Source: Alphaproteobacteria bacterium (GTDB lineage: Bacteria; Pseudomonadota; Alphaproteobacteria; JAAEOK01). From it: a stretch of DNA of 64,000 nt. The notes below the pieces were generated by a model. The model did no database searches and had not been told where the DNA came from. It saw nothing but the letters and a program-made list of their open reading frames with translations. This document shows positions 1 to 64,000 of this stretch, piece after piece (within the stretch, counting starts at the first letter, position 1; every line of letters begins with the position of its first letter). Both the position numbers and the translations under genes were made by a program. The stretch is taken from NCBI GenBank assembly GCA_024244705.1, contig JAAEOK010000042.1:88764-152763 (forward strand). The letters are read 5' to 3'.

Positions 1-360
1 GGCATCGAGGGCCGCCCGGACAACGTCATCTTCTACGCCACATCGAACCGGCGCCACCTCATGCCGCGGACAATGATCGAAAACGAGCGATCGACGGCGA
101 TCAACCCATCCGAGGCGGTCGAGGAAAAGGTCTCTCTCTCCGACCGGTTCGGGTTATGGCTCGGTTTTCACAGCTGCGACCAGCAAACGTTCTTGGCCAT
201 GGTAACCGGCTATGCCAATCACTATGGCTTGGATATCGACGCCGAGAAATTGGCTGCCGAGGCCAACGAATGGTCGGTCACGCGTGGCGCCAGGTCGGGC
301 CGGGTCGCCTGGCAATTCATTCAGGATTTGGCGGGCCGCCTCGGCAAACGGCTGGACTAA
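1..360 (+). CDS. DUF815-family AAA-type ATP-binding protein, C-terminal fragment (gene starts upstream of the window)
   Basis: In-frame continuation from position 1 (GIEGRPDNVIFYATSNRRHLMPRTMIENER...). C-terminal region resembles the conserved tail of DUF815 ATPases. ORF track 61..360 is the distal part. Confidence 0.55.
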   Translation, partial: GIEGRPDNVIFYATSNRRHLMPRTMIENERSTAINPSEAVEEKVSLSDRFGLWLGFHSCDQQTFLAMVTGYANHYGLDIDAEKLAAEANEWSVTRGARSGRVAWQFIQDLAGRLGKRLD

Positions 361-372
361 TCGATACCGGCG

Positions 373-1512
373 TCAGCCCAAATGGCCGATCGGGTCGATC
401 GCTTTTGCCGAGCGGCGAATCTCGAAATGGAGTTGCGGCGATGTGACGTCGCCGGTGCTGCCGACGCGGGCGATGGCTTCGCCGCGGGCCACCTGGTCGC
501 CGCGCCGCACCAAAAGCACGTCGTTGTGGCCGTAGGCCGTCGACCAGCCATCGGCGTGCTTGATGATTAACAACTGGCCATAACCCTCGATCTCGGTGCC
601 GGCATAGATGACGATCCCGCTTTGGGCGGCCACGACCGGTGTCCCGCGGGGCGCCGCGATGTTGATCCCATCATTGTGCTGACCGCCGGAATTGGGGCCG
701 AAGGTCGACACAACGTCGCCCCGCACCGGCCACAAGAAGCCGCCTTGGGCGAGCGGCGGCGGGTTCGCCGCGCTGGCCGTCTGCTGTTGTCGTTGCGGCG
801 GCGGCGACAGGAGCGCCGCAGGCGGGCTTGGCAGGTCGGTCGAGGCGCCTTGCGGCTTCGACACCGGCGGCGGTGTATCGACCCGCGGCGCGTTCGCGGC
901 ATCGTTGGCGGCGGTACCCGACGATCCCGACACCGGGACAGTGGCGATACCGGGCAAATCGTTCCGTGTGACGACCGCCGGCGGGATCGTCGGCACCGAC
1001 TGGGGCGAACTCGCGACGCCGGTGGTGGCCGATTGCCCGGGACCGCCGGCCAGCGGCGGCGTCTGAGGTTTATCGGGCAGAATCAAGCGTTGCCCCGGAT
1101 AAATCGTATACGGCGCCGCAATTCCATTTGCCGACGCCAGCATGTCCATTTCCAAGCCGTTTTCGACCGCAATCCGGTAAAGATTGTCACCTCGTTGAAC
1201 TTCATAGACGTTCGGGCGCGGCAGAATCAGGAATTGGCCGACGCTGAGCGCATAAGGCGGTTGCAGGTCATTGGCCGCAGCCACTTCGCCGAGGCCGAGA
1301 TCATAGCGCTGGGCAATATTGGACAGGGTGTCGCCGGTCTTGACCACGTGATAACCGGGGTTCGACGGCTGGCCGCCGAGGGTCGCCGGGGCGGTCGTCG
1401 GCCGCGCATCGTCCTCGAACAAGCCGCAACCCGACAACAGCACGGTCGCCGCCGTCAAAATGACTACGGCAAGAAAGGGGACACGGATGTAACCCAAACG
1501 AGGGTTGGACAT
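373..1512 (-). CDS. nlpD: LysM-domain M23 family murein endopeptidase (NlpD-like lipoprotein)
   Basis: Signal/lipobox LLSGC. Two LysM-like segments (YEVQRGDNLYRIA, HVVKTGDTLSNIA). C-terminal M23 peptidase motifs (HNDGINIAAPRGTPVVAAQSG ... GHLG). Classic surE-pcm-nlpD neighbourhood. Confidence 0.85.
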   Translation of the reverse strand: MSNPRLGYIRVPFLAVVILTAATVLLSGCGLFEDDARPTTAPATLGGQPSNPGYHVVKTGDTLSNIAQRYDLGLGEVAAANDLQPPYALSVGQFLILPRPNVYEVQRGDNLYRIAVENGLEMDMLASANGIAAPYTIYPGQRLILPDKPQTPPLAGGPGQSATTGVASSPQSVPTIPPAVVTRNDLPGIATVPVSGSSGTAANDAANAPRVDTPPPVSKPQGASTDLPSPPAALLSPPPQRQQQTASAANPPPLAQGGFLWPVRGDVVSTFGPNSGGQHNDGINIAAPRGTPVVAAQSGIVIYAGTEIEGYGQLLIIKHADGWSTAYGHNDVLLVRRGDQVARGEAIARVGSTGDVTSPQLHFEIRRSAKAIDPIGHLG

Positions 1513-1554
1513 GAGCTGTTCTGCCTCATGTTGAACCCCCCGACCAACCCACGC

Positions 1555-2166
1555 TCAATTATGTTGGCGCTCGGCGTCTCGAATCAAGGGGACAAATCGA
1601 ACAGGACACAAGGTTGATTCATCGAAACCCGCCTTCGTCCGTCGTATTCGTATCAGCTCTTGGTCGGCGCCCTTACGCCCAAGCGGAATGATCATGATCC
1701 CGCCGACGCCGAGCTGATCGATCAGCTCGGCCGGGGGTTCGCTTGCCGCGGCGGTCACGATCATCCGCTCGAAAGGCGCCAGATCGGGCCATCCGCGCGC
1801 CCCGTCACCATGCAGAGTGGTGATATTGTATATCCGCAGCTCGGTAAATGTGCGTTCGGCTTCCCGCAAAAGGGACCGGATGCGTTCCACGGAATAGACC
1901 CGGCGGCACAACTTCGACAGCACCGCCGCCTGGTAGCCGGACCCGGTGCCGAGCTCGAGCACTTTCATGCGCGGACCCAACTCTAACGCTTGCGACATCA
2001 GCGCTACGATGTAGGGCTGGCTGATCGTTTGCCCGTGGGGAAGCGGCAAAGCGGTGTTTTCGTATGCCCGATCGGCGAAGGAGGCCGGCACGAATTTTTC
2101 GCGTGGTATTCGTTCGATCGCCGAGAGCACACGCGTGTCCCCGATACCGGACTGGCGAAGCTCCAT
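1555..2166 (-). CDS. pcm: protein-L-isoaspartate O-methyltransferase
   Basis: SAM-MTase motif VLELGTGSGYQAAVL and PIMT signature region. ATG at 2166 follows the surE stop; the longer ORF to 2487 overlaps surE and is rejected. An alternative TTG start at 2200 overlapping the surE stop is possible. Confidence 0.8.
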   Translation of the reverse strand: MELRQSGIGDTRVLSAIERIPREKFVPASFADRAYENTALPLPHGQTISQPYIVALMSQALELGPRMKVLELGTGSGYQAAVLSKLCRRVYSVERIRSLLREAERTFTELRIYNITTLHGDGARGWPDLAPFERMIVTAAASEPPAELIDQLGVGGIMIIPLGRKGADQELIRIRRTKAGFDESTLCPVRFVPLIRDAERQHN

Positions 2167-2195
2167 GATCAAACGGATCTTGCGCGCGTCGAGGC

Positions 2196-2963
2196 TCAAC
2201 TGAGGACCTTCTTGAGGTCTCTCAACGTTGCACGATGGGTGAGATCCAGGTGCAGCGGCGTAACCGCGATGGCATTCCGTTCGATCGCGGCTAGGTCGGA
2301 CCCCTTGCGCGACGCCTCCTCGCGTCGCAACGGCCCGATCCAATAATAAGGACGACCGTGCGGATCGATGCGCTCCTCCAGATGATCGCCCAGTTTGCGG
2401 CGGCCCTGAAACCCGACCTCGACGCCCGACACCTTGTCGGCACTGATTGCCGGGAAATTGATGTTGATGAACACGCCCGGCGGCCACCCCGTATCGATCA
2501 GTTTATGCAGGAGCTCGGGCGCAAATCGTTCGGCGGTCTTCCACATCGTCGGGCCGCGCCCGTCACGATGCTGACTGAGAGCAATCGCTGGGATTCCTAA
2601 CAGGGTGGCCTCCATCGCCGCCGCCAAGGTGCCGGAATAGGTGACGTCTTCGCCGAGATTTCCGCCCCTGTTGATCCCCGCCAGAACCAAGTCGGGCGGG
2701 TGGTCGAGGAGAATGTGCTTTACCGCGAGGAGGACGCAGTCGGTTGGCGTACCGTCGACCGAATAGCGCTGTTTGGATACGCGGCGGATACGCAGGGGGC
2801 GCCGCAGGGTCAGCGAATGCGCCGAGCCGCTCTGTTCCAACGCCGGCGCCACGACCCACACGTCGTCGCTAAGACCTCGCGCTATCCGTTCCAACAGCTT
2901 CAGCCCGCTCGAATCGAAGCCATCGTCGTTGGACAGCAGGATTCGCCGGCCCGTCGACGTCAT
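2196..2963 (-). CDS. surE: 5'/3'-nucleotidase SurE
   Basis: N-terminal [14 protein letters not shown] and conserved SurE core. Located upstream of pcm as in the canonical operon. Confidence 0.9.
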
Positions 2964-4240
2964 ACGGAGACCGCCCCCAAGCGCTCGAGTCCGCCCATAT
3001 AAGGGCGGAGAACCTCCGGAATGACCACTGACCCATCGGCCTGCTGATAGTTTTCGAGTACGCCAATGAGCGCCCGCCCGACGGCGATCCCCGACCCATT
3101 CAACGTGTGAACGAATTGGGTGCCTTTGCCACCCGTCGGGCGGAACCGGGCCTTCATGCGGCGAGCTTGGAAATCGCCACAGTTGGAACAGCTGGAAATC
3201 TCACGAAAAGTGCCCTGTCCGGGCAACCACACCTCGAAGTCATGGGTCTTGCGGGCGGCGAATCCCATGTCGCCGGTCGACAGCACGACGACGCGATAAT
3301 GCAGATCGAGCCGCTTCAGAATTTCCTCGGCGCAGTTGGTCATCCGATCCAACTCCGCATCCGACTCGTCTGGATGAGCGACACTGACCAGCTCGACCTT
3401 GTAGAACTGGTGCTGGCGCAACATGCCCCTGGTGTCCTTGCCGGCGGCGCCGGCCTCGGAACGGAAACAGGGAGTATGCGCGGTTACCCGAATCGGCAGA
3501 TCGGCGGCGTCCAGGATTTCACCCGCCACCAGATTTGTCAGCGGGACCTCGGCGGTCGGGATCAGCCAATGGTCCGTGGTGGTGCGAAACTGGTCGTCGG
3601 CGAATTTTGGCAGTTGCCCGGTGCCGAACAGGGCGGTGTCGCGGACCAAAATCGGCACGCTCATTTCCGTATAGCCGAATTCATTGGTGTGAACGTCGAG
3701 CATGAACTGGGCCAGCGCGCGCTCGAGGCGGGCGAGCGTTCCGCGCATGACGACGAACCGGGCACCGGCGAGCTTTGCCGCAACGTCGAAATCCATCAGT
3801 CCGAGCGCCTCGCCGATCTCGAAATGCTGCTTTGGGGCGAAATCGAACGCCGGTGCTTCGCCGTGCCGTCTAACCTCGATATTGGCGGTTTCGTCACTGC
3901 CAACGGGGACGTCGGCGGCGGGCAGGTTGGGCAGGCCCTGAAGGATCTCGTCGCATCTCGCCTGCGCCGCTTGGACCTCGACGTCTTTGGCCTGCATATC
4001 GGATTTGAGCGCGGCGACCTCGGCCATGAGTGCCGCCGCATCCTCACCGCGCGCCTTGGCGGCACCGATCTGCTTCGACGCCTCATTGCGACGCGTCTGC
4101 ATCTCCTGGAGCGCGGTGACGAGTGCGCGATGGTGCGCATCGATCTCGAGCACGACGGCCGATTGCGGCATCAAGCCCCGTTTGACCAGCCCCTCATCGA
4201 AGGCTTCGGGGTTCTCGCGTATCCATTTGAGATCGAACAT
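2960..4240 (-). CDS. serS: serine--tRNA ligase
   Basis: N-terminal [12 protein letters not shown] with coiled-coil tRNA-binding arm. Class II aaRS core motifs ([24 protein letters not shown]). Start chosen at the internal Met (position 4240) rather than the ORF-track extension. ATGA overlap with surE. Confidence 0.9.
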
Positions 4241-4327
4241 GACAGGTGTCGTGCTGGCGGTTGGTCGGCGGTCGCGGGCGTTATAAGCCTTGCCGCCGAT
4301 GGCGTCCAGCACACGACGATAACAGCT

Positions 4328-5131
4328 TTAGGCTTCTTCCTCCGCCTCCCGCTCGGCCCGCTTCTTCTCGACGATGCGCGCCATCAGGATCGATATCTCG
4401 TAGAGCACGATGATCGGCAGCGCGAGCCCGACTTGGCTGATGATGTCCGGCGGGGTCAGAATTGCCGCGGCAACGAATGTGCAGACGAGTGCGTACTTAC
4501 GCTTGGCGGCGAGCCCGTCCGCGCTGACGATGCCAACCCGCGCCATCAGCGTCAAGGCGATCGGCAATTGGAAACTCAGACCGAAGGCGAAGATCAGCCG
4601 CATCACCAGCGACAGGTACTCGTTGACCTTGGCTTCGAGTTGGATCGGCAACGAGCCGGGACTTACGTCGGTGGTTTCGAAGCCGAGGAAGAACCGCCAG
4701 GCCAGGGGTATCACAAGGTAATAAAGCAAGGCGCCGCCGGCAAAGAAAAGCACCGGTGTGGCGACCAGGAATGGCAGGAAGGCGCGGCGCTCGTGCCGAT
4801 AGAGGCCGGGCGCGATGAACATCCAAACCTGGCTGGCAATAATCGGAAAGGAAATGAAAATGGCGGCCCAAAAGGCGACCTTGACATAAGTGAAGAAGGC
4901 CTCATGGAGCGCGGTGTAAATCAACCGCCGGTTTTCCTGCCCCTCCATTGCATCCGCCAACGGCTGGACCAGGAATCCGTAAATTTCGTCGGCGAAGTAA
5001 TAGCAGAAGAGAAAGGCGATGAAGATCGCCGCCACCGAGTACATCAGCCGATTGCGCAACTCGATCAAATGATCGAGCAATGGCATCTTCGATTCTTCGA
5101 TGCCCTCGATTTCGGCCAGCTTTTCGCTCAC
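4328..5131 (-). CDS. tatC: twin-arginine translocase subunit TatC
   Basis: Six-TM TatC profile (LIELRNRL..., FLPFLVATPVLFFAGGALLYY). GTG start at 5131. Confidence 0.9.
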   Translation of the reverse strand: MSEKLAEIEGIEESKMPLLDHLIELRNRLMYSVAAIFIAFLFCYYFADEIYGFLVQPLADAMEGQENRRLIYTALHEAFFTYVKVAFWAAIFISFPIIASQVWMFIAPGLYRHERRAFLPFLVATPVLFFAGGALLYYLVIPLAWRFFLGFETTDVSPGSLPIQLEAKVNEYLSLVMRLIFAFGLSFQLPIALTLMARVGIVSADGLAAKRKYALVCTFVAAAILTPPDIISQVGLALPIIVLYEISILMARIVEKKRAEREAEEEA

Positions 5132-5136
5132 TGTCC

Positions 5137-5406
5137 AGAGCCCTTTCTATGAACTCGGAGCCATTCTGACGGAGCGGTTTTGGCCGTCGGGCAGGAGCGA
5201 GGAGCGATGACATGCCGGAGCATATCGAGCGACGAGCGACGCTCACGGCGGGCAAAAGCGCTCGTCCCGTAGGGTTTCCATCCGGCGGCCGACCACGGCG
5301 TCAGCAAGCTTGCCCGATGCTTCGGCATCGCGCTGCTCGAACTTCCTTGCGGACCGGCGCGCCGGATGCGAAACAGAATTGACTCGGGGTTCATAGAAAG
5401 GGCTCT
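5137..5406. mobile_element. 270-bp MITE-like non-autonomous element, copy A (imperfect terminal inverted repeats AGAGCCCTTTCTATGAAC ... GTTCATAGAAAGGGCTCT)
   Basis: About 92% identical to the reverse complement of 29893..30162. Terminal inverted repeats of 17-19 bp seen directly. No transposase ORF. Lies between tatB stop and tatC start. Confidence 0.6.
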
Positions 5407-5851
5407 AGGTTCCGGTCTTGACGTCGGCGCTCGCGACTGAGGCCACGTCCTTCGGTTCGGAATCCGGCTGGTCGGCGTTCGCGACTGAGGCCACGTCCTT
5501 CGGTTCGGAATCCGGCTGGTCGGCGCTCGCTCCTTCGGACGTATTCGAATCACCGTCGGGGATCTTGATCGGCTGCATCGCCTCCTTGATCGACCCGGTC
5601 GGGTCGATCGTGTTCTCGATCTCCTTCTTGATATCGAGCTGGCGCGTGGCATCGAGCTGCTTTTTCATTTCGTCGAGCTCGGTTTCACGGATCATGTCGT
5701 CAAGACCGCGTTGAAAGTCGCGGCCGATCGCGCGCACCTTCCCCGCCCACTGGCCGACCGTACGCAATGCGCGCGGCAAGTCTTTGGGACCGATGATGAT
5801 CACCGCGACCACGATGACCACCAGCATTTCTGTCCAGCCGATATCGAACAT
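5405..5851 (-). CDS. tatB: twin-arginine translocase subunit TatB
   Basis: N-terminal MFDIGWTEMLVVIVVAVIIIGPKDLP TM plus amphipathic helix typical of TatA/B. Long acidic tail. Sits between tatA and tatC. The stop codon TAG spans the junction with the MITE end. Confidence 0.8.
   Translation of the reverse strand: MFDIGWTEMLVVIVVAVIIIGPKDLPRALRTVGQWAGKVRAIGRDFQRGLDDMIRETELDEMKKQLDATRQLDIKKEIENTIDPTGSIKEAMQPIKIPDGDSNTSEGASADQPDSEPKDVASVANADQPDSEPKDVASVASADVKTGT
5433..5528. repeat. perfect-but-one tandem duplication, 2 x 48 bp, inside the tatB 3' coding region (encodes ADQPDSEPKDVASVA[N/S] twice)
   Basis: Direct inspection: gcgactgaggccacgtccttcggttcggaatccggctggtcggcgttc followed by the same 48-mer ending ctc. 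Confidence 0.85.
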
Positions 5852-5900
5852 GGATCCGCTCCTGGACGATAAAACCGCGAGACGCGACCGGGCGCTAAGT

Positions 5901-6131
5901 TCAGGCGGTTTCGTCCTTCTTCACAACGACCGGATCCGGGGCCGCCTCGACCTGCTCCGCCTTGACCGCTTCGGGCTTGTCCTCGTCGTCGGTCAGCTCC
6001 TCGTTCATGCCCTTTTTGAAATTCTTGACGCCCTTCGCGACATCACCCATCACGCGCGGCAATTTGCCGGCACCAAATATGATGAGGACAATGACCAGAA
6101 TAAGGACGACCTGCCATACACCGATACTCAT
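5901..6131 (-). CDS. tatA: twin-arginine translocase subunit TatA
   Basis: MSIGVWQVVLILVIVLIIFGAGKLP plus basic/acidic tail. 76 aa. Confidence 0.85.
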   Translation of the reverse strand: MSIGVWQVVLILVIVLIIFGAGKLPRVMGDVAKGVKNFKKGMNEELTDDEDKPEAVKAEQVEAAPDPVVVKKDETA

Positions 6132-6215
6132 TGAAACTCTCCAAGAAACCTTATAACTGCCGTTTGGCGGCGGATAATCGCAAAATAGCCGCCGTGCCGC
6201 AACGGTCGTGCCTAG

Positions 6216-7301
6216 TTAATGTGGCTCTTCCCGCGAAAAAACAAAGGCTTGATCGACATCCAAGTCGATACCGACGATTTCATTCTCCTGGGGCAGAAAC
6301 TTGCCGGGCACGCGGCTGTGAAGGTGGAGCGATGGCCCGCCTTGCTGGAAAATTTCGAGATGTATCAGGCTGCTACGTCCGATAATACGCGATTCCAGCA
6401 CTTTGGCAGGATACTCCGGACCGCCGTCAGTGACCCGGCTCATACGAATTGCTTCGGGCCGTATCAAGATATCGACCGCCGTACCTTCGGCCAGTCCATC
6501 GCTCGTGATGGTGCCGACCGCCGTGGCTACCCGGCCGTCGGCAACGACGCCCTCGATGCTATTCACCTCGCTGAAGAACTCGGTGACGAAAGCCGAATTT
6601 GGATGAAAATATATCTCGATCGGTGTTCCGATCTGGGCCAGCCGACCGTTTTGCATGACGGCGATTAAATCGGCCATGAACATCGCTTCCTCGGGATCGT
6701 GGGTCACCATCAATGTCGCCGCCTCGCTATCCTTCAACACATGGAAAGCTTGGTCGCGAACTTGCTCCCTGAGACGCTGGTCCAAGCCCGAAAAAGGCTC
6801 GTCCAGCAGCATGACCTTTGGCGATGGCGCCAACGCCCGGGCGAGCGCCACCCGCTGTTGCTGCCCACCGGACAGGGTGTGGGGATAGGCAGCGGAATAA
6901 TCGAGCATGCCAACCTGGTCGAGCACGTCGTCGACACGCGCCTTGCGTTGTGCGGCGGCAATCTTTCGTAATCCGAAAGCGACATTGTCGGCGACGGAGA
7001 GATGCGGAAACAGGGCGTAGTCCTGGAACAGCATTCCGACGCCCCGCTCCTCCGGCGGCAGCAGATGACCGGGTCCCGCCACTTCCCGGCCGCCGATCAT
7101 GATCCGTCCCGATTGCAGGTCCTCGAGCCCCGCTATGAGCCTAAGCAGAGTCGTCTTGCCGCACCCCGACGGTCCAACCAAACAAACCACTTGCCCAGGC
7201 GCCACCGCGAGATGAACGTCATCGGCCGCGACGATGTCGCCGTATCGATGGTCGACGTTTTCGACCACCAAAGCCGGATGGCGCGAATCCAGCTCAGCCA
7301 T
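6216..7301 (-). CDS. ABC transporter ATP-binding protein, Fe3+/spermidine-type importer ATPase (FbpC/PotA-like)
   Basis: Walker A GPSGCGKTT, signature LSGGQQQRV, Walker B LLDEPFS. C-terminal TOBE-like domain. Start at the internal Met (MAELD...) overlapping the permease stop by 8 nt. Confidence 0.8.
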   Translation of the reverse strand: MAELDSRHPALVVENVDHRYGDIVAADDVHLAVAPGQVVCLVGPSGCGKTTLLRLIAGLEDLQSGRIMIGGREVAGPGHLLPPEERGVGMLFQDYALFPHLSVADNVAFGLRKIAAAQRKARVDDVLDQVGMLDYSAAYPHTLSGGQQQRVALARALAPSPKVMLLDEPFSGLDQRLREQVRDQAFHVLKDSEAATLMVTHDPEEAMFMADLIAVMQNGRLAQIGTPIEIYFHPNSAFVTEFFSEVNSIEGVVADGRVATAVGTITSDGLAEGTAVDILIRPEAIRMSRVTDGGPEYPAKVLESRIIGRSSLIHLEIFQQGGPSLHLHSRVPGKFLPQENEIVGIDLDVDQAFVFSREEPH

Positions 7302-8988
7302 GGTGGTCGCCCGGGCGGGCACGAGCGATCGCCCGGCTCAGGATCACGACCGGCACGATACCGACAAGGACGATGGCCAGCGCGGCGCTCGAAGATTCGG
7401 CGAGTTGCTCATCCGAGGCCAGTTCGAAAACCCGGATCGCCAACGTATCGTAGTTGAAGGGGCGGATAATAAGGGTCGCCGGCAGTTCCTTCATGACATC
7501 GACGAACACCAGAAGGCCGGCGGTCAACAGGCTGCTCCACATGATCGGCGCATGAACCCGCCACAAGGTACCCACGGTCCCGGCGCCAAGGGTCCTCGCC
7601 GCGCCGTCCATGCTTCGCGTCACGCGGCCCAAGCTGGCTTCAACGGTCCCGACCGAAACCGCCAGAAACCGCACCAGATAAGCATAAATCACGGCAAACA
7701 GGGTGCCGCTCAGCAGCAAACCCGTCGATATGCCGAAGATCGCCCGCATCCAGGTATCGACCGAGTTGTCGATCGCGGCGAAGGGCAGGAGCACACCGAC
7801 CGCGACGACCGCGCCTGGAATCGCATACCCCATTCCGACCACGCGGATCGCCAGTTCGGTTACCCGTCCCGGCCGCAGGCGATTGCCATAGGCCATGATT
7901 ACAGCCAACAGGACCGCACAAGCCGAGGCGATTGTCGCCAGGGTCAACGAGTGAAGGGCAAGCTTGAAGAACCGGGCATCGACGGTCTTGTCAAATGTTT
8001 CGATTGTCCACACCGTCAGAGCAGCGCAGGGAATGAGAAACCCGAAGGCGACCGGCGCCAAGCATGCCATGAAAGTCAGGGCGCGGCGGCCGGGGTCCAG
8101 TTCGCGTCGCGGCAGCGGCCGGTAAGTCACTGTCGCATGGTGGAAACGCGCGCCCCTTCGGTGCCATCGCTCGAACAGGATCAGCACCAGCATGAAGAGC
8201 ATGAAGACGGCGGCGAGTTGTGCCGCGGCCGCCGGGGAGCCTAGACCGAACCAAGTACGATAGATCCCGGTGGTAAAGGTGTCGACGGCGAAGTACTGAA
8301 CCGTGCCGAAATCGTTCAACGCCTCCATTTGGGCGAGGGCAACGCCGGCGACGATCGATGGCCGCGCCAGCGGAATGGCGACCAGGAGGAAGCTACGCAG
8401 GCTGCTGCAACCAAGTGTTCGGCTGACTTCCAGAGCGCAGACCGATTGCTCGAGAAAAGCCGATCTGGCGAGCAGATAAACATAGGGGTACAGCACCAGG
8501 GTCATCATGACTATGGCACCACCGAGGGACCGTATCTCGGGAAACCAGTAGTCTCGAGCCGAGGTCCAGCCGAACACGTCGCGAAGTCCCGATTGCACCG
8601 GTCCCGCGTAATCGAGCAGGCCGGTATAGGTGTAAGCGATCACGTAGGCGGGAACCGCCAAGGGCAGCAACAATGCCCATTCGAACAGACGCCGGCCGGG
8701 AAAATCAGCCATGGTCACGAGCCACGCCGTGCCCACGCCGAGGACCAGAACGCCGGCCCCGACCCCGATCATCAGCCACAGCGAATTGATCACATAGGAC
8801 GCAAGCACCGTCGAAGCGAGGTGCTGCCAGATATCCCCGCTGGGTACCAAAACGAAGGCCGCGACGACGAGCACCGGCACGGCGACCATGAACGCGATCA
8901 GCAGGATCAACACCGTCCATGGCCTGAACTCGATGCGGCCCCGCGCGGGCATGAACCGAGCCTGCACCTGGTCGGTCGATTCAGTCAC
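7294..8988 (-). CDS. iron(III)-type ABC transporter permease, duplicated two-domain form (FbpB-like)
   Basis: About 12 TM segments with two ABC-permease EAA-like loops. Translationally coupled to the ATPase gene. Start could also be the downstream Met (MPARGRIE...). Confidence 0.75.
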   Translation of the reverse strand: MTESTDQVQARFMPARGRIEFRPWTVLILLIAFMVAVPVLVVAAFVLVPSGDIWQHLASTVLASYVINSLWLMIGVGAGVLVLGVGTAWLVTMADFPGRRLFEWALLLPLAVPAYVIAYTYTGLLDYAGPVQSGLRDVFGWTSARDYWFPEIRSLGGAIVMMTLVLYPYVYLLARSAFLEQSVCALEVSRTLGCSSLRSFLLVAIPLARPSIVAGVALAQMEALNDFGTVQYFAVDTFTTGIYRTWFGLGSPAAAAQLAAVFMLFMLVLILFERWHRRGARFHHATVTYRPLPRRELDPGRRALTFMACLAPVAFGFLIPCAALTVWTIETFDKTVDARFFKLALHSLTLATIASACAVLLAVIMAYGNRLRPGRVTELAIRVVGMGYAIPGAVVAVGVLLPFAAIDNSVDTWMRAIFGISTGLLLSGTLFAVIYAYLVRFLAVSVGTVEASLGRVTRSMDGAARTLGAGTVGTLWRVHAPIMWSSLLTAGLLVFVDVMKELPATLIIRPFNYDTLAIRVFELASDEQLAESSSAALAIVLVGIVPVVILSRAIARARPGDHHG

Positions 8989-9109
8989 GCCGTCGGTTCT
9001 TTTGTTTGGTGCAACATGGCGGGTCCGGTCACCGTAAGAGGTGCTGCATATTATTGCGAATGCGTCGCATATACAAGTTAGTGATTTCGCAGGAAATCAA
9101 CGGCCTCGG

Positions 9110-9769
9110 CTAGGACTCTTCTCCCAGCGCTTGATTGAAATCGTCCTCAAACTCGTCGACTTCCCCGATGTCGTCGGCACCGCTCGGATGCTCGTCCGGA
9201 TCGGGTCCGGTGGAAACACCGGCGACGGTCTCGATGGCCGGCCGCGAATCCAACAAACCGGCGCCCTTGAGTTCCTCGATCCCGGGCAGATCGTCGAGCC
9301 CTTCGAGGCCGAAATGATCGAGGAATCCGGTGGTCGTGACCCAGGTTACCGGGCGACCCGGTGTGCGCCGCCGCCGGCCCGGTCTTACCCAGCCGCTCTC
9401 GAGGAGTGTGTCCAGGGTGCCCCGGCTAATCTGCACGCCCCGAATCTCCTCGATTTCGGCGCGCGTAACCGGCTGGTGGTAAGCGATGATTGCCAAGATC
9501 TCCACGGCCGCCCGCGACAGCTTGCGGCTAACGACAGTTTCCGTGCGCAGAAGTGGTGCGAGATCCGGCGCCGTCCGAATCGCCCATCGGCCATCGCGCC
9601 GCAGCACGTTGACCCCGCGATTGGCATAGAGCGATTCGAGCTCCCTCATCAGCGCATCGACGTCCGTCCCCTCGGGCAGGCGCGACGCGATCGTCCGTGC
9701 ATCGACCGGTTCCGCAGCGGCAAAGAGTATCGCCTCGATCAGGCGCAGGTGTTCGTGATCTTCACTCAT
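9110..9769 (-). CDS. scpB: segregation and condensation protein B
   Basis: LIEAILFAAAEPV..., HQPVTRAEIEEIRGV..., winged-helix ScpB motifs. Start at the internal Met, overlapping the scpA stop (ATGA). Confidence 0.85.
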   Translation of the reverse strand: MSEDHEHLRLIEAILFAAAEPVDARTIASRLPEGTDVDALMRELESLYANRGVNVLRRDGRWAIRTAPDLAPLLRTETVVSRKLSRAAVEILAIIAYHQPVTRAEIEEIRGVQISRGTLDTLLESGWVRPGRRRRTPGRPVTWVTTTGFLDHFGLEGLDDLPGIEELKGAGLLDSRPAIETVAGVSTGPDPDEHPSGADDIGEVDEFEDDFNQALGEES

Positions 9770-10560
9770 GTCGATGTCCGTTTCGCCCGCACGAAGATTG
9801 GGCCGAAGAGTTTGTCCTGACGTAACTGCACGTGGCCTGATTTTGCCAATTCGAGACTGGCCCCGAACGTCGCGGCGACCGCCGACCTTCGAGTCAGAGG
9901 GTCGGCCAGGCCCTTCGGCAGATAGCTCGAAAGCGTCGCCCAATCCGGCATGGAGTCAAGCTTTTCGGTCAATCGAACGAGCGCTTCCTCGATTGAAAAC
10001 AGTATGACCGGATCGGAAATGCTGTAGGTCCCACCGGTGGTCCGGCGCTGCTGCAAACTGTAGGATTTCAGGAGCTCGAACAGGCTCGCGTCGTAGACCG
10101 AACTGCGCAGCACGGGAAACGATTCGGGCTCGCCGCGCGGGAATACGTCGCGGCCCAGGTGCGGGCGCTCGAACAAGGCGGCGCCGGCGTTACGCATGGA
10201 TTCCAGGCGGCGCAGTTGGAACGCCAAGGCAGCCGCCATCTCGGCGCCGGTCGGCTGTTCGCCGTCGTCGTCCGGCGGCGGCAGCAGCAGCCGGGATTTC
10301 AGATAGGCGAGCCAGGCCGCCATGACCAGATAATCGGCGGCCACCTCGAGGCGAAGATCCCGGGCGGCAGCGATGAAGGCGAGGTATTGCTCAGCCAACC
10401 GAAGTATCGAGATCTTGGTGAGATCGACCTTTTGCTCCCGGGCCAGCGCGAGAAGGACATCGAGCGGCCCCTCATAGGCCCCCAATTCGACCACCAGTCC
10501 GCCCTCGTTCGGCGGTGGTTGAAAATCGGTCTCAAGCCCGAATCCTTCGTCCGTAACCAT
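9766..10560 (-). CDS. scpA: segregation and condensation protein A
   Basis: ScpA/kleisin-like N-terminal region (LDVLLALAREQKVDLTKISILRLAEQYL). Upstream of scpB. Confidence 0.85.
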   Translation of the reverse strand: MVTDEGFGLETDFQPPPNEGGLVVELGAYEGPLDVLLALAREQKVDLTKISILRLAEQYLAFIAAARDLRLEVAADYLVMAAWLAYLKSRLLLPPPDDDGEQPTGAEMAAALAFQLRRLESMRNAGAALFERPHLGRDVFPRGEPESFPVLRSSVYDASLFELLKSYSLQQRRTTGGTYSISDPVILFSIEEALVRLTEKLDSMPDWATLSSYLPKGLADPLTRRSAVAATFGASLELAKSGHVQLRQDKLFGPIFVRAKRTST

Positions 10561-10567
10561 GGTTAGC

Positions 10568-11263
10568 CTATGATAATCCGACCAGATTCAAGATGATCTC
10601 CGCCAGGAACGATACCGGCACGAGGATAATATATTCGATCGGGTTGAAGTCGAGGCCGATTGCGTTGGTGACCATCGGAGCGAGAAATAGGATTCCGATG
10701 ATGAGCACCAAGCCGACCCGTTCGAGCCGTGCCAGGCGGAAGGCCATGGCGTCGGGCAGCAATCCGACCGCGACCCGGCCGCCATCGAGCGGTGGTATGG
10801 GAAACATGTTAAAGACGGCCAATACAAGATTGATAATCAGGGAATTTCTTAGATTCTCAAACACCCACTGGCCGAACTCCAGCGGCAATATCGGGATAAT
10901 GTGAATGAGGGCGGCGCTGATCAACGCCAGCCCGAGATTGGTACCGGGCCCGGCCGCCGCGACCAGGATCATGTCCCGGCGCGGGTGCTTGAGCCGGCTG
11001 AAATTGACCGGCACCGGCTTGGCATAGCCGAAGATGAACGGAGATCGCGCGATCAATAAGACCGCCGGGATGAGAATCGTTCCCACCGGATCGATGTGCT
11101 TGAACGGGTTGAATGTCACCCGACCTTTGACGAAAGCGGTCGGATCGCCGAGACGCCACGCGACATAGCCATGGGCGGCTTCGTGGAAGGTAATGGCAAT
11201 GATAACCGGCAGTGCCCAAACCGAGAGCCCGGTCAGAATGGCGTCGAAATCTATCCCCATCAT
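10568..11263 (-). CDS. site-2 protease family (M50) membrane zinc metalloprotease
   Basis: HEAAH zinc motif in a TM helix (ITFHEAAHGYVAW). Polytopic. Start assigned to MMGIDFD. Confidence 0.75.
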   Translation of the reverse strand: MMGIDFDAILTGLSVWALPVIIAITFHEAAHGYVAWRLGDPTAFVKGRVTFNPFKHIDPVGTILIPAVLLIARSPFIFGYAKPVPVNFSRLKHPRRDMILVAAAGPGTNLGLALISAALIHIIPILPLEFGQWVFENLRNSLIINLVLAVFNMFPIPPLDGGRVAVGLLPDAMAFRLARLERVGLVLIIGILFLAPMVTNAIGLDFNPIEYIILVPVSFLAEIILNLVGLS

Positions 11264-11270
11264 GCCAGCC

Positions 11271-12281
11271 TTAGCCCAAAAGGTCGGCCAGCGCCGCGGA
11301 AGCCGCTGCAACGTCGAAATCGGCCGCAGCCCCGATCAGCCGTGTCCCACGCTCGTAGCGTTCCCATCCCGCAGCGCCGAGTTCCGGGCATTCATCGGCG
11401 ATCTCGCGCATTTCGGTCAGATCTCCATTGCAATGAAGAATCACATCGCAACCGGCGGCAAGACTGAGCCGGGTACGATCGGCCATCGAACCGGCGAGCG
11501 CACCCATGCTGAGGTCGTCGGTCAACAGCAGACCGTCGAATCCGATTTCCCGGCGGATGACTTCTTCGATTACGACCTTGGAGAGGGTCGCCGCCATGGT
11601 CGGATCAAGCTGCTCATACAGGACATGCGCGGTCATCGCCCAAGGCATGTCGCGCAGCGCCTGAAACGGCACAAAATCAGTCTCCGCGAGCGCCGCCCTC
11701 GACGCATCGACGCGGGGCAGGCTCTTGTGACTGTCGGCCCGCGCCCGGCCATGCCCCGGTATATGCTTGATCACCGGCGTGACGCCCCCAGCCATCAGCC
11801 CTTCGCATGCCGCGCGCCCCAGTTCCGCGACGACCAAGGGATCGTCGCAATAGGCCCGGTCGCCGATGATGTCATGGGATCCCGCGGCCGGAATGTCGAG
11901 CACGGGCAGGCAATCGACATCGATGCCGATCGCCAGCAACTCGGCGGCAAGGAGGCGCGCGTTCAAACGAACCGCATCTTTGGCGCGGTCTTTATCGATT
12001 GCCGCCAAGCGGCCAAAAACGGCCGCCGCAGGAGCATCCCGCCAATGCGGGGGAGACAGCCGCTGAACCCGGCCGCCTTCCTGGTCGATCAGGACCGGGG
12101 CCCTGGAACGGTCGATGCATTCGCGCATGGCGAGTGTTAGCGCAGCGACCTGTTTCGGGCTTTCGCAATTCCGCGCGAACATAATGAAACCGAGCGGCGA
12201 CACGCTGCGGAAGAACGCCTTTTCTTCCGAGGTGAGTTCCAAACCGCCGCACCCGAAGATGACCGCTTTCGGCCTAGCCAT
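11271..12281 (-). CDS. nagZ: beta-N-acetylhexosaminidase (GH3, NagZ)
   Basis: GH3 NagZ signatures (KHIPGHGRARADSH, LLTDDLSMGA). Confidence 0.85.
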   Translation of the reverse strand: MARPKAVIFGCGGLELTSEEKAFFRSVSPLGFIMFARNCESPKQVAALTLAMRECIDRSRAPVLIDQEGGRVQRLSPPHWRDAPAAAVFGRLAAIDKDRAKDAVRLNARLLAAELLAIGIDVDCLPVLDIPAAGSHDIIGDRAYCDDPLVVAELGRAACEGLMAGGVTPVIKHIPGHGRARADSHKSLPRVDASRAALAETDFVPFQALRDMPWAMTAHVLYEQLDPTMAATLSKVVIEEVIRREIGFDGLLLTDDLSMGALAGSMADRTRLSLAAGCDVILHCNGDLTEMREIADECPELGAAGWERYERGTRLIGAAADFDVAAASAALADLLG

Positions 12282-12282
12282 G

Positions 12283-13083
12283 CTAACGCCGCACCACGAG
12301 ACACCCGACGTTGCGTTGGGTCAACACGGCACACAACCGTTTCCCTTCGGCCTCGGTGGCAATCGGACCCGCTTGAACGCGGTAGTAGACGCCCTTATCC
12401 TCGCCGAGATCGATTTTCTGGATTACCGGCTCGAGGTCCGCCAGGACATCATAGTGCTTGCCAATCAGGGCGTCCCAAGCCCCAGCGGCGGCGGCCGGCG
12501 ATCGCATCGAAGCGAGCTGCAGCCGAAACGGCGAAAGATCGAATTCGGCGCCCTGTTGGGTCGACCCGTCGACGCTCGCCGTTTCGGCGGCGCCAGACTC
12601 GGCAACGACCGGCGGCGGTGGCTTGGCACCTGGCGTGCTCGGAATATCTTCATTCGCTGTTTCGGTCGTCGCGGGCGGGGTCGCTACCGGTGGAAGGGTA
12701 CTCGACTCCGGCTGGGCCAACTCCGGCATGGGTTTGGGACGGCGTGTGATGATTGGCTCTTCCGGGCCCGGCCCAAGCTGCGCTTCCTCTTCCTTGGCCG
12801 GACCGGGTGCGATCTTGCCGTAGACCAAGGTATCGCGATAAGGCACTTCCATGCCGCCCGGTGCCTCGGGGCGGACTTTGATCGGCTTCGCGTCGGCGGT
12901 GATTACCGGCGCCACGCTTTCGCTGCCATAGCGGATACCCTCGGTATAGGCATACCACATTCCGATACCGAACCCCGCGAAGACGACGAGTACGAGCACG
13001 CCCACCCATACCCGGCGGCGGCGAGGTCTTTCCTCGAACGTAGTTGGTTCCCCTGCGTGATCGTCAAAATCCTCGGACGTCAC
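12283..13083 (-). CDS. SPOR domain-containing protein (septal peptidoglycan binding), single TM, Pro-rich linker
   Basis: C-terminal SPOR-like segment ([11 protein letters not shown]...YYRVQAGP). N-terminal [25 protein letters not shown] start at 13083 overlapping the argS stop (GTGA). The ORF-track 317-aa extension would overlap argS. Confidence 0.6.
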
Positions 13084-14834
13084 CGCATCTCCTCCACGGG
13101 CGTCACGTCGAACACCTCCAGACCGGACGCGATCACGATGGCCATCGCGCGCACCAGGGCCATTCGCGCCAGTGTCGCCGGCATGTCGTCCGCCTTCACG
13201 AATCGCAGGCTGGCATCGTCCCTGCCCTTTGTCCATAGGTGGTGGAAGGCGGCGGCAAGATCATACAGGTAGAAGGCCAAGCGATGCGGCTCATGCGCCT
13301 CGGCGGCGGCCTCGAGTGCCCGCGGCCAGGTCGCCATCGCCTTGACCAAGGCCATCTCCTCTGGCGATCCGAGCGGCGACAAGTCGACGCCGGCCAGCGC
13401 CGCGTCTGATAGGTCGGCGTCGGGAAAGGTTTCGCGCGCCTGACGCATGACGGAGCAATGCCTGGCATGGGCGTATTGCACATAGAATACCGGGTTGTCC
13501 CGGGATTGTTCGGTGACCTTCGCCAGATCGAAGTCCAATGGCGCATCGTTTTTCCGGGTCAGCATGATGAACCTGATGACATCCTTGCCGACCTCGTCGA
13601 TCACGGCGCGCATGGTGACGAAGGACCCGGCCCGCTTCGACATCTTGATCGGCGCCCCGTTGTCGAGCAGGTTGACCATCTGGCAAATCTTGACGTCGAG
13701 TTCGGCTTCCCCGTCCGATACCGCGGCAACCGCCGCCTTCATGCGCTTGATATAGCCCCCGTGATCGGCGCCCCAGACATCGATCATGGCGCGGAAGCCG
13801 CGCCGGTACTTGTCGTAATGATTGGCGATATCGCTGGCGAAATAGGTCCACGAACCGTCCGATTTCCGGAGCGGCCGGTCGACATCGTCGCCGAATTCCG
13901 TCGCCCGGAACAAGGTCTGCGGTCGCGGCTCCCAATCTTCCGGCGCTTTGCCCTTCGGCGGTTTCAGCACGCCGGTATAGATCAGGCCGCGGTCCTGCAG
14001 GGCGGCCAACGCCGCGTCGACGGCGCCTTCGTCTACCAATGTGCGCTCGGAGGTAAAAACCTCTTGGCGAACGCCGAGCGCCGCGAGGTCGTCTCGAACG
14101 AGATCCATCATCGCCGATATGGCGAAATCACGGACAACCGGGAGCCATTCCTGCTCGTCGACATCGCGCCATTTATCGCCGTCGCGCGCCGCCAGGGCCC
14201 GGCCAACAACTTCGAGGTAGGCGCCCGGATAAAGGCCCGACGGGATGGTGCCGATATCCTCGCCGAGCGCTTCCCGGTACCGAAGATAAGCCGACCGGGC
14301 CAGGGTATCGACCTGGCTGCCGGCGTCATTGATGTAGTACTCGCGGGTGACCTTATGGCCGGTTTTTTCGAGCAGCGCCGCCAACACATCGCCAAACACC
14401 GTTCCTCGCGCATGGCCGACATGGAGCGGACCGGTCGGATTGGCGGAAACATACTCGACATTGACCAGGGCCCCGCCGCCCATGTCGGACTCGCCGTAGG
14501 CGGTCCCCTCGCGCAATATGATTTCGAGCTCGTGCAGCCACACCGAGGCCGCGACCCGCAGATTGACGAACCCGGGGCCGGCGATTTCCGCTTCCACTAC
14601 ATTGGGCAGCGCACGGCAACGCTCGACAATCATCGCCGCCAGATCGCGCGGTTTCATGCCGGCCTGCTTGGCTAAGACCATGGCGGCGTTCGTCGACAGG
14701 TCGCCATGGGCGGAATCGCGCGGCGGCTCGACCGTCACGCGCCCCACGTCGAGGCCCGCCGGCAAAATGCCATCACCCGCCAATTCTTCAAGTATCAACA
14801 GAAGATCTTTATTGAAATTACTGAAAACAGACAT
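13080..14834 (-). CDS. argS: arginine--tRNA ligase
   Basis: Class I aaRS HIGH-type motif ([12 protein letters not shown]), KMSKR motif ([10 protein letters not shown]), C-terminal anticodon-binding DALR region. Start at the internal Met MSVFSNF... Confidence 0.9.
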
Positions 14835-15997
14835 TATTCGAGGTTCAAACGATGTTGCTCCAGAGCGTATCGGTCGGTCATTCCGGCGATATAGTCGGCG
14901 ATTGATCGGGCGCGCCGCGGCATATCCTCGGGCTGAAATCGGCTCTGCCATTCCAGCGGCAGCGCGGACGGATTGCTCATATAGAACTCGAACAACGCGC
15001 CGACGACGCGCCGGGCATTCGCACTCATTTCATTGACGTGGGGGTGTCGATACATGTGCGCGAACAGAAAGTCACGCAAGACCGCGAGTTGTGCCACCGT
15101 TTCCGCAGAGAACCCGACCACCGGATTAATGTGCCGACGAATGTCGGCGGCGGTGGATGGCGCCAATTCGTTGATGCGGCTGGTCGTCTCCTGAACGAGA
15201 TCGTCGACCATGTGGGTGATCAGCCGGCGAACGACTTCGTTTATGAAACGGTGGGGTTCGATATCGCCGTACCGGTCGCGCACATCGTCGATAAGGCTGC
15301 CGACCATCGGCACATCGGCGATATCGGCGGTCGCGAACAGCCCGGCGCGCAATCCGTCGTCGATGTCATGGTTGCTATAAGCGATATCGTCGCAGAGTGC
15401 CGCGATCTGGGCTTCGGGACCGCACCACGTCGCCAGCTCAAGGTCGTGTTCGGCCACATAATCGGTGATCGCCGCCGGAATCGGCCCCCTATCCTCGCTT
15501 TCTGAAACCGGTCCGTTGTGCTTGACCACGCCTTCCAACGTTTCCCATGTCAGATTGAGCCCATCGAAATTCGCATAACGCCGCTCGAGCCGGGTCAGGA
15601 TCCGCAACGTCTGAGCATTGTGGTCGAAACCGCCAAAAGGGCGCATGACTTCGTCGAGAGCCTCTTCGCCGGCGTGACCAAACGGCGTGTGGCCGAGATC
15701 GTGCGCCAAAGCGACCGCCTCTCCAAGATCGTCGTCAAGGCCCAGCGCTCGGCAGATCGAGCGGGTAATTTGGGCGACTTCGAGCGAATGGGTCAGGCGC
15801 GTACGATAATGGTCGCCCTCGTGATTGACGAAGACCTGGGTCTTGTATTCCAGGCGGCGGAAGGCGGCGCAATGGATGATCCGGTCCCGATCCCGCTGGA
15901 ACGGCGTACGGCTCGTGCTCTCGACTTCCGGGAAAAGCCGGCCGCGTGTCAGTTCGGCGTGACTGGCAAAGGGCGCCAGCGTTCGGTAGGTTGTCAT
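14834..15997 (-). CDS. dgt: deoxyguanosinetriphosphate triphosphohydrolase-like protein (HD domain)
   Basis: HD-domain motif HSLEVAQI...[10 protein letters not shown]. Typical dGTPase length. 1-nt overlap with the argS start. Confidence 0.85.
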
Positions 15998-16127
15998 GGA
16001 CGGACCCTATAGCCCGTGGCACTTCGGGCAACAAGCGCTGACCCTATCCCGATATTGAAAAACCGGTCTTTGCTGATTATCTCGACGACAGGACACCGAA
16101 TACCGCGTCAACAGGCGAAAATGTAAT

Positions 16128-16478
16128 ATGTCGCTCACCGAGACCCCAACAACCGGGATGTCGATCAGCCCCAGCGCGGCCCGCCGTATCGCGGAATTGC
16201 GCGCCGCCGAAAGCAATCCGACCCTTATGCTTCGGGTCTCGGTCTCGGGTGGCGGATGCTCCGGATTCCAATATGGGTTCGCGTTCGACGACACGATCAA
16301 CGAGGACGACCAGGTCTTCGAGCGAGGCGACGTCCGAATCGTCGTCGATTCGGTTTCTCTGGATTTCCTCAATGGCTCGGAACTCGACTACGTCGAAGAA
16401 CTGCTCGGGTCCTATTTCGCGGTCCAAAATCCCAACGCCAGCTCGTCTTGCGGCTGCGGCACCTCTTTCTCGATCTGA
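16128..16478 (+). CDS. erpA: iron-sulfur cluster insertion protein ErpA (HesB/IscA family)
   Basis: C-terminal CGCGTSF motif plus conserved Cys in GGCSGFQY. Divergent from dgt as commonly seen. Confidence 0.8.
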   Translation: MSLTETPTTGMSISPSAARRIAELRAAESNPTLMLRVSVSGGGCSGFQYGFAFDDTINEDDQVFERGDVRIVVDSVSLDFLNGSELDYVEELLGSYFAVQNPNASSSCGCGTSFSI

Positions 16479-16496
16479 TCGGCCATTCCGCGAGTC

Positions 16497-16530
16497 GGAT
16501 GCGGCCTGACATTGCGCCGCATCGTTAGGT
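16497..16530 (+). terminator. putative intrinsic terminator after erpA (9-bp stem GGATGCGGC/GCCGCATC(G), 10-nt loop, then GTTAGGTTTG)
   Basis: Inverted repeat seen directly. The U-tract is weak. Confidence 0.3.
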
Positions 16531-16570
16531 TTGCGAAACTTCCGGCTTGGCAACGGACGGCGGATTGACA

Positions 16571-17356
16571 ATGACCCGCATCGCGACCTGGAACGTCAAT
16601 TCGATCAAGGCACGGATCGTCAACGTTCTCGATTGGCTCAAGGAAGCCGCACCCGACGTCGTTCTGCTGCAGGAGACAAAGGTCCTCGACGAAAATTTTC
16701 CGCTGATCGAGGTCGAGGATCTCGGCTACAACGTCGAAGCGGTGGGTCAAAAGACCTACAACGGCGTCGCGATTTTTTCCAAGCACCCAATAGAAGTCGC
16801 CCAGCGCCGGCTTCCCGGTGACGACGACGATGATCAGGCGCGCTATGTCGAGGCGTTTACCGCCGGCCTTCGCGTGGCATCGATCTATTTGCCCAACGGC
16901 AACCCGGTCGATTCGCCGAAATTTACCTATAAGCTCTCGTGGATGGCACGCCTGACCGATCACGTTCGTGGGCTGCTGGCCCTCGAAGAGCCGCTCGTTC
17001 TCGGCGGCGACTACAATCTGTGCCCGACCGATGCCGATGTCTACGATCCCATTCGCTTCGCCGACGACGCCTTATGCCGCGCCGAATCCCGGCACCATTA
17101 CCGCGCCCTGGTCAATCTCGGACTCACCGACTCGTTCCGCGTTCTCAATCCTCGACAAGGCATATACAGCTATTGGGACTACCAAAGCGGGCGCTGGAAT
17201 AAGGACGAAGGCCTACGGATCGATCATCTGTTGCTGTCGGCCGAAGCCGCGGACAGGCTGCTCGCCTCGGGCATTGACCGCACTCCGCGGGGCAAGGAAA
17301 AACCCTCGGATCACACGCCGGCGTGGGTTGAACTCGCGGAGCCCGGCGCGGCGTGA
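16571..17356 (+). CDS. xthA: exodeoxyribonuclease III
   Basis: MTRIATWNVNSIKAR..., QETK, DHxP... (SDHTPAWVEL) Xth/Ape1 family motifs. Start at the internal Met. Confidence 0.85.
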   Translation: MTRIATWNVNSIKARIVNVLDWLKEAAPDVVLLQETKVLDENFPLIEVEDLGYNVEAVGQKTYNGVAIFSKHPIEVAQRRLPGDDDDDQARYVEAFTAGLRVASIYLPNGNPVDSPKFTYKLSWMARLTDHVRGLLALEEPLVLGGDYNLCPTDADVYDPIRFADDALCRAESRHHYRALVNLGLTDSFRVLNPRQGIYSYWDYQSGRWNKDEGLRIDHLLLSAEAADRLLASGIDRTPRGKEKPSDHTPAWVELAEPGAA

Positions 17357-18672
17357 AATCCAACAACCCGACGCCCGGTTCATTGCCGAAACCGGTATCG
17401 GCCGCGACCGCCGTCAGCGGCATCGCCTCCGGCGAGCGTGTTCTTATCGGCAGCGGGGCAGCCGAACCGCGAATGCTGGTCGAGGCCATGACCGCCCGCG
17501 CCGATCAGCTTCGCGGCGTCGATATCGTTCACATCATGACACTCGGGCCTGCACCCTACACCAATCCGGAATACGCCGAGAGCTTCAAGCACACGGCCTT
17601 TTTCGTCGGTACGAATACGCGCCAAGCCGTGCTCGACGGTCGCGCCGATGCGGTTCCGATCTTTCTCGGCGAGATACCGGCGCTGTTTCACGAACGCCTG
17701 CCGCTCGACTGGGTGTTGGTTCAGCTCAGCCCGCCGGACCGCCACGGCTTCTGCACCGTGGGCGTCTCCGCCGACCTCGTGGTCTCCGCCATCCGCAACG
17801 CCCGCCACGTGGTCGCCGAGTTGAACCCCCAGATGCCTCGAACCCTTGGCCAAACGGCGGTTCATGTGAGCAAGCTTCACGCTGTCGTCGAGGTCGACCA
17901 CCCGTTGCCCGAGTTGCCACCGATTGATCCCAACGAAGTCACGACGCGGATTGGCGCCAATGTGGCGAGCCTGATTCGCGACGGCGACTGCCTGCAGATC
18001 GGTATTGGCGGCATTCCCAACGCGGCGGTGGCTCAAATTGCCGACCGCCGGCATTTGGGCATTCACACCGAAATGCTGACCGATGGCATCGTCGAGCTGT
18101 TCGAGGCCGGCGCCATAGACGGCAGCCTCAAATCTTTGATGCCGGAAAAAATCGTTTGCAGCTTTGCCATGGGCACCAAGCGGCTCTACGAATTCGTCGA
18201 CGATAATCCGTTGTTATTCTTTGCCGGCAACGAATTCACCAACGATCCTTTCACAATCGCGCGGAACGACAATGTCGTGGCGGTCAACAGCGCGATCGAA
18301 GTCGACCTCAGCGGGCAGGTGAACAGCGATTCCTTCGGTGTCGAATTCTATTCCGGAATCGGCGGCCAGGTCGACTTCATGCGCGGCGCCGCGCGCAGCC
18401 GCGGCGGCCGACCGATCATTGCGCTGCCGAGCACGGCAAAAGATAAAGCGCTCAGCCGTATCGTGCCGACCCTGAGACCGGGCGCTGGCGTCGTAACCAG
18501 TCGCGGCGACGTCCATTATGTGGTGACAGAACACGGCGTCGCCGATCTCTATGCCAAGGGGGTTCACGAGCGCACGGCCGCGTTGATCGAGATCGCTCAT
18601 CCCAAATTTCGCGACGAACTCGAAGCCAAGGCCCATGAGCTTCGACTCCTGCCACGGGGAGCCGCCGGGTGA
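17353..18672 (+). CDS. acetyl-CoA hydrolase/transferase family protein (4-hydroxybutyrate/succinyl-CoA:acetate CoA-transferase-like)
   Basis: Two-domain CoA-transferase family III profile (GIGGIPNAAVAQI, EVDLSGQVNSDS, GGQVDFMRGA). ATGA overlap with xthA. Confidence 0.8.
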   Translation: MKSNNPTPGSLPKPVSAATAVSGIASGERVLIGSGAAEPRMLVEAMTARADQLRGVDIVHIMTLGPAPYTNPEYAESFKHTAFFVGTNTRQAVLDGRADAVPIFLGEIPALFHERLPLDWVLVQLSPPDRHGFCTVGVSADLVVSAIRNARHVVAELNPQMPRTLGQTAVHVSKLHAVVEVDHPLPELPPIDPNEVTTRIGANVASLIRDGDCLQIGIGGIPNAAVAQIADRRHLGIHTEMLTDGIVELFEAGAIDGSLKSLMPEKIVCSFAMGTKRLYEFVDDNPLLFFAGNEFTNDPFTIARNDNVVAVNSAIEVDLSGQVNSDSFGVEFYSGIGGQVDFMRGAARSRGGRPIIALPSTAKDKALSRIVPTLRPGAGVVTSRGDVHYVVTEHGVADLYAKGVHERTAALIEIAHPKFRDELEAKAHELRLLPRGAAG

Positions 18673-20150
18673 CCGACGACGGCGGGGCCACACCCGAGGT
18701 CGAAACCATCCGCATCGCCCTGGGACGCGACCATCGGATGATCGCCGTGGCGAGCACCGCGTTGGGCGACGGCATGAAGATACTGGGCCTGGCGGACGAA
18801 AAGGCCGATGGACTCAAGACCCTGATCGAATCTTTCTGCCAAGGCATATCGGCCGATGATCGAATGTTCGATGAGCAACCGCGCTGCGAACTCGCGCTTC
18901 TCTCCCGGCCGGGATCGCTCGTCGTTCGCATTGACGATGAAGGCATGCCGTGGAACCACGCCGCCGATATTACCGATCCCGAATCGCCGTTGTTCGAGTC
19001 ATTCCACGGCGGAGTGGTTGATGAGGTTCATATTCTAGACCGTGGCCGGCAAGGTAATCGGGCGGAGTTCATCGTGCGGCATCGCGGACACGGCGCCGAT
19101 ACCCGGGCTTCATTGGATCCGAGCGATCATGAGGCGCGCCGCACCGCGCCCCTTGTGCCCGCCGACGCGCCAATCCGGATCCGCCCCATGAAACCCGACG
19201 ACGCGGCGGGCGTGGCGCGCTGCGTCTACCTATCCTACGGCTACACTTACGATGCCGACTGGGTCTACCAGCCGGACGCCATCAAGCACATGCTCGAGAC
19301 CGGCTTGCTCCATTCCTGCGTTGCGGTATCGGCCGAGGATGAAATCGTCGGTCACTTGGCCCTGCTCAAACCCGCGCCCGATGCCGGCGTGGTCGAATCG
19401 GGCCAGGCGGTGGTCGACCCCCGCTATCGCGGTCACCATCTGCTCGCCTCGATGAAACGAACTCTCGCCGATTGGGCCGCCGACAATGGGATATTCGGGC
19501 TGTATAGCGAGGCCACGGCGGCGCATCCAATCAGTCAAAAGGCGAATATCGACATCGGCGCCCATGAGACCGGATTGTTGTTAGGCTATATCCCGGCAAC
19601 GGTTTCCTACCGTCAGATCGAAAATGCGGCCGAAAACCGACGGCGCTCGGTCGTGATGTACTATCTCAAGACAAACGACGCCCCGCCAAGGCCGATCTAT
19701 TCGCCGGACCGGCATCGCGACATGATCGCACGCCTCTTTGCCGCGGGCGCGCTCCATGGCCAGCTTGCTCGGTCACCGGGACCGATCGAGTCGGGAGGCA
19801 TCACGCGGTTCGACGTTCAAGTCCGGCGGGATCACAATCAGGCGGTCATTTCGATCAACACCTATGGCTCGGACTTCGCCGATACGGTTCGGCGCCGCCT
19901 TCACGAACTGTGCCTGCATCGGCTCGATTGCATATATCTCGATCTACCCCTCGCCGATCCAGCCACCGAGACCTTCGGCGAGGTGGCCGACAATCTGGGA
20001 TTCCTGTTTGGCGGGATCTTCCCAAACCAGCGGCGTGACGGAGACGTCCTTCGATTTCAGTACCTCAACAACGTCGATGTCTCATTCGACGAGGTCTCGG
20101 TCGTCTCGGATCTCGGTCGCGCCCTCCTCGACTACGTCTCGAAAGCCTGA
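18669..20150 (+). CDS. multidomain protein: N-terminal anti-sigma-factor/HATPase-like region plus central GNAT N-acetyltransferase domain plus C-terminal domain of unknown function
   Basis: GNAT motif region (VAVSAEDEIVGHLALL... VVDPRYRGHHLLASMKRTLADWAADNG). N-terminal segment with RsbW-like features (weak). GTG start overlapping the upstream stop (GTGA). Confidence 0.5.
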   Translation: MTDDGGATPEVETIRIALGRDHRMIAVASTALGDGMKILGLADEKADGLKTLIESFCQGISADDRMFDEQPRCELALLSRPGSLVVRIDDEGMPWNHAADITDPESPLFESFHGGVVDEVHILDRGRQGNRAEFIVRHRGHGADTRASLDPSDHEARRTAPLVPADAPIRIRPMKPDDAAGVARCVYLSYGYTYDADWVYQPDAIKHMLETGLLHSCVAVSAEDEIVGHLALLKPAPDAGVVESGQAVVDPRYRGHHLLASMKRTLADWAADNGIFGLYSEATAAHPISQKANIDIGAHETGLLLGYIPATVSYRQIENAAENRRRSVVMYYLKTNDAPPRPIYSPDRHRDMIARLFAAGALHGQLARSPGPIESGGITRFDVQVRRDHNQAVISINTYGSDFADTVRRRLHELCLHRLDCIYLDLPLADPATETFGEVADNLGFLFGGIFPNQRRDGDVLRFQYLNNVDVSFDEVSVVSDLGRALLDYVSKA

Positions 20151-20178
20151 AGGGTTTAGCCCTTCATCGCGCAATTTG

Positions 20179-20661
20179 ATGGCGGGCGAATTGCCTGCGG
20201 TCGGTAAATTCCGATTCCATTGCCAGACCGGTCCCGCTTACACTCGGGCCTTGATTGAAAATGAAACCCTCGGCGGATGTCAGTGCGGTGCGGTTCGGTA
20301 TCGCATCGGCGAAACGGCGGTCAGCGCGTCCAATTGCCATTGCTCCATGTGCCAACGCAGTGTCGGTGCGGTGTATGTGAGTTGGATGACTTTTCCTGAA
20401 AAATCATTTGAAATAACAAAGGGTAAGATCAAAAAATTCAAGTCATCTGCGAAAGCCGAGCGCGGCTTCTGCGGGGCTTGCGGATGCTCGATCACGTTTC
20501 GGCACGACGACGACGAAGGTCTGATCGATGTGACCACCGCGACCGCCGACGATCCGGCCATCTGGCCGCCAACCCACCATATCTGGACCAGCACGCGCCG
20601 GCCTTGGGTTACGGCCGATGACGGGTTGCCCTCCTATGAAGGCCGCAAGCCGAGGGAATAG
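20179..20661 (+). CDS. GFA (glutathione-dependent formaldehyde-activating / CENP-V-like) family zinc protein
   Basis: Cys clusters GGCQCGAVRY, NCHCSMCQR, CGACGC typical of the GFA domain. Start codon uncertain (ATG at 20179 gives about a 30-aa N-terminal extension). The upstream part of ORF 19738..20661 overlaps the previous gene and is rejected. Confidence 0.65.
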   Translation: MAGELPAVGKFRFHCQTGPAYTRALIENETLGGCQCGAVRYRIGETAVSASNCHCSMCQRSVGAVYVSWMTFPEKSFEITKGKIKKFKSSAKAERGFCGACGCSITFRHDDDEGLIDVTTATADDPAIWPPTHHIWTSTRRPWVTADDGLPSYEGRKPRE

Positions 20662-20684
20662 ACCGTCGGACACCCAAGGGTCGA

Positions 20685-21371
20685 TCAGCGGCCGAGGCCG
20701 CTCGGCATCGACAGCGGGCCGACACGCTCCACGCGTATCTCGAAATGGCGGAGGATTGCGGCGACGGTCGCCGTCAGCGCCCAATAGATCAGCGCGATCG
20801 CGGTGAACACCTCGACCGGCGCAAATGTCCGGCCGATGATGAACTGCGACATATAGGTCAATTCGGCGACGGTGATCACGGACAGCACGGCGGATTCCTT
20901 GATCAGTGTGATCGCCAGATTGGTCGAAGCCGGGATCAGGTAACCCAGGGTCTGCGGCAGGATGACTTTGCGGTAGATCAACAAGAACGGCAGGCCGAGT
21001 GCCGTCGCCGCGTCGTGCTGACCGTCGGGAACCGACAATACCGCACCGCGCACGATCTCGGCGAAATAGGCGCTGGCATAAACCGCGAGAGCGATCACTG
21101 CCAGTAGCAGGGCGTCGATGCGTATGCCGAGAAAGGGCAGGCCGAAGAAGAGAAGATAGATCTGAATCAGGAACGGCACATTGCGGACAATCTCGACATA
21201 ACCGATGACGATCGTCGGAAGCGGCCGGATTCCGCTAAGGCGCATTAGTGCAAGCACGACGCCGGCTATGAAGCCGAGCGGCAATGCCAACGCGCATATC
21301 AGCACGGTCGTCCCCAAGCCCTCCGCCAGCAGGTACCAATTGTCGGTCAGGACCGAGACATCGAAGCTCAT
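20685..21371 (-). CDS. amino-acid ABC transporter permease (His/Glu/Gln/Arg/opine family)
   Basis: Five TM segments. EAA-loop-like ATALGLPFLLIYRKVILPQ. Start at the internal Met MSFDV; the ORF-track 396-aa extension overlaps the neighbouring permease. Confidence 0.8.
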   Translation of the reverse strand: MSFDVSVLTDNWYLLAEGLGTTVLICALALPLGFIAGVVLALMRLSGIRPLPTIVIGYVEIVRNVPFLIQIYLLFFGLPFLGIRIDALLLAVIALAVYASAYFAEIVRGAVLSVPDGQHDAATALGLPFLLIYRKVILPQTLGYLIPASTNLAITLIKESAVLSVITVAELTYMSQFIIGRTFAPVEVFTAIALIYWALTATVAAILRHFEIRVERVGPLSMPSGLGR

Positions 21372-22030
21372 GCCCGTTGCACCGCCATGCGCCGCTCGAC
21401 GACCCGCGACAGCGAGCTTATGACGAACAACATCACAAAATAGATGACCGCCGCGGTCGCGAAGGCCTCGATCGGCCGATAGGTGACATTCATCACGGTC
21501 TGCGCCGTCCGCGTCAGCTCGACGACGGTAATCACCGAGAGCAACGGCGAGGCCTTCACCAGCATGGTGAATTCGTTCATCAGCGGCGGCAGCGACAGGC
21601 GAAAGACCTGCGGCATGATGACCCGCCCCCAAATGACAGTGCGAGGCAAACCCAGTGCGCGGGCGGCCTCGAACTGGCCGTCCGGCACCGCCGTCAGGCT
21701 GCCACGGACGATCTCGGTAACGAAGGCGCCGCTGTTGAGGCTGAGCGCCAGAACGCCCGCGGTGAAGGCGGGCAGGTCGATACCGGTCAACCCCGGCAAT
21801 GCGTAATAGACGAGAAAAATCTGCACCAGCAACGGCGTACCGCGCACGAAGCTGACATAGACGGCGGCAAACCATCGCAACGGTGCGAGCGGCTGCCGCC
21901 GCAACAGCAGCAGCACGACCCCGACGACGATGCCGAGCAACGCACCCAACAAGGATACGACAAAGGTGATCCAGGCGCCGTGCAGGAACAGCGGCAGCTT
22001 GTCGAGCGTGACGCCGAGGTCGAACATCAC
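21368..22030 (-). CDS. amino-acid ABC transporter permease
   Basis: Paralogous permease (ARALGLPRTVIWGRVIMPQ EAA loop). ATGA coupling to the downstream permease. Confidence 0.8.
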   Translation of the reverse strand: MMFDLGVTLDKLPLFLHGAWITFVVSLLGALLGIVVGVVLLLLRRQPLAPLRWFAAVYVSFVRGTPLLVQIFLVYYALPGLTGIDLPAFTAGVLALSLNSGAFVTEIVRGSLTAVPDGQFEAARALGLPRTVIWGRVIMPQVFRLSLPPLMNEFTMLVKASPLLSVITVVELTRTAQTVMNVTYRPIEAFATAAVIYFVMLFVISSLSRVVERRMAVQRA

Positions 22031-22078
22031 CAGCGCGGACGGCCCGCGGCAGCGGGCCGAGAGCCGCCGGAAATCAGA

Positions 22079-22918
22079 TCAGAATGCGTTTGGCGGTAGA
22101 TAACCGTCCTTCGGCGTTTCCATCGTGAAACCGAACCACTTTATCTGCCATTCCTCGAGCTTGCCGGCGTCATTGAGCTCATCGATCTTGGCGTTGATGT
22201 AATCGCGAAGATCGAGGTCGTCGGGCCGCGTGACCCACGCCAGGTGCGCAGCCTGACCGACAGTGCCGACGACCTTGTAGGTGTTGGGAACCTTGCTCAT
22301 CAGCACGGCGGCATTCGGCGTTGCAATCGAGATCGCATCGACCTGGCCGCTGGCCAGCGCCACGTGCGTGTCCGGAAAGGCCTGATAGAGCTTGAGTTCG
22401 GCATAGCCGCTGCCACCCTTGTCCTCCAGCTCCTGGTCGTGGGCTTCGAGCACCGGTTGCACGGACGAGGCCAGTTGAGTGGCGACGATCTTACCATTGA
22501 GGTCATCCGGGCTGTTGATGCTGCCGTCATCGGCGCGGGCGACGATGGCGTTGGCAAAATCTCCGATCGGACGCGTGTAGGCATATTTCTTGGCACGCTC
22601 CTCGTTGATCGCCACAGAGGTCGCGACGAGGTCGAACTTGCCGGCCAGAACCCCTGGCAGGATGCCCTGGAAGGGCAGATCCAGTTGCTCGAGCTCGACG
22701 CCGAGATCGTTAACGATGTAAACGAGTATGTCCTTGTTGTAGCCGACGATCTCGCCGTCTTGGACGAACTCGAAGGGCTCGAAGGCGGCCTCGGTGCCGA
22801 CGACAATCTTGCCGCGATCCTTGATCTCCTCCAGCAGGCCGTCGGCCTGGGCGACCGAACTTGCGACCATCGCCGCAACCACCGTTCCAAGGGCCGTTTG
22901 TACGACTTTGTTTTTCAT
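22079..22918 (-). CDS. amino-acid ABC transporter substrate-binding protein (family 3 SBP), secreted
   Basis: Signal peptide. SBP_bac_3-like fold features (KIVVGTEAAFEPFEF, DLVATSVAINEER). Confidence 0.8.
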   Translation of the reverse strand: MKNKVVQTALGTVVAAMVASSVAQADGLLEEIKDRGKIVVGTEAAFEPFEFVQDGEIVGYNKDILVYIVNDLGVELEQLDLPFQGILPGVLAGKFDLVATSVAINEERAKKYAYTRPIGDFANAIVARADDGSINSPDDLNGKIVATQLASSVQPVLEAHDQELEDKGGSGYAELKLYQAFPDTHVALASGQVDAISIATPNAAVLMSKVPNTYKVVGTVGQAAHLAWVTRPDDLDLRDYINAKIDELNDAGKLEEWQIKWFGFTMETPKDGYLPPNAF

Positions 22919-23027
22919 ATCCCTACTCCTCACCGAATGACCACATGCGGTCGCGGGTATCGTAGCAAAAACGCCGCTTGAAGGCGAACTCGGCTCCGGT
23001 CACGTCGATAGTCCACACACCAATGCG

Positions 23028-23912
23028 CTATGCGAAAAACTTCTTCAGCGCTTCGGCGCATTGCGTGGGGGCCTCTTCGGCGACGAAGTGGCCGCAATCC
23101 AGGACGACCTCTTCAACGTGATCGGCCCACCGGCGCCAGGTCCCTGCCGGCGACGCCGCCTTGTCGCCCAGATAGCCGCGGCCCCAGACCACCAGCACCG
23201 GGCAGGCGATCCGTCTTCCGGCCTCCCGGTCGGCCAAATCGTGGCGGCGATCAACGGTCGCCCCGGCGCGGTAGTCGGCGCAGGTCGCCGCGACCACTGC
23301 CGGGTCGTGGAACTGTTGGATATAGGTCGCGACGGCATCGGCCGCGAGCGCATTGGGACGCCCCGCCCAGCGGTCGAGCAGATGGGTGATGTAGAAGGCG
23401 GGATCGTTACCGATCAGCCGTTCCGGGACCGGCGGCGGAACGGCCAAAAACTGCCAGTGATACGTTGCCAGCGCCTTGTCGGCGTCCATTTCATCCCACA
23501 CGTCGAGGGTCGGAATGATATCGATGGCTGCGAACCGCTCGGCCCGGTCGGGATGGTCGAGGCACAACCGGTAGCCGACGCGTCCGCCGCGATCGTGTCC
23601 GGCGACCCGGAACCGCCGGTGCCCCAGCGACTCCATCACCGCAACCATGTCCTGCGCCATCGCCCGTTTCGAATAGTTGATATGGTCGGGATCGGGCGCC
23701 GGCCCACGGCTTGCGCCATAGCCGCGGAGATCCGGGACGACCAATGTAAAATCCTCCATCAAGCGCGGCGCCACCAAGTGCCATGCGACATGGGTCTGCG
23801 GATATCCGTGCAGGAGAAGCAGGGGCGGCCCGGCGCCCCCGAGCCTTACGTACAGATCGGCATCGCTGGTCTTGATCCGGCGCTCATCGAAGCCTTCGAA
23901 CATGGCCGTCAA
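23028..23912 (-). CDS. alpha/beta hydrolase (haloacetate dehalogenase / epoxide hydrolase-like subfamily)
   Basis: LLLLHGYPQT, nucleophile elbow AGHDRGG, C-terminal His. Confidence 0.8.
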   Translation of the reverse strand: MTAMFEGFDERRIKTSDADLYVRLGGAGPPLLLLHGYPQTHVAWHLVAPRLMEDFTLVVPDLRGYGASRGPAPDPDHINYSKRAMAQDMVAVMESLGHRRFRVAGHDRGGRVGYRLCLDHPDRAERFAAIDIIPTLDVWDEMDADKALATYHWQFLAVPPPVPERLIGNDPAFYITHLLDRWAGRPNALAADAVATYIQQFHDPAVVAATCADYRAGATVDRRHDLADREAGRRIACPVLVVWGRGYLGDKAASPAGTWRRWADHVEEVVLDCGHFVAEEAPTQCAEALKKFFA

Positions 23913-24775
23913 TTGCCGCGGTGATGCAGGACCATGCGGTTATAGGCACCCTCGATATTCATCGGCAACCACGCCTCGTACTGCCCCCAATCCTTGTACT
24001 TGTCGAGCTTGATCGACTGCTTCATCTCATCGAGAGACTGTCCGTCCCGCATCGCGGTTAATACGGCGTCGGTTAGATCGGTCATATACTCACGAAAGGC
24101 GGTCACGTCTGCCTTGCTGCCGACCGGCCCGTGTCCGGGGATCAAAATATCGAAATCCATCGTCTCGACCGTTCGCAAGGAGTCGATCCAGTCCGGAACA
24201 TAGCCATCAGGCAGATCGCGAAAAGCGAGTGTCCGTATTGGAATGAAGTCGACCGCGAATAGGGCGCGTTCCGCCGGAAAACTCATGACGATCATGTTGT
24301 CCGAGTGATTGCGTCCGACATAGGTGAGCTCGACCACCTTGCCGCCCAATTCGATGGTCATCGAGTCGGAAAAGGAGATGTCGGGCACCGGCGTCGGCCG
24401 GCCTTCGCCAAGGATGGTTTTCCGCGCATTGTCGTGGGCGATAAAGGTCGCCGTCGGCGCAAAGACCTCGCCGCCGGAACTGTGATCGGCATGATCGTGG
24501 CTGTAGATCACGTACTTGACCTCGGCCTGAAAGCGCTTAGCGATTTCGTCTTTCAACCAGGCCGCCGCCTCCGCATTGATCGGATCGGTCGCGATCACGC
24601 CATCCGGCGTGACCAGAAAGACGGAGAAATGAAATTTATTCTGAAAGCGATAAAGATCGCCGGCCATGTTGGTGATTTCGCGCTTAACGTCCTGCGCTTT
24701 AGTGGCCGGCGCCACGGCGAATATGAGAACGGTCGCACTAACGGCTAGAAGGGATTGGGACAAAGTGCGCAGCAT
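23909..24775 (-). CDS. MBL-fold metallo-hydrolase, secreted (subclass B3-like)
   Basis: Signal peptide. HxHxDH motif YSHDHADHSSG and downstream His (IPGHGP). ATGA overlap with the hydrolase gene. Confidence 0.8.
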   Translation of the reverse strand: MLRTLSQSLLAVSATVLIFAVAPATKAQDVKREITNMAGDLYRFQNKFHFSVFLVTPDGVIATDPINAEAAAWLKDEIAKRFQAEVKYVIYSHDHADHSSGGEVFAPTATFIAHDNARKTILGEGRPTPVPDISFSDSMTIELGGKVVELTYVGRNHSDNMIVMSFPAERALFAVDFIPIRTLAFRDLPDGYVPDWIDSLRTVETMDFDILIPGHGPVGSKADVTAFREYMTDLTDAVLTAMRDGQSLDEMKQSIKLDKYKDWGQYEAWLPMNIEGAYNRMVLHHRGN

Positions 24776-24878
24776 AGTCGCCTCCTGTGTCTGCAGGCAG
24801 CAACCATATCAAAACAAGGATCGGCGGGGCGATGACGTTATCGTGAAATTCCCGCCCCTTCCCCGCGGCCAATCGCGA

Positions 24879-26357
24879 TCAGGAAAGGGCAACGCTCGGA
24901 CGCAATCGTCGATAGGAGAGATTCGACAGGTCGATCAGCGCCGCGCCCGGCCCGTTTGCGACCAGAAGTGAATCCGCGATCGGCTCGAAATCGGCCCGGT
25001 AATGGACCGAACTCTTCAGCACCAGGATCGGAGCCGTATCCGGTTCGACACCGAGGTGGCGGAACATGGCCCGATCGGCGGCTTGCTGCTTCCGGCTCGA
25101 GACCGCAATCAGGACGCCGGACCGATGCTCGAACAAGGCCATGGGGCCAAGTTCCATTCGGGCGCCATAGTAGAACGGTCCCGTTCCCGTGAATCGGCCG
25201 TCGCCTAGCCGTGCCACCCGAAAACTGTCTTCGACCGCGTCATCGTCGAGCGCCAAGGATGCGCTACCCAGACGAATCTCGATTGTCGCCCCCTCCCCGG
25301 CGGCATGGGCCGCCGCCGCCGCCGCCGGATCACACAAGAGGCCGAACACCGCGCCCGCGGCCTGTTGGCGCATCAACTCGGCAAGCAGCGCAACCGTACC
25401 GCTGGTCGCACCGGCGCCGGCATTGTCGCAAGTATCGGCGATGACAACGGGCTTCTGCGCCGTCGCTCGGCGACGCAGCGCCTCCGCGACCGCGGCGGCG
25501 GGCGACCATGATCGTCCCGCGAATTCCGCGCGTCGTTCATCGATCAGAGCGACCAGTCGCTCGGCCGCGGCTTCCGCTCGGCTCCGATCCCGGTCATAGG
25601 CAAGAACCGCGGGGCCGCAGTCGGGGATATCGGCAAGCGGAAAGCCGCACGCAAAAGAAAGCGAGGCGTCGCTGTCGGCCTCAATTGCGGCGACCGTCTC
25701 ATAGATGCCCTTTGCGGGCTCGTCGAGCGTACTCTGCCACACCAAGGGGATAAGAAAGGGCAACTGGCGAAGGACCGCACGCGGCGCGGTACCATCTTGC
25801 GAAATCCGAGTCAGCGCGTGCGCCGCCCGCGCGCCCGTCGCCGCCATGTCGATATGGGGATAGCTGCGATAGGCGCTCAGGAAATCGGCGCCTTCCACCA
25901 TGGCCGGGCTGATATTGGCGTGAAGGTCGAGGCTCGCGACGACGGCCACCTCGCGCCCTATTACATCTCGAATACGTCGCAGGAGCTCCCCCTCCCCGTC
26001 CTCGAGGTGCTCGGTCACCATCGCCCCGTGGAGGTCGAGGTAGATGCCATCGAAAGGACCCTGGGCGATGAGGCCGTCGAGCAGCATCTCCGAAATACGC
26101 TCGAACGCGTCCTCCGTGACGTGGGCCGAGGGCTCGGCCGCACACCACAGGATCGGCACGATCTCGTGACCATCGGCAGCGAGCGAGTCGATGGCGCCGG
26201 CAACGGGCAGGTTGATACCCGCGACCGCCGTCAGGATCTCATTACCGACGGTCAATCCGGGCCATGCATCGGGCGCGGCGAAATTGGCGAACGTCGCCTT
26301 TGCCGGTGCAAAAGTGTTGGTTTCATGCTGGAAACCGCCGATTGCGATACGCGCCAT
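24879..26357 (-). CDS. M81 family metallopeptidase (MlrC-like, DUF1485/DUF1063)
   Basis: N-terminus MARIAIGGFQHETNTFAP is diagnostic of MlrC-type proteins. About 490 aa. Start at the internal Met. Confidence 0.75.
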   Translation of the reverse strand: MARIAIGGFQHETNTFAPAKATFANFAAPDAWPGLTVGNEILTAVAGINLPVAGAIDSLAADGHEIVPILWCAAEPSAHVTEDAFERISEMLLDGLIAQGPFDGIYLDLHGAMVTEHLEDGEGELLRRIRDVIGREVAVVASLDLHANISPAMVEGADFLSAYRSYPHIDMAATGARAAHALTRISQDGTAPRAVLRQLPFLIPLVWQSTLDEPAKGIYETVAAIEADSDASLSFACGFPLADIPDCGPAVLAYDRDRSRAEAAAERLVALIDERRAEFAGRSWSPAAAVAEALRRRATAQKPVVIADTCDNAGAGATSGTVALLAELMRQQAAGAVFGLLCDPAAAAAAHAAGEGATIEIRLGSASLALDDDAVEDSFRVARLGDGRFTGTGPFYYGARMELGPMALFEHRSGVLIAVSSRKQQAADRAMFRHLGVEPDTAPILVLKSSVHYRADFEPIADSLLVANGPGAALIDLSNLSYRRLRPSVALS

Positions 26358-26605
26358 GATCGCTTCCTTCCGTCGCCGCGACGGGGTAATGCGCCCCGCC
26401 GGCTTAGCTGCTCCATAAACTATCCGACAAAGCAATCGAAGGCCTATATTGCGAATGTTCGCACGCCGTTGCGATCGTCGTCACCACAACGGGGATCAAT
26501 GGATGGGTCCCGATTATCGAGCCTTGGTATTAGGCGATGGCATCACCGGGCGACAATCCGCTAATTTGACGAAACTCAATCCTAGAAGAAGGCGGGCGTA
26601 TTCTC

Positions 26606-27406
26606 ATGGTCGATGAAATCGAGGCGGTCGAGAGGGCCGCGGTGGAAGATCTCGGCGCGGCGGCATCCGAGGAACTTCGCGCGGCCCTGAAGATTGAAAG
26701 CGGAGCCCTTGGGTCGGCCCACTGTTTGATTGCCGGCGGCCTGCCCGCTTCGGCGATCGTCATCAACCGAACGATCGGCCTTGGCCTTACGAAACCCGCC
26801 GACCGCGACTTGGTGGCGGACATGGTCGCCCGTTATCGCGCCGCCGGTGCCGCGCGCTATTTCGTCCACGTCCATCACCAAGCGCAACCCGACGAACTTC
26901 CGGGATGGCTCGGTGAGTTCGGCCTAAAACCGACACGCGGGTGGGCCAAATTCAGGCGCGGACGCGAAGCGCCGCCGGCGGTCGAGACGACGCTCGATAT
27001 TCGACCGGCAACCGCCGACGCCTTCGGACGCATCGAGGCCGACGCCTTCGATGTCGGATCGGCGGGCGCGCCGTGGCTGGCGCGACTCGTCGGCCGTCCC
27101 AATTGGCACATCTTCATGAGTTTCGCGGGGGACGAGCCCGCCGGCGCCGGAGCGCTGTTCGTCCACGACGGCATCGGCTGGTGCGATTGGGGCGCGACTG
27201 CTCCCGATTTCCGCGGCCGCGGCGGCCAGAGCGCCGTCTTGCGCGCGCGCATCGTGGCGGCCCTCGACCTCGGATGTCGCATGCTCGTCACCGAAACCGG
27301 CGAAGAAGTCCCCGGCGACCCCCAGCACTCGTACAAGAATATCGTCAAAATGGGCTTCGAGGAGGCTTACGTGCGGGCCAACTACGCGCTGCCGAAATCA
27401 GTCTGA
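26606..27406 (+). CDS. GNAT family N-acetyltransferase (two-lobed)
   Basis: Acetyl-CoA-binding motif region (RGRGGQSAVLRARIVAAL). N-terminal start uncertain. Confidence 0.6.
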   Translation: MVDEIEAVERAAVEDLGAAASEELRAALKIESGALGSAHCLIAGGLPASAIVINRTIGLGLTKPADRDLVADMVARYRAAGAARYFVHVHHQAQPDELPGWLGEFGLKPTRGWAKFRRGREAPPAVETTLDIRPATADAFGRIEADAFDVGSAGAPWLARLVGRPNWHIFMSFAGDEPAGAGALFVHDGIGWCDWGATAPDFRGRGGQSAVLRARIVAALDLGCRMLVTETGEEVPGDPQHSYKNIVKMGFEEAYVRANYALPKSV

Positions 27407-28078
27407 TCGAGCGGGAAGGATGGGTTCGATCTCGTCCGCGACAAGGGCCCGCTTCACCGCCGGACGGGATTCGATTCGGGCCACCGTTTGGGCGGCATGG
27501 ATGAACCGATCGAAATCGGGCATTTCATCGGCGTGCCACCGGCCACGGACCTCGAAGTACCAGCGCGCAAGCACATAAAGGTAAATGTCGGCGATCGAGT
27601 AATTGATCCCCAGCACGAACGGCCCATCTTTGAGGCGAGCATCGATTTCGGACCAATAGCGGACGATCCAGCTGATGCCGCGATGACGAATCCGGTCGGC
27701 GTCGGATTCATCGGTCGAATAGCGTGCCGGATAATAGGCCATCATGTAGGCGCCCTGGACCATTTCGGCCATGTCGAACATATGGCGGTAGCACAGGCCG
27801 CGAGCGGTCGAGCCCACGGCCGGGCACAAGGCCGTCGAGGGGTGCTTGTCGGCCAAATGGAACAGGATCGCCGCCGAGGGATAAACGACAATATCGCCGT
27901 CGACCAGCGAGGGAATCTTGCCATGCGGGTTTTGCGCCAAATACCAATCGGGTGGCGCCGGCTTGAGCTCGACCTCCACCACCTCATATGTGGCATCGAC
28001 CTCTTCGAGAGCGATCCGCGCGACCAGGGCCGTCGATTCGTGGGTGTACGATCGTGTCGTGTAATAGAGCGTGTACAT
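27398..28078 (-). CDS. glutathione S-transferase family protein
   Basis: N-terminal thioredoxin-like GST fold (MYTLYYTTRSYTHES..., KIPSLVDGDIVVYPSAAI) and C-terminal alpha domain. Confidence 0.75.
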   Translation of the reverse strand: MYTLYYTTRSYTHESTALVARIALEEVDATYEVVEVELKPAPPDWYLAQNPHGKIPSLVDGDIVVYPSAAILFHLADKHPSTALCPAVGSTARGLCYRHMFDMAEMVQGAYMMAYYPARYSTDESDADRIRHRGISWIVRYWSEIDARLKDGPFVLGINYSIADIYLYVLARWYFEVRGRWHADEMPDFDRFIHAAQTVARIESRPAVKRALVADEIEPILPARSD

Positions 28079-28134
28079 CGATCTAGCGGACTTGGCGCGG
28101 TCAGCTCAACGATGACGCGGCCCCGGTCCCGCCG

Positions 28135-29859
28135 TCAGATATCGGCATAGACGTGCGTTTCCGCGGTCGCCCCCGGATGAGTGACCGCGCCCTTATAGGC
28201 CGGCCCAACCGTCTGGGCATAACGCCACAATGCGCCGGATTGATAATTGTTCGTCCGCGCTGACCAAGCTCGCCGCCGTGCCGCGAATTCGTCCTCCGAC
28301 AAATCGACGTTCAGGGTTCCGGCTTCCGCATCGATGTGGATCATGTCGCCGTCCTTGAGCATTCCGATCGGCCCCCCGACCGCCGCCTCGGGCCCGACAT
28401 GGCCGATGCACAGGCCACGTGTGGCGCCGGAAAAGCGGCCATCAGTAATGAGCGCAACCTTCTGTCCCAATCCGCGTCCGATGAGTGCCGAGGTCGTGGC
28501 CAGCATCTCGCGCATGCCCGGTCCGCCTTTCGGCCCTTCATAGCGAACTACCATGACATCGCCGTCTTTGATCTGGTCCGTCAGCACCGCGCTGAAAGCG
28601 TCCTCCTCGCGTTCGAAAACCCGCGCCGGGCCCGAATGCTGCAGCTGAGTCAACCCGGCAATCTTTACGATCGCCCCCTCGGGCGCCAGCGACCCCTTGA
28701 GGCCAACGACCCCGCCGGTCGAAGACAACGGGTTGCTGACGGGCCGAATGACGTCTTGATCGGTCGGAAACACCACCCCCTCAAGGTTCTCGGCGATTGT
28801 CTTGCCGGTCACGGTTAGACAATTGCCGTCGAGATATCCACCATCAAGCAGCGTCTTCATCAAGACCGGCACTCCGCCGACCTCGTACATGTCCTTGGCA
28901 ACGTACCGCCCGCCGGGCACGAGGTCTGCAATATAGGGGGTCTTGCGAAAGATCTCGCAAACGTGCTCAAGGTCGAATTCGATGCCGGCCTCGTTCGCGA
29001 TAGCCGGAAGATGAAGCCCAGCATTCGTCGAACCGCCGGACGCAGCGACGATAACCGCCGCGTTCTCGAGCGCCTCTCTGGTGACGATGTCGCGCGGCCG
29101 GACCCCGCTGGCGAGCAGAGCCATGACTGCTTCGCCCGACGCCTCGGCGTATTGGTCACGACTCTCGTAGGGAGCGGGCGCTCCCGCCGAGCCCGGCAGC
29201 GCGAGGCCGATGGCTTCGGAAACACAGGCCATCGTATTGGCGGTGAATTGGCCGCCGCACGATCCCGCCGACGGGCACGCCACCGCTTCGAGTTCATGGA
29301 GCTCGTCATCGCTGACCTTGCCTGCCGCATGGCCGCCCACGGCCTCGAAGACATTGATCACGGTCACGTCCTTGCCCTTGAACTGGCCGGGCAGGATCGA
29401 GCCGCCATACATGAAGACCGAGGGCACGTTCAGCCGTACCATCACCATCATCAGCCCGGGCAGCGACTTGTCGCAGCCAGCGAGGCCGACCAGCGCGTCG
29501 TAGCAATGACCGCGCATCGTGAGCTCGGTCGAATCGGCGATGACCTCTCGCGACACCAGCGATGATTTCATGCCTTCATGACCCATGGCGATGCCGTCGG
29601 TGACGGTGATGGTGGTAAATTCTCTCGGCGTTCCGCCGGCGCGGTCGACCCCGCGTTTCACGGCCTGCGCCTGGCGCGCCAGCGCGATGTTGCACGGCGC
29701 CGCTTCGTTCCACGTCGTGACCACGCCGACCAAGGGCTGGTAGATCTCCGCTTCCTTGAGTCCCATGGCATAAAGGTACGAGCGATGCGGCGCGCGCTCC
29801 GGCCCGACCGTGGTATGGCGGCTGGGTAAATTCGATTTGTCGTACCGGGTTTCACTCAT
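28135..29859 (-). CDS. ilvD: dihydroxy-acid dehydratase
   Basis: IlvD/EDD family motifs ([29 protein letters not shown]). 574 aa. Confidence 0.9.
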
Positions 29860-29892
29860 GGCAACATGTCCTCGGCATTGGGTTCCGGATAC

Positions 29893-30162
29893 AGAGCCCT
29901 TTCTATGAACTCCGAGTCAATTCTGTTTCGCATGTGGCGCGCCGGTCCACAAGGAAGCACGCGCAGCGCGATGCAGAAGCATCGGGCAAGCTTGCTGACG
30001 CCGTGGTCGGCGGCCAGATGGAAACCCTACGGGACGGGCGCTTTTGGCCGCCGAGGGTGTCGCTCGTCGCTCGATATGCTTCGGCATGTCGTCGCTCCTC
30101 GCTCCCGCCCGACAGCCAAAACCGCTCCGTCAGAATCGCTCTGAATTCATAGAAAGGGCTCT
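29893..30162. mobile_element. 270-bp MITE-like element, copy B (inverted relative to copy A). Located 33 bp upstream of the ilvD start codon.
   Basis: About 92% identity to the reverse complement of 5137..5406. Same terminal inverted repeats. Confidence 0.6.
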
Positions 30163-30260
30163 GGCGGCAAGATAGCGATGGCGACCCGCCGGTGCCAGCG
30201 CAATTCGGCCCTGAATCATTTTCCTGTCGATCGGAGGGCGGTCGGCATTCGATTGGCGAT

Positions 30261-31079
30261 CTAAGGTACCGGCAAATCCCGCAGGAACTTGTCGGTGTCC
30301 GCGTCGGCCGGAAACATGGTCTCGGTCCGCAGTTCCTGAAGCGTGACATCGTTTGGCGTGCCAAAGGTGGAGATCAAGGTGAAAAACCGGAGCACATTGC
30401 CATTCTTCTCTATATCGATCGCGATCATCGGATCGGTTTCCGCATCCGGCTCGAAGGCCTGCCACTGCGCCGGCACCCCGGGATAGCTCAACAGCTCCCC
30501 GATGAGCCGCACGGCCTCGGCGTCGTTTCCCGCTGCCGCCGTCTCGCGTTGCAGCCGTACTATGATCCCGGCGGCGACAGTCTCCCAATTCACGATCGCG
30601 GGACGGAGTCCGTTCGGGTCAAAAAAGGTCTTGAGCAGATTCGGCCGTGTCCCGTCCGCCGCCGCCAGCGGCATATCGAGGAATCCGATCAACCGTTGAA
30701 TGGCGCCGTTCGCCATGATCAGGTTCCACAGCCGGTCGATAACGACGGCCGGATAGGGCTCGTGATTGTCGAGCAAAAAACGGAGCGCCCTGGCGACCGG
30801 GGCCATCTCCGGCACCGACAGGTCGCGCGCCGGAAACGCCTCCGCATAGCCCGCCGCATTCAACAGCGTATTGCAATGGCGCAACGGCACATCCAGCACC
30901 GCGGCAAGATGCACCACCATGTCGCGGCTCGGCTTTGACCGCCCGGTTTCGATGAAGCTGAGATGACGCGCGGAGATATCGGCTTCGGTCGCGAGACGGA
31001 GCTGGCTCAGGCCGCGACGCCGTCGCCAATAGCGAAGTTGGCTGCCGAAGGTCGAAATAGACGGGGCGGCCATAGTCAT
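30261..31079 (-). CDS. XRE-family HTH transcriptional regulator with MmyB-like C-terminal ligand-binding domain
   Basis: N-terminal HTH (LRYWRRRRGLSQLRLATEADISARHLSFIETGR) and MmyB-like C-terminal region. Divergent from the downstream membrane-protein gene. Confidence 0.7.
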   Translation of the reverse strand: MTMAAPSISTFGSQLRYWRRRRGLSQLRLATEADISARHLSFIETGRSKPSRDMVVHLAAVLDVPLRHCNTLLNAAGYAEAFPARDLSVPEMAPVARALRFLLDNHEPYPAVVIDRLWNLIMANGAIQRLIGFLDMPLAAADGTRPNLLKTFFDPNGLRPAIVNWETVAAGIIVRLQRETAAAGNDAEAVRLIGELLSYPGVPAQWQAFEPDAETDPMIAIDIEKNGNVLRFFTLISTFGTPNDVTLQELRTETMFPADADTDKFLRDLPVP

Positions 31080-31292
31080 CGTCCTGGTTTCTTGCTTATA
31101 CAGATTCCCTGAATCGATCTTGACGCAACGGCTGCGCCGAGGCCATTACGTTAGAGGTAATTGGTCTGAATCTTCCTGAGGTCGAGCGCCCCGCGCAATG
31201 ATACACCGCAGTATCGACACGTCGACGGGAAACCATTTGAAAGCGCCTTACGTCCGGCGCAGTTTCGAATTCGACCGAAGGTTTTCGAGGCG

Positions 31293-33113
31293 ATGGCACG
31301 ATGCTTTCGCCGACGTACCCACATCGGGCGGCGCATGATCCTCGGAATAGTCCTTCTTTTCCTGCTTGTCGTCGGATCCCTCGGACTGGGGATACTTTCA
31401 ATCCGCGGACTGGGTCGTATCGGTGTGCTCACCCGGGCGCAGCCGCCTTCAATCGGCGAAACCGGATTGATGGGTCTCCTGACCCTCGCTTTGATCGCGC
31501 TTACAGTTCATTTCGCAATCCCTTTGGGTGGGCCCGTGCCCTGGATTGTCATCGGCGCCGGCGTCGCGGCCGCGGTCGTGTATTGTCGGTCGTTGTACAA
31601 GGCCTTCTCCCCGTCGCCGGTGGCCGGTCTCGCTTTGTTGCTCGCGTTGATCGTCATATTCGCGATTTACATCCCCGACCGCCCCCTAACATATGACAGC
31701 GGGTTTTATCATCTACAGGCGATGATGTGGATGCGGGACGAGCCGGTGATTTTCGGCTTGGCCCAAATCCACGGCCGATTCGGGTTCAATTCCGTGTGGC
31801 TCGGTGTCGGCGCCTTGGCCTGGCTGCCTGGATTCGGTGTGCGCGGCATTTTTTTGGCCGAAGCCCTGCCGGTCTTATTCGTGTTGCACGCGCTCATGCA
31901 GCATGTGCTGGCGGCGGAGAGATGGCGGGCGCTCCCCCTGTCGACGAGTTTCGCCGCCCTGACGCTCATATTCTTGCTGCTCCGCGGCAACTACTTTCTC
32001 ATCACCGGCATAACGTCGACCGACAATGTCACCGCCATGCTTGTCGTAATGTCCGTGTACCTGTTCCTTCGCACCGTCGATAGGGGCTGTTTCGGGAACG
32101 CGGAAGAGATATCGGACTTTCGGCTGGATGCGGTAATTCTGGCGTTGTTGTCGGTGATGACGATATTGGTAAAGCTCGCGCTCGTGCCGGTATTGCTATT
32201 GCCGATCGGTATCGTTGCGGCATCGTGGATCGGCCGCCTTCCCAAGCTGCCCGTGTTTCGACTGGGCCTGGTGGTCGGCGTCATCGGAATGCTGTGGTCG
32301 TTGCGGGCCTTCGTGCTCACCGGATGCTTGGTCTATCCGTCGGCACCGACATGCTTTCACACCCTCCCATGGGCGGTGCGCGCCCTCGACGTTCAGCTCG
32401 AATCCACCCATATCCACATGTTCCCGCGATTTCTCAGCAATGAGCCGCTCTTGCATCGCATGTACGGCGACAATTGGGCATGGGTTCCGACATGGTTCGA
32501 TATTATCTGGAACACTCGCGTGCCGAGACTGAGCAAAATGCCGAAAGCCATCGCAATTGTCACGGCGATCGCCGTCCTGGTTCGTGCTCTAGAGCTCGTT
32601 GTTCGACCACCGCCGAGGTCGAGAACATCCTCGGGAGATAGACGGTTGGCTTGGGCCGCCCTGTTCTGGTTGGGCTTGACGATCCTGGTTTGTATCGCGT
32701 TCTGGTTCCTGCTGGGTCCTCAGCCGCGATACATAGTGGGCCCGTTCGTGGCCTTGGCCGTCTTGCCGGGTACGATGATTCTGTGGCCCGGCGTCGCCGA
32801 TTTCAATATCGGGCGCGGTGGGCGCGCCGTGATCCTCCCCTTCTACGCCCTGGTTTTTGCATTTTTCGTAACCACCCTGGACCTTCGATGGCGAAGCTGG
32901 GCGCCGGACCCGGCCGAATTGCGCCCCAGTGTCGATCGCCACACAACGATCGACGGCGTGACCATTTTCGAGCCCCGCAGCGGACAACAATGCTATATGG
33001 CGCCTAAACCTTGTGCTCCCGACGTCAATCCCTATCTGGTTTTCGACCGCTTAGGCCCATATCTGATGATCCGAAACGAGGCTCCGGACGGCTTCGCCGT
33101 TCCACGGACATGA
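31293..33113 (+). CDS. large polytopic membrane protein of unknown function (at least 13 TM, possible GT-C-fold glycosyltransferase-like)
   Basis: Hydrophobicity pattern only. No recognised motif. Start may be the Met at codon 15. Confidence 0.5.
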   Translation: MARCFRRRTHIGRRMILGIVLLFLLVVGSLGLGILSIRGLGRIGVLTRAQPPSIGETGLMGLLTLALIALTVHFAIPLGGPVPWIVIGAGVAAAVVYCRSLYKAFSPSPVAGLALLLALIVIFAIYIPDRPLTYDSGFYHLQAMMWMRDEPVIFGLAQIHGRFGFNSVWLGVGALAWLPGFGVRGIFLAEALPVLFVLHALMQHVLAAERWRALPLSTSFAALTLIFLLLRGNYFLITGITSTDNVTAMLVVMSVYLFLRTVDRGCFGNAEEISDFRLDAVILALLSVMTILVKLALVPVLLLPIGIVAASWIGRLPKLPVFRLGLVVGVIGMLWSLRAFVLTGCLVYPSAPTCFHTLPWAVRALDVQLESTHIHMFPRFLSNEPLLHRMYGDNWAWVPTWFDIIWNTRVPRLSKMPKAIAIVTAIAVLVRALELVVRPPPRSRTSSGDRRLAWAALFWLGLTILVCIAFWFLLGPQPRYIVGPFVALAVLPGTMILWPGVADFNIGRGGRAVILPFYALVFAFFVTTLDLRWRSWAPDPAELRPSVDRHTTIDGVTIFEPRSGQQCYMAPKPCAPDVNPYLVFDRLGPYLMIRNEAPDGFAVPRT

Positions 33114-33223
33114 TCCGTTCCCAGGTCCAAAATACCGCAATTTGAATGCCTCGGCGGCTCATTGACCCGGGCGCGGCGAGGCCGATAGAGTGCCGCATCA
33201 ATTCAACCAGAAAGGGGCCGCAA

Positions 33224-34468
33224 ATGCCCGCCGACGTCAGTCTCGACATCGAATTTGTTCGCGCGCAGTTTCCGCCCTTGGCGGATGGGTGGGCCTTTCT
33301 CGAAAACGCCGGCGGCTCTTATGTTCCTGGTTCGGTGATCGACAGTACCGTCGCTTATATGAGCGAATCTCAGGTGCAGCCGGGCATCGTCGGCGCGTCG
33401 AAATTGGCATCCGAGAGAATTGCCGCTGGGCAGAATGGAATCGCGACGGCGCTTGGCGCCGAGGCCGACGAAGTCATCATCGGTCCTTCGACCTCAATGA
33501 ACGTCTACGTCTTGTCGCACGCCGTTCGACCCTGGCTCCGGCCAGGCGACGAGGTGATCGTGACCAATCTCGACCATGAAGCCAACAACACGCCGTGGCG
33601 GCGCCTAGAAGAGATTGGTGTTACCGTCAAGGAGTGGTGCTTCAACCCCGATACGGGGGGACTCGATTCGGATGCCCTGAGCGCACTGCTTACCGACCGA
33701 ACCCGATTCGTGTGTTTCTCCGCGTGCTCGAATATTACCGGCACGATCAACGATGTCGCCGGCCTTACGGCGCTTGCTCACGAGGCCGGTGCCGTCGTCT
33801 GTGTCGATGCGGTCGCCCTCGGATCCCATCGGGCGATTGACGTCAAGGCGCTCGATGTCGACTTTCTCGCTTGCAGCATTTACAAGCTCTATGGCCCGCA
33901 CGTTGCCGCCCTTTATGGGAAGCGTGAGCATTTCCTGCGGGCCAAAGGCCAAAACCACTATTTCTTCGGCGAGGATACCATTCCGCTGAAGCTCAATCCG
34001 GGCGGCGTGAACCACGAATTCACGGCCGCGCTCAAGGGTGTCATCGATTATTTCGACAGCGTTTACGCGTACCATTTCATGACCCCGGCAAACGACGTTC
34101 AAGCCCGCGTCCGCGCCGTCTATGGGTTGTTCGAGGATTTCGAGGAACGGCTGGTCACGCCATTCGTCGACTATCTGGAGAGCACCCCTTCGATCCGCCT
34201 GCTCGGCCTGATGACCGCCGATAAGACGCGGCGGGTGCCAACTTTCTCAATCGACGTGCCGGGCAAGGACCTGGCCGCGATACAGGCCATGGCCGCGGCG
34301 CGGCAGGTCAATATCGGCCTTAGTCACTTCTACGCGCCGCGCGCACTCGAAGGCTACGGCCTCGATGCCGAACGCGGCGTGCTGCGCATCAGCATGGTGC
34401 ATTACAACAATGCCGACGACGTGCAACGGGCCATAGCGGCCATCGACGAGGCGCTTTCGGCTGGCTAG
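33224..34468 (+). CDS. aminotransferase class V-fold PLP-dependent enzyme (cysteine desulfurase-like)
   Basis: PLP-lysine context ACSIYKLYGPH. Class V fold features (VTNLDHEANNTPW, FSACSNITG). Start at the internal Met MPADVS. Confidence 0.75.
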   Translation: MPADVSLDIEFVRAQFPPLADGWAFLENAGGSYVPGSVIDSTVAYMSESQVQPGIVGASKLASERIAAGQNGIATALGAEADEVIIGPSTSMNVYVLSHAVRPWLRPGDEVIVTNLDHEANNTPWRRLEEIGVTVKEWCFNPDTGGLDSDALSALLTDRTRFVCFSACSNITGTINDVAGLTALAHEAGAVVCVDAVALGSHRAIDVKALDVDFLACSIYKLYGPHVAALYGKREHFLRAKGQNHYFFGEDTIPLKLNPGGVNHEFTAALKGVIDYFDSVYAYHFMTPANDVQARVRAVYGLFEDFEERLVTPFVDYLESTPSIRLLGLMTADKTRRVPTFSIDVPGKDLAAIQAMAAARQVNIGLSHFYAPRALEGYGLDAERGVLRISMVHYNNADDVQRAIAAIDEALSAG

Positions 34469-34549
34469 ACGCCGAGGATTTCCGTTGTCGTTGAACCGCC
34501 ACATGCGTGCGGCCGCCGGCGCCGAATATCGGCGCGATATTGCAGGGTG

Positions 34550-35335
34550 TCAGGGTCGCGCGCCGGCCGCCTCGAGCAGGGCCGCGATCGTCGTATAGCC
34601 GCGTTGACGGGCCAGGCTGAGCGGCCGTGTCCCGCGCCCGTCGGCGAGGTCGATATCGGCGCCGGCCTCGATCAACGATCGAACGATCGCGATATGATTC
34701 GGCCCGCCGTCGCCAAGAACGATTGCCTCGATCAAGGCCGTCCAAGCAAGATTGTTGACGTGGTCGAGAGGTGCGCCGCCATCGATGAGGGCCTGCACGA
34801 CATCGACATGGCCGAGGTGCGATGCGGCGATCAATGCCGTGCCCTGGTAAGGGCTGGTGACAAGTCCGGTATCGGCCCCCGAGGCGATGGCGAGATTGAC
34901 CATGTCGATATCGTCGATGACCGCGGCGATGGTGAGCACATCGTATTGATCCCCATCGAGGGCATTGATATCGGCGCCGGCTGCGATCAGCGCCTGGGCG
35001 GCACCGAGATCCCGTTGATAGCCGGCGATCATCAACGGTGTTCGGCCATGCCCATCGCGCACGTCAACACCGTCTCCCGCGGACACCAAACGCTGGATCT
35101 CGCTGATATCGCCGGCTATCGCGGCCTTGTGGAGGCCGTCATAGGCCGAGACTTCATGCGATGACGGTGCAGTCTGAATTTGTTGATACCCGGAAAACGG
35201 CTCGATCACGGTCGAGCCTACCATTTGCCCGAAGTAAGGCGAAGCCAGGACCTCTCCACACAAGGAGCAGGCGACAACGGTTGCGGCGAACAAGCCCGAT
35301 ATTCGGTCGAGTCGATTGTTGGATGTCCACCTCAT
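34550..35335 (-). CDS. ankyrin-repeat protein, probable lipoprotein/periplasmic
   Basis: Lipobox-like TVVAC after a signal sequence. At least 5 ankyrin repeats (GRTPLMIAGYQRDLGAAQALIAAGADINALD etc.). Confidence 0.75.
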   Translation of the reverse strand: MRWTSNNRLDRISGLFAATVVACSLCGEVLASPYFGQMVGSTVIEPFSGYQQIQTAPSSHEVSAYDGLHKAAIAGDISEIQRLVSAGDGVDVRDGHGRTPLMIAGYQRDLGAAQALIAAGADINALDGDQYDVLTIAAVIDDIDMVNLAIASGADTGLVTSPYQGTALIAASHLGHVDVVQALIDGGAPLDHVNNLAWTALIEAIVLGDGGPNHIAIVRSLIEAGADIDLADGRGTRPLSLARQRGYTTIAALLEAAGARP

Positions 35336-36183
35336 TGACCGACCTGCTGGTCTGCCGATTTGACGCTATCAAGGCGCACATTCACGGCGCCCGCAGGATT
35401 GTGATTTGGCCGCCGCCAGCGTCTTAGGGATATCGGGCGTGCCCATCTCGAAATCCAACGCAGCTTGGGACGCGGGCGGAGCCAATCGTGCAACCTATCG
35501 ATATCGACGCGCGCGGGCCGGACGATCGGACCGTTGGCGAGACGATGGCTGCGTCCGCTCAGACCATTCTTCTTGCATAGCAAACTGAAGATCGACTGGT
35601 CGTGACGATGGTCACGAAAGCCGGCCATGTTGGATTTGCCACATTCATTTTCGGCATCGGACAAGATTCTCGGGTCCAGGGCGAACCGCAGCCATTCGGC
35701 GACAAAGGTGCGACTAAATTCGTTGCAAACGAATATCAGTAATCCTGTCTCGATCTGCTTGTCGTCATGGAATTCCGCGCGGTCGCAATCCATCAGAATG
35801 AAGGCGTCGCGCTTCGTCCAGGTCCGCTCGGTACCGGTATCGCAAACGAATCCAAGCACGCCGGGAGTCTCGTCGCAACATAGGCGCACAAGGGGTTCCA
35901 CCGATCGAATAAACACGGAACCGGAATCGCAATAGATCAGAACGTCGCCCGGTTCCGCCTTCTCGAGCGCATCGGCAATGATATAAGGTTTCCACAACCA
36001 ATAGCCGGCGCCCCGATCCTGGTCCAAGACCTCCTTGTTCTTGCGTCGGAAGGCCTCATCGAGATCACCGGCGCCATAAGACCAACAAAGGTCGATACGG
36101 CCGGCCGTTAGCCCTGTCCACGTATTTCGAACCTGGGATTTCAAGAACGGGCAGTCGGCATAATTGATGAGGACGGTTTTCAA
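35332..36183 (-). CDS. hypothetical protein, possibly nucleotide-sugar-dependent glycosyltransferase-like (GYWLWKPYII motif). Lower local GC. Arg/Trp-rich C-terminus.
   Basis: ORF with an ATGA overlap onto the ankyrin gene start. Motif recognition is weak. GC visibly lower between roughly 35600 and 36180. Confidence 0.4.
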   Translation of the reverse strand: MKTVLINYADCPFLKSQVRNTWTGLTAGRIDLCWSYGAGDLDEAFRRKNKEVLDQDRGAGYWLWKPYIIADALEKAEPGDVLIYCDSGSVFIRSVEPLVRLCCDETPGVLGFVCDTGTERTWTKRDAFILMDCDRAEFHDDKQIETGLLIFVCNEFSRTFVAEWLRFALDPRILSDAENECGKSNMAGFRDHRHDQSIFSLLCKKNGLSGRSHRLANGPIVRPARVDIDRLHDWLRPRPKLRWISRWARPISLRRWRRPNHNPAGAVNVRLDSVKSADQQVGQ

Positions 36184-36209
36184 TTGAACGAGAATCCCAC
36201 AATTGATTC

Positions 36210-38921
36210 TTAAGAGTTGGGTAAACGCCCCAGCGCCTCTACCAACCGATTCCGCGTGCGTTCCGCCTCTTCCCGCCGCTCGCGTTGGGTGGCGACGACA
36301 TCGGTCGGCGCCTTGGCCAGGAACCCCTTATTGCCAAGTTTCTTATCGATCTTGTCGATTTCGCCGCCGAGCTTCTCGATCTCCTTCCGCAACCGGGCCG
36401 ATTCCGCAGCGACATCGATGAAGTCGCCAAGCGATAGAGCAAATACCGCACCGTCCTTGACGATCTGCACCGCGTCACCCGGCAGCTTGTTATCGAACTC
36501 GATCTGAGCCAGTCCGCCTAGTCGTCGGATCCGCTCGCGATGGCCCTCCAATCGCGCCGAGAGAATCGGATCCGGATCCTGTACCGTGAGGGGAACCTTG
36601 GCCTTGGCCGGCACATTCATCTCCGACCGCACGGCGCGAATTTCACTGACGATCGATACGATGGCCTCTATTTCGGCGGCGGCGACGCCATCCACGAGAT
36701 CCGGCGCATAGTCCGGCCAATCTGTCGTAATCAGTAGCCCATCGCGCTTGGGTCCCAGTTCGCCCCACAGCTCTTCGGTAATGAACGGCATAAGGGGATG
36801 CAGCATGATCAGAAGTTGGTCGAGCGCCCACCCCGCGGTCGCCCGCGTCTCGTCATCGATGACACCGCTGCGGTCGTCGGGTTTGATGAACTCGATGTAC
36901 CAGTCACAAAAGCTGTGCCAAATGAAATGATAGAGTTCGTTGGCCGCATCATTGAATCGATAGGCCTCCATCGCGGTCCGCAGCCGTTCTTCCAAGCTCG
37001 CGATTCCGCTGACGACCCATCGGTTGACGGCCTGTGTCGCCGATGCGGGATCGAATGCGGGGTTCGATAGGCAGCCGTTCATCTGACAGAATCGCGATGC
37101 CTGCCACAGTTTCGTGGCGAAGTTGCGATAACCTTCGATGCGGGTTTCCGCCAACTTTACGTCGCGACCGGGCACCGCGAGAGCCGCCAGGGTAAACCGC
37201 AGCGCGTCGGAACCAAAACTGTCGATGATGTCTAGCGGATCGACGATATTGCCCCGGGATTTCGACATCTTCTGACCCTTGGCGTCCCGCACCAGGGCAT
37301 GGATGTAGACGGTGTGAAATGGCACATCACCCATGAAATGGACGCCCATCATCATCATCCGTGCGACCCAGAAGAAGATGATATCGAACCCGGTCACCAG
37401 CACGTCACCGGGATAGTAGCGGGCCAATTCGGGGGTCTCCTCGGGCCAGCCGAGGGTCGAAAACGGCCATAACGCGGAAGAGAACCAGGTGTCGAGCACA
37501 TCGGGGTCGCGCTCGAGCGCCACCTTTTTTCCGTAGTGCGCGGCGGCGGCGGCTTCAGCCTCCTGCTCGGAGTATTCGACGAAGATGTGCCCGTCGGGTC
37601 CGTACCAGGCCGGGATCTGGTGGCCCCACCAAATCTGGCGCGACACGCACCATGGCTGAATATTCCGCATCCACTCGAAGTACGTATTTTCCCAGTTCTT
37701 AGGCACAAAAACCGTGCGTCCCTGCTCGACCGCCTCGATACACGGTCCAGCCAGCGTTTTCGCATCGACGAACCATTGATCGGTCAGCCACGGCTCGATC
37801 GGAACGCCTGATCGGTCGCCATAGGGCACGACATGGATCGGTTCCTCGATTTTTTCGAGCAGGCCGCGCGCCGTCATCTCGGCGACAATTATCTCCCGCG
37901 CTTCATATCGGTCGAGACCGCGGTAGGCCTCGGGAACCCAGTCGATGCACGGCGTAGACTCGTCATCGTCGCTGTCGCCCAGTCGAAATGTCGTCTCGGC
38001 GTTCTCGGGTCCAATAACCCGCGCCTCGGAATCGAAGATGTTCAGCGCCGCCAGATTGTGGCGCCGGCCAACTTCGAAATCATTGAAATCATGGGCCGGG
38101 GTGATCTTGACGGCGCCACTGCCCTGCTCGGGATCGGCGTATTCGTCGGCAACGATGGGGCAGCGATAGCCGGTGATGGGTTGAAGCGCGAACTTGCCGT
38201 GAAGATCGGCATAGCGCGGGTCGTCGGGATGGACGGCAACCCCGGTGTCACCGAGCATCGTCTCCGGGCGCGTTGTGGCAACGGTGACAAAATGTCCGTC
38301 CTCGCCTTCGATCGGATAATTGAAATACCACAGCTTGCCCTTGATCTCTCGCTGCTCGACTTCGAGGTCGGAGATCGCGGTATGCAGTTTCGGGTCCCAG
38401 TTGACCAACCGCTTGGCGCGATAGATCAAACCCTGCTTGTGGAGATCGACGAAGACCTTACGCACCGCACCGGACGGCCCCTCGTCCATGGTAAAGCATT
38501 CTCGCGGCCAGTCGGCCGACGCACCCAAGCGACGCAACTGCTGCAATATCGTGCCGCCGGAGTGCGCCCGCCAATCCCAGACCTTGGCAACAAAACCCTC
38601 TCGGCCGAGATCGTGCCGCGTCTTCCCTTCCTCGGCGAGATTGCGTTCGACGACCATCTGGGTCGCGATGCCGGCATGGTCCGTTCCCGGTTGCCACAGG
38701 GCATCGCGGCCGCGCATCCGGTAATAGCGGATCAGCACGTCTTGGATGGTGAACGTAAGCGCGTGGCCGATATGGAGGCTCCCAGTCACGTTGGGAGGCG
38801 GCATTATGATTGTATAGGGCGTCTTTTCGGACCCGAGATGCGCCGCAAAGGCACCATCCGCTTCCCACCGGTCGTAGAGCTTTGCCTCGACCTCGGCCGG
38901 CCGATAGGATTTGTCCAGCAT
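36210..38921 (-). CDS. valS: valine--tRNA ligase
   Basis: HIGH motif (PPPNVTGSLHIGHAL), KMSKS (KMSKSRGN), editing domain and C-terminal coiled coil. 903 aa. Confidence 0.9.
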   Translation of the reverse strand: MLDKSYRPAEVEAKLYDRWEADGAFAAHLGSEKTPYTIIMPPPNVTGSLHIGHALTFTIQDVLIRYYRMRGRDALWQPGTDHAGIATQMVVERNLAEEGKTRHDLGREGFVAKVWDWRAHSGGTILQQLRRLGASADWPRECFTMDEGPSGAVRKVFVDLHKQGLIYRAKRLVNWDPKLHTAISDLEVEQREIKGKLWYFNYPIEGEDGHFVTVATTRPETMLGDTGVAVHPDDPRYADLHGKFALQPITGYRCPIVADEYADPEQGSGAVKITPAHDFNDFEVGRRHNLAALNIFDSEARVIGPENAETTFRLGDSDDDESTPCIDWVPEAYRGLDRYEAREIIVAEMTARGLLEKIEEPIHVVPYGDRSGVPIEPWLTDQWFVDAKTLAGPCIEAVEQGRTVFVPKNWENTYFEWMRNIQPWCVSRQIWWGHQIPAWYGPDGHIFVEYSEQEAEAAAAAHYGKKVALERDPDVLDTWFSSALWPFSTLGWPEETPELARYYPGDVLVTGFDIIFFWVARMMMMGVHFMGDVPFHTVYIHALVRDAKGQKMSKSRGNIVDPLDIIDSFGSDALRFTLAALAVPGRDVKLAETRIEGYRNFATKLWQASRFCQMNGCLSNPAFDPASATQAVNRWVVSGIASLEERLRTAMEAYRFNDAANELYHFIWHSFCDWYIEFIKPDDRSGVIDDETRATAGWALDQLLIMLHPLMPFITEELWGELGPKRDGLLITTDWPDYAPDLVDGVAAAEIEAIVSIVSEIRAVRSEMNVPAKAKVPLTVQDPDPILSARLEGHRERIRRLGGLAQIEFDNKLPGDAVQIVKDGAVFALSLGDFIDVAAESARLRKEIEKLGGEIDKIDKKLGNKGFLAKAPTDVVATQRERREEAERTRNRLVEALGRLPNS

Positions 38922-39063
38922 TGCTGAATCCGTTTGGTTGTTCAGATCTCCGGGAGCGCTGTTTTAGCCGAACCGTTCCGCAATTTCATAGGGTTTTTGC
39001 GAACCGACAGCGACTTCTGATCTGACTTGGCAGCGGCCTCGGGACGTGTCGTGGCCAAGCCGG

Positions 39064-39642
39064 TCAATCGGCCTTATCGCGAATGACCTTCTTTATTTCC
39101 TGCCTGACCAACCGCTCGACCAAGTCGGGGAGGTTTTCGTCGAGCCATGCTTTGAGCATCGGCCGCAACGACGAGCCGACCAATTCCTCGATCGTCATAT
39201 CCGCCGTCATCGCGGACCTAAGCTGTGAGCTCGAATTTTCCGATCCTTCCCGTCCGGCCATGGTACCGGCCAATCTACTGACCGCTTGGGAGGTTGCCGA
39301 CGCGACGTCTTCCCTATTGACGGCGTCGGAGGACTGCGCCGACGGATTGGGACGGGCTTCGCCACGATCCTCGTCGACACGGTGCGGGCTTGATGGCGAG
39401 AGCCGCCCAGATTGGGCACTATCGGAGGACTCGATTGCGGCATCATCTTTGGCGGCGATGCGGCGGTCTCGCTCGACCACTTCGGTCGAAAGCAGCACGT
39501 CGTCGTCGATCGGAGAAGGCCCTTCGGTCGTGCAATCACGACCCTTGACCTGGCACGGCTTATCGCTGTCCGCCGTTACAATGCGTCGAATCGAAGCGAG
39601 AATCTCCTCCATCGATTCGGTGTCGTCGGCGCGATCCTTCAT
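39064..39642 (-). CDS. DUF2497 domain-containing protein
   Basis: Conserved N-terminal MEEILASIRRIV and C-terminal LRPMLKAWLDENLPDLVERLVRQEI segments with a low-complexity middle. Conserved tolC-DUF2497-valS arrangement of alphaproteobacteria. Confidence 0.7.
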   Translation of the reverse strand: MKDRADDTESMEEILASIRRIVTADSDKPCQVKGRDCTTEGPSPIDDDVLLSTEVVERDRRIAAKDDAAIESSDSAQSGRLSPSSPHRVDEDRGEARPNPSAQSSDAVNREDVASATSQAVSRLAGTMAGREGSENSSSQLRSAMTADMTIEELVGSSLRPMLKAWLDENLPDLVERLVRQEIKKVIRDKAD

Positions 39643-39700
39643 GCTAGGACAATACCGCAATAACGTCTTGCAAGCCGTTGAAATATAATTCGGTTATACT

Positions 39701-41101
39701 CTAATCCGTAACGCCTGAATCGAGATCATCGCCAAGACCCCACCATTTGTCCCGGACCTCGTCGTAGTAGATCTGGGAATCATAGTAGGGCACGTCGAGG
39801 CCGAGTTGAGGAGCGGTCAGGCGGCCGATCGCCGACAAAAGATTATAGGAGGCGACCACTTCGTCGCGCCGCGCGCCGACCAGATTGACCCGGGCATCCA
39901 AATTTTCCTGCTCCGCATCGAGCACATCGAGGACCGTCCGCAGGCCGGCCTGCGCCTCCTCTTGGACGCCTTCGAGGGCGAGCGCGGTCGCGTCAGCCTC
40001 CTCCTCGAAAGCGAGGACCTGAGCGCGCGAAGTCAGGAAGTTCTCCCAAGCCTGGGTCGCCACCTCCACCGCGGCGCGTTTCGCTTCGGCGATCTCCATG
40101 CGGCGTTGGCTCACGACTTGCTTCGATTCCCGCACTCTCGAAGTCACGGATCCGGCCTGATAGATGGGAATCGTAACGGTCGCACCAATCGACGCCGATT
40201 CCGCCTCCGACGTACCCGGTGCCGGATTGTCCGCGTAACTAAGGACTCCATCCAGGGAAACCGACGGCAGCAACTCGCCAAAGACGAGGTCGACCGTATC
40301 CCGCGCCGCCGCCTCACGGTAGAGCGCCGAGACCACTGTCGGGTTGTGTGTCGCGGCCAAATTGTTGACTTCGACAACGTCCGGCGGCAGATCGTCATAG
40401 GGTAGCGGCTGTTCCAATACGCCCGGCGGCACCCCGATGACCTGCACAAAATCGGCGCGGGAGATCTCCAAATTACCTTCGGCGGCAACACGGTCGGCGA
40501 TAGCGCGGGCCAACCGGGACTCGGCTTGGGCGACATCGGTTCGTGTCACCTCTCCGACTTCGAAGCGATCACGGGTCGCCTCGAGCTCGCGCCGCAAAAC
40601 TTGTTCGTTGTTGATATTGAGTTCGAGTACCGCTTGATCCCGCAGCACGTTCATGAACGCGGTCACGGCGTCGAACAGCACCTGCTGCTCGGTCGTCACC
40701 AAATCGGCACGTCCGGCCCGAACGAGGTTCTCGGCTTGATCGGTTTGCGCCTCGGTCCGGAAGCCGCGGAACAGCGGCTGCGATACGCTCAGCGAGACGC
40801 CGGCCTCCAGGTTATCGCCCTTCGCCGTCACCCCGCCCATCACCGTGCGGGCATACTCCTCCGCCAGATTGCCGGTCGCCGTAACGGTGGGGCGCCAATT
40901 AGAGAGCGCCTGCGGTACTTGTTCGTCGGTCGACCGCAGCTGGGCGCGCTGTGCCAGCAGAGTGGGGTTGCTGAGATACGCCAGGGCCAAGGCCTCGTAC
41001 AGGGTCTGAGCATTCGCCGACCCGCCGGCCCCAAACAGGACCAGCGCGATCGCCACAACAGCACGGCAAAATCCGCCCCTGATCGCAGCCTGCGCCCTCA
41101 T
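39701..41101 (-). CDS. tolC: TolC family outer-membrane efflux protein
   Basis: Signal peptide. Repeated OEP coiled-coil/beta-barrel halves. Confidence 0.85.
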   Translation of the reverse strand: MRAQAAIRGGFCRAVVAIALVLFGAGGSANAQTLYEALALAYLSNPTLLAQRAQLRSTDEQVPQALSNWRPTVTATGNLAEEYARTVMGGVTAKGDNLEAGVSLSVSQPLFRGFRTEAQTDQAENLVRAGRADLVTTEQQVLFDAVTAFMNVLRDQAVLELNINNEQVLRRELEATRDRFEVGEVTRTDVAQAESRLARAIADRVAAEGNLEISRADFVQVIGVPPGVLEQPLPYDDLPPDVVEVNNLAATHNPTVVSALYREAAARDTVDLVFGELLPSVSLDGVLSYADNPAPGTSEAESASIGATVTIPIYQAGSVTSRVRESKQVVSQRRMEIAEAKRAAVEVATQAWENFLTSRAQVLAFEEEADATALALEGVQEEAQAGLRTVLDVLDAEQENLDARVNLVGARRDEVVASYNLLSAIGRLTAPQLGLDVPYYDSQIYYDEVRDKWWGLGDDLDSGVTD

Positions 41102-41172
41102 AATGTTCTCTCCCCCATTCTGATTGCGCAGTTTAGCATGGCGAACGATAAACGCACGCCGGAACTCTTAGG

Positions 41173-41832
41173 TCAGAACGTGAAACTGGCCGGCTTCCGG
41201 AACCCGGGAAGCAGATGGATCGCGGCGTCGAAGACGGTTCGATGCCATATCCTTCCGGCCTCTTTCAGGAACAATGTGGCGCGCCCGACGCCGCCCCCGC
41301 CGTCCGAGATCACGGCGGCGGCCCGGCCATTCTCGCCGAGCTGATCGAAATACACCGCCGGCACTTCGTCGACGGCGCCGTCGAACAGAATGACTCCGAA
41401 GGGTCCTTGCGCCGGGCAGCCGTCGGTTAGCGGGCCCTCGACCACGACGGCGTTATCAATGCCCAAAGCGACCAGAGCGTCATTCGCTTTTCGAGCCAGG
41501 GCCGGGTCGGATTCCAGCACAACAACCGTGGTGCAGATGTCTGCGAGCACCGCCGCGGAATAGCCGGTCGCCCCGCCCACGACGAGTGCTATTTCGGACG
41601 CCTCGGGAGACATTTCCTGCAACAAGCGCGCCAATACCATCGGTTCCATGAGGTAGCGGTCACGATCGATGGCGATATCCTCGTCAACATAGGCAATGCT
41701 GCGCATCGACTCGGGAACGAAATTCTCGCGCGGCACCTTGGTCAGGGCCTCGACAATCGCCGGATCGTTGACCTTGTTGGTCCGAATCTGACATTCGACC
41801 ATATGCTGACGAGCAATCGTGTAATCGGACAT
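41173..41832 (-). CDS. protein-L-isoaspartate O-methyltransferase family protein (second PIMT paralogue)
   Basis: SAM-MTase motif ALVVGGATGYSAAVLA and PIMT-like N-terminus. Start at MSDYTIARQHM. Commonly adjacent to tolC in alphaproteobacteria. Confidence 0.75.
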   Translation of the reverse strand: MSDYTIARQHMVECQIRTNKVNDPAIVEALTKVPRENFVPESMRSIAYVDEDIAIDRDRYLMEPMVLARLLQEMSPEASEIALVVGGATGYSAAVLADICTTVVVLESDPALARKANDALVALGIDNAVVVEGPLTDGCPAQGPFGVILFDGAVDEVPAVYFDQLGENGRAAAVISDGGGGVGRATLFLKEAGRIWHRTVFDAAIHLLPGFRKPASFTF

Positions 41833-42002
41833 ATGCCGATCTCCCTTGGACGAATAAGACCGCCCACGTCGATGGGCGCGAGACGAACATCCTGGGCGTT
41901 TATAGTCCCGCAATTCGGTGGATACAACGCCCCTCGGGCAAAGCCGCCTTGACCGGATGGCGCGCACTCCCTATACCACGGCGCGACTTTTCCCCACCCT
42001 CC

Positions 42003-42076
42003 GGCCGGGTGGCAGAGTGGTTATGCAGAGGACTGCAAATCCTTGTACGTCGGTTCGATTCCGGCCCCGGCCTCCA
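42003..42076 (+). tRNA. tRNA-Cys (anticodon GCA)
   Basis: Cloverleaf folded by eye: acceptor GGCCGGG/CCCGGCC, anticodon loop CUGCAAA, T-loop GGTTCGATTCC, encoded CCA. Confidence 0.85.
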
Positions 42077-42413
42077 GTCGTGCGAAAACCGCTGATCGAT
42101 AGCCCGAAATCAAAATCCGTGTGCGCCATCGCTGGCGCGAAATCGGACGCACACGAGGGGCGTTGTCGACGATACGGATTCCCGGCGGGGTCTCCGGTTC
42201 ATTGCCTCCGCCTGTTGCGCAAATCCGCAAGACCTCCCGCGCATGGAAGGTAAACCGCTCGGTGGCGCAACCGAGTGGCGCGACACGACTTGGCTGCCCG
42301 GTCCAGGGGCGACAAGAGGACTTGGCTTTCCCCAGCGGGCTGTGACAACATAAGCCGGTGGTGCGTTGATCGATGGTGTGGTTGCCGACAACCTCAGAGG
42401 GGGGCAAACAGCC

Positions 42414-43619
42414 ATGGCGAAGGCAAAATCATCACGTTATAGTCCAATTCGCAGGCTCGGCCTGACCGGCCCGCGGGCCAGAATCGAAGTCGCCACCTCG
42501 GCGGAGGATCGCCTGCCGGAAGACGATTCGCCCGATTTCACCCTGTCGCTGCCCGCGCATCCGCAATTGAGCGATACCGATATGGCCGCGCTGCGCCGCC
42601 AAGGTCTCGAGCAAGAGCTGCGGGCGCTCAAGGATGAAGAGAAGCTGGCGAAAAAGATCATGCGGCTTCAGGACGGTTTCAGCAAGAAGGTCGCGCAGAC
42701 CGTCGGCCTACAGGCCTGGTCCGCATTACGTGCCGAGATCATGCGTGACCGGGCCAGGCTCCACCGCCTGCGGCTCAGCGATACGGCGACCGGTACGACG
42801 GATGAGGACGAAGACGAAAAACGCCGCGCGGCGGCGGCCGATCGCTACGAGGCCGCGCTGCGCCGCGCCGGTTTAGATTCCGCCGACCTTCGTCAGGCGA
42901 CGACGGGCTACCGGAAAGCGCTCGGCGCTGCGTTCGCGGGGGCCGCCGCTCCCGACCCATCTATCCAGATGATTTCCCGCGAGTGGGGCCTGCCAACCGG
43001 CGAACCTCAAGACACGCGCCAGATATGGGACAGTTTCTTCTACCACCGGACACGAACCCAAAAGGGTGGCGATCGGGATCTGTTACAACCGTTTGTCGAG
43101 GCCAATCGGGAGACCGGCAGGCTCCGCGTCGACCATGTCTGGGAAAACCATGATTCCGGCAACGCCGATGCCTTCTGGTTCTGGGGCACGAGTCAGTTGG
43201 GCGAGGTGCTTTGGCTGAATGCCGGCGAATCTTTCTCGCTCGAGGTCACCATCCGGTGCGTTCACACGGTCTACGAGGTCTTTGGCAAGGACGAGTGGGG
43301 TTGGTCGGATGCCTATTATTCCGGCCGTACGATTCTACTGATCGAGGTCGGGCCCCATCAGCACCGAGCCGACATCTGGGCCCATTCTGGCGGCACCGTC
43401 GGGCATCGGCTCATTACCCCGGTGGCCCAGGGTGAGGTGCGCACCTTTCGTATCGATAATATCGGTCCAATCGCAGCCGGCGGTTTCTACATCGTTTGGT
43501 CGGGGCTGCGCCAAATCCAGTGGAGCGAACAGAACGACTTTTCGCTCAATATCTTGCACCGCGACCGGTGGAAGCTGGTCAGCGTGAAAGTCATTCAACG
43601 GGCCAATCAGCGGCCATAA
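42414..43619 (+). CDS. hypothetical protein (coiled-coil/charged N-terminal half plus Trp-rich C-terminal domain). No recognisable family.
   Basis: Long ORF with normal local GC. Start assigned to MAKAKSSRY. Confidence 0.45.
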   Translation: MAKAKSSRYSPIRRLGLTGPRARIEVATSAEDRLPEDDSPDFTLSLPAHPQLSDTDMAALRRQGLEQELRALKDEEKLAKKIMRLQDGFSKKVAQTVGLQAWSALRAEIMRDRARLHRLRLSDTATGTTDEDEDEKRRAAAADRYEAALRRAGLDSADLRQATTGYRKALGAAFAGAAAPDPSIQMISREWGLPTGEPQDTRQIWDSFFYHRTRTQKGGDRDLLQPFVEANRETGRLRVDHVWENHDSGNADAFWFWGTSQLGEVLWLNAGESFSLEVTIRCVHTVYEVFGKDEWGWSDAYYSGRTILLIEVGPHQHRADIWAHSGGTVGHRLITPVAQGEVRTFRIDNIGPIAAGGFYIVWSGLRQIQWSEQNDFSLNILHRDRWKLVSVKVIQRANQRP

Positions 43620-43631
43620 CTCGCGGCCAGT

Positions 43632-44270
43632 TTATCTCTCGAGGACGACCTTGACCTCGTGGCCCGAGACCGTGTTCTCGAACTGAACCAGTTCTTTCTT
43701 CGTGTTAAACCATAAAGATGCCTTCCAACTGCCTGTAAAATCGAATCTTTCCGTCTCAATTGATTGTTTATCGGATTTCAGGGTTTCGTTCTTTTTCGAT
43801 ACCGAAACCTGCCAGACCGATAGGTCCTTCATGTCGAAAATCGCCGATGCCGTGGTAATGCCGTAGTGCCAGAACGCGCTGGGAAACGCGGTCACGGGAA
43901 GCTCCACCGGTTTGCCGTTCAGGGTGGCCTCGTATCCCGACTTGGTCCGTTTCACCGTGGCCTCGTATTTGGTCCCGTCATCGTCGGTTTCGGCGTGCAT
44001 GGATTGCAGCTCTCCGTCCTCCCAGTCTTCGTGGATCGTTTGCGTGAAACTGTAGACATCGATGCCGAGCACGGACATCGATGCATTCGATTTCAGGGTC
44101 TCGACATCATCGTTATCTCCGCGCGTCTCGGTAAGGTGGATTTGGCCAACCTTGTCGTCATCGATATAAACCGACGCGAAGAAGTTCGCCGCTTTGGCGG
44201 TATCCGCGCCGGCGTCATGGGGCATGACCAAGGTGACCGTAGTCGCGAACAGCAATGCGAAGAGTCTCAT
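43632..44270 (-). CDS. hypothetical secreted protein (signal peptide, beta-rich). Markedly lower GC than the surroundings.
   Basis: Signal peptide MRLFALLFATTVTLVMPHDAGA. AT-richer codon usage is visible. Confidence 0.45.
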   Translation of the reverse strand: MRLFALLFATTVTLVMPHDAGADTAKAANFFASVYIDDDKVGQIHLTETRGDNDDVETLKSNASMSVLGIDVYSFTQTIHEDWEDGELQSMHAETDDDGTKYEATVKRTKSGYEATLNGKPVELPVTAFPSAFWHYGITTASAIFDMKDLSVWQVSVSKKNETLKSDKQSIETERFDFTGSWKASLWFNTKKELVQFENTVSGHEVKVVLER

Positions 44271-44367
44271 CACCGGATATCCTCCTATGTTGCCTGCTCG
44301 GCCGGCCCTAAACCGCCCTGATTTGTCCGCCGGGGCAGCACCACGGTTTCGCCCTCCGGGCCCGAGT

Positions 44368-45339
44368 TCAATTCGAGACATCGTAAGCCTCGACTGCGTC
44401 GGTCAGCGAAATCACCGTCCGAGCGCCGGCCTCCTCGCCCCCGCCGACAACATACCACCGGCTGCCGACGATGGCCGAGGTCAGGCCGTGCCGGGGAGTC
44501 GGCATATCCGCCTGGGTCGACCATGTGTCGGTCTCGGGGTCGTAGACCTCATGCGCGGCAAAGGTCCATCCGGGCGAGAACGCCTCACCGCCGGTGACGT
44601 GAAGCCGACCGTCCAAAGCCCCGGCCGCAAGCCCGCCTCGCGGCGTCGGCATGTCCGCCGCCCCACGCCATCGATCCGTCACCGGGTCGTAGATTTCGAG
44701 TGTTGACCGGTTGCCGGCGCCAAATCCGCGGCCACCGACGACATAGAGTTCGCCGCCGAGGACCGCCGCGCTCAGGTGCTCGCGCGCGGTTGGAAGCGGA
44801 GCTCGCGACGTATCCCAGATTCCCGTCTGCGGATCGAAAACCTGCATTTTCCGATGCTCGGGCCCGACGCCACCGACCACGAACAGCTTGCCATCCAGCG
44901 CCGCCATGGCGTGGGCGGCTCGGGGCAGCGGCATCGGCGGTTCTTCGCGCCAACGCCTGGTCTGGGGGTCATAGGAGAACATCGCCGTTCGATCGGGATC
45001 GAAAGCAATGCTGTCGTAGCCGCCGGTGACGTAAATCCTGCCGGCCAATCCGGCCATGCCGAGATGATGCAGGGTTTCGGGCATCGCCGGCAGCTCTTCC
45101 CAAGATTCCGACCGAGGATCGAAGGCCTCGAAAGTCGCCGTGGTGCCGAACAGGGTCAGACCGCCGCCGACATAGATCCGGTCACCCACGACCGCCGCCG
45201 CGATTTCCGACTGGGCGGTCGACATTTGCGGCGCGGTGGCCCATTCGCCCGCAGCCGCCGATCCCACGGCCGCGGCAAATACGAATTGGCAGAGCACACC
45301 GGCACGAAACAAAGACATGCCCGGATCATAGTTCGCCAT
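44368..45339 (-). CDS. Kelch-repeat (galactose-oxidase-like beta-propeller) protein, secreted
   Basis: Signal peptide. About 6 Kelch-like blades (repeated GG...YV.GG, W...P.P.PR motifs). Confidence 0.7.
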   Translation of the reverse strand: MANYDPGMSLFRAGVLCQFVFAAAVGSAAAGEWATAPQMSTAQSEIAAAVVGDRIYVGGGLTLFGTTATFEAFDPRSESWEELPAMPETLHHLGMAGLAGRIYVTGGYDSIAFDPDRTAMFSYDPQTRRWREEPPMPLPRAAHAMAALDGKLFVVGGVGPEHRKMQVFDPQTGIWDTSRAPLPTAREHLSAAVLGGELYVVGGRGFGAGNRSTLEIYDPVTDRWRGAADMPTPRGGLAAGALDGRLHVTGGEAFSPGWTFAAHEVYDPETDTWSTQADMPTPRHGLTSAIVGSRWYVVGGGEEAGARTVISLTDAVEAYDVSN

Positions 45340-45494
45340 GTCGCGATTGTCGCGATCGGCGTGACGGAGAGTCCCGTTCGGCAATCGCAATCGGCAGCCA
45401 CCACCGGGCCCGACGGTGTTGCCAACGCAGCCGCCGCCCTGCTATAAGGCCGCGCCGTCAACGGCCGTATTGCGGACGGTCGATTTCGACCTGA

Positions 45495-45570
45495 TCCCCG
45501 GTAGCTCAGTTGGTAGAGCGGGTGGCTGTTAACCACCATGTCGCTGGTTCGAGTCCGGCCCGGGGAGCCA
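45495..45570 (+). tRNA. tRNA-Asn (anticodon GUU)
   Basis: Acceptor TCCCCGG/CCGGGGA, anticodon loop CUGUUAA, GGTTCGAGTCC T-loop, CCA encoded. Followed by a GC-rich segment plus T7 run (likely terminator). Confidence 0.9.
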
Positions 45571-45865
45571 ACCAATCTAGGGCGTTGGGCAGCCGAGCTC
45601 AGCCCTTTTTTTGATTCCTGCGTAAGGGCCGACCGGCCCATCCTGCCGGATCTGAACCGACTTTCGCTCCAACTGCCATGTTTGCTACGCTACCAATGGT
45701 CGCACATGGTCATGCGGGGAAATTCGGATCCATGAACGATTGTTCTCAGTAAGTTACGAATGTTGCGGTCGAGACGCCGGCCAGACAGTCACGAAAGACA
45801 CCATCGGCGAGGACTGGTCAAAATGCTGAACGATCGTCGCGTAAGAGTGTAAGGGGGAAGCCGCC

Positions 45866-47575
45866 ATGGAATTCATCGATCGCATTTTCGATGCGGCGCC
45901 CATATTGGCGATCTTCGTCACGATTGCCGTCGGCTTCTCGATCGGAAAGCTGACGATCGGAAAGTTCGTGCTCGGCGGAATTGCCGGCACCTTGATCGCC
46001 GGTGTCGTGATCGGACAGCTCGACGTCAAAGTCGATGACAACCTCAAGAACATCTTCTTTGCGTTATTTATCTATGCCGTCGGCTATCAGGGCGGCCCGC
46101 AATTCTTCCATGCCCTCAACCTGCGCACGCTCAACCAGCTCGCGTCCGCCGCCGTCATGTGCATCGTTGGATTGCTCTGCGTGCTTGCCGCGGCGTGGAT
46201 GTTCGATCTCGACCGCGGAACGGCGGCCGGCCTAGCGGCCGGTGGGCTGACCCAATCGGCGATCCTCGGCACGGCGGGCGATTCCCTGGCCAAGCTCAAC
46301 GTTTCGCCGGAGCTGATCAAGGCGATGCAAACCAATCTCGCGGTCGGCTATGCGGTCTGCTACATCTTCGGCAACCTGGGTCCGATCATCATGGTTACCT
46401 GGTTCTTCCCGACGATCATGAAGTGGGACATCCGGCAGGAGGCGCTCAAACTCGCCAAGGATATGTCGGGGGGCCGGGCCGAAATCGAGCCGGGGCAATT
46501 CAACATGGCCGTTACCGTAACGACTCGGTTCTATGAAGTCACCGGCGACGGCAAGGCAAACGGCAAGACGGCGCTCGAGATCGACGGCGCGCTTTCCGAC
46601 GCTGCCGTCGAAGTATTGCTTCGGGACGGCAAGAAGATCGAGTTCGACAACGACTCCAAGGTCATGGCGGGCGATATCGTCGGAATCACCGGAAAGGTCC
46701 CTGTCCTGGAATCGGCAAGCGATTATTTCGGCCACGAAGTCGTCGCCCCGGATGATTTCGAACTGGTCGAGGAACAGCGCCACGTGGTTTTGACCAACCG
46801 CAAGCTCCACGGCCGGACGATCAAGCAATTGCACGACCATGTCGGCGTCGAAACTCGTCACGGCGTGTTCGTGGTCGGCGTCAATCGCATGGGCCGGCAC
46901 CTCCCCCTCTATCCCAACCTCGAATTGCATACCGGCGACGAGATGCGCCTGATTGGCCGCACCAAGGACCTCGATCGCGTCCAGTCGCAGATCGGGTACA
47001 AGATCTCTGCGGCAGCGATTACCGATTTCATCTTCTTCGGCATCGGAATGGGGATTGGCGTCCTCCTCGGCATGCTCCAGTTCAAGGTCGCCGGCATCCC
47101 GGTGACGATCGGCGCCGGCGGCGGCTGTCTCCTGTCGGGGCTGTTCTTCGGCTGGCTGCGCAGCGTCCACCCGCGTTTCGCCGCGCTGCCGATGGGGGCG
47201 TCGAATTACCTCCGCGATTTCGGCCTCGCCGTCTTCGTCGGCGTCGTCGGCCTGACCGCGGGGCCCCAGGCTTTGGTCACCTTGGAGCAATACGGCCTGT
47301 TGTTGCTCTTTCTCGGTGCCGGCGTGACCCTGATTCCGCAGCTCATCGTTTTCCCCTTCTCCTATTTCGTCCTGCGCATCAGAAACCCGATCGAGGCCCT
47401 CGCCTGCGTCGCCGGCGGACGCAGCGCGAACCCCACTTTCGCCGCCCTGCTGGCGAAGGCCGGCAACGCGACGCCGGTCGTTACGTTTACCGTGACCTAT
47501 GCGGTCGCCAACGTATTGCTCACATTGTGGGGGCCGCTCATCGTCGGCTTCATTACCACCAATCCCGCCCCATAG
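45866..47575 (+). CDS. aspT: aspartate:alanine antiporter (AAE family, AspT/YidE/YbjL-like) with two central TrkA_C (RCK_C) domains
   Basis: Duplicated 5-6 TM halves flanking two RCK_C-like domains. Adjacent to asdA. Confidence 0.8.
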   Translation: MEFIDRIFDAAPILAIFVTIAVGFSIGKLTIGKFVLGGIAGTLIAGVVIGQLDVKVDDNLKNIFFALFIYAVGYQGGPQFFHALNLRTLNQLASAAVMCIVGLLCVLAAAWMFDLDRGTAAGLAAGGLTQSAILGTAGDSLAKLNVSPELIKAMQTNLAVGYAVCYIFGNLGPIIMVTWFFPTIMKWDIRQEALKLAKDMSGGRAEIEPGQFNMAVTVTTRFYEVTGDGKANGKTALEIDGALSDAAVEVLLRDGKKIEFDNDSKVMAGDIVGITGKVPVLESASDYFGHEVVAPDDFELVEEQRHVVLTNRKLHGRTIKQLHDHVGVETRHGVFVVGVNRMGRHLPLYPNLELHTGDEMRLIGRTKDLDRVQSQIGYKISAAAITDFIFFGIGMGIGVLLGMLQFKVAGIPVTIGAGGGCLLSGLFFGWLRSVHPRFAALPMGASNYLRDFGLAVFVGVVGLTAGPQALVTLEQYGLLLLFLGAGVTLIPQLIVFPFSYFVLRIRNPIEALACVAGGRSANPTFAALLAKAGNATPVVTFTVTYAVANVLLTLWGPLIVGFITTNPAP

Positions 47576-47597
47576 ACCGGCGTAGAGAGGACATCCC

Positions 47598-49193
47598 ATG
47601 TCGGAGCACGATTACAGCCAGTTCGCCGATTTGAGTCCGTTCGAACTAAAGAACAAGCTGATCGAGATCGCCTCGACCGACTCGGAACGCATGATGCTGA
47701 ACGCCGGTCGCGGCAATCCGAACTTTCTCGCGACCCTGCCGCGGCGCGCCTTCCTGCGCCTCGGTGACTTTGCCCTCCAGGAGGCCGAGCGGTCCTACGC
47801 CTATCTGGACAGCGGTTACGGCGGCCTGCCGGAGCGGACGGGGATCGTCGAAAGGTTTCATGCCTACGCCCATCACCACCTGGACACCGAGGGCGTACGC
47901 TTTCTGGAATCGGCGGTCTCCTACGTTCGCGATCAGATGGGGCTGGATCGCGAGGGCTTCCTCTTCGAGGCGGTTGGCGCGTTCCTCGGCTGCACCTATC
48001 CGACCCCGCCGCGCATGCTTCGGCACTGCGAAGAGATCGTGAAAGCCTACCTTTCGAAGGAGATGTATGGCCAGAAAGCCCGAGGCGGGGACTTCTCGCT
48101 GTTCGCCACGGAAGGCGGAACGGCGGCGATGACCTACATATTCCAAACCTTGCGGGAGAATAGGCTGATCGCCCCGGGCGAGAAGATCGCCCTGGGCACG
48201 CCGATCTTCTCGCCTTACCTGGAGATACCGCCGCTCGCCGACTATCAGTTGGAAATCGTCGATGTCCGGATGGATGAGGATGCCGACTGGCAATACCCCG
48301 AAGCCGAGTTGCGAAAGCTCGAGGATCCGGCGATCAAGTTCCTTTGCGTGGTCAATCCGAGCAACCCGCCGTCGGTGAAGATCTCGAACACCGGACTGGA
48401 CCAAATCTCAAAACTGATCGCCACCAAGCGTCCTAATCTCATTGTCGTTACCGACGATGTCTATGGGACCTTCGCGGACAATTTCGTTTCGCTGTTCGCG
48501 ACCTGCCCGCGCAACACGCTGTGCGTTTACTCGTTCTCCAAATATTTCGGCGCGACCGGATGGCGGCTCGGCGTCATCGGATTGCACGAGGACAACGTGC
48601 TGGACGACGCGCTGGCGGCGCTGCCGGAGGACTCGAAGAAGGCGCTCGATGCGCGCTATTCATCGCTGACCACCGAGCCGCGGGCCTTACGCTTCATCGA
48701 TCGCCTGGTTGCCGACAGCCGAACCGTCGCGTTGAATCATACGGCTGGACTTTCGGTGCCGCAGCAATTGCAGATGATGCTATTCGCGCTCAACGGGTTG
48801 ATGGATCGGGGCGACCGCTACAAGAATTCGGCCAAGGCACTCATCCGCGACCGTTACCGGACCCTGTGGGAGAATATGGGGCTTGACCCCCATCGCGAAC
48901 CGGATGACGTCAACTATTACACGTTGATCGACCTGCAGAAGCTCGGCGAAAAACTCTACGGCAAGGCGTTCGCAACCTGGTTCCGCAAGGGCAACAAGGG
49001 CACCGACTTCCTCTTTCGCTTGGCCAAGGAGACCGGTGTCGTGTTGTTGCCGGGCAAGGGCTTCGAGGTCGTCGATTCGTCGGCGCGCGTGTCGCTGGCG
49101 AACCTGACAGAAGCCGATTACATCGCGATCGGATCGCTCGCCCGAAAGGTGCTCGACGAGTACCACGCCGATTTCGAGCAGGGAGGCGCTTGA
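47598..49193 (+). CDS. asdA: bifunctional aspartate transaminase / L-aspartate 4-(beta)-decarboxylase
   Basis: About 530-aa fold-type I PLP enzyme with PLP-Lys context SFSKYFGATGWRLG. Paired with aspT as in the described Asp decarboxylation/antiport operon. Confidence 0.8.
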   Translation: MSEHDYSQFADLSPFELKNKLIEIASTDSERMMLNAGRGNPNFLATLPRRAFLRLGDFALQEAERSYAYLDSGYGGLPERTGIVERFHAYAHHHLDTEGVRFLESAVSYVRDQMGLDREGFLFEAVGAFLGCTYPTPPRMLRHCEEIVKAYLSKEMYGQKARGGDFSLFATEGGTAAMTYIFQTLRENRLIAPGEKIALGTPIFSPYLEIPPLADYQLEIVDVRMDEDADWQYPEAELRKLEDPAIKFLCVVNPSNPPSVKISNTGLDQISKLIATKRPNLIVVTDDVYGTFADNFVSLFATCPRNTLCVYSFSKYFGATGWRLGVIGLHEDNVLDDALAALPEDSKKALDARYSSLTTEPRALRFIDRLVADSRTVALNHTAGLSVPQQLQMMLFALNGLMDRGDRYKNSAKALIRDRYRTLWENMGLDPHREPDDVNYYTLIDLQKLGEKLYGKAFATWFRKGNKGTDFLFRLAKETGVVLLPGKGFEVVDSSARVSLANLTEADYIAIGSLARKVLDEYHADFEQGGA

Positions 49194-49408
49194 CCACTCG
49201 TCAACACCGCGGCCGATGGCCGCATGGCTGGGTCGTTTCTTCTTGGCGAGGTCGTGGCGTTCAAATGGCTGCAATCACCGGCCAGACCGTCCGCGCGCCG
49301 CGGTTTGCGGCGACCCGCCTCCCGCCTCAGAATTTGCTGCTCTTGCTTAGAATACAATACCTGCAATCTCCTTTGTTCAAGACATACGGAGAATAATGCA
49401 ACGTCGAG

Positions 49409-50237
49409 GTGCGGGCCCATGACAACGTCGGCCAAGAAACCGCTTCCGACCTCGCCTCTCAATCGGGCAATCTCATAACTGACATGACCCGGAAAACCAA
49501 ATCTCCGGCGCGCGCGGAACTGCCTTTCGTTGCCGGCGCCATCACCGCAGCGATCATGCTTTCCGTCGGTGATTATTGGTTCGCCGACATTCGCAACCCC
49601 GCGCTCGCCCTGGCCCTGTTCGTCTGGATTTTCGTGGCCATGCTGTGGGGTGCTTTTGGCGTCGTGCGCCATGCCGACGCGCTCGCCGAGCTGCTCGGCG
49701 AACCGTTGGGCACCTTGATCCTGACGCTTTCTGTTATTGGCATCGAAGTGTCCCTGATCACGGCGATCATGTTGGCCGGTGACGGCGCTCTGTCCTCTAC
49801 CATGCGGTATTCCTGGTCTTGACCATGGTGCCGATCGTGTTGCTGTCGAAAAAACTCGCCACACTGGTCGACTTTGCCGTCGACTCATGGCAGCTTCCGG
49901 TTGGATTGAGCGGAATTCTCATCGCCCTGCTGGTCCTCGCGCCGGAGGGCGTCAGCGCGCTCAAAGCGGCGCTCGCGAATCAACTGCAGCGCTCGGTCAA
50001 CATCTGCCTGGGATCATCGCTCTCGACCATCGGCATGACCGTGCCGGCGGTCGTTGCGATCGCTCTTATCACCGATCAAAAGTTGGTTCTGGCCTGTCAC
50101 CCGTCGCCATAACACTGCTGGTTTTGACGCTCCTGGTCTCGACGATCACGTTCAGCGGGCGACGTACCAACATGCTGCAGGGCGCCGTGCATATGGTTCT
50201 TTTCCTGATCTATGTCGTTTTGACGATCCGGCCTTAG
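49409..50237 (+). pseudogene. chaA: decayed Ca2+/H+ (CaCA family, ChaA-like) antiporter gene: internal deletion plus 1-nt frameshift
   Basis: Three consecutive ORF fragments in different frames (49409..49822, 49819..50112, ...50237) each matching successive ChaA regions (alpha-1 repeat GEPLGTLILTLSVIGIEVS, alpha-2 repeat IIALLVLAPEGVSALKAALANQLQRSVNI, C-terminal NMLQGAVHMVLFLIYVVL). About 150 aa of the middle is missing. Confidence 0.6.
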
Positions 50238-50297
50238 GAATCGCCGCCACCATCGGCGACCGGACACGATCGAACAGCCCATTCGACGCCCAAAAGC

Positions 50298-51260
50298 CTA
50301 CGCGGCGGGACGGTCCGGATAGTGGTGGGCGTAGAGGCAGAGGAACTCGACCGCCAGCGTCGCCGCCGTCAGCGCGGTAATCTCCCCGACGTCATAGGCT
50401 GGCGCCACCTCGACCACATCCATGCCGACCAAATTTATGCCCTGCAAGCCGCGCACGATCTCGAGCGCCTGGAACGACGTCAGACCCCCGGAGACCGGGG
50501 TGCCGGTACCGGGCGCATAGGCGGGGTCGAGGCAATCGATATCGAATGTCAAATAGCAGGGAGACTCGCCGACGATGCGCTTTATTTCGGCGATCACGGC
50601 CTCGATCCCGTTGTAGTGCACCCACCGCGCGTCGAGGATGTTGAAACCGCGCGTGTCCTCGTTGGTCGTTCTCAACCCGACTTGCACCGAACGCGACGTT
50701 TCGACGAGCCCTTCCCGGGCGGCATGGAAAAACATCGTCCCGTGATCGGCCCGGTCGTCCTCATCGGTCCAAGTGTCCGAATGGGCGTCGAAGTGGATCA
50801 GCGACAAGGGTCCATGTTTGCCGACATGCGCCTTGAGTAGTGGATAAGTAATGAAGTGGTCGCCGCCCAGGGTCAGGACTGCCGTGCCTTGCTCGATGAT
50901 GGTCCGCGCATGCTGTTCGATGGCGCCCGGGACCGTTTCCGGGCGTCCATGATCGAAGGCGCAGTCGCCATAATCGACCACCGCCAAACGGTCGAAGGGA
51001 TCGAAGGCGCTAGGCCAGATTCTTGGCCATGTAAGCTCCGTCGACGCGGCGCGGATCGCGCGCGGTCCGAAACGGGCGCCGGGGCGGTTGGTGGTCGCGG
51101 TATCGAGCGGCACGCCGGTGACCGCGACGTCGACCCCCTCGAGGTCCTTGCTGAAGCGGCGGCGCATGAAGCTCAGCCCGCCGGCATAGGTTGGTTCGGA
51201 AACCGTTCCGTAGAGATCGGTCCGCGTGAAGGCATGGTCGTTGCGGTGCTTCTGCGGCAT
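50298..51260 (-). CDS. speB: agmatinase / ureohydrolase family (arginase fold)
   Basis: Mn-binding motifs GGDHFITYP, DAHSDT, SFDIDCLDP. Confidence 0.8.
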   Translation of the reverse strand: MPQKHRNDHAFTRTDLYGTVSEPTYAGGLSFMRRRFSKDLEGVDVAVTGVPLDTATTNRPGARFGPRAIRAASTELTWPRIWPSAFDPFDRLAVVDYGDCAFDHGRPETVPGAIEQHARTIIEQGTAVLTLGGDHFITYPLLKAHVGKHGPLSLIHFDAHSDTWTDEDDRADHGTMFFHAAREGLVETSRSVQVGLRTTNEDTRGFNILDARWVHYNGIEAVIAEIKRIVGESPCYLTFDIDCLDPAYAPGTGTPVSGGLTSFQALEIVRGLQGINLVGMDVVEVAPAYDVGEITALTAATLAVEFLCLYAHHYPDRPAA

Positions 51261-51410
51261 TAATTCGCGTATTCCCTGGCTGATTTTCTGAGCCGGAGAC
51301 TACCATTGTTGAGACATGACTGGCAGTTGGAATCGACCCACACGAACCGACTTCGCTTAGAAACAACTGTCTGGGATTTGTGCCGGCGCGGCCGCCGGCC
51401 GGGACGCGAT

Positions 51411-51746
51411 CTATTTAAGGCAGCTCTTCACGATGTTTATGCACGGTGTCGGCGGGCCGAACAGACGGCGTTCCAGTCCCTCATAGGCGACGTGTTCGAC
51501 ACGGTCCCGGTAAATCGTGAAATCGGCCTGGCAGGTAAAGGCAAAATCGCCGTGCATTTCGGTTCGAACATAGGTGAGCGTCTCTTTCGCTGCGCCATAG
51601 GCGTCGCGGGTTGGAAGTCCTGCGCAATCGAGCAATTCGGATTTCTTCATGCCCAACATTTGCGTCCTCGCCGTCTGCGTCTCATCGACGCTAAGGCTGC
51701 ACGCCGACAGAATACAGGCCGCACCAAGCACGAAACTCCTAACCAT
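51411..51746 (-). CDS. small lipoprotein, BamE/SmpA-OmlA-like
   Basis: Lipobox LSAC. Motif GMKKSELLDCAGLP resembles the BamE domain. Confidence 0.4.
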   Translation of the reverse strand: MVRSFVLGAACILSACSLSVDETQTARTQMLGMKKSELLDCAGLPTRDAYGAAKETLTYVRTEMHGDFAFTCQADFTIYRDRVEHVAYEGLERRLFGPPTPCINIVKSCLK

Positions 51747-51916
51747 TCCGGCCACCCACGTTATCCGATTCCAGGCGCCCGCGACCCGATGTCACAGGCA
51801 TTCTGTCCAATAGTGGTAGATAACCCTAAAGCTTTGATTAATCTTGGCATGTCGAGTAAGTTGCGCGGCGTCCTCCCCAGGGCACCCGAGCAACCAAACC
51901 CATGAGCTGATATCCG

Positions 51917-52438
51917 ATGCCACACCAAGCTGTGCCCCCCGTGCGGTTAATTGCGTTCACATTGCTCCTTACGATACTGGTTTTTGCTTTCGGCGCCCGC
52001 GCCCAGCAACAGCCCCTCGAACCCGAAGCGACGTTTGACGATTGGGCCAAGGCCTGTGAGGAAATCCCTCAAGGCGGCCGAAAGTGTTTCGTGTTCCAAA
52101 ATGTTACGACTCAGGACGGAACGCGGCCGATCGTCACCCTGACGGTTCTCAAGGTACCCGAAGCCGCGCGGCCGATTCTCCTGCTTACGGTTCCGCTCGG
52201 CGTCTTCCTGCCGCAGGGATTGGGCATGAGCATTGACGGCAATGAGCCGCTGCGCATACCGCTTCAGATCTGTTCACCCAACGGCTGCCAATCGCAATTC
52301 GAATTTCCGGACAAGCTGCTCGGCGCCTTCAAGGCGGGCAACAACGGGACCGTAAAAATGTTCGATCCGGGCGGAAAGGAAGTAAACGTTCCGTTTTCGC
52401 TCAAGGGCTTTACCAAGGCCCTGGCCTCGATCAGTTAG
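51917..52438 (+). CDS. invasion-associated locus B (IalB) family protein, secreted
   Basis: Signal peptide. IalB-like length and conserved Cys pair (CSPNGCQ). Confidence 0.65.
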   Translation: MPHQAVPPVRLIAFTLLLTILVFAFGARAQQQPLEPEATFDDWAKACEEIPQGGRKCFVFQNVTTQDGTRPIVTLTVLKVPEAARPILLLTVPLGVFLPQGLGMSIDGNEPLRIPLQICSPNGCQSQFEFPDKLLGAFKAGNNGTVKMFDPGGKEVNVPFSLKGFTKALASIS

Positions 52439-53604
52439 CCGGAAGCCGTGCCCTCCGCGTCGGCTTGAAGTGGGAACGGTTCGGCCTCGCCCATCGGCCA
52501 TTTCTCCACATAAACCGACTGGGATGGAAACGCGAAGCCGGAACCGGCGCCTTCGACTATTGTTTTGATCTTGAATGCGAAATCCTGCTTGACGTCGAGC
52601 CATTCCGCCCAGTTTGTCGTCTTGGTAAAGCAATAGATCATAATATTGATGCTCGAATCGGCGAACTCGTCGACGAAAACCAGGGTCGACACCCGCTCCG
52701 GATCCGTCTCGAACGCATCGGTGTCGTGAATGTGGTCGCGGATCTGGTGCACGATCGTGCGGAGTTGGTCCTGTGTGGTCCGGTATTCGACGCCGACCTT
52801 CCAGTAAATGCGGCGATTCGTCATTTTCGAGTAGTTGATGATCGGCTCGTTGGTTAGCAGACTGTTTGGCACCGTCACCAGCGCCTTGTCGAATTGCCGG
52901 ACGCGGCTCGCAATCAAGCCTATCTCCTCGACGACGCCCTCTAGGTGGCTGGTCTGAATCCAATCGCCACGATCGAAAAGCTTGTTCATGAAGATCATGG
53001 TGCCGCCGAAAAGGTTGGCGATCATGTCCTTGGCACCGAGCGCGAACGCCATGCCGGCCAGACCGAGACCGCCCAAGACGGCGGCCACGTTGAACCCCCA
53101 TTCCTGCAGCACGGCCGCGATGCCCAAGATTACGATCAACACTTTGAGTATTTTTACGGCAAACGCGTGCAAGGTCTCCTGCGCCGTCAATGGCGTTCCC
53201 AATTGCGCCAGGACCCGGTCGATAAGGTAGGAAAACGGCTCCACCATCAGGAACAGAGCCCAGAATATGGTGAAAATTATCAGCACACGGATCAGGCTGT
53301 GGACCCAGTCCCCGGTATCGACCGAGCCCGACACGACCTGGACCGCCACGTACAGGCCGAGAACGAGAAACGCGAACTGAACCGGCTTTTCGAGAGCATC
53401 GACGAACATGTTGTCGATTCTGGTGGACGTTCTATCCGCCAACCGACGCATCGCCTTGAGGATCACTCGGGTAAAGAATCCGCGGGTCACCGAAAACAGG
53501 AAAAAGACCAAAACCGCGGCAAGAATCGGACCCAAGCTGACCCCGAAGACACCGGCTTTCCAGACCAATGCGACCTGCTGCCAGAATCCTTCAAGAATAT
53601 CCAT
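52435..53604 (-). CDS. mechanosensitive ion channel family protein (MscS-like)
   Basis: MscS TM3-like GLGLAGMAFALGAKDMIANLFGG plus beta-domain. Start at MDILEGF. Confidence 0.8.
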   Translation of the reverse strand: MDILEGFWQQVALVWKAGVFGVSLGPILAAVLVFFLFSVTRGFFTRVILKAMRRLADRTSTRIDNMFVDALEKPVQFAFLVLGLYVAVQVVSGSVDTGDWVHSLIRVLIIFTIFWALFLMVEPFSYLIDRVLAQLGTPLTAQETLHAFAVKILKVLIVILGIAAVLQEWGFNVAAVLGGLGLAGMAFALGAKDMIANLFGGTMIFMNKLFDRGDWIQTSHLEGVVEEIGLIASRVRQFDKALVTVPNSLLTNEPIINYSKMTNRRIYWKVGVEYRTTQDQLRTIVHQIRDHIHDTDAFETDPERVSTLVFVDEFADSSINIMIYCFTKTTNWAEWLDVKQDFAFKIKTIVEGAGSGFAFPSQSVYVEKWPMGEAEPFPLQADAEGTASG

Positions 53605-53825
53605 CACATCACCCAAAAAAACACGGCGCGAGGTTGCGTCGGGCTGTACAATCGAGGCGACGTGTGAATAATCGTTTTTGCCCGTGGCCGCAACACGCGG
53701 CCGTTCCTGCAGCACGAGCCAGACGTTGCCCTTGTCACGAATTTGTCCCACCGAAGGGGCAAACTCGCTTGATAGGGCTAGTCTGTTCTATCACCAGAAC
53801 GGCGATTTCTAGGCAGGGGACCCGT

Positions 53826-54350
53826 ATGTTCAATAAGTCAAAGCAAAACAACAGCGAGCCCGCAACTCCGCGGCCCGCAGTACCCGAATCGACACCAACG
53901 ACGAAAGCGGAAAGCCCGGCCCCGGCACCCAAGCCGGTGGCCAATGTTGCTTCGGCATCGTCGATTATCAGTGCGGCGCTTAACGTCACCGGCAACCTTG
54001 ACTGTGCCGGCGACATCGAGATCAAGGGCACCATCGATGGCGACGTTAAGGCCCGCAACGTGCGTATCGACGAAAGCGGAAAGGTAAAGGGCAAGATCGT
54101 CGCCGATTCGGCGTATGTCGATGGCACGGTGCGTGGCCAAATTGTGGCCAAGAACGTGGCCTTGGCGGGATCGGCAAATGTCCGTGGCGATATTCTTCAC
54201 GAGTCGCTGTCGATCGAGGCTGGCGCTTTCCTCGATGGCAACTGCCGACGCCTGAAGGAGGCTGACCAAGCGGCCGATCAGCCGCAGAAGGAAAGGAAAG
54301 AGCCGGCGAAGCCGGCGGCAACAAATATGGCTGCCGCACCCGCAGGTTAG
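53826..54350 (+). CDS. bactofilin family cytoskeletal protein
   Basis: Beta-helical repeat signature (NVTGNLDCAGDIEIKGTIDGDVKA..., KGKIVADSAYVDGTVRGQIVA...). Pro-rich N-terminus. ATG at 53826. Confidence 0.75.
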   Translation: MFNKSKQNNSEPATPRPAVPESTPTTKAESPAPAPKPVANVASASSIISAALNVTGNLDCAGDIEIKGTIDGDVKARNVRIDESGKVKGKIVADSAYVDGTVRGQIVAKNVALAGSANVRGDILHESLSIEAGAFLDGNCRRLKEADQAADQPQKERKEPAKPAATNMAAAPAG

Positions 54351-54478
54351 AACCGTTTTCGGACTCTCTGGGTCACGCCGATAGCTGTGACCAATGTCAT
54401 TTCAGTGTCGCGCCCTTTCGTGCTAAAGAAGGCGCTCAAATACCATTTGTCCAAAGCAGAACGGGATAGAGGGTCCTC

Positions 54479-54952
54479 ATGAACACGCTCGCAAAACGAT
54501 CCACGACACTCGCCACCGCCGTGATTGTGCTTGGCGCCGTGACAGCCTGTCAGAATGTCGGAACGAAGACGCAAGTTGGTGCCGCGGGTGGCGCCGCCGC
54601 TGGCGGCCTGCTGGCAGCGGCGACCGGAACCGGGGCGGCCGGCATCGCCGCCGGCGTTCTACTCGGCGGCCTCGCCGGCGGCGCGATCGGCAACATGCTC
54701 GACCAGCGCGACCAGGAAATGGCGGCGCAAAGCACCCAGCAAGCCTTGGAGAGCGGCCAGACCGGTCAACAGACCCAGTGGGTGAATCCGGACAGCGGCC
54801 ATAGCGGTACCGTACAGCCGACCCGCACCTACCAGACGTCGAGTGGACAGTACTGTCGCGACTTCCAGCAGACAGTCACGGTCAATGGCCGGACCGAAAC
54901 CGCCACCGGCACCGCCTGCCGGCAGGCCGACGGTACCTGGCAGGTCGTTTAG
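54479..54952 (+). CDS. lipoprotein with glycine-zipper (Gly-zipper_2TM) region and 17-kDa-surface-antigen-like C-terminus
   Basis: Lipobox AVTAC. GxxxG-rich segment AAGGAAAGGLLAAATGTGAAGIAAGVLLGGLAGGAIG. Confidence 0.6.
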   Translation: MNTLAKRSTTLATAVIVLGAVTACQNVGTKTQVGAAGGAAAGGLLAAATGTGAAGIAAGVLLGGLAGGAIGNMLDQRDQEMAAQSTQQALESGQTGQQTQWVNPDSGHSGTVQPTRTYQTSSGQYCRDFQQTVTVNGRTETATGTACRQADGTWQVV

Positions 54953-54997
54953 GGAGGGCCGGGAGCAGCTGGCGCCTCCTTGCCGGTAACTGCCGGT

Positions 54998-55045
54998 CCC
55001 CAATCTCAGATTTGGGGATGTCCTGTGCGATTTCGGGACATCCCC
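54998..55045 (+). promoter_or_regulatory. two interlocked stem-loops (CCCCAAT..ATTTGGGG and GGGGATGTCC..GGACATCCCC) between the lipoprotein gene and the CHASE2 cyclase gene. Terminator or 5' regulatory structure.
   Basis: Perfect 10-bp inverted repeat plus an adjacent 6-7-bp inverted repeat sharing the GGGG. No U-tract. Confidence 0.3.
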
Positions 55046-55084
55046 AATTCGTTCCGTTGACACCCAAGCAGCCAAAATAGGGCC

Positions 55085-57307
55085 ATGCGACGCTGGCACG
55101 GCATCGTTGTTGGTCTGCTGATCCTTGCCGCCGGGGTCGGCGTCCGGTTTCAAGATCCGGAGCCGTTGCAGGCCCTAAGGCTCATGGTGTTCGGTGCCTA
55201 TCAGCGATTGCAGCCGCGGATCTATCAGCCGGCGCCGGTACGTATCATCGACATTGACGAGGAAAGCCTGCAGCGTCACGGCCAATGGCCGTGGCCGCGG
55301 ACCGTGATCGCGCGCCTCATCGACAGGTTGAGGGATAGTGGCGCGGCAACCATCGTTATGGACATCGTGTTTGCGGAAGTTGACCGCACTTCGCCGATCC
55401 AGGTCGTGCGTTCCCTTCCCGACCTCGAAAAGCGCGCCGCCATTTTAAGCGCGCTGCAAGACATCGACCTGCCCGACAACGACGACGTATTGGCCAAGGC
55501 CATCGTACCGGGTGGCGTGGTGACCGGATTCGCGCCCATAAACAGGCCCTCGCCCTTGCCGAACCGCGTCACGACATTTGCCTTCGTCGGAGCGGATCCG
55601 CTTCATTTCGTGCCGGCCTTTGGCGGCGCCATCGTCAACCTTCCCGACCTCGAAAAATCGGCGGCCGGGAACGGTGCCATCTATGCACAATCCGATGTCG
55701 ATGGGGTATTTCACCGACTGCCCTTATTCGTCAATATTCGCGGCGAGATGTACCCGTCGCTGGCGGCCGAAGGGCTGCGCGTCGGTCAGGGTGCCGCCAC
55801 CTTGATGTTGCGGTCATCAGACCAGCGCGATCTTGAGAGCCTCGGCACCGCGGCCGGGATTTCGAAAGCCAAGATCGGCGCGTTCGTGGTGCCGACCGAC
55901 CCCAACGGGCGTATGTGGCTCTACGATACGGGTCGTGTGCCGGAGCGCACAATTCCTGCCTGGGAGGTCCTCGACGGAAACTTCGACCCCTCGCGCGTCG
56001 AGGGCATGATTGCGGTGGTCGGCGTTTCGGCGGAAGGTCTTTCGGACGTTGTCGCCACGCCGCTCATTCCGAGAGCGACCGGCGCCGAGCTCAATGCGCA
56101 GGCGATGGAACAGATCCTGCTCCAAGATTTCCTGCAGCGCCCGCTTTGGGCCAAAGGCGGCGAGGTTCTGTATCTTATCCTGCTCGGTCTCGCGCTCACC
56201 ACCGCTTTCCTGGTCGACCGCTTCGGTGCCGTGATGTCGACGGTGCTCGGCGGAGTATTGGTCGCCGCCGGGGTAGCAATCAGCTGGTGGGCCTACGCGC
56301 AGCACGGACTGCTTCTCGATCCGGTCTATCCGGTTCTCATCGGCACGGCGATCTATCTGTCCAATTCGATCATGAAATACATCGTCAGCGAGGCACAGCG
56401 GAAGGAGGTGCGCGGAGCCTTCAGCCAGTATGTCGCGCCGGCGCTGGTCGACGAGCTCGCCCGCAACCCGTCTGCCCTCAAGCTGGGTGGCGAAAATCGC
56501 CAGATGACCGTCTTGTTCTGCGATGTCCGCAATTTCACCGCCATCTCCGAACAGCTCGATCCCGAGGGGCTGACGCACCTGCTCAATCGCTTTCTCACAG
56601 TGATGACACGCCTGATCCTGTCGCGCCGCGGCACCATCGATAAATATATGGGTGATGCAATCATGGCGTTTTGGAATGCTCCGCTGCCGGACCAGGACCA
56701 CGTTCGCAATGCCTGCGCTACGGCCTTGGCAATGGTCGGTGCATTGCCCGATTTTGACGAGGAATTGAAGGCCGATACCCAGTACAACGGTTTCGATTTC
56801 GGCGGTTTTCGGTGCGGGATCGGTCTCAATACCGGGCCCTGCCTGGTTGGCAACATGGGCTCGGAGCAGCGCTTCGATTATTCCGTCCTCGGCAATACGG
56901 TAAACATGGCCTCGCGCTTCGAGGGGCAATGCAAGACCTATGGGGTCCCCATCATTGTTGGTGAAAGCACCCACGATGAAGTGACGGATTTCGCAATGCT
57001 GGAGCTCGATCTCGTTCGCGTCGTGGGAAAACGCGAAGCGACCCGCATCTTCGCCCTGCTCGGCGACGATGAGACCGCGCGAACGGAACACTTCGAAAAC
57101 CTCCATCGAGAACATACAGCGTTGCTTTCGGCATACCGGCAACAACATTGGGACATCGCTCAAAAACAGCTCGAAATTTGCCGCCGGCAGATGGGTGAAA
57201 TCGACCTCGGCGGTCTCTACGATCTCTACCTAGACCGATTGGTGGCGTATATGGCGGAGCCGCCCGGTGCCGATTGGGACGGCGTCTTCGATGCAAAAAC
57301 AAAGTGA
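55085..57307 (+). CDS. CHASE2 sensor domain-containing adenylate/guanylate cyclase (class III)
   Basis: N-terminal TM plus periplasmic CHASE2-like region, 3 further TMs, C-terminal cyclase domain (VLFCDVRNFT, YMGDAIMAFW, GLNTGPCLVGNMGS, TVNMASRFEG). Confidence 0.85.
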   Translation: MRRWHGIVVGLLILAAGVGVRFQDPEPLQALRLMVFGAYQRLQPRIYQPAPVRIIDIDEESLQRHGQWPWPRTVIARLIDRLRDSGAATIVMDIVFAEVDRTSPIQVVRSLPDLEKRAAILSALQDIDLPDNDDVLAKAIVPGGVVTGFAPINRPSPLPNRVTTFAFVGADPLHFVPAFGGAIVNLPDLEKSAAGNGAIYAQSDVDGVFHRLPLFVNIRGEMYPSLAAEGLRVGQGAATLMLRSSDQRDLESLGTAAGISKAKIGAFVVPTDPNGRMWLYDTGRVPERTIPAWEVLDGNFDPSRVEGMIAVVGVSAEGLSDVVATPLIPRATGAELNAQAMEQILLQDFLQRPLWAKGGEVLYLILLGLALTTAFLVDRFGAVMSTVLGGVLVAAGVAISWWAYAQHGLLLDPVYPVLIGTAIYLSNSIMKYIVSEAQRKEVRGAFSQYVAPALVDELARNPSALKLGGENRQMTVLFCDVRNFTAISEQLDPEGLTHLLNRFLTVMTRLILSRRGTIDKYMGDAIMAFWNAPLPDQDHVRNACATALAMVGALPDFDEELKADTQYNGFDFGGFRCGIGLNTGPCLVGNMGSEQRFDYSVLGNTVNMASRFEGQCKTYGVPIIVGESTHDEVTDFAMLELDLVRVVGKREATRIFALLGDDETARTEHFENLHREHTALLSAYRQQHWDIAQKQLEICRRQMGEIDLGGLYDLYLDRLVAYMAEPPGADWDGVFDAKTK

Positions 57308-57400
57308 TCCAGGTCACTGATATTTTTCGGTTGCGGTATTATGCTCTGTCAGTCATGTGGTAACGTCTAACCGGCGACAAGCCAAACAAGACAACAGCCC

Positions 57401-58756
57401 GTGTCAACGAAGATGTACTTACAATATACAAATATCCGACGTCTGATCGTCATGATGTCTGTTGTCGGCGTCCTGACCGCTTTCCATCCGGCCACGGCCG
57501 AGAGCAACGAATCGCTCGAAGCGGAATACGATCAACTGTTCCGAGAATTGCTCAGGCAACCCAACGATTTGGATAACATGGCGCGGTTCGCCTATGTGGC
57601 GACGCAGCTTCGGAACTACGAGGCGGCGATCCAGACCTTCGAGCGGATGCTGCTGATCAACCCCAACCTGCCGACCATAAAGTTGGAGATTGGCGTTCTT
57701 TATTATCGTCTCAAGGCCTATGACACCGCCAAAGTATATCTGGAAGACGCGCTCACCGATCCGGCAATGCCGCCGATTTCGCGGGCTCGCGCCCAGCGCT
57801 ATCTCGACGAAGTCGATGAACGCGTTGCCGCCTCGACGTTCAGCGGCGCGGTACTGGCCGGAATCCGCTATCAGGACAACGCCAATGCGGGACCCGACGG
57901 TCCGTTCATCTTGTCTGGCGGTTTTCCGGCGATGATACCCACAGGATTTCAGCCGACCGACGATATCAACGGCTTCGTGTCCGGACGGGTGCGCCACCGC
58001 TACGACCTGGCGACGCCGTTGGACGAAGCATGGGTGACCGACGCCGAATTCTACGGCACCGCCCAAGTCGATCTCGACCAGTACAATGTCGGATTCATGG
58101 AGCTGCGCACGGGTCCCCGTATCGCCGTCCTGCCGCAGAGCGTCGATACCCTTTTCGTTCGACCCTTCTTCATCTCGAATGTTTCATTTATCGGTCAGGA
58201 CTTGTACGGCTATGGCTTCGGCGGCGGCGTCGACCTCGAGAAGGAATACGGCGACGATACAAAGGTCGGCCTGCGCTATATCGGGCTCTACAGGGACTTC
58301 CAAAATATTTCCGTCTTTCCCAACGATTCGGAAGACGGCGTTCAGCATCGCCTGACGTTTTGGGCCACCGATCGTCCCAACGAGGATTGGGTCCTTTACG
58401 GGCAGGTCCGCGGATTCGACGTGCAGGCGAATTCACCGCAGAACGCCTATCACCGCGTCGATGTCTACGGCCGCATCGGCTATTACTATGATGCGCCGTT
58501 CGATCTCGCCTGGCCGTGGCAGGTGTCTGTCGGCGGGTGGTACATCTATCGGGAATACGATGCCCCGGATCCGGTCGTATCGCCGTTCGTAACGCGGCAG
58601 GACGACGAATACCGAATTGCCATTTCGAACGACTTTCAGATCGATCGAGACTGGTCGATCTTCTGGCAGCTCGAGTACATCAGCGTCGATTCGAACCTGC
58701 CGAATTATACCTACGACAATCTGTCGACGTTGGTTGCCGCTCGGAAGCGATTCTAA
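57401..58756 (+). CDS. outer-membrane beta-barrel protein with N-terminal TPR region (Slam/DUF560-like architecture)
   Basis: Signal peptide. TPR-like helices (residues about 35-140). Alternating beta-strand pattern. C-terminal aromatic residue (…KRF) typical of OMP beta-signals. Confidence 0.45.
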   Translation: MSTKMYLQYTNIRRLIVMMSVVGVLTAFHPATAESNESLEAEYDQLFRELLRQPNDLDNMARFAYVATQLRNYEAAIQTFERMLLINPNLPTIKLEIGVLYYRLKAYDTAKVYLEDALTDPAMPPISRARAQRYLDEVDERVAASTFSGAVLAGIRYQDNANAGPDGPFILSGGFPAMIPTGFQPTDDINGFVSGRVRHRYDLATPLDEAWVTDAEFYGTAQVDLDQYNVGFMELRTGPRIAVLPQSVDTLFVRPFFISNVSFIGQDLYGYGFGGGVDLEKEYGDDTKVGLRYIGLYRDFQNISVFPNDSEDGVQHRLTFWATDRPNEDWVLYGQVRGFDVQANSPQNAYHRVDVYGRIGYYYDAPFDLAWPWQVSVGGWYIYREYDAPDPVVSPFVTRQDDEYRIAISNDFQIDRDWSIFWQLEYISVDSNLPNYTYDNLSTLVAARKRF

Positions 58757-58766
58757 GGAGGGCGCG

Positions 58767-59633
58767 ATGATGCTATCCAAACTTGCCACGGTGCCGTTTT
58801 GCGCCGCTGCGCTGTTGCTTGCCATCATGGGTGCGGCCTACGCCGCCGAAGTCGGTGTCACCGCCGCCGTCAATCCGAGCGCCCTGGGTACGCCGCCCGG
58901 CGAATCGACGCGCACGCTGGTCGTCGGCAATGATGTCTTCTTCGAGGAACGGATCGTCACCGAAGGCAGCGGACAGACCCAGATCCTGTTTCTCGATCAG
59001 TCGTCGCTGACCATCGGGCCGGGTTCGGATCTCGTGCTCGACGAGTTCGCCTATGACCCGGACACATCGGTCGGCAAGATGGCGATCTCCGTCACCACCG
59101 GCGTCTTGCGCTATATCGGCGGCCGGATCGCCAAACAAGAGGACGTCATTTTCACGACGCCCCACGCGACCATCGGCATTCGCGGCAGCAGCTTGGGCAT
59201 CGACACCGGCGCCGACCAGTCGATCGGCTACCGCACATCGGGGCGCATGTTCTGTGCCGACGACACGGAAGTCGTGGTGATCACCGAGGATGGCTGGGTC
59301 TGCATCATCGATGACGATGGCGTTCGCGTCGAAAAGGTGGACCCGGCGTGGCTCAAGAAATTCCTCGCCTCCTTTGTCGGCCGCGATGGCTCGCCGGACC
59401 TGCCGGAGGACGAAGTGGTCGAGAAGGTCGATGCCGAATGCGGCGCCGGTGCGCCCGTCGTCGGCGGCTTTTGCGGCGACGGCAGCCCCAAAGTACCGGA
59501 TCCGAAGGAATTCGACGACAAGGCCGAGGTCGAACAGTTCATTCAGACCGAATTGGACAATAACCTGGAGCCGAACGACGACATCCCGCAGGATTGCGAA
59601 GTCTGCAACTACGACGTCGATCAGATCCAATAA
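58767..59633 (+). CDS. FecR domain-containing secreted protein with acidic C-terminal tail
   Basis: FecR-like core (VVGNDVFFEERIVTEGSGQTQILFLDQSSLTIGPGSDLVLDEF). Signal peptide. Strong RBS AAGGAGG upstream of the ATG at 58767. Confidence 0.6.
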   Translation: MMLSKLATVPFCAAALLLAIMGAAYAAEVGVTAAVNPSALGTPPGESTRTLVVGNDVFFEERIVTEGSGQTQILFLDQSSLTIGPGSDLVLDEFAYDPDTSVGKMAISVTTGVLRYIGGRIAKQEDVIFTTPHATIGIRGSSLGIDTGADQSIGYRTSGRMFCADDTEVVVITEDGWVCIIDDDGVRVEKVDPAWLKKFLASFVGRDGSPDLPEDEVVEKVDAECGAGAPVVGGFCGDGSPKVPDPKEFDDKAEVEQFIQTELDNNLEPNDDIPQDCEVCNYDVDQIQ

Positions 59634-59676
59634 AAGGCATTCAAATACGGCGTCATTGCTCCGCCGCCGAGCGCCT

Positions 59677-60135
59677 CTATCGCATATCCGGATAGTTGTT
59701 GGGCCCCGGGTTCCACATCCCACGGCGCGCGTCGCGGGCTTCGATTTCAGTGTTTCGATAGACCGCGTCGGCGGCGTGGGCCCAGCCCGTATAGACCATG
59801 CCGTAGGACAGGTCATAGCCGTTCGCCAGGCAGCGCGCGACAACCGGACCCTGATCGGCGACCTCGATGGCCCGACACTCGACCACCGCACCGGCGGTCA
59901 AATCGAGCAACTGGGCGCGTGCAATGCGCCCACAATCGCGGTCTTGACCTCGAACCGTACAAATCTCACCCGGAACCGGCACGAGGATGCCCGCCAAGCG
60001 GAATGCCGTACCATCCAGATCGACGGTCTGGCCATCGATAACGACCAACGCTTGCGCGTCGGCTCGTTCCGCGGGAAACGCGGACCAACTCAAGATCAGG
60101 CAGATTCCGACAGCCGGCCATCGCAGCATCGCCAT
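59677..60135 (-). CDS. thermonuclease (SNase-like) family protein, secreted
   Basis: Signal peptide. SNase-like spacing of conserved Arg/Asp/Glu (VIDGQTVDLDG...RLAGI..PE) and C-terminal RRGMW. Confidence 0.6.
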   Translation of the reverse strand: MAMLRWPAVGICLILSWSAFPAERADAQALVVIDGQTVDLDGTAFRLAGILVPVPGEICTVRGQDRDCGRIARAQLLDLTAGAVVECRAIEVADQGPVVARCLANGYDLSYGMVYTGWAHAADAVYRNTEIEARDARRGMWNPGPNNYPDMR

Positions 60136-60274
60136 GCTCCCGATCGCGAGACAATGGTGTATCCAGATATCTGGGTTATAGCGCCGACATACCTTTACGG
60201 ACCATCACGTTTCCGCGATAAATGCCTTAGATGCGGCAGCGGACCGGCCGCGCCCGATCCCTACGAGCGCCGTC

Positions 60275-61033
60275 ATGCAAAAACCGAGCTATCCGGAGCA
60301 GATCACGATCGGCGGTCGCGCCTATCGCGTCGATAGGGTTCTCCACGACGATTTTTTCTCGATCAACGTGCTTTATGTGGAGCCAGGTGGCGGCCGCCAG
60401 ATTCTCAAGCTCAGCGACTTCCGCATGATCGGCGGCTTCCTCTTCCGTCCGATGGCGGCGTGGATGTCGCGCCGGGAATACCGTATCTACGGAAAGCTTG
60501 AAGGCGTTGTCGGGGTGCCCACTCTCGGACCACGATGTGGCGATCGCGGCTATTTCCATGACTTCGTGCCCGGAAAACCGCTCGATCGGCTGGCGCCGGA
60601 CGAAACCGTGCCCGACGATTTCTTCGACCGCCTGGTGGACACCTACAAGGAAATGCACTTGCGCGGAATCGCCCATGTCGATTCGAACAAGCGCAGTAAT
60701 CTAATCCTCGGCAACGACGGCCGCCCTTATGTCATCGACTTCCAGGTCGCGCTCGACCGCGGCAACGGGCGCACATTGCGCCGCCGCCGCGAATCTTTGT
60801 TTTTGGCCCTGGCCCGATCGGACATCTACCATGTCTACAAACTCAAGGCTCGTTTGCGCCCCGACCTGATGCGGCCGGAGGAATGGGCCCTTGCCGATCG
60901 GCCGCGCCAAAACCGAATCTACGACCGGATTTTCGGCGGCCCCTACCGCACGCTGAAACGCATGATCTACCGCTCGGGCAGCACCCAGCCACGATGGCGG
61001 CGCAGCGGCAACGGTCGGGATACGGACGCCTAG
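60275..61033 (+). CDS. protein-kinase-like fold protein (Kdo/LPS-kinase or RIO-like)
   Basis: Catalytic-loop-like HVDSNKRSNLIL and DFQVA (DFG-equivalent). Confidence 0.5.
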   Translation: MQKPSYPEQITIGGRAYRVDRVLHDDFFSINVLYVEPGGGRQILKLSDFRMIGGFLFRPMAAWMSRREYRIYGKLEGVVGVPTLGPRCGDRGYFHDFVPGKPLDRLAPDETVPDDFFDRLVDTYKEMHLRGIAHVDSNKRSNLILGNDGRPYVIDFQVALDRGNGRTLRRRRESLFLALARSDIYHVYKLKARLRPDLMRPEEWALADRPRQNRIYDRIFGGPYRTLKRMIYRSGSTQPRWRRSGNGRDTDA

Positions 61034-61163
61034 GGCGTGATCGGCTCACATCGAAACGAAGTGAGCCGTGAATCACGCCCCAACATATTGAGTTAGAGCA
61101 AGATTCACGTTTCAGGTCGATTCGATCTGAAACGATCTTGCTCTTGGCACGGGATTCGGTGCC
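61034..61163. terminator. cluster of three consecutive strong stem-loops in the convergent intergenic region (61034..61079, 61095..61144, 61146..61163). Probable bidirectional terminator.
   Basis: Inverted repeats seen directly: GGCGTGATCGGCTCAC/GTGAGCCG..ATCACGCC, AGAGCAAGAT..CGTTTCAG/CTGAAACG..ATCTTGCTCT, GGCAC/GTGCC. Confidence 0.4.
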
Positions 61164-61193
61164 AATGCGACGGGAACACGTTGTCCGAAATCT

Positions 61194-62288
61194 CTATTCC
61201 AGCTTTTCCGGGTAAAGCGTTGCCAAGCCCAGCGCCGATGCCTCGCAAAGACCGCGTTCAGTGATCAGGCCGGTGACCAGGCGCGCCGGGGTGACATCGA
61301 AAGCGTAGTTCGCTGCCGGGCTCCCTTGTGGCGTGATGGTGACCGTATGGACCGCACCGTCGGCATCGCGACCGGTCATCGTGGTTACCTCGTCCGCGCC
61401 CCGCATCTCGATCGGAATGTCGAACCCATCGGTTAACGTCCAGTCGATGGTCGGACCGGGGAGCGCGACGTAGAACGGCACATCGTTGTCGCTAGCCGCC
61501 AAGGCCTTGAGATAGGTGCCGATCTTGTTGGCAACATCGCCGGATGCCGTCGTCCGGTCGGTGCCGGTGATACAGAGGTCGACCGCGCCGCGCTGCATCA
61601 GATGCCCGCCGGCGTTGTCGACGATCACCGTGTGTGAAACCCCTTGTCGACCGAGCTCCCAAGCGGTCAGCGCCGCGCCCTGGTTGCGAGGCCGTGTCTC
61701 GTCGACCCAGACATGGACCGGCACACCTTTTTCGTGGGCCTTGTAGATCGGCGCCAGCGCCGTCCCCCAATCGACCGTCGCCAGCCAGCCGGCGTTGCAG
61801 TGCGTCAACACGTTGACCGGGCGGGATTGATCGGACTTCCGCCATTGCTCCTCGATCAACGGCAAGCCGTGGTCGCCGATCGCCGAATTCATGGCGACAT
61901 CGTCGTCGCAGATCTCGGCCGCGCGTCGGTAGGCAGCTTCGACACGCGCCTCATGCGGCCGGTTGCGGACATGGGCCCGCATTTCGTCGAGCGCCCAGCG
62001 CAGATTGACCGCGGTCGGGCGTGTCGCCAGTAGCTGGTCATAGGCGAGCTCGACGGCCGCGTCGCTGGAATCCGCACGCAGCGCCAGGCAAATGCCATAG
62101 GCTGCGGTGGCGCCGATCAACGGCGCTCCCCGCACCAGCATATGGGAGATCGCCTGCGCCGCATCGTCGACCGACCTCAAACCGGTAGTGACGAAGGCAT
62201 GTGGAAGTTTGGTCTGGTCGATGATCGAAATCGACCAACCGTCGTCATTGAGCCAGATCGTTCGATAGGACTCGTCGTGGACCTTCAT
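61194..62288 (-). CDS. mtnA: S-methyl-5-thioribose-1-phosphate isomerase
   Basis: eIF2B/MtnA family motifs (LVRGAPLIGATAA, NVLTHCNAG, VGADRIA-like region). Confidence 0.85.
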   Translation of the reverse strand: MKVHDESYRTIWLNDDGWSISIIDQTKLPHAFVTTGLRSVDDAAQAISHMLVRGAPLIGATAAYGICLALRADSSDAAVELAYDQLLATRPTAVNLRWALDEMRAHVRNRPHEARVEAAYRRAAEICDDDVAMNSAIGDHGLPLIEEQWRKSDQSRPVNVLTHCNAGWLATVDWGTALAPIYKAHEKGVPVHVWVDETRPRNQGAALTAWELGRQGVSHTVIVDNAGGHLMQRGAVDLCITGTDRTTASGDVANKIGTYLKALAASDNDVPFYVALPGPTIDWTLTDGFDIPIEMRGADEVTTMTGRDADGAVHTVTITPQGSPAANYAFDVTPARLVTGLITERGLCEASALGLATLYPEKLE

Positions 62289-62364
62289 GATTGTCCTCTA
62301 CGACCACCGCGGGGAGTCGGTGCACGGCCATGACAGAGTCGTCCGTGCTTTGTTGGAACGCTTA

Positions 62365-63066
62365 CTAGAACTTCCCGTAGACGGGTACGATTCCGCCGCG
62401 GGTCACCTGGTTGCCCGGGGACACCAGAAAGGCGATGGTTTCCGCGATTTCCTCCGGCTTGGGCCAGGTGTCGTGATTTGCCTTGGGCATCGCTTCGCGG
62501 TTTGCCGCAGTGTCGATGATCGACGGCGCAACGGCATTCACCCAGATATTCTTTTTGGCGAGTTCTTCGCCCAGGGCTTCGGTCAACGCCGCGACCGCGG
62601 CCTTGCTCGCCGCATAGACCGCCATCCCGGCGCCGCTGCGCGGTTCTACGCCGGGCCGTGCCGAGACGTTGACGATGCGGCCGCCGCGACCGGTTTCGTC
62701 AATCCGCCGCGCCGCCGCCCGGCAGCACAGAAACGCGGTCCGCAAATTGATGTCGATCATGTGGGCGAAATCTTTGGCCGTCGTATCGGCCAGCGACGCC
62801 ATGGCAAAACCGCCGGCGAGATGGACCGAAGCCCACAGCGGCGGGCAACTGTCGAAGAACGCGTCGACCTGCCCTTCATCGCTGAGGTCGATGCCAGTCT
62901 CGACCACGACGTTCGGATGGTCGCGGTGCGGGTAACCTTCGAGCTGCTTGGCGTGAAAATTCGGCAAATGAATGATTGCGCCGTCCTCGAGCAGCCGTCC
63001 GACGACCGCCCGTCCAAGGCCGCCGGTGCCGCCGGAAACCACGATATGGTGTTGTTCCAATTGCAT
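62365..63066 (-). CDS. SDR family oxidoreductase
   Basis: Cofactor-binding VSGGTGGLG. Catalytic YxxxK (YAASKAAV). Confidence 0.8.
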   Translation of the reverse strand: MQLEQHHIVVSGGTGGLGRAVVGRLLEDGAIIHLPNFHAKQLEGYPHRDHPNVVVETGIDLSDEGQVDAFFDSCPPLWASVHLAGGFAMASLADTTAKDFAHMIDINLRTAFLCCRAAARRIDETGRGGRIVNVSARPGVEPRSGAGMAVYAASKAAVAALTEALGEELAKKNIWVNAVAPSIIDTAANREAMPKANHDTWPKPEEIAETIAFLVSPGNQVTRGGIVPVYGKF

Positions 63067-63269
63067 GATCGAGACTGTCTCCGTCAATACGTGTCCTGTC
63101 AATCCCGTGATCTTGCCGAACCAGCCGATGAGCGATAGCCGCCATCGGGTCGAAAGCGGCGGTCACACTATTTTCGAGATCGGCCTTTGGGCCGGCGCCC
63201 GGGCCTTGCCTTGATACGACCGCGACAAGTAGGGTCGACCGGCAAATTCCCGTATCCGGAGACACACCC

Positions 63270-63875
63270 ATGCCGTTCGAGCTGCGCCCCCTGCCCTACC
63301 CCTATTACGGCCTCGAACCCCACATGTCGGCCGATACGCTCGGCCAACATCACGACAAGCATCATCGCAAATATGTCGACCGACTCAACGATTTGGTGAC
63401 CGGTACGAATTTCGCCAACCAGCCGCTCGACGACATCATTCGCGGTTCGGCGACCGACCCGGATCTCAAGACGACCTTCAACAACGCGGCGCAATCCTGG
63501 AATCATGATTTTTTCTGGAATTGCATGGCACCCGTGGGAACGGTCAGCAAGAGCGACGTCGTGAACAAGCGCCTTACGGAAACCTTCGGCAGCGTCGACC
63601 GGTTCAAGGAAGCGTTCAAGGCGATGGCCGTCGGCCAGTTCGGCAGCGGCTGGGCGTGGCTGGTTTTCGACCATGGGGAGTTGGCGGTGACCAAGACGGC
63701 GAATGCCGGCAATCCAATGACCGAGGGTGTGGTACCGCTCCTGACCTGCGATGTGTGGGAGCATGCCTATTATTTGGACTACCAGAGCCGACGGCTGGAT
63801 TTCGTCACCACCTTCCTCGATCGTTTGGTCAATTGGCCGTTTGTCGAACGGCGCCTCGACGAATGCCGAGATTGA
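63270..63875 (+). CDS. sodB: Fe/Mn superoxide dismutase
   Basis: PxLPYxYxxLEP start, H...H, DVWEHAYY signature. Confidence 0.9.
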   Translation: MPFELRPLPYPYYGLEPHMSADTLGQHHDKHHRKYVDRLNDLVTGTNFANQPLDDIIRGSATDPDLKTTFNNAAQSWNHDFFWNCMAPVGTVSKSDVVNKRLTETFGSVDRFKEAFKAMAVGQFGSGWAWLVFDHGELAVTKTANAGNPMTEGVVPLLTCDVWEHAYYLDYQSRRLDFVTTFLDRLVNWPFVERRLDECRD

Positions 63876-64000
63876 GGCCGGCCGGTTGCGCTCTGTGGGG
63901 CTTAGCCGGACCCCTCCAATTCGTGGATAACGATCACGCGGCACGGCGATCCGCTGACCCCTTCGAGACGCAGCGGCAAGGCGATCATGCGTCCGCCGGG

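Follow-up and report, generated by a model that had tools for sequence, protein, structure and literature searches.

How has a tatABC operon come to carry 273 nt between tatB and tatC, with both reading frames intact and directly abutting the intervening sequence? In the window (the whole 64-kb stretch of DNA analyzed here), the genes lie on the minus strand in the order tatA - tatB - 272-nt repeat - tatC - serS. The ORF list places tatA (76 aa) at 5901..6131, tatB (148 aa) at 5405..5851, and tatC at 4328..5131, the latter encoding 267 aa when read from a GTG at 5129-5131. Membership of tatABC is given by two matches to PF02416 (TatA_B_E, E = 2e-12 for TatA) and one to PF00902 (E = 3e-72 for TatC) in adjacent genes on one strand, and the synteny tatA-tatB-tatC-serS-surE-pcm is found in relatives, with that of tatA kept in the orthologous loci L032, L037, and L046. 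TatB shares 61% identity with TatB of L032 and L037, and TatC shares 80-86% with the nearest TatC proteins. A previous reading of this DNA, made from the letters and the ORF list (the sequence-only reading), had described a MITE-like copy filling the whole tatB-tatC spacer, and this description is borne out by the inverted ends, by a second copy, and by the gap itself (5132-5404), of which the repeat occupies all but 3 nt. The junctions also lie where that reading had put them: the GTG of tatC is 5 nt from the AGAGC terminus of the inverted repeat (TIR) and 3 nt from the boundary common to both copies, while the tatB stop, TAG at 5405-5407, overlaps the terminal bases of the repeat at the other end.

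To place this arrangement, the junction was compared with eight orthologous loci without the element (seven distinct junction sequences and seven distinct TatC proteins), in which the tatB-tatC spacing is -4, -4, -4, -1, +3, +3, +3, and +33 nt, versus 273 nt here. Because the orthologous spacings fall between -4 and +33 nt, the repeat is, as judged from sequence comparison, an insertion into an otherwise tight tatB-tatC junction. The closest relative, L032 (86% identity in TatC), has a 4-nt overlap of the two genes and no trace of the element. The junction of L052 reads AAGACCGGAACC-TAG-TCC-TTG-TCC-GAA, compared with AAGACCGGAACC-TAG-(element)-ACA-GTG-AGC-GAA in the window, and the most economical empty site that we would propose, GGAACCTAGACAGTGAGC, contains ACC-TA-GACAGTG and reproduces the L052 architecture of TAG, 3 nt, and a start codon. 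Since the organisms providing empty sites are only 80-86% identical in TatC, what is demonstrated is insertion in this lineage and not recent mobility.

The suggestion that the insertion may have redefined the TatB C-terminus is contradicted by the same loci. The KTGT-stop is also where TatB terminates in L037, L046, L047, and L052, and the element-free L052 has the identical 15 nt AAGACCGGAACCTAG; therefore, the stop at that position either pre-existed or was simply regenerated. In length, the C-terminus is thus the same as in these four orthologues and differs by at most 2 residues from that of L044 and L045 (KTGTDQ-stop).

Copy 1 of the repeat lies at 5135..5407 on the minus strand, extending from tip to tip (YAGAGC...GCTCTR) over 5136-5407 and sharing 5135-5406 with copy 2, with an uncertainty of ~3 nt in its boundaries. 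Its inverted termini, AGAGCCCTTTCTATGAAC, at 5137-5154 (+) and 5389-5406 (-), are perfect over 18 nt and extend to ~33 nt with 28 pairs, and the 18-mer occurs four times in the window versus 0.03 expected. Copy 2 (29892/3 to 30164, plus strand, 272 nt) is 92% identical to copy 1, in opposite orientation and 24.5 kb away; the two copies differ at 24 positions, and their inverted ends are identical. By Pfam assignments, copy 2 lies upstream of ilvD, whose start (29859) is 32 nt away, and 96 nt downstream of the stop (30261) of an MmyB-like regulator gene. The size of 272 nt fits the range of bacterial MITEs (about 50-600 bp). We therefore consider it probable, at better than even confidence, that the spacer holds a non-autonomous, non-coding, MITE-like palindromic repeat inserted at the junction of the tatB stop and the tatC start. 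Copy 1 is flanked by the dinucleotides TA/TG, copy 2 by CA/TG, and both a distant homologue on the metagenome contig L049 and a short hairpin at L037 by TA/TA. These flanks appear compatible either with a decayed TA duplication, a model that needs an A-to-G change in the right-hand TA of copy 1 and two changes in copy 2, or with YA...TR belonging to the inverted ends themselves.

The element is rare. Exact-TIR scans found no further copies in 185,579 GTDB species genomes, JGI metagenomes, or IMG/VR, and their hits were all single, chance occurrences; the hit inspected in its context (L039) is inside an ABC-ATPase gene, where the TIR happens to encode the motif RALSMN. A blastn search against plasmids and a word-indexed search for spurious ORFs over the copies likewise gave no matches. 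An exhaustive HMMER search of predicted proteins led, via a spurious ORF (P0122), to the homologue on L049; another candidate from the same search, P0121, was a translated tandem array and was rated noise, and a follow-up profile search of proteins again returned P0122 only. A three-copy profile run with nhmmer detected no further copies in ~120 kb of loci, including 20.8 kb around the L037 tat operon. Within the window, no autonomous insertion sequence (IS) with matching ends and no other TIR match were found; the terminal sequence expected in a matching parent IS is YAGAGCCCTTTCTATGAA. As no other copy was found in these searches, the case for mobility consists of two copies and one distant homologue.

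That homologue is 59% identical to the window copies and measures 273 nt from tip to tip, with its own inverted ends of 28 nt (one mismatch). On L049, it is flanked by an ORF fragment of 12 codons at the contig end and by a YqgE/AlgH-like ORF, and it takes up most of the interval separating them. In each of the three copies, one end lies 3-33 nt from a start codon, that of tatC, ilvD, or the YqgE/AlgH-like ORF. When the window copies are compared with L049, conservation is 65-80% in the 5' half, the stems differ by ~20 compensating pair changes, and the inverted ends are less well conserved than the core and the length. In MITEs the opposite is usual, and the pattern hints, at the level of sequence, at a constraint other than transposase binding. 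In addition, the L037 locus has a 37-nt hairpin with the family tips TAGAGC/GCTCTA at the same tatB-tatC junction, where the spacer CTAGAGCATGGTCC...GGATCATGCTCTAG begins at the same TAG and stops just before the tatC start.

Judged from its sequence, the element is non-coding and carries no transposase. A small protein encoded by its sole open frame was considered and rejected, given that the 24 differences between copies are mostly amino-acid-changing; comparison with L049 gave no consistent codon periodicity, and no related predicted proteins were found except the one spurious ORF over the homologous element. The element is instead predicted to fold into ~33-nt inverted ends around two internal stem-loop domains, with RNA fold z-scores of -6.3 to -7.5, the in-context fold included and copy 1 giving -7.5 and -6.5. 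The tatB-proximal inverted end (5375..5407, minus strand) would form the 5' arm of the outer stem in the tat transcript and contains the tatB UAG, according to both the consensus and the in-context fold, and the tatC-proximal end (5136..5167, minus strand) would form the 3' arm and contains an SD-like AAGGG (5141-5145). The consensus fold of the two copies has 28 pairs in the outer helix, and the predicted structure places the UAG inside a 20-bp basal helix and the tatC GUG 3 nt after it. The AAGGG, 9 nt before the GTG, is weak, as are the tatC SDs of the window and five relatives in general (-3.3 to -4.5 kcal/mol), compared with -5.9 to -7.0 kcal/mol for the stronger SDs of tatA, tatB, and ilvD. 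No intrinsic terminator was detected in any of the three copies.

Several other explanations of the locus have to be weighed. Because the source is a metagenome-assembled genome (MAG), and repeats are typically break or join points in assemblies, the repeat could have been wrongly joined into the tat operon. However, both flanks are collinear with the eight orthologous loci (tatA-tatB on one side and tatC-serS-surE-pcm on the other), the junctions coincide exactly with gene ends, and the 24 differences imply that the two copies were resolved as distinct sequences, making an artefact extremely improbable. It is also very doubtful that TatC begins at a downstream ATG (5084-5086), in which case the element would stand 48 nt from the tatC frame without touching it. 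The NCBI TatC of this MAG (P0001, MCP4328091.1, 252 aa) does start there, 45 nt downstream of the GTG, that ATG is preceded, at 16 nt, by a GAGGG, and the annotation of the Inquilinus TatC P0065 begins at the equivalent Met. Against this, a spacing of 16 nt is poor for an SD, and every other relative examined has an extension of 8-40 residues before KMPLL. This N-terminal extension, common to all relatives, ends in ...(E/D)(E/G/A)(S/A)KMPLL, and protein-level conservation is seen for its motif (I/V)(E/D)(E/G/A)(S/A)K ahead of the Met. The window GTG-AGC-GAA matches TTG-TCC-GAA of L052, giving both proteins the N-terminus (M)SE, and it is placed where the starts of relatives abut tatB. The orthologue alignments thus appear to favor the GTG over the shorter NCBI call, which probably corrects the TatC start of the deposited annotation. 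Among long TatC homologues, the extensions are C-terminal and not N-terminal, and a 400-aa "TatC" (P0004) considered as a read-through of the element is an internal duplication or mis-assembly. A different history would have the element inserted in a common ancestor with the L037 organism and later collapsed there to the 37-nt hairpin. The L037 spacer, with the same TAG and the family tips, is in keeping with such a history, and its arms match the inverted end of L049 at 10-11 of 14 positions. Nevertheless, the same arms match the window subtype at only 7-9 of 14, the closest relative has no trace of the element, and separate insertion events at one of the few permissive TA sites would account for these observations as well. 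Moreover, since the window copies are 92% identical whereas TatC is only 85% identical (protein) between the two organisms, copy 1 looks younger than the split from L037. We therefore regard an ancient insertion as unlikely.

The two remaining alternatives assign the element a function. If it carried an outward-reading promoter, tatC (and ilvD at copy 2) could be transcribed independently of the upstream gene. In support of this, transcription of ilvD, whose start is so close to copy 2, must begin in or cross the element, the L049 element lies between two ORFs apparently diverging from it, and promoters borne on MITEs have been documented (PMC10969869). However, searching both strands of the three copies gave no -35/-10 pair of sigma-70 type, using a scan that is crude for an uncultured alphaproteobacterium, and the left-hand "gene" on L049 is putative, being just the 12-codon fragment at the contig end; a promoter supply is thus clearly unlikely. 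Equally improbable, in our estimate, is a functional structured module (RNA or DNA) whose core and length are under selection and that was recruited beside start codons as a regulator of the gene that follows, which here would mean control of the TatB:TatC ratio. The near-constant length (272-273 nt) at only 59% identity, the conserved 5' half with stems kept by compensating changes, the position of each copy next to a start codon, and the same-tip hairpin at the L037 junction would all suit such a module. On the other hand, covariation of the inverted ends is required of any transposon, the two window copies present opposite strands to the genes downstream of them, and the sample comprises three copies only. 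A strand-specific RNA function was rejected on a Watson-Crick-only count, in which G-U versus A-C pairs (3:2 and 4:4) show no strand asymmetry and the compensating changes versus L049 are equal in number on both strands; the RNAalifold structure, although perfect in appearance on the tat-sense strand, is circular as a strand test. In addition, the element matched no Rfam 15 covariance model (best score 16 bits versus a 45-bit cut-off, E = 0.8), and in the whole window only two tRNAs passed. Combining mobility with structure, one may speculate that the copies represent an undescribed family of structured mobile modules with conserved length and core and co-varying ends, whose preferred landing sites would be the TA of stop codons or positions immediately ahead of starts, and whose self-folding at tatB/tatC would preserve or tune termination-reinitiation coupling, the same junction perhaps having been hit independently in the window and in L037. 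We hold this broader view to be quite doubtful.

Under the preferred reading, the insertion of a MITE-like repeat, the events at the junction could be as follows. The element, which is possibly TA-targeting, would have inserted at the TA of the tatB stop codon with a putative target-site duplication. An element starting with G after the duplicated TA would regenerate the TAG and keep the native KTGT end, and the GTG of tatC, three bases past the other end, would likewise be left untouched. Because the element has no recognizable promoter or terminator, transcription of tatC most likely still begins at the tatA promoter and runs through the element. In the transcript, the element would fold on itself, making the stop and start codons physically adjacent though 273 nt apart. 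The weakness of the tatC SD, here as in relatives, suggests that translation of tatC probably depends on tatB-terminating ribosomes opening the helix, which would also free the AAGGG in the 3' arm. By analogy with Correia elements, for which this has been shown, the long helix may also be a plausible target of RNase III.

The sequence-only reading had called such an insertion unusual, which was overstated given that location inside operons and co-transcription are on record for ERIC, Correia, and Chunjie elements (PMC2229807, PMC10969869). Chunjie of Geobacter uraniireducens Rf4 (Chen et al. 2008, Genetics 179:2291, summarized in PMC10969869) represents the same type of event, in which a small non-coding insert separates genes that are co-transcribed. 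Dozens of Chunjie copies, flanked by clear direct repeats, occur in that cultured genome, whereas the window has two copies and no clean duplication; the host phylum also differs, and no sequence similarity is apparent. Correia/NEMIS elements of Neisseria have inverted ends of ~24 bp, TA termini, co-transcription, and long hairpins cleaved by RNase III (PMC2229807, PMC10969869), to which the predicted 20-bp basal helix could be a comparable substrate. They are 107-155 bp long, with an IHF site and hundreds of copies, and no sequence similarity of the 272-nt element to Correia is apparent. ERIC/IRU elements are imperfect palindromes with TA termini in transcribed intergenic regions of operons, co-transcribed with both sides and affecting mRNA stability via ribosome-dependent refolding (PMC2229807). 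In contrast to the element described here, which is twice as long and has two predicted internal stem-loop domains, ERIC measures ~127 bp, has 7-bp contiguous inverted ends, and occurs in enterobacteria. The element differs from these named families in size (272 versus 107-155 or 127 nt) and host lineage, and its YA/TA...TR termini appear to match the 5'-TA-3' termini of Correia, ERIC, and RUP (PMC2229807). RUP of Streptococcus pneumoniae, as an IS630-mobilized MITE, inserts at TA with TA duplication (PMC2229807); a similar insertion would explain both the regenerated TAG and the stop codon as a permissive target, although an intact TA duplication is seen only in L049 and the L037 hairpin and not in the window copies, and no parent IS630-like element with matching ends was found. 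REP/BIME, made of clustered palindromic units of 20-40 nt, was dismissed, as no short repeated units occur in the element, which forms one 272-nt unit bounded by long inverted ends. A literature search on MITEs and tatC found nothing relevant.

In phage T4 genes 38 and 25, split ribosome-binding sites are bridged by a hairpin. The likeness is that an mRNA hairpin brings an upstream translation signal near a start codon, but the T4 hairpins are of ~20 nt and not mobile elements, whereas the structure predicted here spans 272 nt. The Tat system has been reported to be essential in some alphaproteobacteria. The locus is a natural example of a gene-dense, probably translationally coupled export operon absorbing a 272-nt insertion, and if coupling mediated by the helix is true, it would reveal a way in which palindromic repeats can come close to neutrality inside operons. 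It also draws attention to a so far unnamed family of repeats in uncultured Rhodospirillales-like bacteria. The tolerance of small repeats inside operons is a known phenomenon, and the locus is no new kind of system; because MITE-like repeats within operons are well documented, the finding is otherwise ordinary.

Separately, the TatB tail contains a 48-nt tandem duplication (5423..5530; 2.2 copies, 96% match), which encodes ADQPDSEPKDVASVA(N/S) twice and begins 16 nt from the repeat. No other tandem repeat was found in the window, and the TatB orthologues lack this duplication.

The tat operon of the window lies on the reverse strand, where an ABC-transporter ATPase gene (6216-7322) is followed by tatA (5901-6131), tatB (5405-5851, with a TAG stop at 5405-5407), tatC (4328-5131) and serS (2960-4312). 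Pfam searches agree with the tat assignments (TatA_B_E for tatA and tatB, TatC for tatC). The tatB and tatC reading frames are both intact and conserved. The TatC protein is 100% identical to NCBI MCP4328091.1 (an "Alphaproteobacteria bacterium" MAG, 184-kb contig), and its nearest named relatives (70-74% identity) belong to the Rhodospirillales genera Inquilinus, Skermanella and Fodinicurvata. A 681-aa open frame antisense to serS and tatC (3107-5152, + strand) is apparently not a gene but a long spurious ORF of a type often seen in GC-rich DNA, and a 400-aa database "TatC" with an internal duplication of ~130 residues (P0004) is probably a mis-assembly.

The 273 nt separating the tatB stop from the tatC GTG are taken up by a repeat whose termini, AGAGCCCTTTCTATGAAC, lie at 5137-5154 (+) and 5389-5406 (-). 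The window holds four occurrences of this terminal 18-mer (0.03 expected by chance), and the other two bound a second copy (29892/29893-30164) of 272 nt that is 92% identical and in the opposite orientation. Copy 2 follows an MmyB-like regulator gene at a distance of 96 nt and lies 32 nt upstream of the ilvD start (gap 29860-29891); ilvD is therefore necessarily transcribed through or from the element. The G+C content of the element equals that of its surroundings. The sequence-only reading, in which a repeat fills the tatB-tatC gap and touches both frames, was accurate in every sequence detail.

The start of tatC bears on this geometry, since the NCBI protein (252 aa) begins at ATG 5084-5086, 45 nt downstream of GTG 5129-5131, the first possible start of the frame (267 aa). 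In every other relative examined, 8-40 residues precede the conserved KMPLL(D/E)HL, protein-level conservation extends to (I/V)(E/D)(E/G/A)(S/A)K just ahead of the Met, and the window GTG-AGC-GAA aligns with TTG-TCC-GAA immediately after tatB in the related contig L052. For these reasons, we accept the GTG as the tatC start; judged from these alignments, the annotation probably misses the first 15 codons. The GTG lies 3 nt past the boundary common to copies 1 and 2.

To compare the junction among relatives, contigs encoding the seven closest TatC proteins (80-86% identity) were fetched, all of which share the order ABC transporter-tatA-tatB-tatC-serS-surE-pcm. The two genes overlap by GTTGA in L032 (-4 nt), by CAGTGA in L044 and L045, which encode the same TatC protein and whose TatB ends in KTGTDQ (-4 nt), and by TAGTG in L051 (-1 nt), and are spaced by +3 nt in L046 (KTGT-TAA-CCG-TTG), L047 (KTGT-TGA-ATC-GTG) and L052 (KTGT-TAG-TCC-TTG). 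Only L037 has a longer spacer (+33 nt, hairpin-forming), compared with +273 nt in the window. A spacer of 270 nt is present in none of these relatives, and the interpretation of the element as an insertion therefore stands. The accompanying suggestion that the insertion redefined the TatB C-terminus does not hold: L037, L046, L047 and L052 stop at the same residue (KTGT-stop), and L052, without the element, has 15 nt (AAGACCGGAACCTAG) identical to the window, so that the tatB stop is here ancestral or merely regenerated. The window TatB is two residues shorter than that of L044/L045.

Similarity between the two copies extends from CCAGAGCCC to GGGCTCT, and the family tips, defined with the distant homologue described below, are YAGAGC...GCTCTR (272-273 nt tip to tip), by which definition copy 1 occupies 5136-5407 and includes all of the TAG. 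Although not proven, the most parsimonious empty site would be ACC-TA-GACAGTG, i.e., ACC TAG ACA GTG, which shares the L052 architecture of stop, three bases and start. The element (GAGCCC...GGGCTC) would then have inserted at TA with duplication of the TA, the upstream junction (TA+G) regenerating a TAG stop irrespective of the third base of the old stop, and the downstream junction, originally TA-GACAGTG, now reading TG-GACAGTG. For Correia, ERIC and RUP elements, 5'-TA-3' termini and TA targets have been tabulated (PMC2229807), and this reading agrees with them. The flanks of copy 2, CA...TG, form a perfect inverted repeat, and the simpler reading takes them as belonging to the ends; no target duplication was found under any alternative choice of boundary. 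In both copies, CCGGA stands 3-4 nt beyond the same tip (5' on strand A), in CCGGAACCT and CCGGATAC, each abutting AGAGC (left flanks, listed as 5375-5388 and 29880-29892). At the tat locus this flank is ancestral (KTGT codons), and the match may be fortuitous or may reflect a preferred target.

In L037, the 33-nt spacer starts at the same TAG and runs up to the tatC ATG. With the CTAG ahead of it, the spacer makes up a 14-bp hairpin, CTAGAGCATGGTCC/GGATCATGCTCTAG (in full, the 37 nt CTAGAGCATGGTCC-CATATGATC-GGATCATGCTCTAG; L037 2964-3000, equal to L050 9964-10000), whose tips, TAGAGC/GCTCTA, are those of the element family. Its arms match the ends of the distant homologue at 10-11 of 14 positions and the window ends at 7-9 of 14, and removal of the hairpin leaves ACC-TAG-ATG. 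The hairpin, flanked by TA...TA, may be what is left of a related element that collapsed at this very site, a lead resting on about a dozen bases. If so, an old insertion is possible, and independent strikes at one of the rare TA sites that tolerate insertion in a gene-dense, GC-rich operon are more likely.

Exact-TIR scans of 185,579 species genomes, JGI metagenomes, IMG/VR and PLSDB plasmids gave chance matches only. One of these, in contig L039 (6343-6362), sits inside an ABC-ATPase gene and is attributed to chance because the inverted end AGAGCCCTTTCTATGAA (5137-5154, 29893-29910) encodes RALSMN, a motif occurring in ABC-transporter ATPases, and L039 has ARALSMNP; this coding coincidence, which it almost certainly is, makes a trap for word-based searches. 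When the translated open frame was searched against 1.84 billion representative proteins, the match was one 84-aa spurious ORF (P0122, E 2e-4), while a weak 25-residue match repeated twelve times in a 767-aa tandem-array ORF (P0121, period ~64 codons) was dismissed as noise. The contig of P0122 (L049, a 550-nt ENA metagenome contig, ERZ28655181) bears a true homologue at 55-327, the only other family member found in these searches. It measures 273 nt from tip to tip, with an overall identity of 59%, 65-80% conservation in the 5' half and random similarity at positions 161-220; its inverted ends (TAGATTAGAGCAGGATCAAYTGAAATGG) differ from those of the window, yet are again self-complementary. 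MITEs do not usually keep their length and core while their ends diverge, and this pattern is the chief unexplained point of the element. The L049 element is flanked by a 12-codon ORF fragment at the contig end and, on the other side, by a YqgE/AlgH-like ORF whose ATG lies ~5 nt from the inverted-repeat end.

One strand of the element carries an open frame across its full length; the copies differ at 24 positions, most of which alter the amino acid, and no consistent codon periodicity was detected against L049. Neither a sigma-70-like promoter nor an intrinsic terminator was predicted in any of the three copies, and Rfam gave no match within the element (best 16 bits, cut-off 45). The sole Rfam matches above gathering score in the window are two tRNA genes (42003-42073 and 45495-45567). 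The element folds much better than shuffled sequence (z -6.3 to -7.5), with a predicted outer helix of ~28 pairs around two internal stem-loop domains. Some 20 base pairs are kept by two-sided changes between L049 and the window copies, equally on either strand, and a Watson-Crick-only test revealed no G-U versus A-C asymmetry (3:2 and 4:4). Nothing in these results thus points to a strand-specific RNA, in keeping with the opposite orientations of the copies relative to their neighbours. The apparent structural perfection of the tat-sense strand was set aside as circular evidence.

Its size, its inverted ends, the absence of coding capacity and the empty site in relatives place the element among MITE-like repeats, in a family that has no name; a TIR search of the 64-kb window found no parent IS with matching ends. 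It is well established that operons can hold small palindromic repeats: ERIC elements share transcripts with the genes beside them and change the decay of the mRNA, RNase III processing has been shown for Correia elements (PMC2229807, PMC10969869), and the Chunjie MITE is described as having entered a Geobacter phosphate-uptake operon that was left undisturbed (PMC10969869). Selection best explains why the element sits exactly between stop and start, because only such insertions survive in the tat operon. That the element is instead a structured module preserving coupling and recurrently occupying stop/start junctions appears improbable.

Translation of tatC probably stays coupled to that of tatB. 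The tatC Shine-Dalgarno pairing is weak (-4.5 kcal/mol in the window, -3.3 to -4.3 in five relatives) compared with tatA, tatB and ilvD (-5.9 to -7.0), and tatC in the relatives overlaps tatB or directly adjoins it, as is classical for genes under termination-reinitiation coupling. Judging from this comparison, the codons AAGACCGGAACC, whose nucleotide sequence is conserved across relatives and which stand 7-10 nt ahead of the tatC start, probably also serve as the weak ribosome-binding region of tatC. In the in-context transcript fold, the tatB UAG falls within the first turn of a 20-bp basal helix, the tatC GUG lies 3 nt past it, and the sole SD-like motif, AAGGG (5141-5145), is within its 3' arm. 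Transcription from the tatA promoter would continue through the element, and a ribosome terminating at the tatB stop would have to melt the helix base, freeing AAGGG and the adjoining GUG, such that coupling could survive 273 nt of linear separation. By analogy with Correia elements, the long helix could also be an RNase III substrate, uncoupling the stabilities of the tatAB and tatC messages.

The C-terminal tail of TatB contains a 48-nt tandem duplication (5423-5530; 2.2 copies, 96% match) that encodes ADQPDSEPKDVASVA(N/S) twice. It begins 16 nt from the element and is absent from TatB orthologues, and the 64-kb window contains no other tandem repeat; a link to the insertion is conceivable, e.g., through slippage near the palindrome.

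Follow-up and report, generated by a model that had tools for sequence, protein, structure and literature searches.

Diverged inverted repeats in an alphaproteobacterial genome probably belong to a widespread family of TA-duplicating foldback MITEs

The best-studied bacterial MITE, or miniature inverted-repeat transposable element, with flanking TA dinucleotides is the Correia element of Neisseria. ERIC sequences, which are found in enterics, are about 127 bp long, and REPINs are simple hairpins of approximately 70 to 150 bp, which are composed of two conserved REPs, are tied to a RAYT gene and do not duplicate their target; elements moved by Y1 transposases likewise produce no target duplication. 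The insertion sequence IS630 is said to prefer TA within CTAG, as stated in the title of a 1991 article by Tenzen and Ohtsubo, and RIMEs were reportedly described by Osteras et al. in 1995, with RIME1 containing two large palindromes. Prokaryotic MITEs have been defined as elements with a total length of less than 500 bp, which lack a transposase gene (PMC10969869). Elements of the IS630 family insert into TA, which is duplicated in the process (PMC2170065), and the hairpins of Correia elements are substrates of RNase III (PMC10969869). Furthermore, the annotated intergenic repeats of rhizobial genomes number in the dozens and are conserved in sequence and secondary structure; they include the RIMEs, the Sm-repeats and the A, B and C palindromes (PMC2573895).

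Here, we describe two repeats in a 64-kb stretch of DNA, referred to as the window, which derives from a metagenome-assembled genome (MAG). It is likely that both belong, as diverged and probably old copies, to a family of TA-duplicating foldback MITEs with a length of 272 to 277 bp, which is widespread in Alphaproteobacteria. The closest named relatives of the source MAG belong to the Rhodospirillales, and the host is not a rhizobium.

Two inverted copies and their host loci

A repeat search of the 64-kb window revealed one long inverted pair (5135-5406 and 29893-30164), the 272-nt members of which are 92% complementary, and blastn within the window matches copy A to copy B with an E value of 2e-92. 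Base-by-base comparison yielded 22 substitutions (14 transitions and 8 transversions) and no indels, which confirms an earlier note made from the sequence, in which two inverted segments of about 92% identity had been reported. All 22 substitutions fall into the 235 interior positions and none into the 37 terminal ones (Fisher p = 0.035). Four occurrences of the terminal 17-mer AGAGCCCTTTCTATGAA were counted in the window, one at each end of each copy, against an expectation of 0.04. The terminal inverted repeats of 17 to 19 bp proposed earlier are real and perfect over 18 to 19 nt; however, their length had to be revised, as imperfect pairing extends over about 31 to 33 nt and terminal pairing thus comprises approximately 31 bp. 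When compared with its own reverse complement, the whole element gives a match of 61%, and no further comparable foldback was found elsewhere in the 64 kb. The family alignment described below places the best boundaries at 5136-5407 and 29892-30163, flanking dinucleotides included, with the GAGC...GCTC cores at 5138-5405 (copy A) and 29894-30161 (copy B). An intrinsic terminator or sigma-70 promoter was not found inside the element.

Copy A (272 bp, 5136-5407) lies on the minus strand in family orientation, where it reads TA-GAGCCC...GGGCTC-TG, and fills the spacer between tatB and tatC within the tatABC cluster. One arm of its outer stem adjoins tatC (5136-5168) and the other adjoins tatB (5375-5407). 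The upstream gene tatB (5405-5851, minus strand) encodes a protein with the C-terminus KTGT and ends with a TAG stop, both of which are shared with a relative (L071); this stop codon (5405-5407) is made up of the TA flanking copy A and the first G of the core. For the downstream gene tatC (4328-5131, minus strand), a candidate GTG start is located at 5131, around 4 to 5 nt past the 3' base of the copy A stem (with 5132-5135 in between), and the NCBI model starts at an ATG at 5086. The Shine-Dalgarno-like stretch AAAGGG lies in the tatC-side arm, 9 nt upstream of this candidate GTG start.

Copy B (272 bp, 29892-30163) lies on the plus strand in family orientation, antisense to ilvD, and reads CA-GAGCCC...GGGCTC-TG. 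One of its outer-stem arms (29892-29924) adjoins ilvD (28135-29859, minus strand), which is preceded by the ribosome-binding motif CCGAGGA at 29869-29875, and the other (30131-30163) adjoins a regulator gene and a putative promoter. The latter is the promoter-like motif CTGGCA-N17-CTATCTT (30169-30198, minus strand), which is conserved upstream of ilvD in the window and in three relatives, and the former encodes an MmyB-like regulator with XRE HTH and MLTR_LBD domains (30261-31079, minus strand), which is syntenic with a relative (L082). Copy B sits 5 nt (GCCGC) downstream of the promoter-like motif and 16 to 17 nt upstream of CCGAGGA; because of this position between the two motifs, it presumably lies within the 5' leader of ilvD. 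The contexts of the two copies, the tatB-tatC gap and the interval between the MmyB-like regulator gene and ilvD, are indeed unrelated, as had been pointed out before. The tat and ilvD host genes are all encoded on the minus strand, and the two copies are oppositely oriented relative to them. Copy A would be co-transcribed as part of the tatABC mRNA and copy B as part of the ilvD leader.

The window proteins are deposited at NCBI as MCP4328091.1 (TatC) and MCP4328116.1 (IlvD), and the neighborhoods of both genes can be compared with those of relatives. Collinearity with the window over 15 kb was seen for metagenomic relatives that share 85-86% identity in TatC. In relatives without the element, tatB and tatC either overlap by 4 bp (L073-L077) or are 33 bp apart (L071 and L072). 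When copy A and one dinucleotide are removed, the sequence ACC TAG ACA GTG remains, in which the TAG stop also present in L071 is followed by 3 nt and a GTG start. Similarly, relatives with 85-86% IlvD identity lack the element; in these, CTATCTT and CCGAGGA are separated by 21 to 23 nt, and in one (L082) the MmyB-like regulator gene is retained upstream. In-silico removal of copy B restores the same 21 to 23 nt in the window, and if the TG dinucleotide is counted as element, the distance becomes exactly the 21 nt found in the two closest relatives. Both window copies are, as judged by these sequence comparisons, insertions. A search for empty sites had been proposed in the earlier note, and syntenic relatives without the element are available at four loci, namely both window loci and two Phyllobacterium loci (L096 and L097).

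A plasmid-rich family with a conserved fold

The element is non-coding. The numbers of synonymous and nonsynonymous changes between copies A and B appear neutral in all six frames, with 6 synonymous and 16 nonsynonymous changes in the 92-aa/174-aa frame. Translations of the element have no match in Pfam, the six-frame concatenated translation has no match among 5.8 billion proteins in a word-indexed collection, and the homologous DNA of a metagenome contig (L083) is read in frames shifted with respect to the window. A coding reading was rejected on the basis of the neutral counts, the missing Pfam matches and the shifted frames, which is in line with the previous statement that neither copy encodes a transposase. 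A known structured RNA family had been considered as an alternative; however, no Rfam family matches: at gathering thresholds, Rfam 15 detects only two tRNAs in the window, and in E-value mode, three subfamily variants gave only chance matches to miRNAs and lncRNAs.

Homologs of the element were found stepwise, starting with L083 and followed by Phyllobacterium sp. 628, P. zundukense together with Aminobacter, and finally Rhizobium and Sinorhizobium. Scans for the exact 17-mer gave 31 matches in genome contigs (185,579 genomes) and 39 in metagenome contigs, all of which are single chance matches lacking similarity beyond the word itself, and a scan of viral contigs with the junction motif described below returned 10 chance matches. 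Blastn with the window copy found nothing in plasmids and nothing in phages, since this variant has diverged too far; the remaining family members were reached by blastn only from the L083, Phyllobacterium and Aminobacter variants. The open frame of the element was used in an exhaustive HMMER search, which led to P0242, a spurious ORF of 84 aa (E = 2.6e-4; pairwise 2e-12). Its source, the 550-bp contig L083, carries an element of 273 to 283 bp with a homologous interior and different terminal repeats. A second candidate, P0241, is a translated tandem repeat of 767 aa and was discarded as a spurious match, the sum of 11 weak matches.

The L083 copy as query led to three plasmids of Phyllobacterium sp. 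628. These carry four copies, two of them on the 316-kb plasmid p_3, where the second bears an insert. Further copies are located on plasmids of P. zundukense and Aminobacter niigataensis. The ends of the Aminobacter variant resemble those of the window, and this variant matched 66 Rhizobium and 3 Sinorhizobium plasmid records. Three representatives from Rhizobium and Sinorhizobium (273 bp) match the family profile from end to end with E values of 1e-12 to 5e-20; together with 10 characterized copies, they make up the tabulated set of 13 copies. With a copy from S. fredii as query, matches were obtained at 299 places, of which 115 are full length, in 210 plasmid records from Rhizobium (149), Sinorhizobium (60) and Agrobacterium (1). 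Replicons of S. meliloti gave partial matches only (query positions 3-106, 76-86%). Counting copies in other genomes, as had been suggested, therefore adds many to the two in the 64-kb window: four on the Phyllobacterium sp. 628 plasmids and those at the 299 places in the 210 records.

Full-length family members are 272 to 277 bp long, with the exception of one of 359 bp, which carries an insert, and all of them possess the invariant ends (T)A-GAGC...GCTC-T(A). The outer stem comprises around 30 bp; its central 15 bp or so occur in at least five versions, the arms of which are always complementary. In addition, the subterminal motifs CAGTTCTGTTTC and CCGGCAGAAC are conserved (in degenerate form CA(G/A)TTCTGTT(T/C)C and CCG(G/T)CA(G/T)AA), and two internal hairpins of about 100 nt each meet at the conserved junction GGAAAC-CC-GAAGGG-CCGGG, which varies as GGAAAC-CC-(G/T)A(A/C)GGG-(A/C)CG(G/A)G. 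Between the window and L083, the first internal hairpin is approximately 70% identical and the second approximately 44%. A comparison of the two internal hairpins ruled out that they are duplicates of each other. Two derivatives are known: L099, which has lost its centre and is 147 bp long, and the p_3 derivative, in which an extra two-hairpin module of about 82 bp is located exactly at the junction. The GC content of the element (0.52-0.62) matches that of its hosts and is equal to or above that of the flanks.

The predicted fold energies range from -140 to -177 kcal/mol, with the Rhizobium copies at -172 to -177 kcal/mol, and the z-scores of the folds against shuffled controls range from -6.5 to -11.3. 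In an alignment of nine sequences, 36 of the 88 pairs have changed on both sides and still pair, versus 18.5 +/- 2.6 in shuffled alignments (0 of 500 reach 36) and 4 to 14 covarying pairs in controls with slid partners; overall, 94.1% of the cells are paired, versus 83.3% in column shuffles. Covariation affects 18 of the 30 pairs of the outer stem and is also present in each of the two internal hairpins. A strand preference was rejected: G-U and C-A combinations are about equally frequent, so that pairing is strand-symmetric, which points to a palindrome at the DNA level rather than to an RNA fold with a preferred strand. In a mutation simulation, the partner copy folded far better than randomly mutated copies, a result that is obtained both with selection on the fold and with independent decay from a more perfect master. 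The covariation from arm to arm could reflect selection for the hairpin, as argued for REPINs (PMC3116915), or, as we infer, template-switch correction of quasipalindromes. The earlier view, which was based on the terminal inverted repeats, was correct in that the ends are complementary; however, the whole element forms a conserved three-helix foldback, and the middle of the terminal repeats is the least conserved part when subfamilies are compared, in contrast to the conserved interior core.

Insertion into TA and alternative readings

The target site can be read most clearly in P. zundukense A18/3m (L097), where it occupies a 272-bp gap in an ABC-transporter operon, with the permease gene on one side and the ATPase gene on the other. 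Among the matches listed, there are at least 14 related ABC-transporter operons without the element. The coding strand of the filled site has the sequence TCA TA[GAGCC...GGCTC]TA ATG GTC, and that of the empty sites (L100 and L101) is TCA TGATG ATC, where the stop codon TGA and the start codon ATG overlap. Removal of the element and one TA from L097 yields TCA TAATG GTC, which has the length of the empty site and keeps the overlap of stop and start, and since removal of both TAs would delete the stop codon, TA was duplicated upon insertion. At this one coding junction, a duplication of TA is proven by comparison with the empty sites. L097 is the only site that gives an unambiguous duplication, as the L096 site sits in a variable spacer. 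TA is found on both sides of 8 of the 10 characterized copies and of all three Rhizobium/Sinorhizobium representatives (11 of 13), and 10 of the 13 copies share the wider context C-TA...TA-G. A 4-bp CTAG duplication or a longer one was rejected, because L083 has the inverted flanks TTAG...CTAA and L097 reads T-TA...TA-T.

The flanks of the window copies are degenerate, with TA/TG in copy A and CA/TG in copy B. The CA...TG of copy B is inverted-symmetric, and TG is present on the same side in both copies; hence, the shared TG looks like a part of the element rather than a duplicated target. The position of the window junctions is ambiguous to the nucleotide. The two copies are probably old, degenerate at their tips and members of a diverged subfamily, and an old age fits with their divergence of 8%. 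It had been stated before that no clear target-site duplication is visible, which is true for the window copies alone; the TA duplication of the family escaped notice because these flanks are degenerate. A relative of the IS630/Tc1 type, which had been named as a possible source, agrees with the TA duplication and with the C-TA...TA-G context.

An enzyme that could mobilize the element was searched for in the window and on p_3. The approximately 46 window ORFs contain no transposase, Y1 or recombinase domain, and on the complete 316-kb plasmid p_3, which carries two copies, neither an annotated transposase nor further matching ends are present. The full-length relative with a transposase and the same terminal repeats, for which the earlier note had advised to look, was therefore found neither in the window nor on p_3. 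An IS5-family element near the Aminobacter copy was rejected as a partner, as its ends are unrelated. Since no partner enzyme was found, the assignment to the IS630/Tc1 class is drawn from the target signature only. Furthermore, attC-like core sites (RYYYAAC/GTTRRRY) were considered, and the ends of the element, as read from the sequence, do not fit them.

Empty sites, the large number of copies, the non-coding nature, the lack of an Rfam match and the TA duplication support the proposal that the repeats are non-autonomous miniature inverted-repeat elements. A DDE transposase, putatively of the IS630/Tc1-mariner type, would act in trans to cut the element and paste it into TA, preferably TA within CTAG. 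As TA is rare outside of stop codons in GC-rich genomes, copies would often land at TAG or TAA stops and at tight gene junctions, where the terminal TA-G of the inserted element may rebuild the stop codon; through the foldback of the insert, the genes on either side might stay functionally adjacent. Several points speak against the MITE reading: no transposase with matching ends was found in the window, on p_3 or in the IS5-family element near the Aminobacter copy, the duplication is unambiguous at a single empty site, the variable middle of the terminal repeats is not predicted for a transposase that reads the terminal repeat sequence, the window copies lack clean TA/TA flanks, and the element is not AT-rich.

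Alternatively, the element could be mobilized as a folded single strand, in a manner similar to REPINs and their RAYTs or to palindrome-associated IS200/IS605-like elements, in which case the hairpin and not the sequence of the terminal repeats would be recognized. The conservation of the fold from end to end, the compensatory changes seen both in the outer stem and in the two internal hairpins, the strand symmetry of the pairing, the hypervariable yet always complementary outer stem and the lack of a clean duplication around the window copies are consistent with this mechanism, and frequent compensatory changes and hairpins in single-stranded DNA or mRNA have been described for REPINs as well (PMC3116915). 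However, TA/TA flanks are the rule in the family and TA is duplicated at L097, in contrast to elements with Y1 transposases; in addition, REP doublets are far smaller than this element, which has 272 to 277 bp and a three-way junction, the scanned window ORFs contain no Y1 or RAYT domain, and template-switch correction could generate covariation between the arms without hairpin recognition. We therefore regard mobilization of this type as unlikely. A further possibility concerns recognition by shape: only the 4 to 6 terminal bases and the core of the three-way junction are invariant, and about 15 bp of the outer stem are free to change as long as they remain complementary. It is tempting to speculate that a structure-specific enzyme recognizes the shape of the folded single strand, mobilizes or processes it and still duplicates TA, or that the host selects for the fold, as it would allow insertion at stop/start junctions, such as tatB-tatC or those of the ABC-transporter operons, without uncoupling translation. 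To our knowledge, neither has been described as a mechanism for bacterial MITEs, and we consider either one improbable; if true, either would represent a mechanistic variant among these elements.

Another explanation is that the element primarily functions as a structured RNA or cis-regulatory module, for instance one that stabilizes mRNA, serves as an RNase III site or couples translation, and which is maintained by the host and spreads only secondarily. This would account for the very stable predicted folds, for the conservation of the junction and the subterminal motifs across genera while the outer stem covaries, for the recurrence in operons and leaders (tatB-tatC, the ilvD leader and the ABC-transporter operons of L096 and L097) and for the location of the tatB stop at the 5' base of the copy A stem and of the candidate tatC start just past its 3' base. 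The element is, however, found in both orientations relative to host transcription, in family sense in tat and antisense in ilvD, L095, L096 and L097; pairing shows no strand preference, no Rfam family matches, orthologous sites in close relatives lack the element, and derivatives with deleted centres or inserts exist. A primary function as RNA thus seems quite doubtful. Finally, an assembly or binning artefact, which would be conceivable as the window derives from a MAG, or a chance palindrome can practically be dismissed, since the copies differ at 22 positions yet match with the in-window E value given above, their flanks are collinear with independent relatives, and homologs are present in finished plasmids of cultured strains.

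Under the preferred MITE reading, the element is a real but fairly ordinary miniature transposon, which duplicates TA and is common on Rhizobium-type plasmids. It generates spurious ORF calls, as exemplified by P0242 and by the 56- to 174-aa ORFs that overlap both window copies, and inflates intergenic spacers inside operons. Although its relatives sit in hundreds of rhizobial plasmids, the family escapes exact-word searches because the terminal repeats co-vary between subfamilies. It provides a clean example of a TA-targeting element that occupies stop codons and tight junctions of GC-rich genomes and whose own end rebuilds the stop, and its five or more outer-stem variants constitute a natural data set for the question of whether hairpin selection or template-switch correction causes covariation. 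If the copies are co-transcribed, the tatB-tatC junction or the 5' end of the ilvD mRNA would carry a hairpin of around 270 nt, which could alter the decay of the message or the coupling of translation; effects on the stability or translation of the mRNA, and hence on tat or ilvD expression, are conjecture.

Comparison with described repeat families

The family resembles the RIMEs, Sm-repeats and A, B and C palindromes, with which it was compared by description only, in that it is intergenic, multi-copy, rich in palindromes and abundant on plasmids of Rhizobium and Sinorhizobium. Because of this abundance, it may already carry a name of the RIME or Sm-repeat type; papers containing its end or core motifs were not found in the searchable literature, and the annotation tables of the plasmids list no repeat features. 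Unlike in the setting of the rhizobial repeats, the host of the window copies is a Rhodospirillales-like MAG, and the matches in S. meliloti are partial. With the ERIC/IRU sequences of enterobacteria, the family shares imperfect palindromes, a location in intergenic regions of operons, which are transcribed in the case of ERIC and presumably so here, both orientations and size variants caused by internal indels (see also PMC10969869). There is, however, no sequence relationship, and the family is about 275 bp long and belongs to the Alphaproteobacteria.

REPINs are likewise extragenic, form hairpins with compensatory changes in their arms, apparently reside in genomes for a long time and lack a transposase of their own (PMC3116915). 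In contrast to REPINs, which are characterized by the absence of a target duplication and by a RAYT gene, the family duplicates TA, and no RAYT or Y1_Tnp domain was seen in the window ORFs; its architecture is that of a three-helix junction of around 275 bp with GAGC ends and two internal hairpins and not that of a REP doublet.

The features of prokaryotic MITEs are largely present: the elements are 272 to 277 bp long (359 bp in one case) and contain no frame under purifying selection, the ends of every family member are complementary, and many copies exist, which are present at some sites and absent from the orthologous ones. Flanking direct repeats are found for the family in the form of TA, and the window copies alone have the degenerate flanks mentioned above. 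AT-richness, a typical but not obligatory feature of MITEs, does not apply to an element with a GC content of 0.52-0.62. The insertion into and duplication of TA at L097 and the CTAG-like context in 10 of 13 copies correspond to the IS630/Tc1-mariner type, and the family shares its small size, non-coding nature, terminal inverted repeats, TA duplication and CTAG-like context with the Correia element and other MITEs derived from IS630/Tc1 elements. It differs from IS630/Tc1-derived MITEs in that the middle of the terminal repeats varies while the interior core is conserved, and in that no parent insertion sequence was found in the window or on p_3. Its length is roughly double that of the Correia element, its GC content is as high as that of its hosts, and its full length folds back into three conserved helices. 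Like the Correia element, it is located between genes in either orientation and is presumably often co-transcribed with them, and its transcript would form a long hairpin.

The tatB-tatC spacer in the closest relative

Copy A of the 272-277-bp foldback family (window 5136-5407) fills the spacer between tatB (5405-5851, minus strand) and tatC (4328-5131, minus strand). In the closest metagenomic relative, L071, this spacer consists of a 33-bp palindrome, AGAGCATGGTCC...GGATCATGCTCT (L071 9966-9998), which is also found in a second syntenic relative, L072 (2114-2146). The palindrome lies immediately 3' of the ACC TAG that is common to the window and L071, and the 20.8 kb examined of L071 contain a single copy of it. 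Its ends, AGAGC...GCTCT, are those of the MITE family, and one of its arms matches the terminal repeat of the type found in L083, a family member on a 550-bp metagenome contig, at 11 of 13 positions. Because centre-deleted family copies exist, such as the 147-bp copy L099, the palindrome could be what an internal deletion has left of a family member at the position of copy A; alternatively, its likeness to the family could be a coincidence.

The tat genes flanking copy A

The 3' end of tatB carries a 48-bp tandem duplication (window 5423-5518), the copies of which are 98% identical and encode the peptide ADQPDSEPKDVASVA(N/S) twice. Only 15 nt separate it from copy A, and sequence comparison revealed that it is absent from the relatives L071 and L073. 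The duplication may have originated from replication slippage beside the large palindrome. On the other side of the element, the NCBI model of TatC (P0001, 252 aa) starts at an internal ATG at position 5086. The extension upstream of this start, IEESKMPLL, is conserved with the relatives, whose gene models begin further upstream; the true start of tatC may therefore lie either 4 or 49 nt from copy A.

Repeat proteins

P0241, a 767-aa 'protein' encoded on an ENA contig of 978,866 bp, gave 11 weak matches to the open frame of the element, which were judged spurious. It consists of around 12 tandem units of 63 aa and, from its sequence, is evidently the translation of a 189-bp tandem DNA repeat. 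The window itself encodes two eukaryote-like repeat proteins on the minus strand, an ankyrin-repeat protein (34550-35335) and a Kelch-repeat protein (44368-45390), which may hint at a host-associated lifestyle of the MAG.

Other hairpins and modules

Two strong hairpins are located between convergent genes at window 61032-61144 and are probably terminators; the hairpin at 61095-61144 is bounded by AGAGC...GCTCT and is otherwise without similarity to the MITE family. The L083 contig contains a second foldback of around 94 bp (431-524, CCCGAGCGATCCCGGATTGTTGAT...ATCAACAATCCGGGATCGCTCGGG), which is unrelated to the family member on the same contig; a YqgE/AlgH-like ORF appears to be broken by it in its 5' part. 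One family copy on plasmid p_3 of Phyllobacterium sp. 628 (L108) carries an extra module of around 82 bp (37915-37996), which folds into two small hairpins. Its insertion point coincides exactly with the central three-way junction, and this suggests that the junction of family elements can take up added hairpin modules.

Follow-up and report, generated by a model that had tools for sequence, protein, structure and literature searches.

The DNA analysed here, called the window below, is a stretch of 64,000 nucleotides from an alphaproteobacterium, and the interval of interest (positions 30261-36183) lies between the housekeeping genes ilvD and valS. The five open reading frames of the original prediction were all present at the positions and on the strands that it gave, and together with their flanks the locus contains the following features.

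28135-29859, minus strand: ilvD (dihydroxy-acid dehydratase) ORF, the left backbone flank
29892-30163: MITE-like repeat of ~272 bp bounded by terminal inverted repeats of 25 nt, lying between ilvD and the regulator gene
30261-31079, minus strand: MmyB-like regulator of 272 aa, with Pfam matches to MLTR_LBD (1e-35), HTH_3 and HTH_31; the public annotation holds an identical 272-aa protein
31080-31292: divergent intergenic region of 213 bp between the regulator and membrane protein genes, with presumed promoters
31293-33113, plus strand: LIC_10190/DUF8201 polytopic membrane protein, GT-C fold; the ORF has 606 aa, but the protein probably starts at M15 (31335) and has 592 aa
33146-34468, plus strand: class-V (fold-type I) PLP enzyme of the Fgm3/UstD/VC1184 type; 440-aa ORF, Aminotran_5 at 1e-47
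34519-34535: hairpin GCGCCGA-ATA-TCGGCGC (7-bp stem, 3-nt loop) between the convergent PLP enzyme and ankyrin genes, read from the sequence
34550-35335, minus strand: ankyrin-repeat protein; 261-aa ORF matching Pfam Ank_2 (1e-23), Ank_4 and Ank
35332-36183, minus strand: member of a GT-A-fold family that has no family model, 283 aa; its TTG start lies 26 bp beyond the end of valS
36210-38921, minus strand: valS (valyl-tRNA synthetase) ORF, the right backbone flank, followed by a DUF2497 gene

Several details of this layout (lengths, gaps and an overlap) hinge on the choice of start codon, because the public annotation departs from the longest ORFs. A terminator scan did not call the hairpin because it lacks a T-run, and Rfam and tRNA scans gave no match inside the interval. 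The inverted repeat I2 of the MITE-like element is 92% complementary, and its arm pattern has four matches where 0.02 are expected by chance. A second copy lies at 5136-5407; when aligned, the two copies are closely similar along their full length, with copy B reversed.

The assignment of the first gene to the MmyB-like regulators was confirmed by a match to PF17765 (MLTR_LBD; 123.7 bits against a cut-off of 26.3) over residues 95-269, preceded by a helix-turn-helix domain at residues 15-67 (PF01381, 42.5 bits in Pfam). Regulators of this family are usually transcribed divergently from their target gene (PMC3406030), and judging by the arrangement this one probably controls the membrane protein gene from the shared 213-bp region. 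That region holds a single weak sigma-70-like match, at 31225-31198 on the minus strand; inverted repeats of at least 8 nt, such as an operator-like palindrome, are absent from it.

A defence system and a phage origin were also considered for the interval and rejected. PADLOC returned generic domain matches only (the HTH, the N-terminal domain of the PLP enzyme to SspA/DndA, and the ankyrin repeats) and none for the membrane protein or the 283-aa protein, and neither of these two proteins matched a PHROG family.

Glycosyltransferase folds and the adjoining ankyrin gene

The membrane protein has the predicted polytopic layout, with ~14 hydrophobic segments in its 606 residues, and the guess of a GT-C-like arrangement was borne out when it was assessed for a polytopic GT-C fold. 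It does not, as had been thought, lack a known motif: it matches the NCBIfam model NF047510 (LIC_10190 family) with 143 bits over residues 19-482 (cut-off 100), and Pfam DUF8201 (PF26626) is precomputed on the records of the public protein and its relatives. Our own Pfam scan, run with a copy that probably does not include the PF26626 model, gave no match for the protein or for ten relatives. The public start is M15 (592 aa), where homologues also begin. Residue D135 is invariant in 50 family sequences and lies in a loop that is predicted to be periplasmic by the positive-inside rule, the topology being self-consistent; by the same prediction the conserved C345/C354 pair is periplasmic, as is the C-terminal domain with C567/C574. 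The C-terminal tail of 75 residues carries two family-invariant cysteines, and three longer members of the family end in a malectin domain.

Relatives of the membrane protein were collected by an exhaustive search of representative sequences, the nearest being 35% identical. Just three genomic contexts were informative, the other contigs being too short. In one (L004) the DUF8201 gene stands between a GT2 gene and a sugar SDR gene, and the GT2 is itself preceded by an Aminotran_3 gene; in another (L089/L090) it is accompanied by SDR, GT2 and NDP-sugar dehydrogenase genes in a locus that also encodes DegT, Bac_transf, PglD and an acyltransferase; in the third (L101) GtrA lies directly upstream. 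The GT2 proteins of the first two contexts have AglJ, ArnC, PpgS and Dol-P-hexose transferases as their best matches, all below the curated cut-offs. The membrane protein can be read as a putative GT-C-fold glycosyltransferase, the contexts of its family pointing to polyprenyl-phosphate sugar donors. By analogy with GtrC or ArnT, it would take its sugar from a polyprenyl-phosphate carrier and add it to a glycan of the envelope. A tblastn search of DUF8201 against plasmids gave no match, and no papers on LIC_10190 or DUF8201 came up in a full-text literature search. The 64-kb window encodes no homologue of the neighbouring GT2, SDR, NDP-sugar dehydrogenase or GtrA; of these, the donor genes (GT2 synthase and GtrA flippase) would be expected beside a GT-C enzyme, and their absence from the window counts against that role.

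The suggestion that the 283-aa protein is a glycosyltransferase was strengthened by its predicted structure. The AF2 model (pLDDT 87, pTM 0.85) has a GT-A fold, with Foldseek matches to LARGE1, BoGT6a, XXYLT1, glycogenin and LgtC at E values of ~3e-6 to 2e-4, a probability of 1.0 and a TM-score of ~0.5 against BoGT6a and LARGE1. There were 170 PDB matches at E <= 1e-3, and the top 50 of these 170 are glycosyltransferases, mostly of the GT8/GT6 type. At the level of sequence, no match was obtained in Pfam or NCBIfam (for both, even at E <= 10), nor in PADLOC or PHROG; PDB searches with the protein or its profile returned chance matches only, and an hhalign comparison with LgtC (its sequence checked against 1ss9/1g9r) was not significant (E 0.12 over 27 columns).

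The GYWLWKPYII motif noted originally is present and nearly invariant in the family, whose conserved motifs are LINYA, GxGYWLWKPY, YxDSG, TKRD and HRHDQSI. The place of a DxD motif is taken by Y84-x-D86-S-G88, with an invariant D86 and, in at least 90% of sequences, a glycine at the third position. The family comprises 1051 homologues, with 475 loci in species-representative genomes. The members closest to the window protein (58% identity) lie in a DAO/TusA/MscS context; others belong to polysaccharide loci that also carry GT2, epimerase, GT4, ABC transporter and GT11 genes. Tandem paralogues seemed to be in excess, but this was an artefact of ORF clustering, tblastn giving one copy per locus. 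We put the chances at about even that this is a new CAZy-level GT-A family with D-S-G instead of DxD, and rank that proposal above the reading of the interval as a functional module, discussed below.

The reported dip in GC content is real but modest, the gene having a GC content of 0.565 where the window averages 0.611 (sd 0.025 in 850-bp windows, 4th percentile). It is confined to this gene, whose GC3 is 0.651 compared with 0.71-0.77 in its neighbours. Together with a patchy phyletic spread and the lack of the gene at the syntenic position of relatives, this composition supports the proposed horizontal acquisition for the GT-A gene, which was probably acquired in this way; for the ankyrin gene, which is normal in composition and gives no compositional sign of foreign origin, the proposal was not upheld.

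The ankyrin gene had further been described as encoding a lipoprotein whose start overlaps the stop codon of the GT-A gene (ATGA). The overlap exists in the sequence, and the long version from the ATG has a basic n-region, a hydrophobic core and a lipobox-like V-V-A-C23; however, both the overlap and the lipoprotein features vanish with the public start, M38 at 35224 (224 aa). The intervening N-terminal extension of 37 codons has a GC3 of 0.68 and looks coding, and if the long start at 35335 is used the protein may be exported.

The PLP enzyme and the ilvD-valS backbone

The PLP enzyme had been called cysteine-desulfurase-like, a description that holds for the fold but not for the catalytic apparatus. 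Desulfurases (NifS, IscS, SufS and CsdA) form a persulfide on a catalytic cysteine that follows the PLP lysine at a distance of ~100 residues or more. Here the PLP lysine is K247, equivalent in the alignments to the S-G-H-K lysine of CsdA and to that of Fgm3 and UstD, and the last cysteine is C243, with none in residues 248-440. Matches to desulfurases cover the N-terminal two-thirds only, ending at about residue 262, whereas the best PDB matches are full length: Fgm3 (9x4u; 232 bits, 37.7% identity) and UstD (7mkv; 173 bits). The C-terminal domain alone matches only the Fgm3 and UstD families in the PDB. A full-length match was also obtained to TIGR01976 (VC1184 type; residues 34-432), at 320.8 bits below the cut-off of 352.35. 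By its sequence, then, the enzyme resembles aldolase-type enzymes such as Fgm3 and UstD and not a desulfurase. The desulfurase label for VC1184-type proteins is misleading, because they lack the catalytic cysteine and group with these aldolase-type enzymes.

The public start of the PLP enzyme is M27 at 33224 (414 aa), which has a good Shine-Dalgarno sequence and widens the gap after the membrane protein gene from 32 to 110 bp; a promoter-like match precedes it at 33162-33191. In five contigs from three metagenomes the PLP gene adjoins ilvD. In three of them (L093, L095 and L097) the ilvD gene lies directly upstream on the same strand and is 74-85% identical to that of the window, which is inverted relative to its PLP gene; the other two (L094 and L096) hold only end fragments of ilvD. 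The gene order in L094 is ilvD-PLP-DUF3105-valS-DUF2497, with valS convergent with the PLP gene and 65% identical to the valS of the window. The closest relatives of the PLP enzyme (72-73% identity) are flanked by a DUF4328 gene and a Zn-dependent alcohol dehydrogenase-like gene, the latter named from sequence only. Overall, the PLP gene belongs to the backbone, independent of the membrane protein, and is probably expressed from a promoter and ribosome-binding site of its own.

One system or a mosaic

According to the original prediction, the five genes form a single cassette under the control of the MmyB-like regulator, dedicated to envelope modification or specialized metabolism. On such a reading the GT-A protein would act in the cytoplasm and the GT-C protein in the periplasm, the PLP enzyme would supply an unusual amino-acid or amino-sugar substituent, and the ankyrin lipoprotein would serve as periplasmic partner. 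The genes are indeed close together, the regulator is divergent from the membrane protein gene at a distance of 213 bp, as is usual for MmyB (PMC3406030), and an aminotransferase of a different PLP class (Aminotran_3) lies two genes from one DUF8201 relative. Moreover, since the two formerly unassigned proteins both have glycosyltransferase folds and are encoded 2.2 kb apart, they may share a pathway. However, in 104 independent related loci (1.33 Mb) no two of the five are found together; relatives with the order ilvD-PLP-(DUF3105)-valS carry none of the other four genes; and the closest GT-A relatives occupy another conserved context that has no ankyrin gene. Within the window the genes fall into two convergent units, the right-hand one starting 26 bp after valS, the composition of the GT-A gene is unlike that of the rest, and the GT2 and GtrA partners expected of a GT-C enzyme are missing. 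We regard the single cassette as highly improbable, and are just as sceptical of its variant, a lineage-specific module in which an MmyB-type sensor of a lipid or small molecule would switch on an orphan GT-C enzyme, the GT-A protein, PLP enzyme and ankyrin lipoprotein contributing to a new amino-acid- or sugar-based envelope decoration; such a glycan-modification module would be newly assembled.

Smaller groupings fare slightly better. A true two-gene operon of the DUF8201 and PLP genes, in which the membrane protein would attach to an envelope polymer, or help to export, a non-standard (for instance gamma-hydroxy) amino acid made or trimmed by the PLP enzyme, is favoured by their common strand, by the gap of 32-110 bp in which no terminator was called, so that co-transcription by read-through is possible, and by the membership of Fgm3 and UstD in secondary-metabolite pathways (PMC10055224). 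We nevertheless hold it to be very unlikely: no DUF8201 gene adjoins any of seven relatives of the PLP enzyme (56-73% identity), five of which follow ilvD instead; 11 DUF8201 loci have no class-V PLP neighbour; and the M27 start brings its own Shine-Dalgarno sequence and promoter-like match. Enzymes of the GT-C superfamily, to our knowledge, transfer sugars and not amino acids. The GT-A and ankyrin genes might likewise constitute a cassette acquired together, for example a glycosyltransferase acting with an ankyrin protein that is exported and serves as adaptor or in immunity. The ATGA overlap would imply translational coupling if the long start is real, the 37-codon extension is signal peptide-like with VVAC and has a GC3 that looks coding, and both genes are missing from the syntenic position in L094. 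Against this stand the public start, which removes the overlap, the difference in GC3 (0.65 for the GT-A gene, 0.71 for the ankyrin gene), the differing predicted compartments (cytoplasm and periplasm, respectively), and the result that none of 84 GT-A family loci, closest relatives included, has an ankyrin homologue within ~8 kb. This pairing, too, is unlikely.

Because the five genes are never found together elsewhere, the interval is best described as a patchwork, its elements inserted separately between the housekeeping genes. With no pair co-occurring, and with relatives that carry ilvD, the PLP gene and valS but not the regulator, membrane protein, ankyrin and GT-A genes, we conclude with good confidence that it is a mosaic of an ilvD-PLP-valS-DUF2497 backbone and two unrelated additions, and not one system. 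The backbone is conserved and recurs in related alphaproteobacterial contigs. One addition comprises the divergent regulator and DUF8201 genes, placed between ilvD (inverted here) and the PLP gene, its left edge marked by the MITE-like repeat; the other comprises the gene for the GT-A protein, a soluble, cytoplasmic type of glycosyltransferase, followed by the ankyrin gene, both inserted just downstream of valS. The two look like separate, lineage-specific additions.

One locus (L103) at first seemed to offer a second instance of the MmyB-DUF8201-PLP arrangement. It was rejected as independent evidence: it is the sole near-identical locus, and its 99.97% DNA identity to the window indicates the same organism.

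Counting against the mosaic is the sparse sampling of the lineage, to which the distance of the nearest DUF8201 relative attests; the genes may be co-conserved within it. Although co-conservation was not found elsewhere, the membrane protein and the 283-aa protein cannot strictly be assigned to well-characterized, unrelated families, because both families are uncharacterized and both have glycosyltransferase folds.

The interval holds no new system, and its value is for annotation. The DUF8201/LIC_10190 family (~2,300 clusters at 50% identity) becomes readable as a family of GT-C glycosyltransferases, and a GT-A family distinguished by an unusual D-S-G motif, and covered by neither Pfam nor NCBIfam models, emerges from at least 475 species of bacteria and archaea, among them cultivable Azospirillum and Flavobacterium. 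The locus also illustrates that a divergent regulator with unannotated neighbours is weak evidence for a system when synteny support is lacking.

Comparison with known systems

The regulator shares with the MltR/MmyB family (PDB 3pxp; PMC3406030) an XRE-type HTH joined to an MLTR ligand-binding (PAS-like) domain, and divergent transcription from its neighbour over a short intergenic region. It differs in that the neighbour is a GT-C membrane protein and not an SDR/MDR or antibiotic-pathway gene.

The membrane protein, when compared with GT-C enzymes of the ArnT/GtrC type, has a C-terminal domain predicted to be periplasmic and an invariant acidic residue within a predicted periplasmic loop, a candidate counterpart of the catalytic aspartate of ArnT or PglB; its family resembles their systems in adjoining, elsewhere, genes for GT2 polyprenyl-phosphate sugar synthase-like proteins, GtrA and sugar SDRs. 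Unlike these enzymes, it shows no family membership at the sequence level (8-15% identity in structural alignments), has three extra N-terminal transmembrane segments before the D135 loop, and ends in a small, cysteine-bearing beta-strand domain. The three-component GtrABC and Arn loci also include a GT2 and a small flippase (GtrA or ArnE/F), which the window does not.

The GT-A family shares with retaining glycosyltransferases of the GT8/GT6 type, among them the xylosyltransferase domain of LARGE1, an N-terminal strand (LINYA), an invariant aspartate (D86) that ends a hydrophobic strand at the DxD position, and a frequent location in polysaccharide loci; the GxGYWLWKPY signature before the aspartate motif sets it apart. 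D86 pairs with D103 of LgtC in one hhalign segment that is itself non-significant, and, as a motif reading, the invariant D195-Q196 recalls D188-Q189 of LgtC.

Exported bacterial ankyrin-repeat proteins exist, for example Pseudomonas aeruginosa AnkB and Bdellovibrio Bd3460. The ankyrin protein of the window is like these in being small and consisting entirely of ankyrin repeats behind a possible signal peptide, but its matches to effector and defence models are at the domain level only.

The PLP enzyme is closest to Fgm3, the retro-aldolase of the fusaoctaxin pathway, and to UstD, the decarboxylative aldolase of the ustiloxin pathway. Within the motif S-x-Y-K-L-Y-G-P it has, like Fgm3 (KVY) and unlike UstD (KLF), a tyrosine (Y249) two residues after the lysine, the position of the proposed general base of Fgm3 (PMC10055224). 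Fgm3 and UstD are both fungal, whereas the enzyme described here is bacterial, and its gene lies outside any peptide natural-product cluster, next to ilvD and valS.

Layout and start codons of the five genes

The original prediction grouped five genes lying between ilvD and valS into one block linked to an MmyB-like regulator. Its positions for all five match the ORF table, from which the lengths below are taken.

Genes of the interval and its flanks
28135-29859, minus strand: ilvD, left flank of the five genes
30261-31079, minus strand: MmyB-like regulator gene, 272 aa
31293-33113, plus strand: membrane-protein gene, 606 aa
33146-34468, plus strand: PLP-enzyme gene, 440 aa
34550-35335, minus strand: ankyrin gene, 261 aa
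35332-36183, minus strand: predicted GT-A gene, 283 aa, TTG start
36210-38921, minus strand: valS, right flank of the five genes

In the public annotation the window genes carry locus tags GY791_067xx (a MAG annotated 'Alphaproteobacteria bacterium', 184-kb contig), and three of the five start later than the longest ORFs do.

Alternative start codons
Membrane protein: M1 at 31293 (longest ORF); M15 at 31335 (public, 592 aa)
PLP enzyme: M1 at 33146 (longest ORF); M27 at 33224 (public, 414 aa)
Ankyrin protein: M1 at 35335 (longest ORF); M38 at 35224 (public, 224 aa)

For the ankyrin gene, the choice of start decides whether a signal peptide with lipobox is present and whether the gene overlaps its neighbour. 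Two features count in favour of the longer start: the 37-codon N-terminal extension looks like a signal peptide with a lipobox-like V-V-A-C23, and its GC3 resembles that of coding sequence. The predicted lipoprotein and the ATGA overlap with the 283-aa gene can thus both be read in the sequence, but they hold only with the longer start; because the public start is M38, both rest on an unverified start codon.

The regulator is a clear MmyB/MltR-family protein (MLTR_LBD, 123.7 bits, and HTH_3). Members of this family are usually transcribed opposite to their putative target over a short intergenic region (PMC3406030), an arrangement that the 213-bp divergent region between the regulator and membrane-protein genes fits; no palindromic operator was found in these 213 bp. 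With its public start, the PLP gene lies 110 bp from the membrane-protein gene, has its own Shine-Dalgarno sequence (GAAAGGGG) upstream of M27 and is preceded by a promoter-like match at 33162-33191. The GT-A and ankyrin genes start 26 bp after valS on the same strand, and this unit and the PLP gene converge over a small hairpin. Putative transcription units were drawn from these gaps, the Shine-Dalgarno sequence, the hairpin and the promoter-like match.

The 283-aa gene has a GC content of 0.565, at the 4th percentile of the window (mean 0.611, s.d. 0.025, 850-bp windows), and a GC3 of 0.651 against 0.71-0.77 in its neighbours, in keeping with the proposal of a foreign, low-GC gene. The ankyrin gene is normal in composition by the same check.

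Synteny of the five genes

The five proteins were compared by tblastn with 104 independent fetched loci (1.33 Mb): 84 of the GT-A family, 11 of DUF8201 (the family of the membrane protein), seven with PLP relatives and two weak matches from the PLP scan. Two of the 11 DUF8201 loci are known through the Pfam DUF8201 record only, not through tblastn, and the two weak PLP-scan loci fall below the tblastn threshold. No pair among the five genes co-occurred in any of the 104 loci. In five contigs from three metagenomes (L093 1940-4925, L095, L097, L094 1-1393 and L096; PLP identity 56-61%) ilvD is immediately upstream of the PLP gene, in the same orientation and ~58 bp away, which suggests that ilvD-PLP is a conserved pair in related alphaproteobacterial contigs. 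The order in L094 is ilvD(+) - PLP(+) - DUF3105(-) - valS(-) - DUF2497(-), and it matches the right flank of the window, where valS and DUF2497 are followed by a gene that is TolC-like by sequence only. In the window an inversion and an insertion have separated ilvD from the PLP gene: relative to this conserved backbone ilvD is inverted, the MmyB and DUF8201 genes have come in between the two, and the GT-A and ankyrin genes occupy the place of the relatives' DUF3105. Around the nearest PLP relatives, at 72-73% identity, the neighbours are the gene of a DUF4328 membrane protein and one that resembles Zn-dependent alcohol dehydrogenases (assigned from sequence alone). The nearest GT-A relatives, at 58% identity, have a different conserved context in common, DAO - GT-A - TusA - MscS, without an ankyrin gene.

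On these grounds the single five-gene block does not stand; it is a juxtaposition of unrelated genes. A functional link peculiar to this lineage is very improbable, and it keeps the slight probability it has because the lineage is without close sequenced relatives and the informative DUF8201 contexts number three only. Outside the window, the MmyB-DUF8201-PLP arrangement was met in one fetched contig, L103, which was discarded as a second instance: its DNA is 99.97% identical and therefore comes from the same organism. What is new here is modest: two uncharacterised families can be annotated at the level of their fold, and the label of the desulfurase-like enzyme is corrected.

The ilvD/MmyB gap is filled by a MITE-like element of ~272 bp with 25-nt terminal inverted repeats (CAGAGCCCTTTCTATGAAyTC...), and this copy borders the non-syntenic segment. 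A second copy, in opposite orientation, is closely similar over the full length. The arm pattern has four matches against 0.02 expected by chance, and an Rfam scan of the element gave no family match.

Other features of the window
5136-5407: second copy of the MITE-like element
29892-30163: MITE-like element in the ilvD/MmyB gap
42003-42076: tRNA-Cys(GCA)
45495-45570: tRNA-Asn(GTT)

Apart from these two tRNA genes, neither of which adjoins the five-gene interval, no RNA gene was detected in the window. Elsewhere, a 266-aa ORF (26606-27406, plus strand, GC3 0.77) has no Pfam match and overlaps by 9 bp the end of a convergent gene (27398-28078, minus strand) that looks GST-like.

The GT-A and DUF8201 families

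The 283-aa protein contains the GYWLWKPYII motif that had marked it as a possible glycosyltransferase. It has no match in Pfam, NCBIfam, PADLOC or PHROG, permissive thresholds included, and none in a PDB sequence search; none of its 1051 homologues carries a Pfam domain, and all source names shown for them are 'hypothetical' or 'uncharacterized'. The family has 475 confirmed loci in species-representative genomes, with more than one copy in several, and is spread over many Azospirillum species, Flavobacterium, planctomycetes, cyanobacteria, Lachnospiraceae and archaea. Its conserved motifs are L-I-N-Y-A, G-x-G-Y-W-L-W-K-P-Y, Y-x-D86-S-G, T-K-R-D and H-R-H-D195-Q196-S-I. The structural model (pLDDT 87) matches GT-A glycosyltransferases, chiefly of the retaining GT8/GT6 type (LARGE1, BoGT6a, XXYLT1, XXT1, glycogenin and LgtC; E 3e-6 to 2e-4, TM-score ~0.5), so that a glycosyltransferase-like fold is predicted. 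A profile comparison with LgtC was not significant; its sole aligned segment pairs D86-S-G88 with LgtC D103-I-D105. Polysaccharide loci are often the location of relatives: among 80 genomic loci the recurrent neighbours are GT2 (15), NAD-epimerase (11), GT4 (10), ABC exporter (7) and GT11 (7), and one homologue, P0006, lies near GNT-I, GT25, Anp1, GT10, GT1 and GT2 genes.

A class-I aminoacyl-tRNA synthetase gene was seen on the strand opposite to the GT-A gene in 13 loci, 10 from Azospirillum and three from unclassified proteobacterial MAGs (L027, L028, L039, L041, L044, L046, L048, L050, L057, L058, L060, L063 and L064). It lies ~1.4 kb upstream of the GT-A gene in 12 of them (at about 4000-6550) and ~3.4 kb upstream in L064 (1973-4555). 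This synthetase is 23% identical to the window ValRS, and its N-terminus looks IleRS-like. The GT-A gene of the window comes after valS; the two neighbourhoods probably reflect lineage synteny and coincidence.

The membrane protein, thought to lack any known motif, is not an orphan. It matches NCBIfam NF047510 'LIC_10190 family membrane protein' at 143 bits (cut-off 100), Pfam DUF8201 is recorded for it in precomputed tables, and an exhaustive search gave 2301 relatives at E <= 1e-3, the nearest just 35% identical. Its AlphaFold model is confident (pLDDT 90.2, pTM 0.93), and the top Foldseek matches are ArnT, Pmt4, ALG12 and ALG9, with weak E-values, consistent with the GT-C-like layout originally suggested. 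If translation starts at M15, a 14-TM topology is self-consistent by hydropathy and the positive-inside rule: every Arg/Lys-rich loop is predicted to be cytoplasmic, whereas the loops that contain D135 and C345/C354 are predicted to be periplasmic, as is the C-terminal domain with its C567 and C574. In a 50-sequence DUF8201 alignment D135 (within Y-D-x-G-x-Y-H-L-Q), Y139, G344, C345, P349, W397, W401, C567 and C574 are invariant; conservation is 90% or higher at D244, K294 and C354.

Neighbourhoods of DUF8201 relatives support a lipid-linked sugar donor. The order in L004 is Aminotran_3 - GT2 - DUF8201 - SDR; in L089/L090 the DUF8201 gene converges with SDR - GT2 - NDP-sugar dehydrogenase, and the wider locus holds DegT, Bac_transf, a PglD-like acetyltransferase and an acyltransferase. 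Both GT2s match best AglJ, ArnC, PpgS and dolichyl-phosphate hexose transferases, all below curated cut-offs, and in L101 a GtrA-family gene lies 25 bp upstream of the DUF8201 gene. In three members of ~700 aa (P0169, P0194 and P0204) the TM core is followed by a malectin (carbohydrate-binding) domain at the C-terminus; the extensions of the long members P0174, P0187 and P0211 have no Pfam match. From these neighbour genes and malectin domains, together with the model and topology, we infer that the family is a GtrC/ArnT-like third component of polyprenyl-phosphate-sugar glycan-modification systems. Partner genes of the DUF8201 protein are missing from the 64-kb window. Downstream of the closest relative, P0122, a gene at L003 1912-2913 has a 333-aa product that matches neither Pfam nor NCBIfam and whose H-V-R-R-G-E, in our reading, may recall the HxRRGD of GT11-type fucosyltransferases.

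The PLP enzyme

Of the earlier label 'cysteine-desulfurase-like', the fold class V is retained (Aminotran_5, 1e-47) and the desulfurase part is corrected. The best NCBIfam model, TIGR01976 (VC1184-type 'cysteine desulfurase-like'), scores 320.8 bits, below its cut-off of 352.35, and true desulfurases align only at about residues 38-262. The PLP lysine is K247, and no cysteine comes after C243; the cysteine on which NifS/IscS/SufS enzymes form the persulfide is therefore absent, and the sequence is not that of a cysteine desulfurase. Fgm3, whose substrate is 4-hydroxy-arginine, and UstD, a decarboxylative aldolase, are the best full-length PDB matches (9x4u, 232 bits, 37.7% identity; 7mkv, 173 bits) and the sole matches when the C-terminal domain is searched alone. 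Fgm3 is a retro-aldol cleavage enzyme (PMC10055224). The K-L-Y of the window enzyme keeps the tyrosine that stands two residues past the lysine in the K-V-Y of Fgm3, whereas UstD has phenylalanine at this position.

Follow-up and report, generated by a model that had tools for sequence, protein, structure and literature searches.

Genomic islands associated with tRNA genes are known in bacteria, an example being the asn-tRNA-linked high-pathogenicity island of Yersinia. The locus described here, which lies within a 64,000-nt stretch of alphaproteobacterial DNA (the window), is similar to such islands in that lineage-specific accessory genes adjoin tRNA genes and are absent from relatives, and in that the same site carries different cargo in other genomes. 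However, it differs from these islands in that it spans just 3.4 kb between two tRNA genes with no duplicated tRNA 3' end, and in that an integrase, an att direct repeat and a compositional signature are all missing. ARAGORN and Rfam both identified tRNA-Cys and tRNA-Asn, and the three open reading frames in the 3,418-nt gap between them agree with the gene content given in a preliminary description of this DNA (Table 1). tRNA-Cys, the left border of the proposed insert, closes the conserved block valS-DUF2497-tolC-pcm-tRNA-Cys. The 401-aa and 212-aa proteins are encoded convergently, as had been described, with stop codons 12 nt apart, while the Kelch gene shares its strand with the 212-aa (DUF6134) gene and lies 97 nt upstream of it, so that these two may be co-transcribed. 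A terminator-like hairpin directly 3' of tRNA-Asn is likely where the (ancestral) transcription unit of the tRNAs ends. Beyond both tRNAs, Rfam returned just two sub-threshold matches to miRNA models, which were dismissed. We also observed a 13-nt perfect inverted repeat that straddles tRNA-Cys, with arms at 41924-41936 and 42154-42166.

Table 1. Features of the interval between tRNA-Cys and tRNA-Asn and its borders, in window positions.
Feature	Position	Strand	Evidence or remark
tRNA-Cys (GCA)	42003-42076	+	ARAGORN; Rfam tRNA, 62 bits
Non-coding spacer, 337 nt	42077-42413		between tRNA-Cys and the 401-aa gene
401-aa protein gene, rare unnamed family	42414-43619	+	ORF from 42366; ATG at 42414
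212-aa DUF6134 protein gene	43632-44270	-	PF19630; GGAGG ribosome-binding site
Six-repeat Kelch protein gene, 323 aa	44368-45339	-	Kelch_1, 6 stretches
Spacer, Kelch gene start to tRNA-Asn; right edge of the proposed insert	45340-45494		sequence
tRNA-Asn (GTT)	45495-45570	+	ARAGORN; Rfam, 67 bits
Terminator-like hairpin with T-run	45584-45603	+	consensus scan, pattern match only

The interval was compared with 92 related pcm loci, 40 of them derived from genomes and 52 from metagenomes, the latter surveyed for tRNA spacing only. All of these relatives are distant, with Pcm identities of at most 56%, and a metagenome scan via Pcm for closer ones found none above 55% identity. The left flank, valS-DUF2497-tolC-pcm, is kept in 28-40 relatives. 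Both tRNAs are present in 32 pcm-linked loci, in which the gap between them has a median of 126 nt and measures at most 200 nt in 21, 200-1000 nt in eight and more than 1 kb in three; the gap in the window would rank second largest. The arrangement seen most often, in many lineages of Alphaproteobacteria, is pcm followed by tRNA-Cys and tRNA-Asn with 5-200 nt between the two tRNAs (21/32), and none of the three genes was found by tblastn in the 40 genome-derived loci. As the relatives are distant and their right flanks are not syntenic with the window, absence of the genes is weak evidence on its own. Considered together with the short gap in 21 of the 32 loci, it makes a lineage-specific insertion the simplest explanation, and compared with every relative sampled, the interval shows a derived state. 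We therefore consider the interval to be, with reasonable probability, a 3.4-kb lineage-specific insertion that placed accessory genes within an ancestral tandem tRNA-Cys-tRNA-Asn pair downstream of valS-DUF2497-tolC-pcm. The two tRNAs of the ancestor would have stood in tandem and were probably co-transcribed, and the insert would comprise two independent units, namely the solitary 401-aa gene and the same-strand pair of Kelch followed by DUF6134.

As no insertion scars were found, the case for an insertion is one of parsimony only, and the arrangement could instead have arisen through movement of a tRNA or another rearrangement. A second, distal copy of tRNA-Asn might have come to lie beyond the genes with subsequent loss of the proximal copy, or an inversion or translocation breakpoint at the tRNA pair might have brought existing chromosomal genes in between. 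The locus does vary in the number and order of its tRNA genes, as one relative has two tandem tRNA-Asn copies after tRNA-Cys (L015) and four have the order Asn-Cys (L006, L007, L021, and L065). The tandem tRNA-Cys-tRNA-Asn pair is common, but not universal, as no tRNA-Asn follows in 11 relatives whose sequence continues for 3.5 kb or more past tRNA-Cys. On the right side of tRNA-Asn, from 45.6 to 64 kb, no relative is syntenic with the window, which suggests that synteny generally breaks at the tRNA pair, and blastn of both spacers and the region past tRNA-Asn against the 92 loci gave only chance-level matches of 15-30 nt, which did not locate the insertion point. That all three genes are native in composition, as described below, would likewise fit long residence in this genome. 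However, a rearrangement requires more steps than one insertion, and the three accessory families involved are patchily distributed with no fixed context, which is typical of horizontally moving cargo. In addition, other relatives carry independent and differing inserts exactly between both tRNAs, including an RND transporter (L038), a low-GC insert of 2 kb (L007), and expansions of 0.8-1.5 kb with either small ORFs only or no coding sequence (L004, L009, L017, and L019). We thus regard a rearrangement as rather unlikely and infer that the event was an insertion. The spacer of the tandem tRNA pair would then be a recurrent landing site that takes up unrelated accessory cargo without integrase scars.

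In the preliminary description, a visibly AT-rich 212-aa gene was taken as a compositional shift pointing to foreign origin. The dip is real but modest. Between 43400 and 44000, GC content falls to 0.52-0.54, compared with an average of 0.61 for the window, and in 1-kb bins the dip has a GC content of 0.564, no lower than three other bins of the window. In a rough greedy gene call, the 212-aa gene had the lowest GC content of 53 ORFs (0.535 counted from its true start, 0.549 for the long ORF). With a GC3 of 0.71, it is nevertheless typical of the window in this respect (0.731 ± 0.05, mean ± sd), as are the 401-aa (0.72) and Kelch (0.75) genes, both of which are compositionally native. The deficit of the 212-aa gene is located in codon positions 1 and 2 (GC2 of 0.38) and recurs in five other genomes, whose DUF6134 genes are 2.4-6.1 GC points below their flanks. 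The gene is therefore AT-richer because of the amino acid composition of its product, and the reading of the dip as a sign of foreign origin is not upheld. The AT-richness of a gene can thus reflect a trait of the protein family rather than its provenance.

Searches for signs of mobility agreed with the earlier statement that there is neither an integrase nor a direct repeat of the tRNA 3' end. Pfam scans revealed no recombinase or transposase in the spacer ORFs or in neighbouring genes across 31-59 kb, and the spacer that follows tRNA-Cys gave no Pfam match in any ORF and contains neither an integrase remnant nor an att-like repeat. With up to two mismatches allowed, the terminal 20 or 25 nt of either tRNA have no second copy in the whole window, the last 16-25 nt have none inside the interval, and the only repeat common to both tRNAs is their T-arm. 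The sole extra match to a tRNA end, a 16-mer with up to two mismatches at 53916, approximately 8 kb past tRNA-Asn, is probably due to chance. A search of 72,556 plasmids and 50,697 phages yielded no homologue of the 401-aa protein, while the DUF6134 protein gave one distant match at 23.8% identity among the plasmids.

These results bear on whether the interval is an islet that integrated at the 3' end of tRNA-Cys and whose integrase and att repeat were lost afterwards. The position of the genes directly 3' of a tRNA gene and their absence from relatives would agree with such an origin, and the 337-nt non-coding stretch could be a decayed integrase gene, but no recombinase domain is present in any spacer frame, no tRNA end is repeated within the interval, and GC3 is native in all three genes. 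The lack of plasmid and phage homologues of the 401-aa protein also argues against it, and an interval of 3.4 kb that consists of two convergent transcription units does not look like an integrative element. An integrase-mediated islet is accordingly highly improbable. The suggestion that the genes form an island thus holds as regards their absence from the corresponding site in relatives, but not as regards an integrase, an att repeat or an atypical composition. Given native composition and no mobility functions, the insertion that we favour would have been acquired long ago and since ameliorated, or have come from a donor of similar GC content, or have occurred through illegitimate recombination and not through a tRNA-targeting integrase.

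Of the two genes on the reverse strand, the one encoding the 212-aa protein, whose ATG is preceded by GGAGG at a distance of 9 nt, had been described as lacking a family. Its product is in fact a plain member of DUF6134 (PF19630; E = 1.8e-31, 110 bits versus a cut-off of 27.9), and the match runs from end to end, with residues 34-210 aligned to positions 3-183 of the 184-position profile. Thirty homologues with 42-57% identity carry the same precomputed Pfam match. The N-terminus, MRLFALLFATTVTLVMPHDAGA, is signal peptide-like, suggesting that the protein is exported; this segment is conserved in the family, as are the invariant residues, and nothing sets the 212-aa protein apart from other members. 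No solved relative was found by sequence, and a literature search for DUF6134 found no paper. A match of the protein to PDC-M15B in PADLOC/PHROGs was insignificant (E = 0.011). In four unrelated genomic contexts, DUF6134 homologues are encoded without a Kelch partner.

The start codon of the upstream Kelch gene is uncertain, with 45390, 45339, and 45318 as candidates, and the N-terminus of its product, MSLFRAGVLCQFVFAAAVGSAAA, is a probable signal peptide, suggesting that this protein is also exported. Kelch_1 matched in six stretches (E = 2.6e-47), and in the PDB the protein matched KEAP1 and designed Kelch proteins with six blades (E = 1e-72 to 1e-49), consistent with the six-blade secreted Kelch propeller proposed at the outset. 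With six repeats and strong matches to the Kelch domain of KEAP1 and to the designed SAKe6, the protein resembles bacterial secreted six-blade Kelch propellers; it has no BTB or BACK domains and is an ordinary Kelch protein. Assignment as an N-acetylneuraminate mutarotase of the NanM/YjhT type was rejected (NF010730, 53.5 bits versus a cut-off of 416; TIGR03547, 50.8 versus 256), as was a GlxA-type radical copper oxidase (21.8 bits versus a cut-off of 800).

The 401-aa gene, in which a Shine-Dalgarno-like run, GAGGGG, lies approximately 10 nt upstream of the ATG, encodes a protein that contains the previously quoted sequence VWENHDSGNADAFWFWG and, as had been stated, belongs to no recognisable family, with no match in Pfam, NCBIfam, PHROGs, PADLOC, or the PDB. 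Word-indexed homology searching recovered only the protein itself from a single query, and itself and two members when single-query and family-alignment runs were combined, whereas an exhaustive HMMER search gave 13 matches, eight of which share its architecture or C-terminal domain. Approximately nine architecture-sharing clusters are present among 1.84 billion representatives, and by these sequence comparisons the protein is a member of a very rare, unnamed family. As the closest homologue (31-34% identity) comes from an Acidobacteria metagenome-assembled genome, the distribution of the family is patchy. Family motifs include [WFY]xNx[DN]xGD[FW]D, DE[WF]GxS and W/VxGxx(6)ND, and E294 and D375 are acidic residues invariant in the family; inspection revealed no apparent signal peptide. 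With its distinct two-domain architecture and conserved acidic motifs, the family is a candidate for registration as a new domain family.

An AlphaFold2 (AF2) model generated from the 9-sequence alignment (pLDDT 73.4, pTM 0.71) was used in place of a single-sequence model with a pLDDT of 39. It predicts that the N-terminal residues 1-37 are disordered, that residues 54-176 form four long helices and that residues from approximately 210 to 395 fold into an elongated beta-sandwich. No confident structural relative of the beta-sandwich was found, all fold matches being sub-threshold. The best neighbour of the model was Bdellovibrio Bd1399 (PDB 8okh), a predation-associated secreted protein, and the elongated beta-sandwich or jelly-roll comparators of the C-terminal domain also included glycoside hydrolases of families GH11/GH12 (clan GH-C) and the carbohydrate-binding modules CBM4/6/22/36/61, which it resembles weakly in fold searches. 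The acidic N-x-D-x-G-D-x-D loop suggests that the protein may be a metal- or ligand-binding module on a helical stalk, a functional reading drawn from a medium-confidence model built on nine sequences and from sub-threshold fold matches. A bolder proposal is that the protein founds a new family of effector- or toxin-like proteins that would be exported non-classically, with the helical stalk presenting a Ca2+- or glycan-binding beta-sandwich, and that would move between phyla (Alphaproteobacteria, Acidobacteriota, and others) as solitary cargo lodging in variable regions; we consider this unlikely.

Several other candidate relationships of the 401-aa protein were rejected. A three-domain Cry toxin gave only local Foldseek matches (Cry5B and Cry8Ba2, TM ≤ 0.15), and the predicted secondary structure has no beta-prism domain. 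Matches to Tsi6 (E = 0.84) and to designed helical repeats in sequence and profile searches of the PDB were insignificant and rejected as compositional. The giant repeat proteins P0006, P0007, and P0009 have in common with it a local motif of approximately 40 residues (RVDHVW..DSG...G.L) but not its architecture, and a relationship between its C-terminal domain and DUF6134 received a profile-profile probability of 0.1%. A LuxR-type response regulator encoded upstream of the P0014 homologue is missing from four other contexts and is thus not a conserved partner.

Whether the three genes might constitute one functional system, in which, for example, the 401-aa protein senses or binds a glycan or envelope ligand on which the exported Kelch and DUF6134 proteins act, was also considered. 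Their physical clustering, the co-orientation of the Kelch and DUF6134 genes across a short gap, the predicted export of both products and the weak resemblance of the 401-aa C-terminal domain to carbohydrate-binding folds could all be accommodated by such a system. However, the 401-aa gene runs convergently towards the other two, its product has no apparent signal peptide, and the pcm loci searched by tblastn contain none of the three. Moreover, homologues of the 401-aa protein are encoded by solitary genes in five different contexts, and neither these nor the four DUF6134 contexts have a recurrent partner. As the homologues of both proteins are solitary and in unrelated surroundings, the three genes do not appear to be a module, and a single system is very unlikely.

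Two further observations concern the surroundings of these genes. The closest homologue of the 401-aa protein is encoded approximately 1 kb from an orphan Rhs-core fragment and genes for putative immunity-like lipoproteins; this nearby fragment, the Bd1399 neighbour and the giant-repeat-like stretch are hints of an effector or toxin, each of which is insignificant alone. In the window itself, the right flank opens directly after tRNA-Asn with genes for an aspartate:alanine exchanger and an aspartate decarboxylase-like protein.

The interval between tRNA-Cys and tRNA-Asn spans 3,418 nt and contains three ORFs, each with a clear coding signature in which GC3 lies far above GC2. The three genes and their two tRNA borders, as given in the preliminary description, were confirmed by the ORF calls and by ARAGORN and Rfam, respectively. 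The 401-aa and 212-aa genes are convergent with a stop-to-stop gap of 12 nt, and the 212-aa (DUF6134) and Kelch genes share an orientation and are separated by 97 nt. The N-terminus of the 212-aa protein (MRLFALLFATTVTLVMPHDAGA) resembles a signal peptide, and the Kelch protein carries a signal-like hydrophobic stretch (MSLFRAGVLCQFVFAAAVGSAAA). The 401-aa protein shows no evident signal peptide and contains the previously quoted peptide WENHDSGNADAFWFWG. On its two sides, tRNA-Cys is flanked by the arms of a perfect inverted repeat of 13 nt (ACAACGCCCCTCG / CGAGGGGCGTTGT, at 41924-41936 and 42154-42166) that has no other copy in the window; at least two matches were obtained in only 1 of 100 shuffles.

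Features of the tRNA-Cys to tRNA-Asn interval and the adjacent comparison anchor
Feature	Position	Strand	Remarks
pcm (Pcm, comparison anchor)	41173-41832	-	
tRNA-Cys(GCA)	42003-42076	+	ARAGORN, Rfam
401-aa gene	42414-43619	+	GAGGGG run ~10 nt 5' of ATG
212-aa gene	43632-44270	-	GGAGG 9 nt 5' of ATG
Kelch gene, 323 aa	44368-45339	-	start uncertain
tRNA-Asn(GTT)	45495-45570	+	ARAGORN, Rfam

Relatives were compared using a Pcm-anchored sample of loci, 40 from genomes and 52 from metagenomes. As Pcm identity nowhere exceeded 56%, sampling of the window's lineage is poor. Conservation in relatives extends over the left flank, valS-DUF2497-tolC-pcm-tRNA-Cys. Among the 32 loci with both tRNAs, which include Rhodospirillales-like, Hyphomicrobiales-like, PS1 and Rhodobiaceae genomes, the gap between tRNA-Cys and tRNA-Asn is ≤200 nt in 21 (minimum 5 nt), 200-1000 nt in eight and >1 kb in three, with a median of 126 nt. 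None of the three genes was found in the relatives' 10-kb pcm flanks, with tblastn covering the 40 genome loci, and nothing of the window's content from 45.6 to 64 kb was found there either. Because short-gap loci span many lineages, the most parsimonious ancestral state is a tandem tRNA-Cys/tRNA-Asn pair, with the 3.4 kb of the window as a derived insertion. Alternatively, a tRNA may have moved instead of genes having been inserted. In eleven relatives with at least 3.5 kb of sequence beyond tRNA-Cys, that stretch lacks tRNA-Asn; the order is Asn-Cys at four loci (L006, L007, L021 and L065), and one relative has two tRNA-Asn copies after tRNA-Cys (L015, 9378-9837). The reversed order and the duplicate copy show that tRNA order and copy number are fluid and, together with the missing tRNA-Asn, make tRNA movement a conceivable, if rather unlikely, origin of the spacing. 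Gene insertion is the reading we prefer. Unrelated inserts occur at the same spot in relatives, namely 6.9 kb containing a 1080-aa RND/AcrB-type transporter between both tRNAs of L038 (2873-9758), a 2-kb insert with a 259-aa ORF in L007 (7641-9692; GC 0.570 versus 0.679 for the genome), and expansions of 0.8-1.5 kb in further relatives, and the tRNA-Cys/tRNA-Asn spacer is thus marked as a recurrent landing site.

The insert is a small, integrase-less and compositionally native accessory insertion into a tandem tRNA spacer. The earlier observation that integrases and direct repeats of the tRNA 3' end are lacking held across the spacers, the window and the neighbouring genes. No recombinase or transposase domains were found in the spacer ORFs and neighbours from 31 to 59 kb, and the last 20-25 nt of either tRNA have no further copy anywhere in the window. 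The sole extra tRNA-end match is a 16-mer (≤2 mismatches) at 53916, outside the interval, in which the T-arm shared by both tRNAs is the only tRNA-related repeat. These results, together with the failure to find a plasmid or phage homologue of the 401-aa protein, argue against an integrase island at the tRNA, which in its strong form we consider highly unlikely; the DUF6134 protein has one match to a chromid, which is distant. The proposed islet is thus partly supported, as a probable lineage-specific insertion (tandem pair in 21/32 loci), but not as an integrase-bearing or compositionally foreign one. Sliding-window GC reproduced the AT-rich dip from which foreign origin had been argued (0.52-0.54 at 43400-44000, equal at 1-kb resolution to three other window bins), and among the 53 genes kept by a rough gene call, the one for DUF6134 is lowest in GC. 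Measured from its true start, its GC3 is 0.71, versus 0.731 (sd 0.05) on average across the window, with a GC1 of 0.52 and a GC2 of 0.38, and the deficit thus reflects amino-acid composition. DUF6134 genes from five other genomes (GC 62-70%) all lie 2.4-6.1 points under their flanks, with a GC2 of 0.36-0.46; AT-richness is a trait of the family. The 401-aa gene (GC 0.619, GC3 0.72) and the Kelch gene (GC 0.660, GC3 0.75) are native-like. Given the native GC3 and the family trait, we reject the compositional case for foreign origin.

The 401-aa family, rare and unnamed, is the sole moderately novel element of the insert. Consistent with its initial description as lacking a recognisable family, the protein has no match in Pfam, NCBIfam, PHROGs, PADLOC or the PDB, and a word-indexed search of 5.8 billion clusters returned only itself (hypothetical protein, alphaproteobacterial MAG). 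An exhaustive HMMER search against 1.84 billion representatives yielded 13 proteins at E ≤ 1e-3, of which eight are true relatives. P0002 aligns with residues 77-400 at 31-34% identity (E 1e-37), P0003, from an 819-nt contig, matches the C-domain only, and P0004, P0005, P0008, P0010, P0011 and P0013 are 365-409 aa long. The relatives, none with a Pfam match, have in common an N-half that is helical and charged, a ~190-residue C-domain, the motifs [WFY]xNx[DN]xGD[FW]D, DE[WF]GxS and an ND pair, and invariant E294, G296, S298, G364, N374, D375 and W386. The remaining four matches are giant repeat proteins whose similarity is limited to a local ~40-residue motif. Three giant metagenomic proteins, P0006 (1318 aa), P0007 (2305 aa) and P0009 (4455 aa), contain 11-24 tandem units of the type 'RVDHVWSRSDSG..FT.Y.Y...G.LVFT.SG', with local likeness to residues 233-275 of the 401-aa protein; this repeat family is unannotated in Pfam. 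Profile comparison ruled out a relationship between the 401-aa C-domain and DUF6134.

As a single-sequence model was unusable, an AlphaFold2 model from a 9-sequence alignment was taken (pLDDT 73.4, pTM 0.71), with residues 1-37 disordered, 54-176 forming four long helices and 210-395 a sandwich of long antiparallel strands (pLDDT 80-90). Fold searches found no confident relative, and Foldseek likewise gave low TM-scores. We tentatively suggest that the protein could be a metal- or ligand-binding beta-sandwich mounted on a helical stalk. Its homologues are solitary genes in five differing contexts, one group having a LuxR-type response regulator upstream. In L041-L046, the P0014 contexts, the homologue lies 73 nt downstream of a co-oriented NarL/LuxR-type response regulator, in a lineage with an OprD porin neighbour and small MazE-like genes nearby. 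The closest homologue, P0002, belongs to an Acidobacteria MAG (L107), with an orphan Rhs-core fragment ~1 kb away (10004-10216; TIGR03696, E 7e-8) and, nearby, a fragment that weakly resembles a REP-associated tyrosine transposase (11827-12180); the region at 9531-12180 looks like a polymorphic-toxin remnant. Small lipoprotein-like ORFs come after the Rhs-core fragment. That the 401-aa protein represents a new family of effector- or toxin-like proteins that moves horizontally is improbable.

The 212-aa protein, previously treated by implication as of unknown family, is a full-length DUF6134 member (PF19630, 110 bits versus a cut-off of 27.9) with 30 homologues at 42-57% identity, and that label was therefore wrong. 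The family is uncharacterised; a search of one literature library yielded no paper on it and a sequence search no solved structural relative. Neighbours of the homologues are unrelated, being an FAD oxidoreductase, a lactonase, a methyltransferase or a tandem DUF6134 paralogue, with toxin-antitoxin genes frequent nearby and no Kelch partner in the contexts examined. In L104 (1088-2724), tandem paralogues P0016 and P0017 (212 aa each; 57% and 51% identity with the protein of the window) adjoin a radical-SAM gene. The 323-aa protein is a six-repeat Kelch propeller, ordinary of its kind, and in the PDB it matches SAKe6 designs and KEAP1 (E 1e-72 to 1e-49); NanM/YjhT and GlxA assignments fell far below cut-off. 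The three inter-tRNA genes make up a mosaic of accessory cargo rather than a system.

Directly 3' of tRNA-Asn (45866-49193, + strand), a 569-aa Asp-Al_Ex/TrkA_C permease of the aspartate:alanine exchanger type is followed 22 nt later by a class I/II aminotransferase of 531 aa, the size of an aspartate 4-decarboxylase. The pair, with an unusually high GC3 of 0.80-0.82, looks like a two-gene aspartate decarboxylation/exchange energy cycle, and neither gene was found in the relatives' flanks. Left of valS, at 31293-36183, lie genes for 606-aa and 283-aa proteins without Pfam match (GC 0.565 for the latter) and for an ankyrin-repeat protein (34550-35335); none of the three was found in the relatives' flanks, and this region may be another accessory patch.
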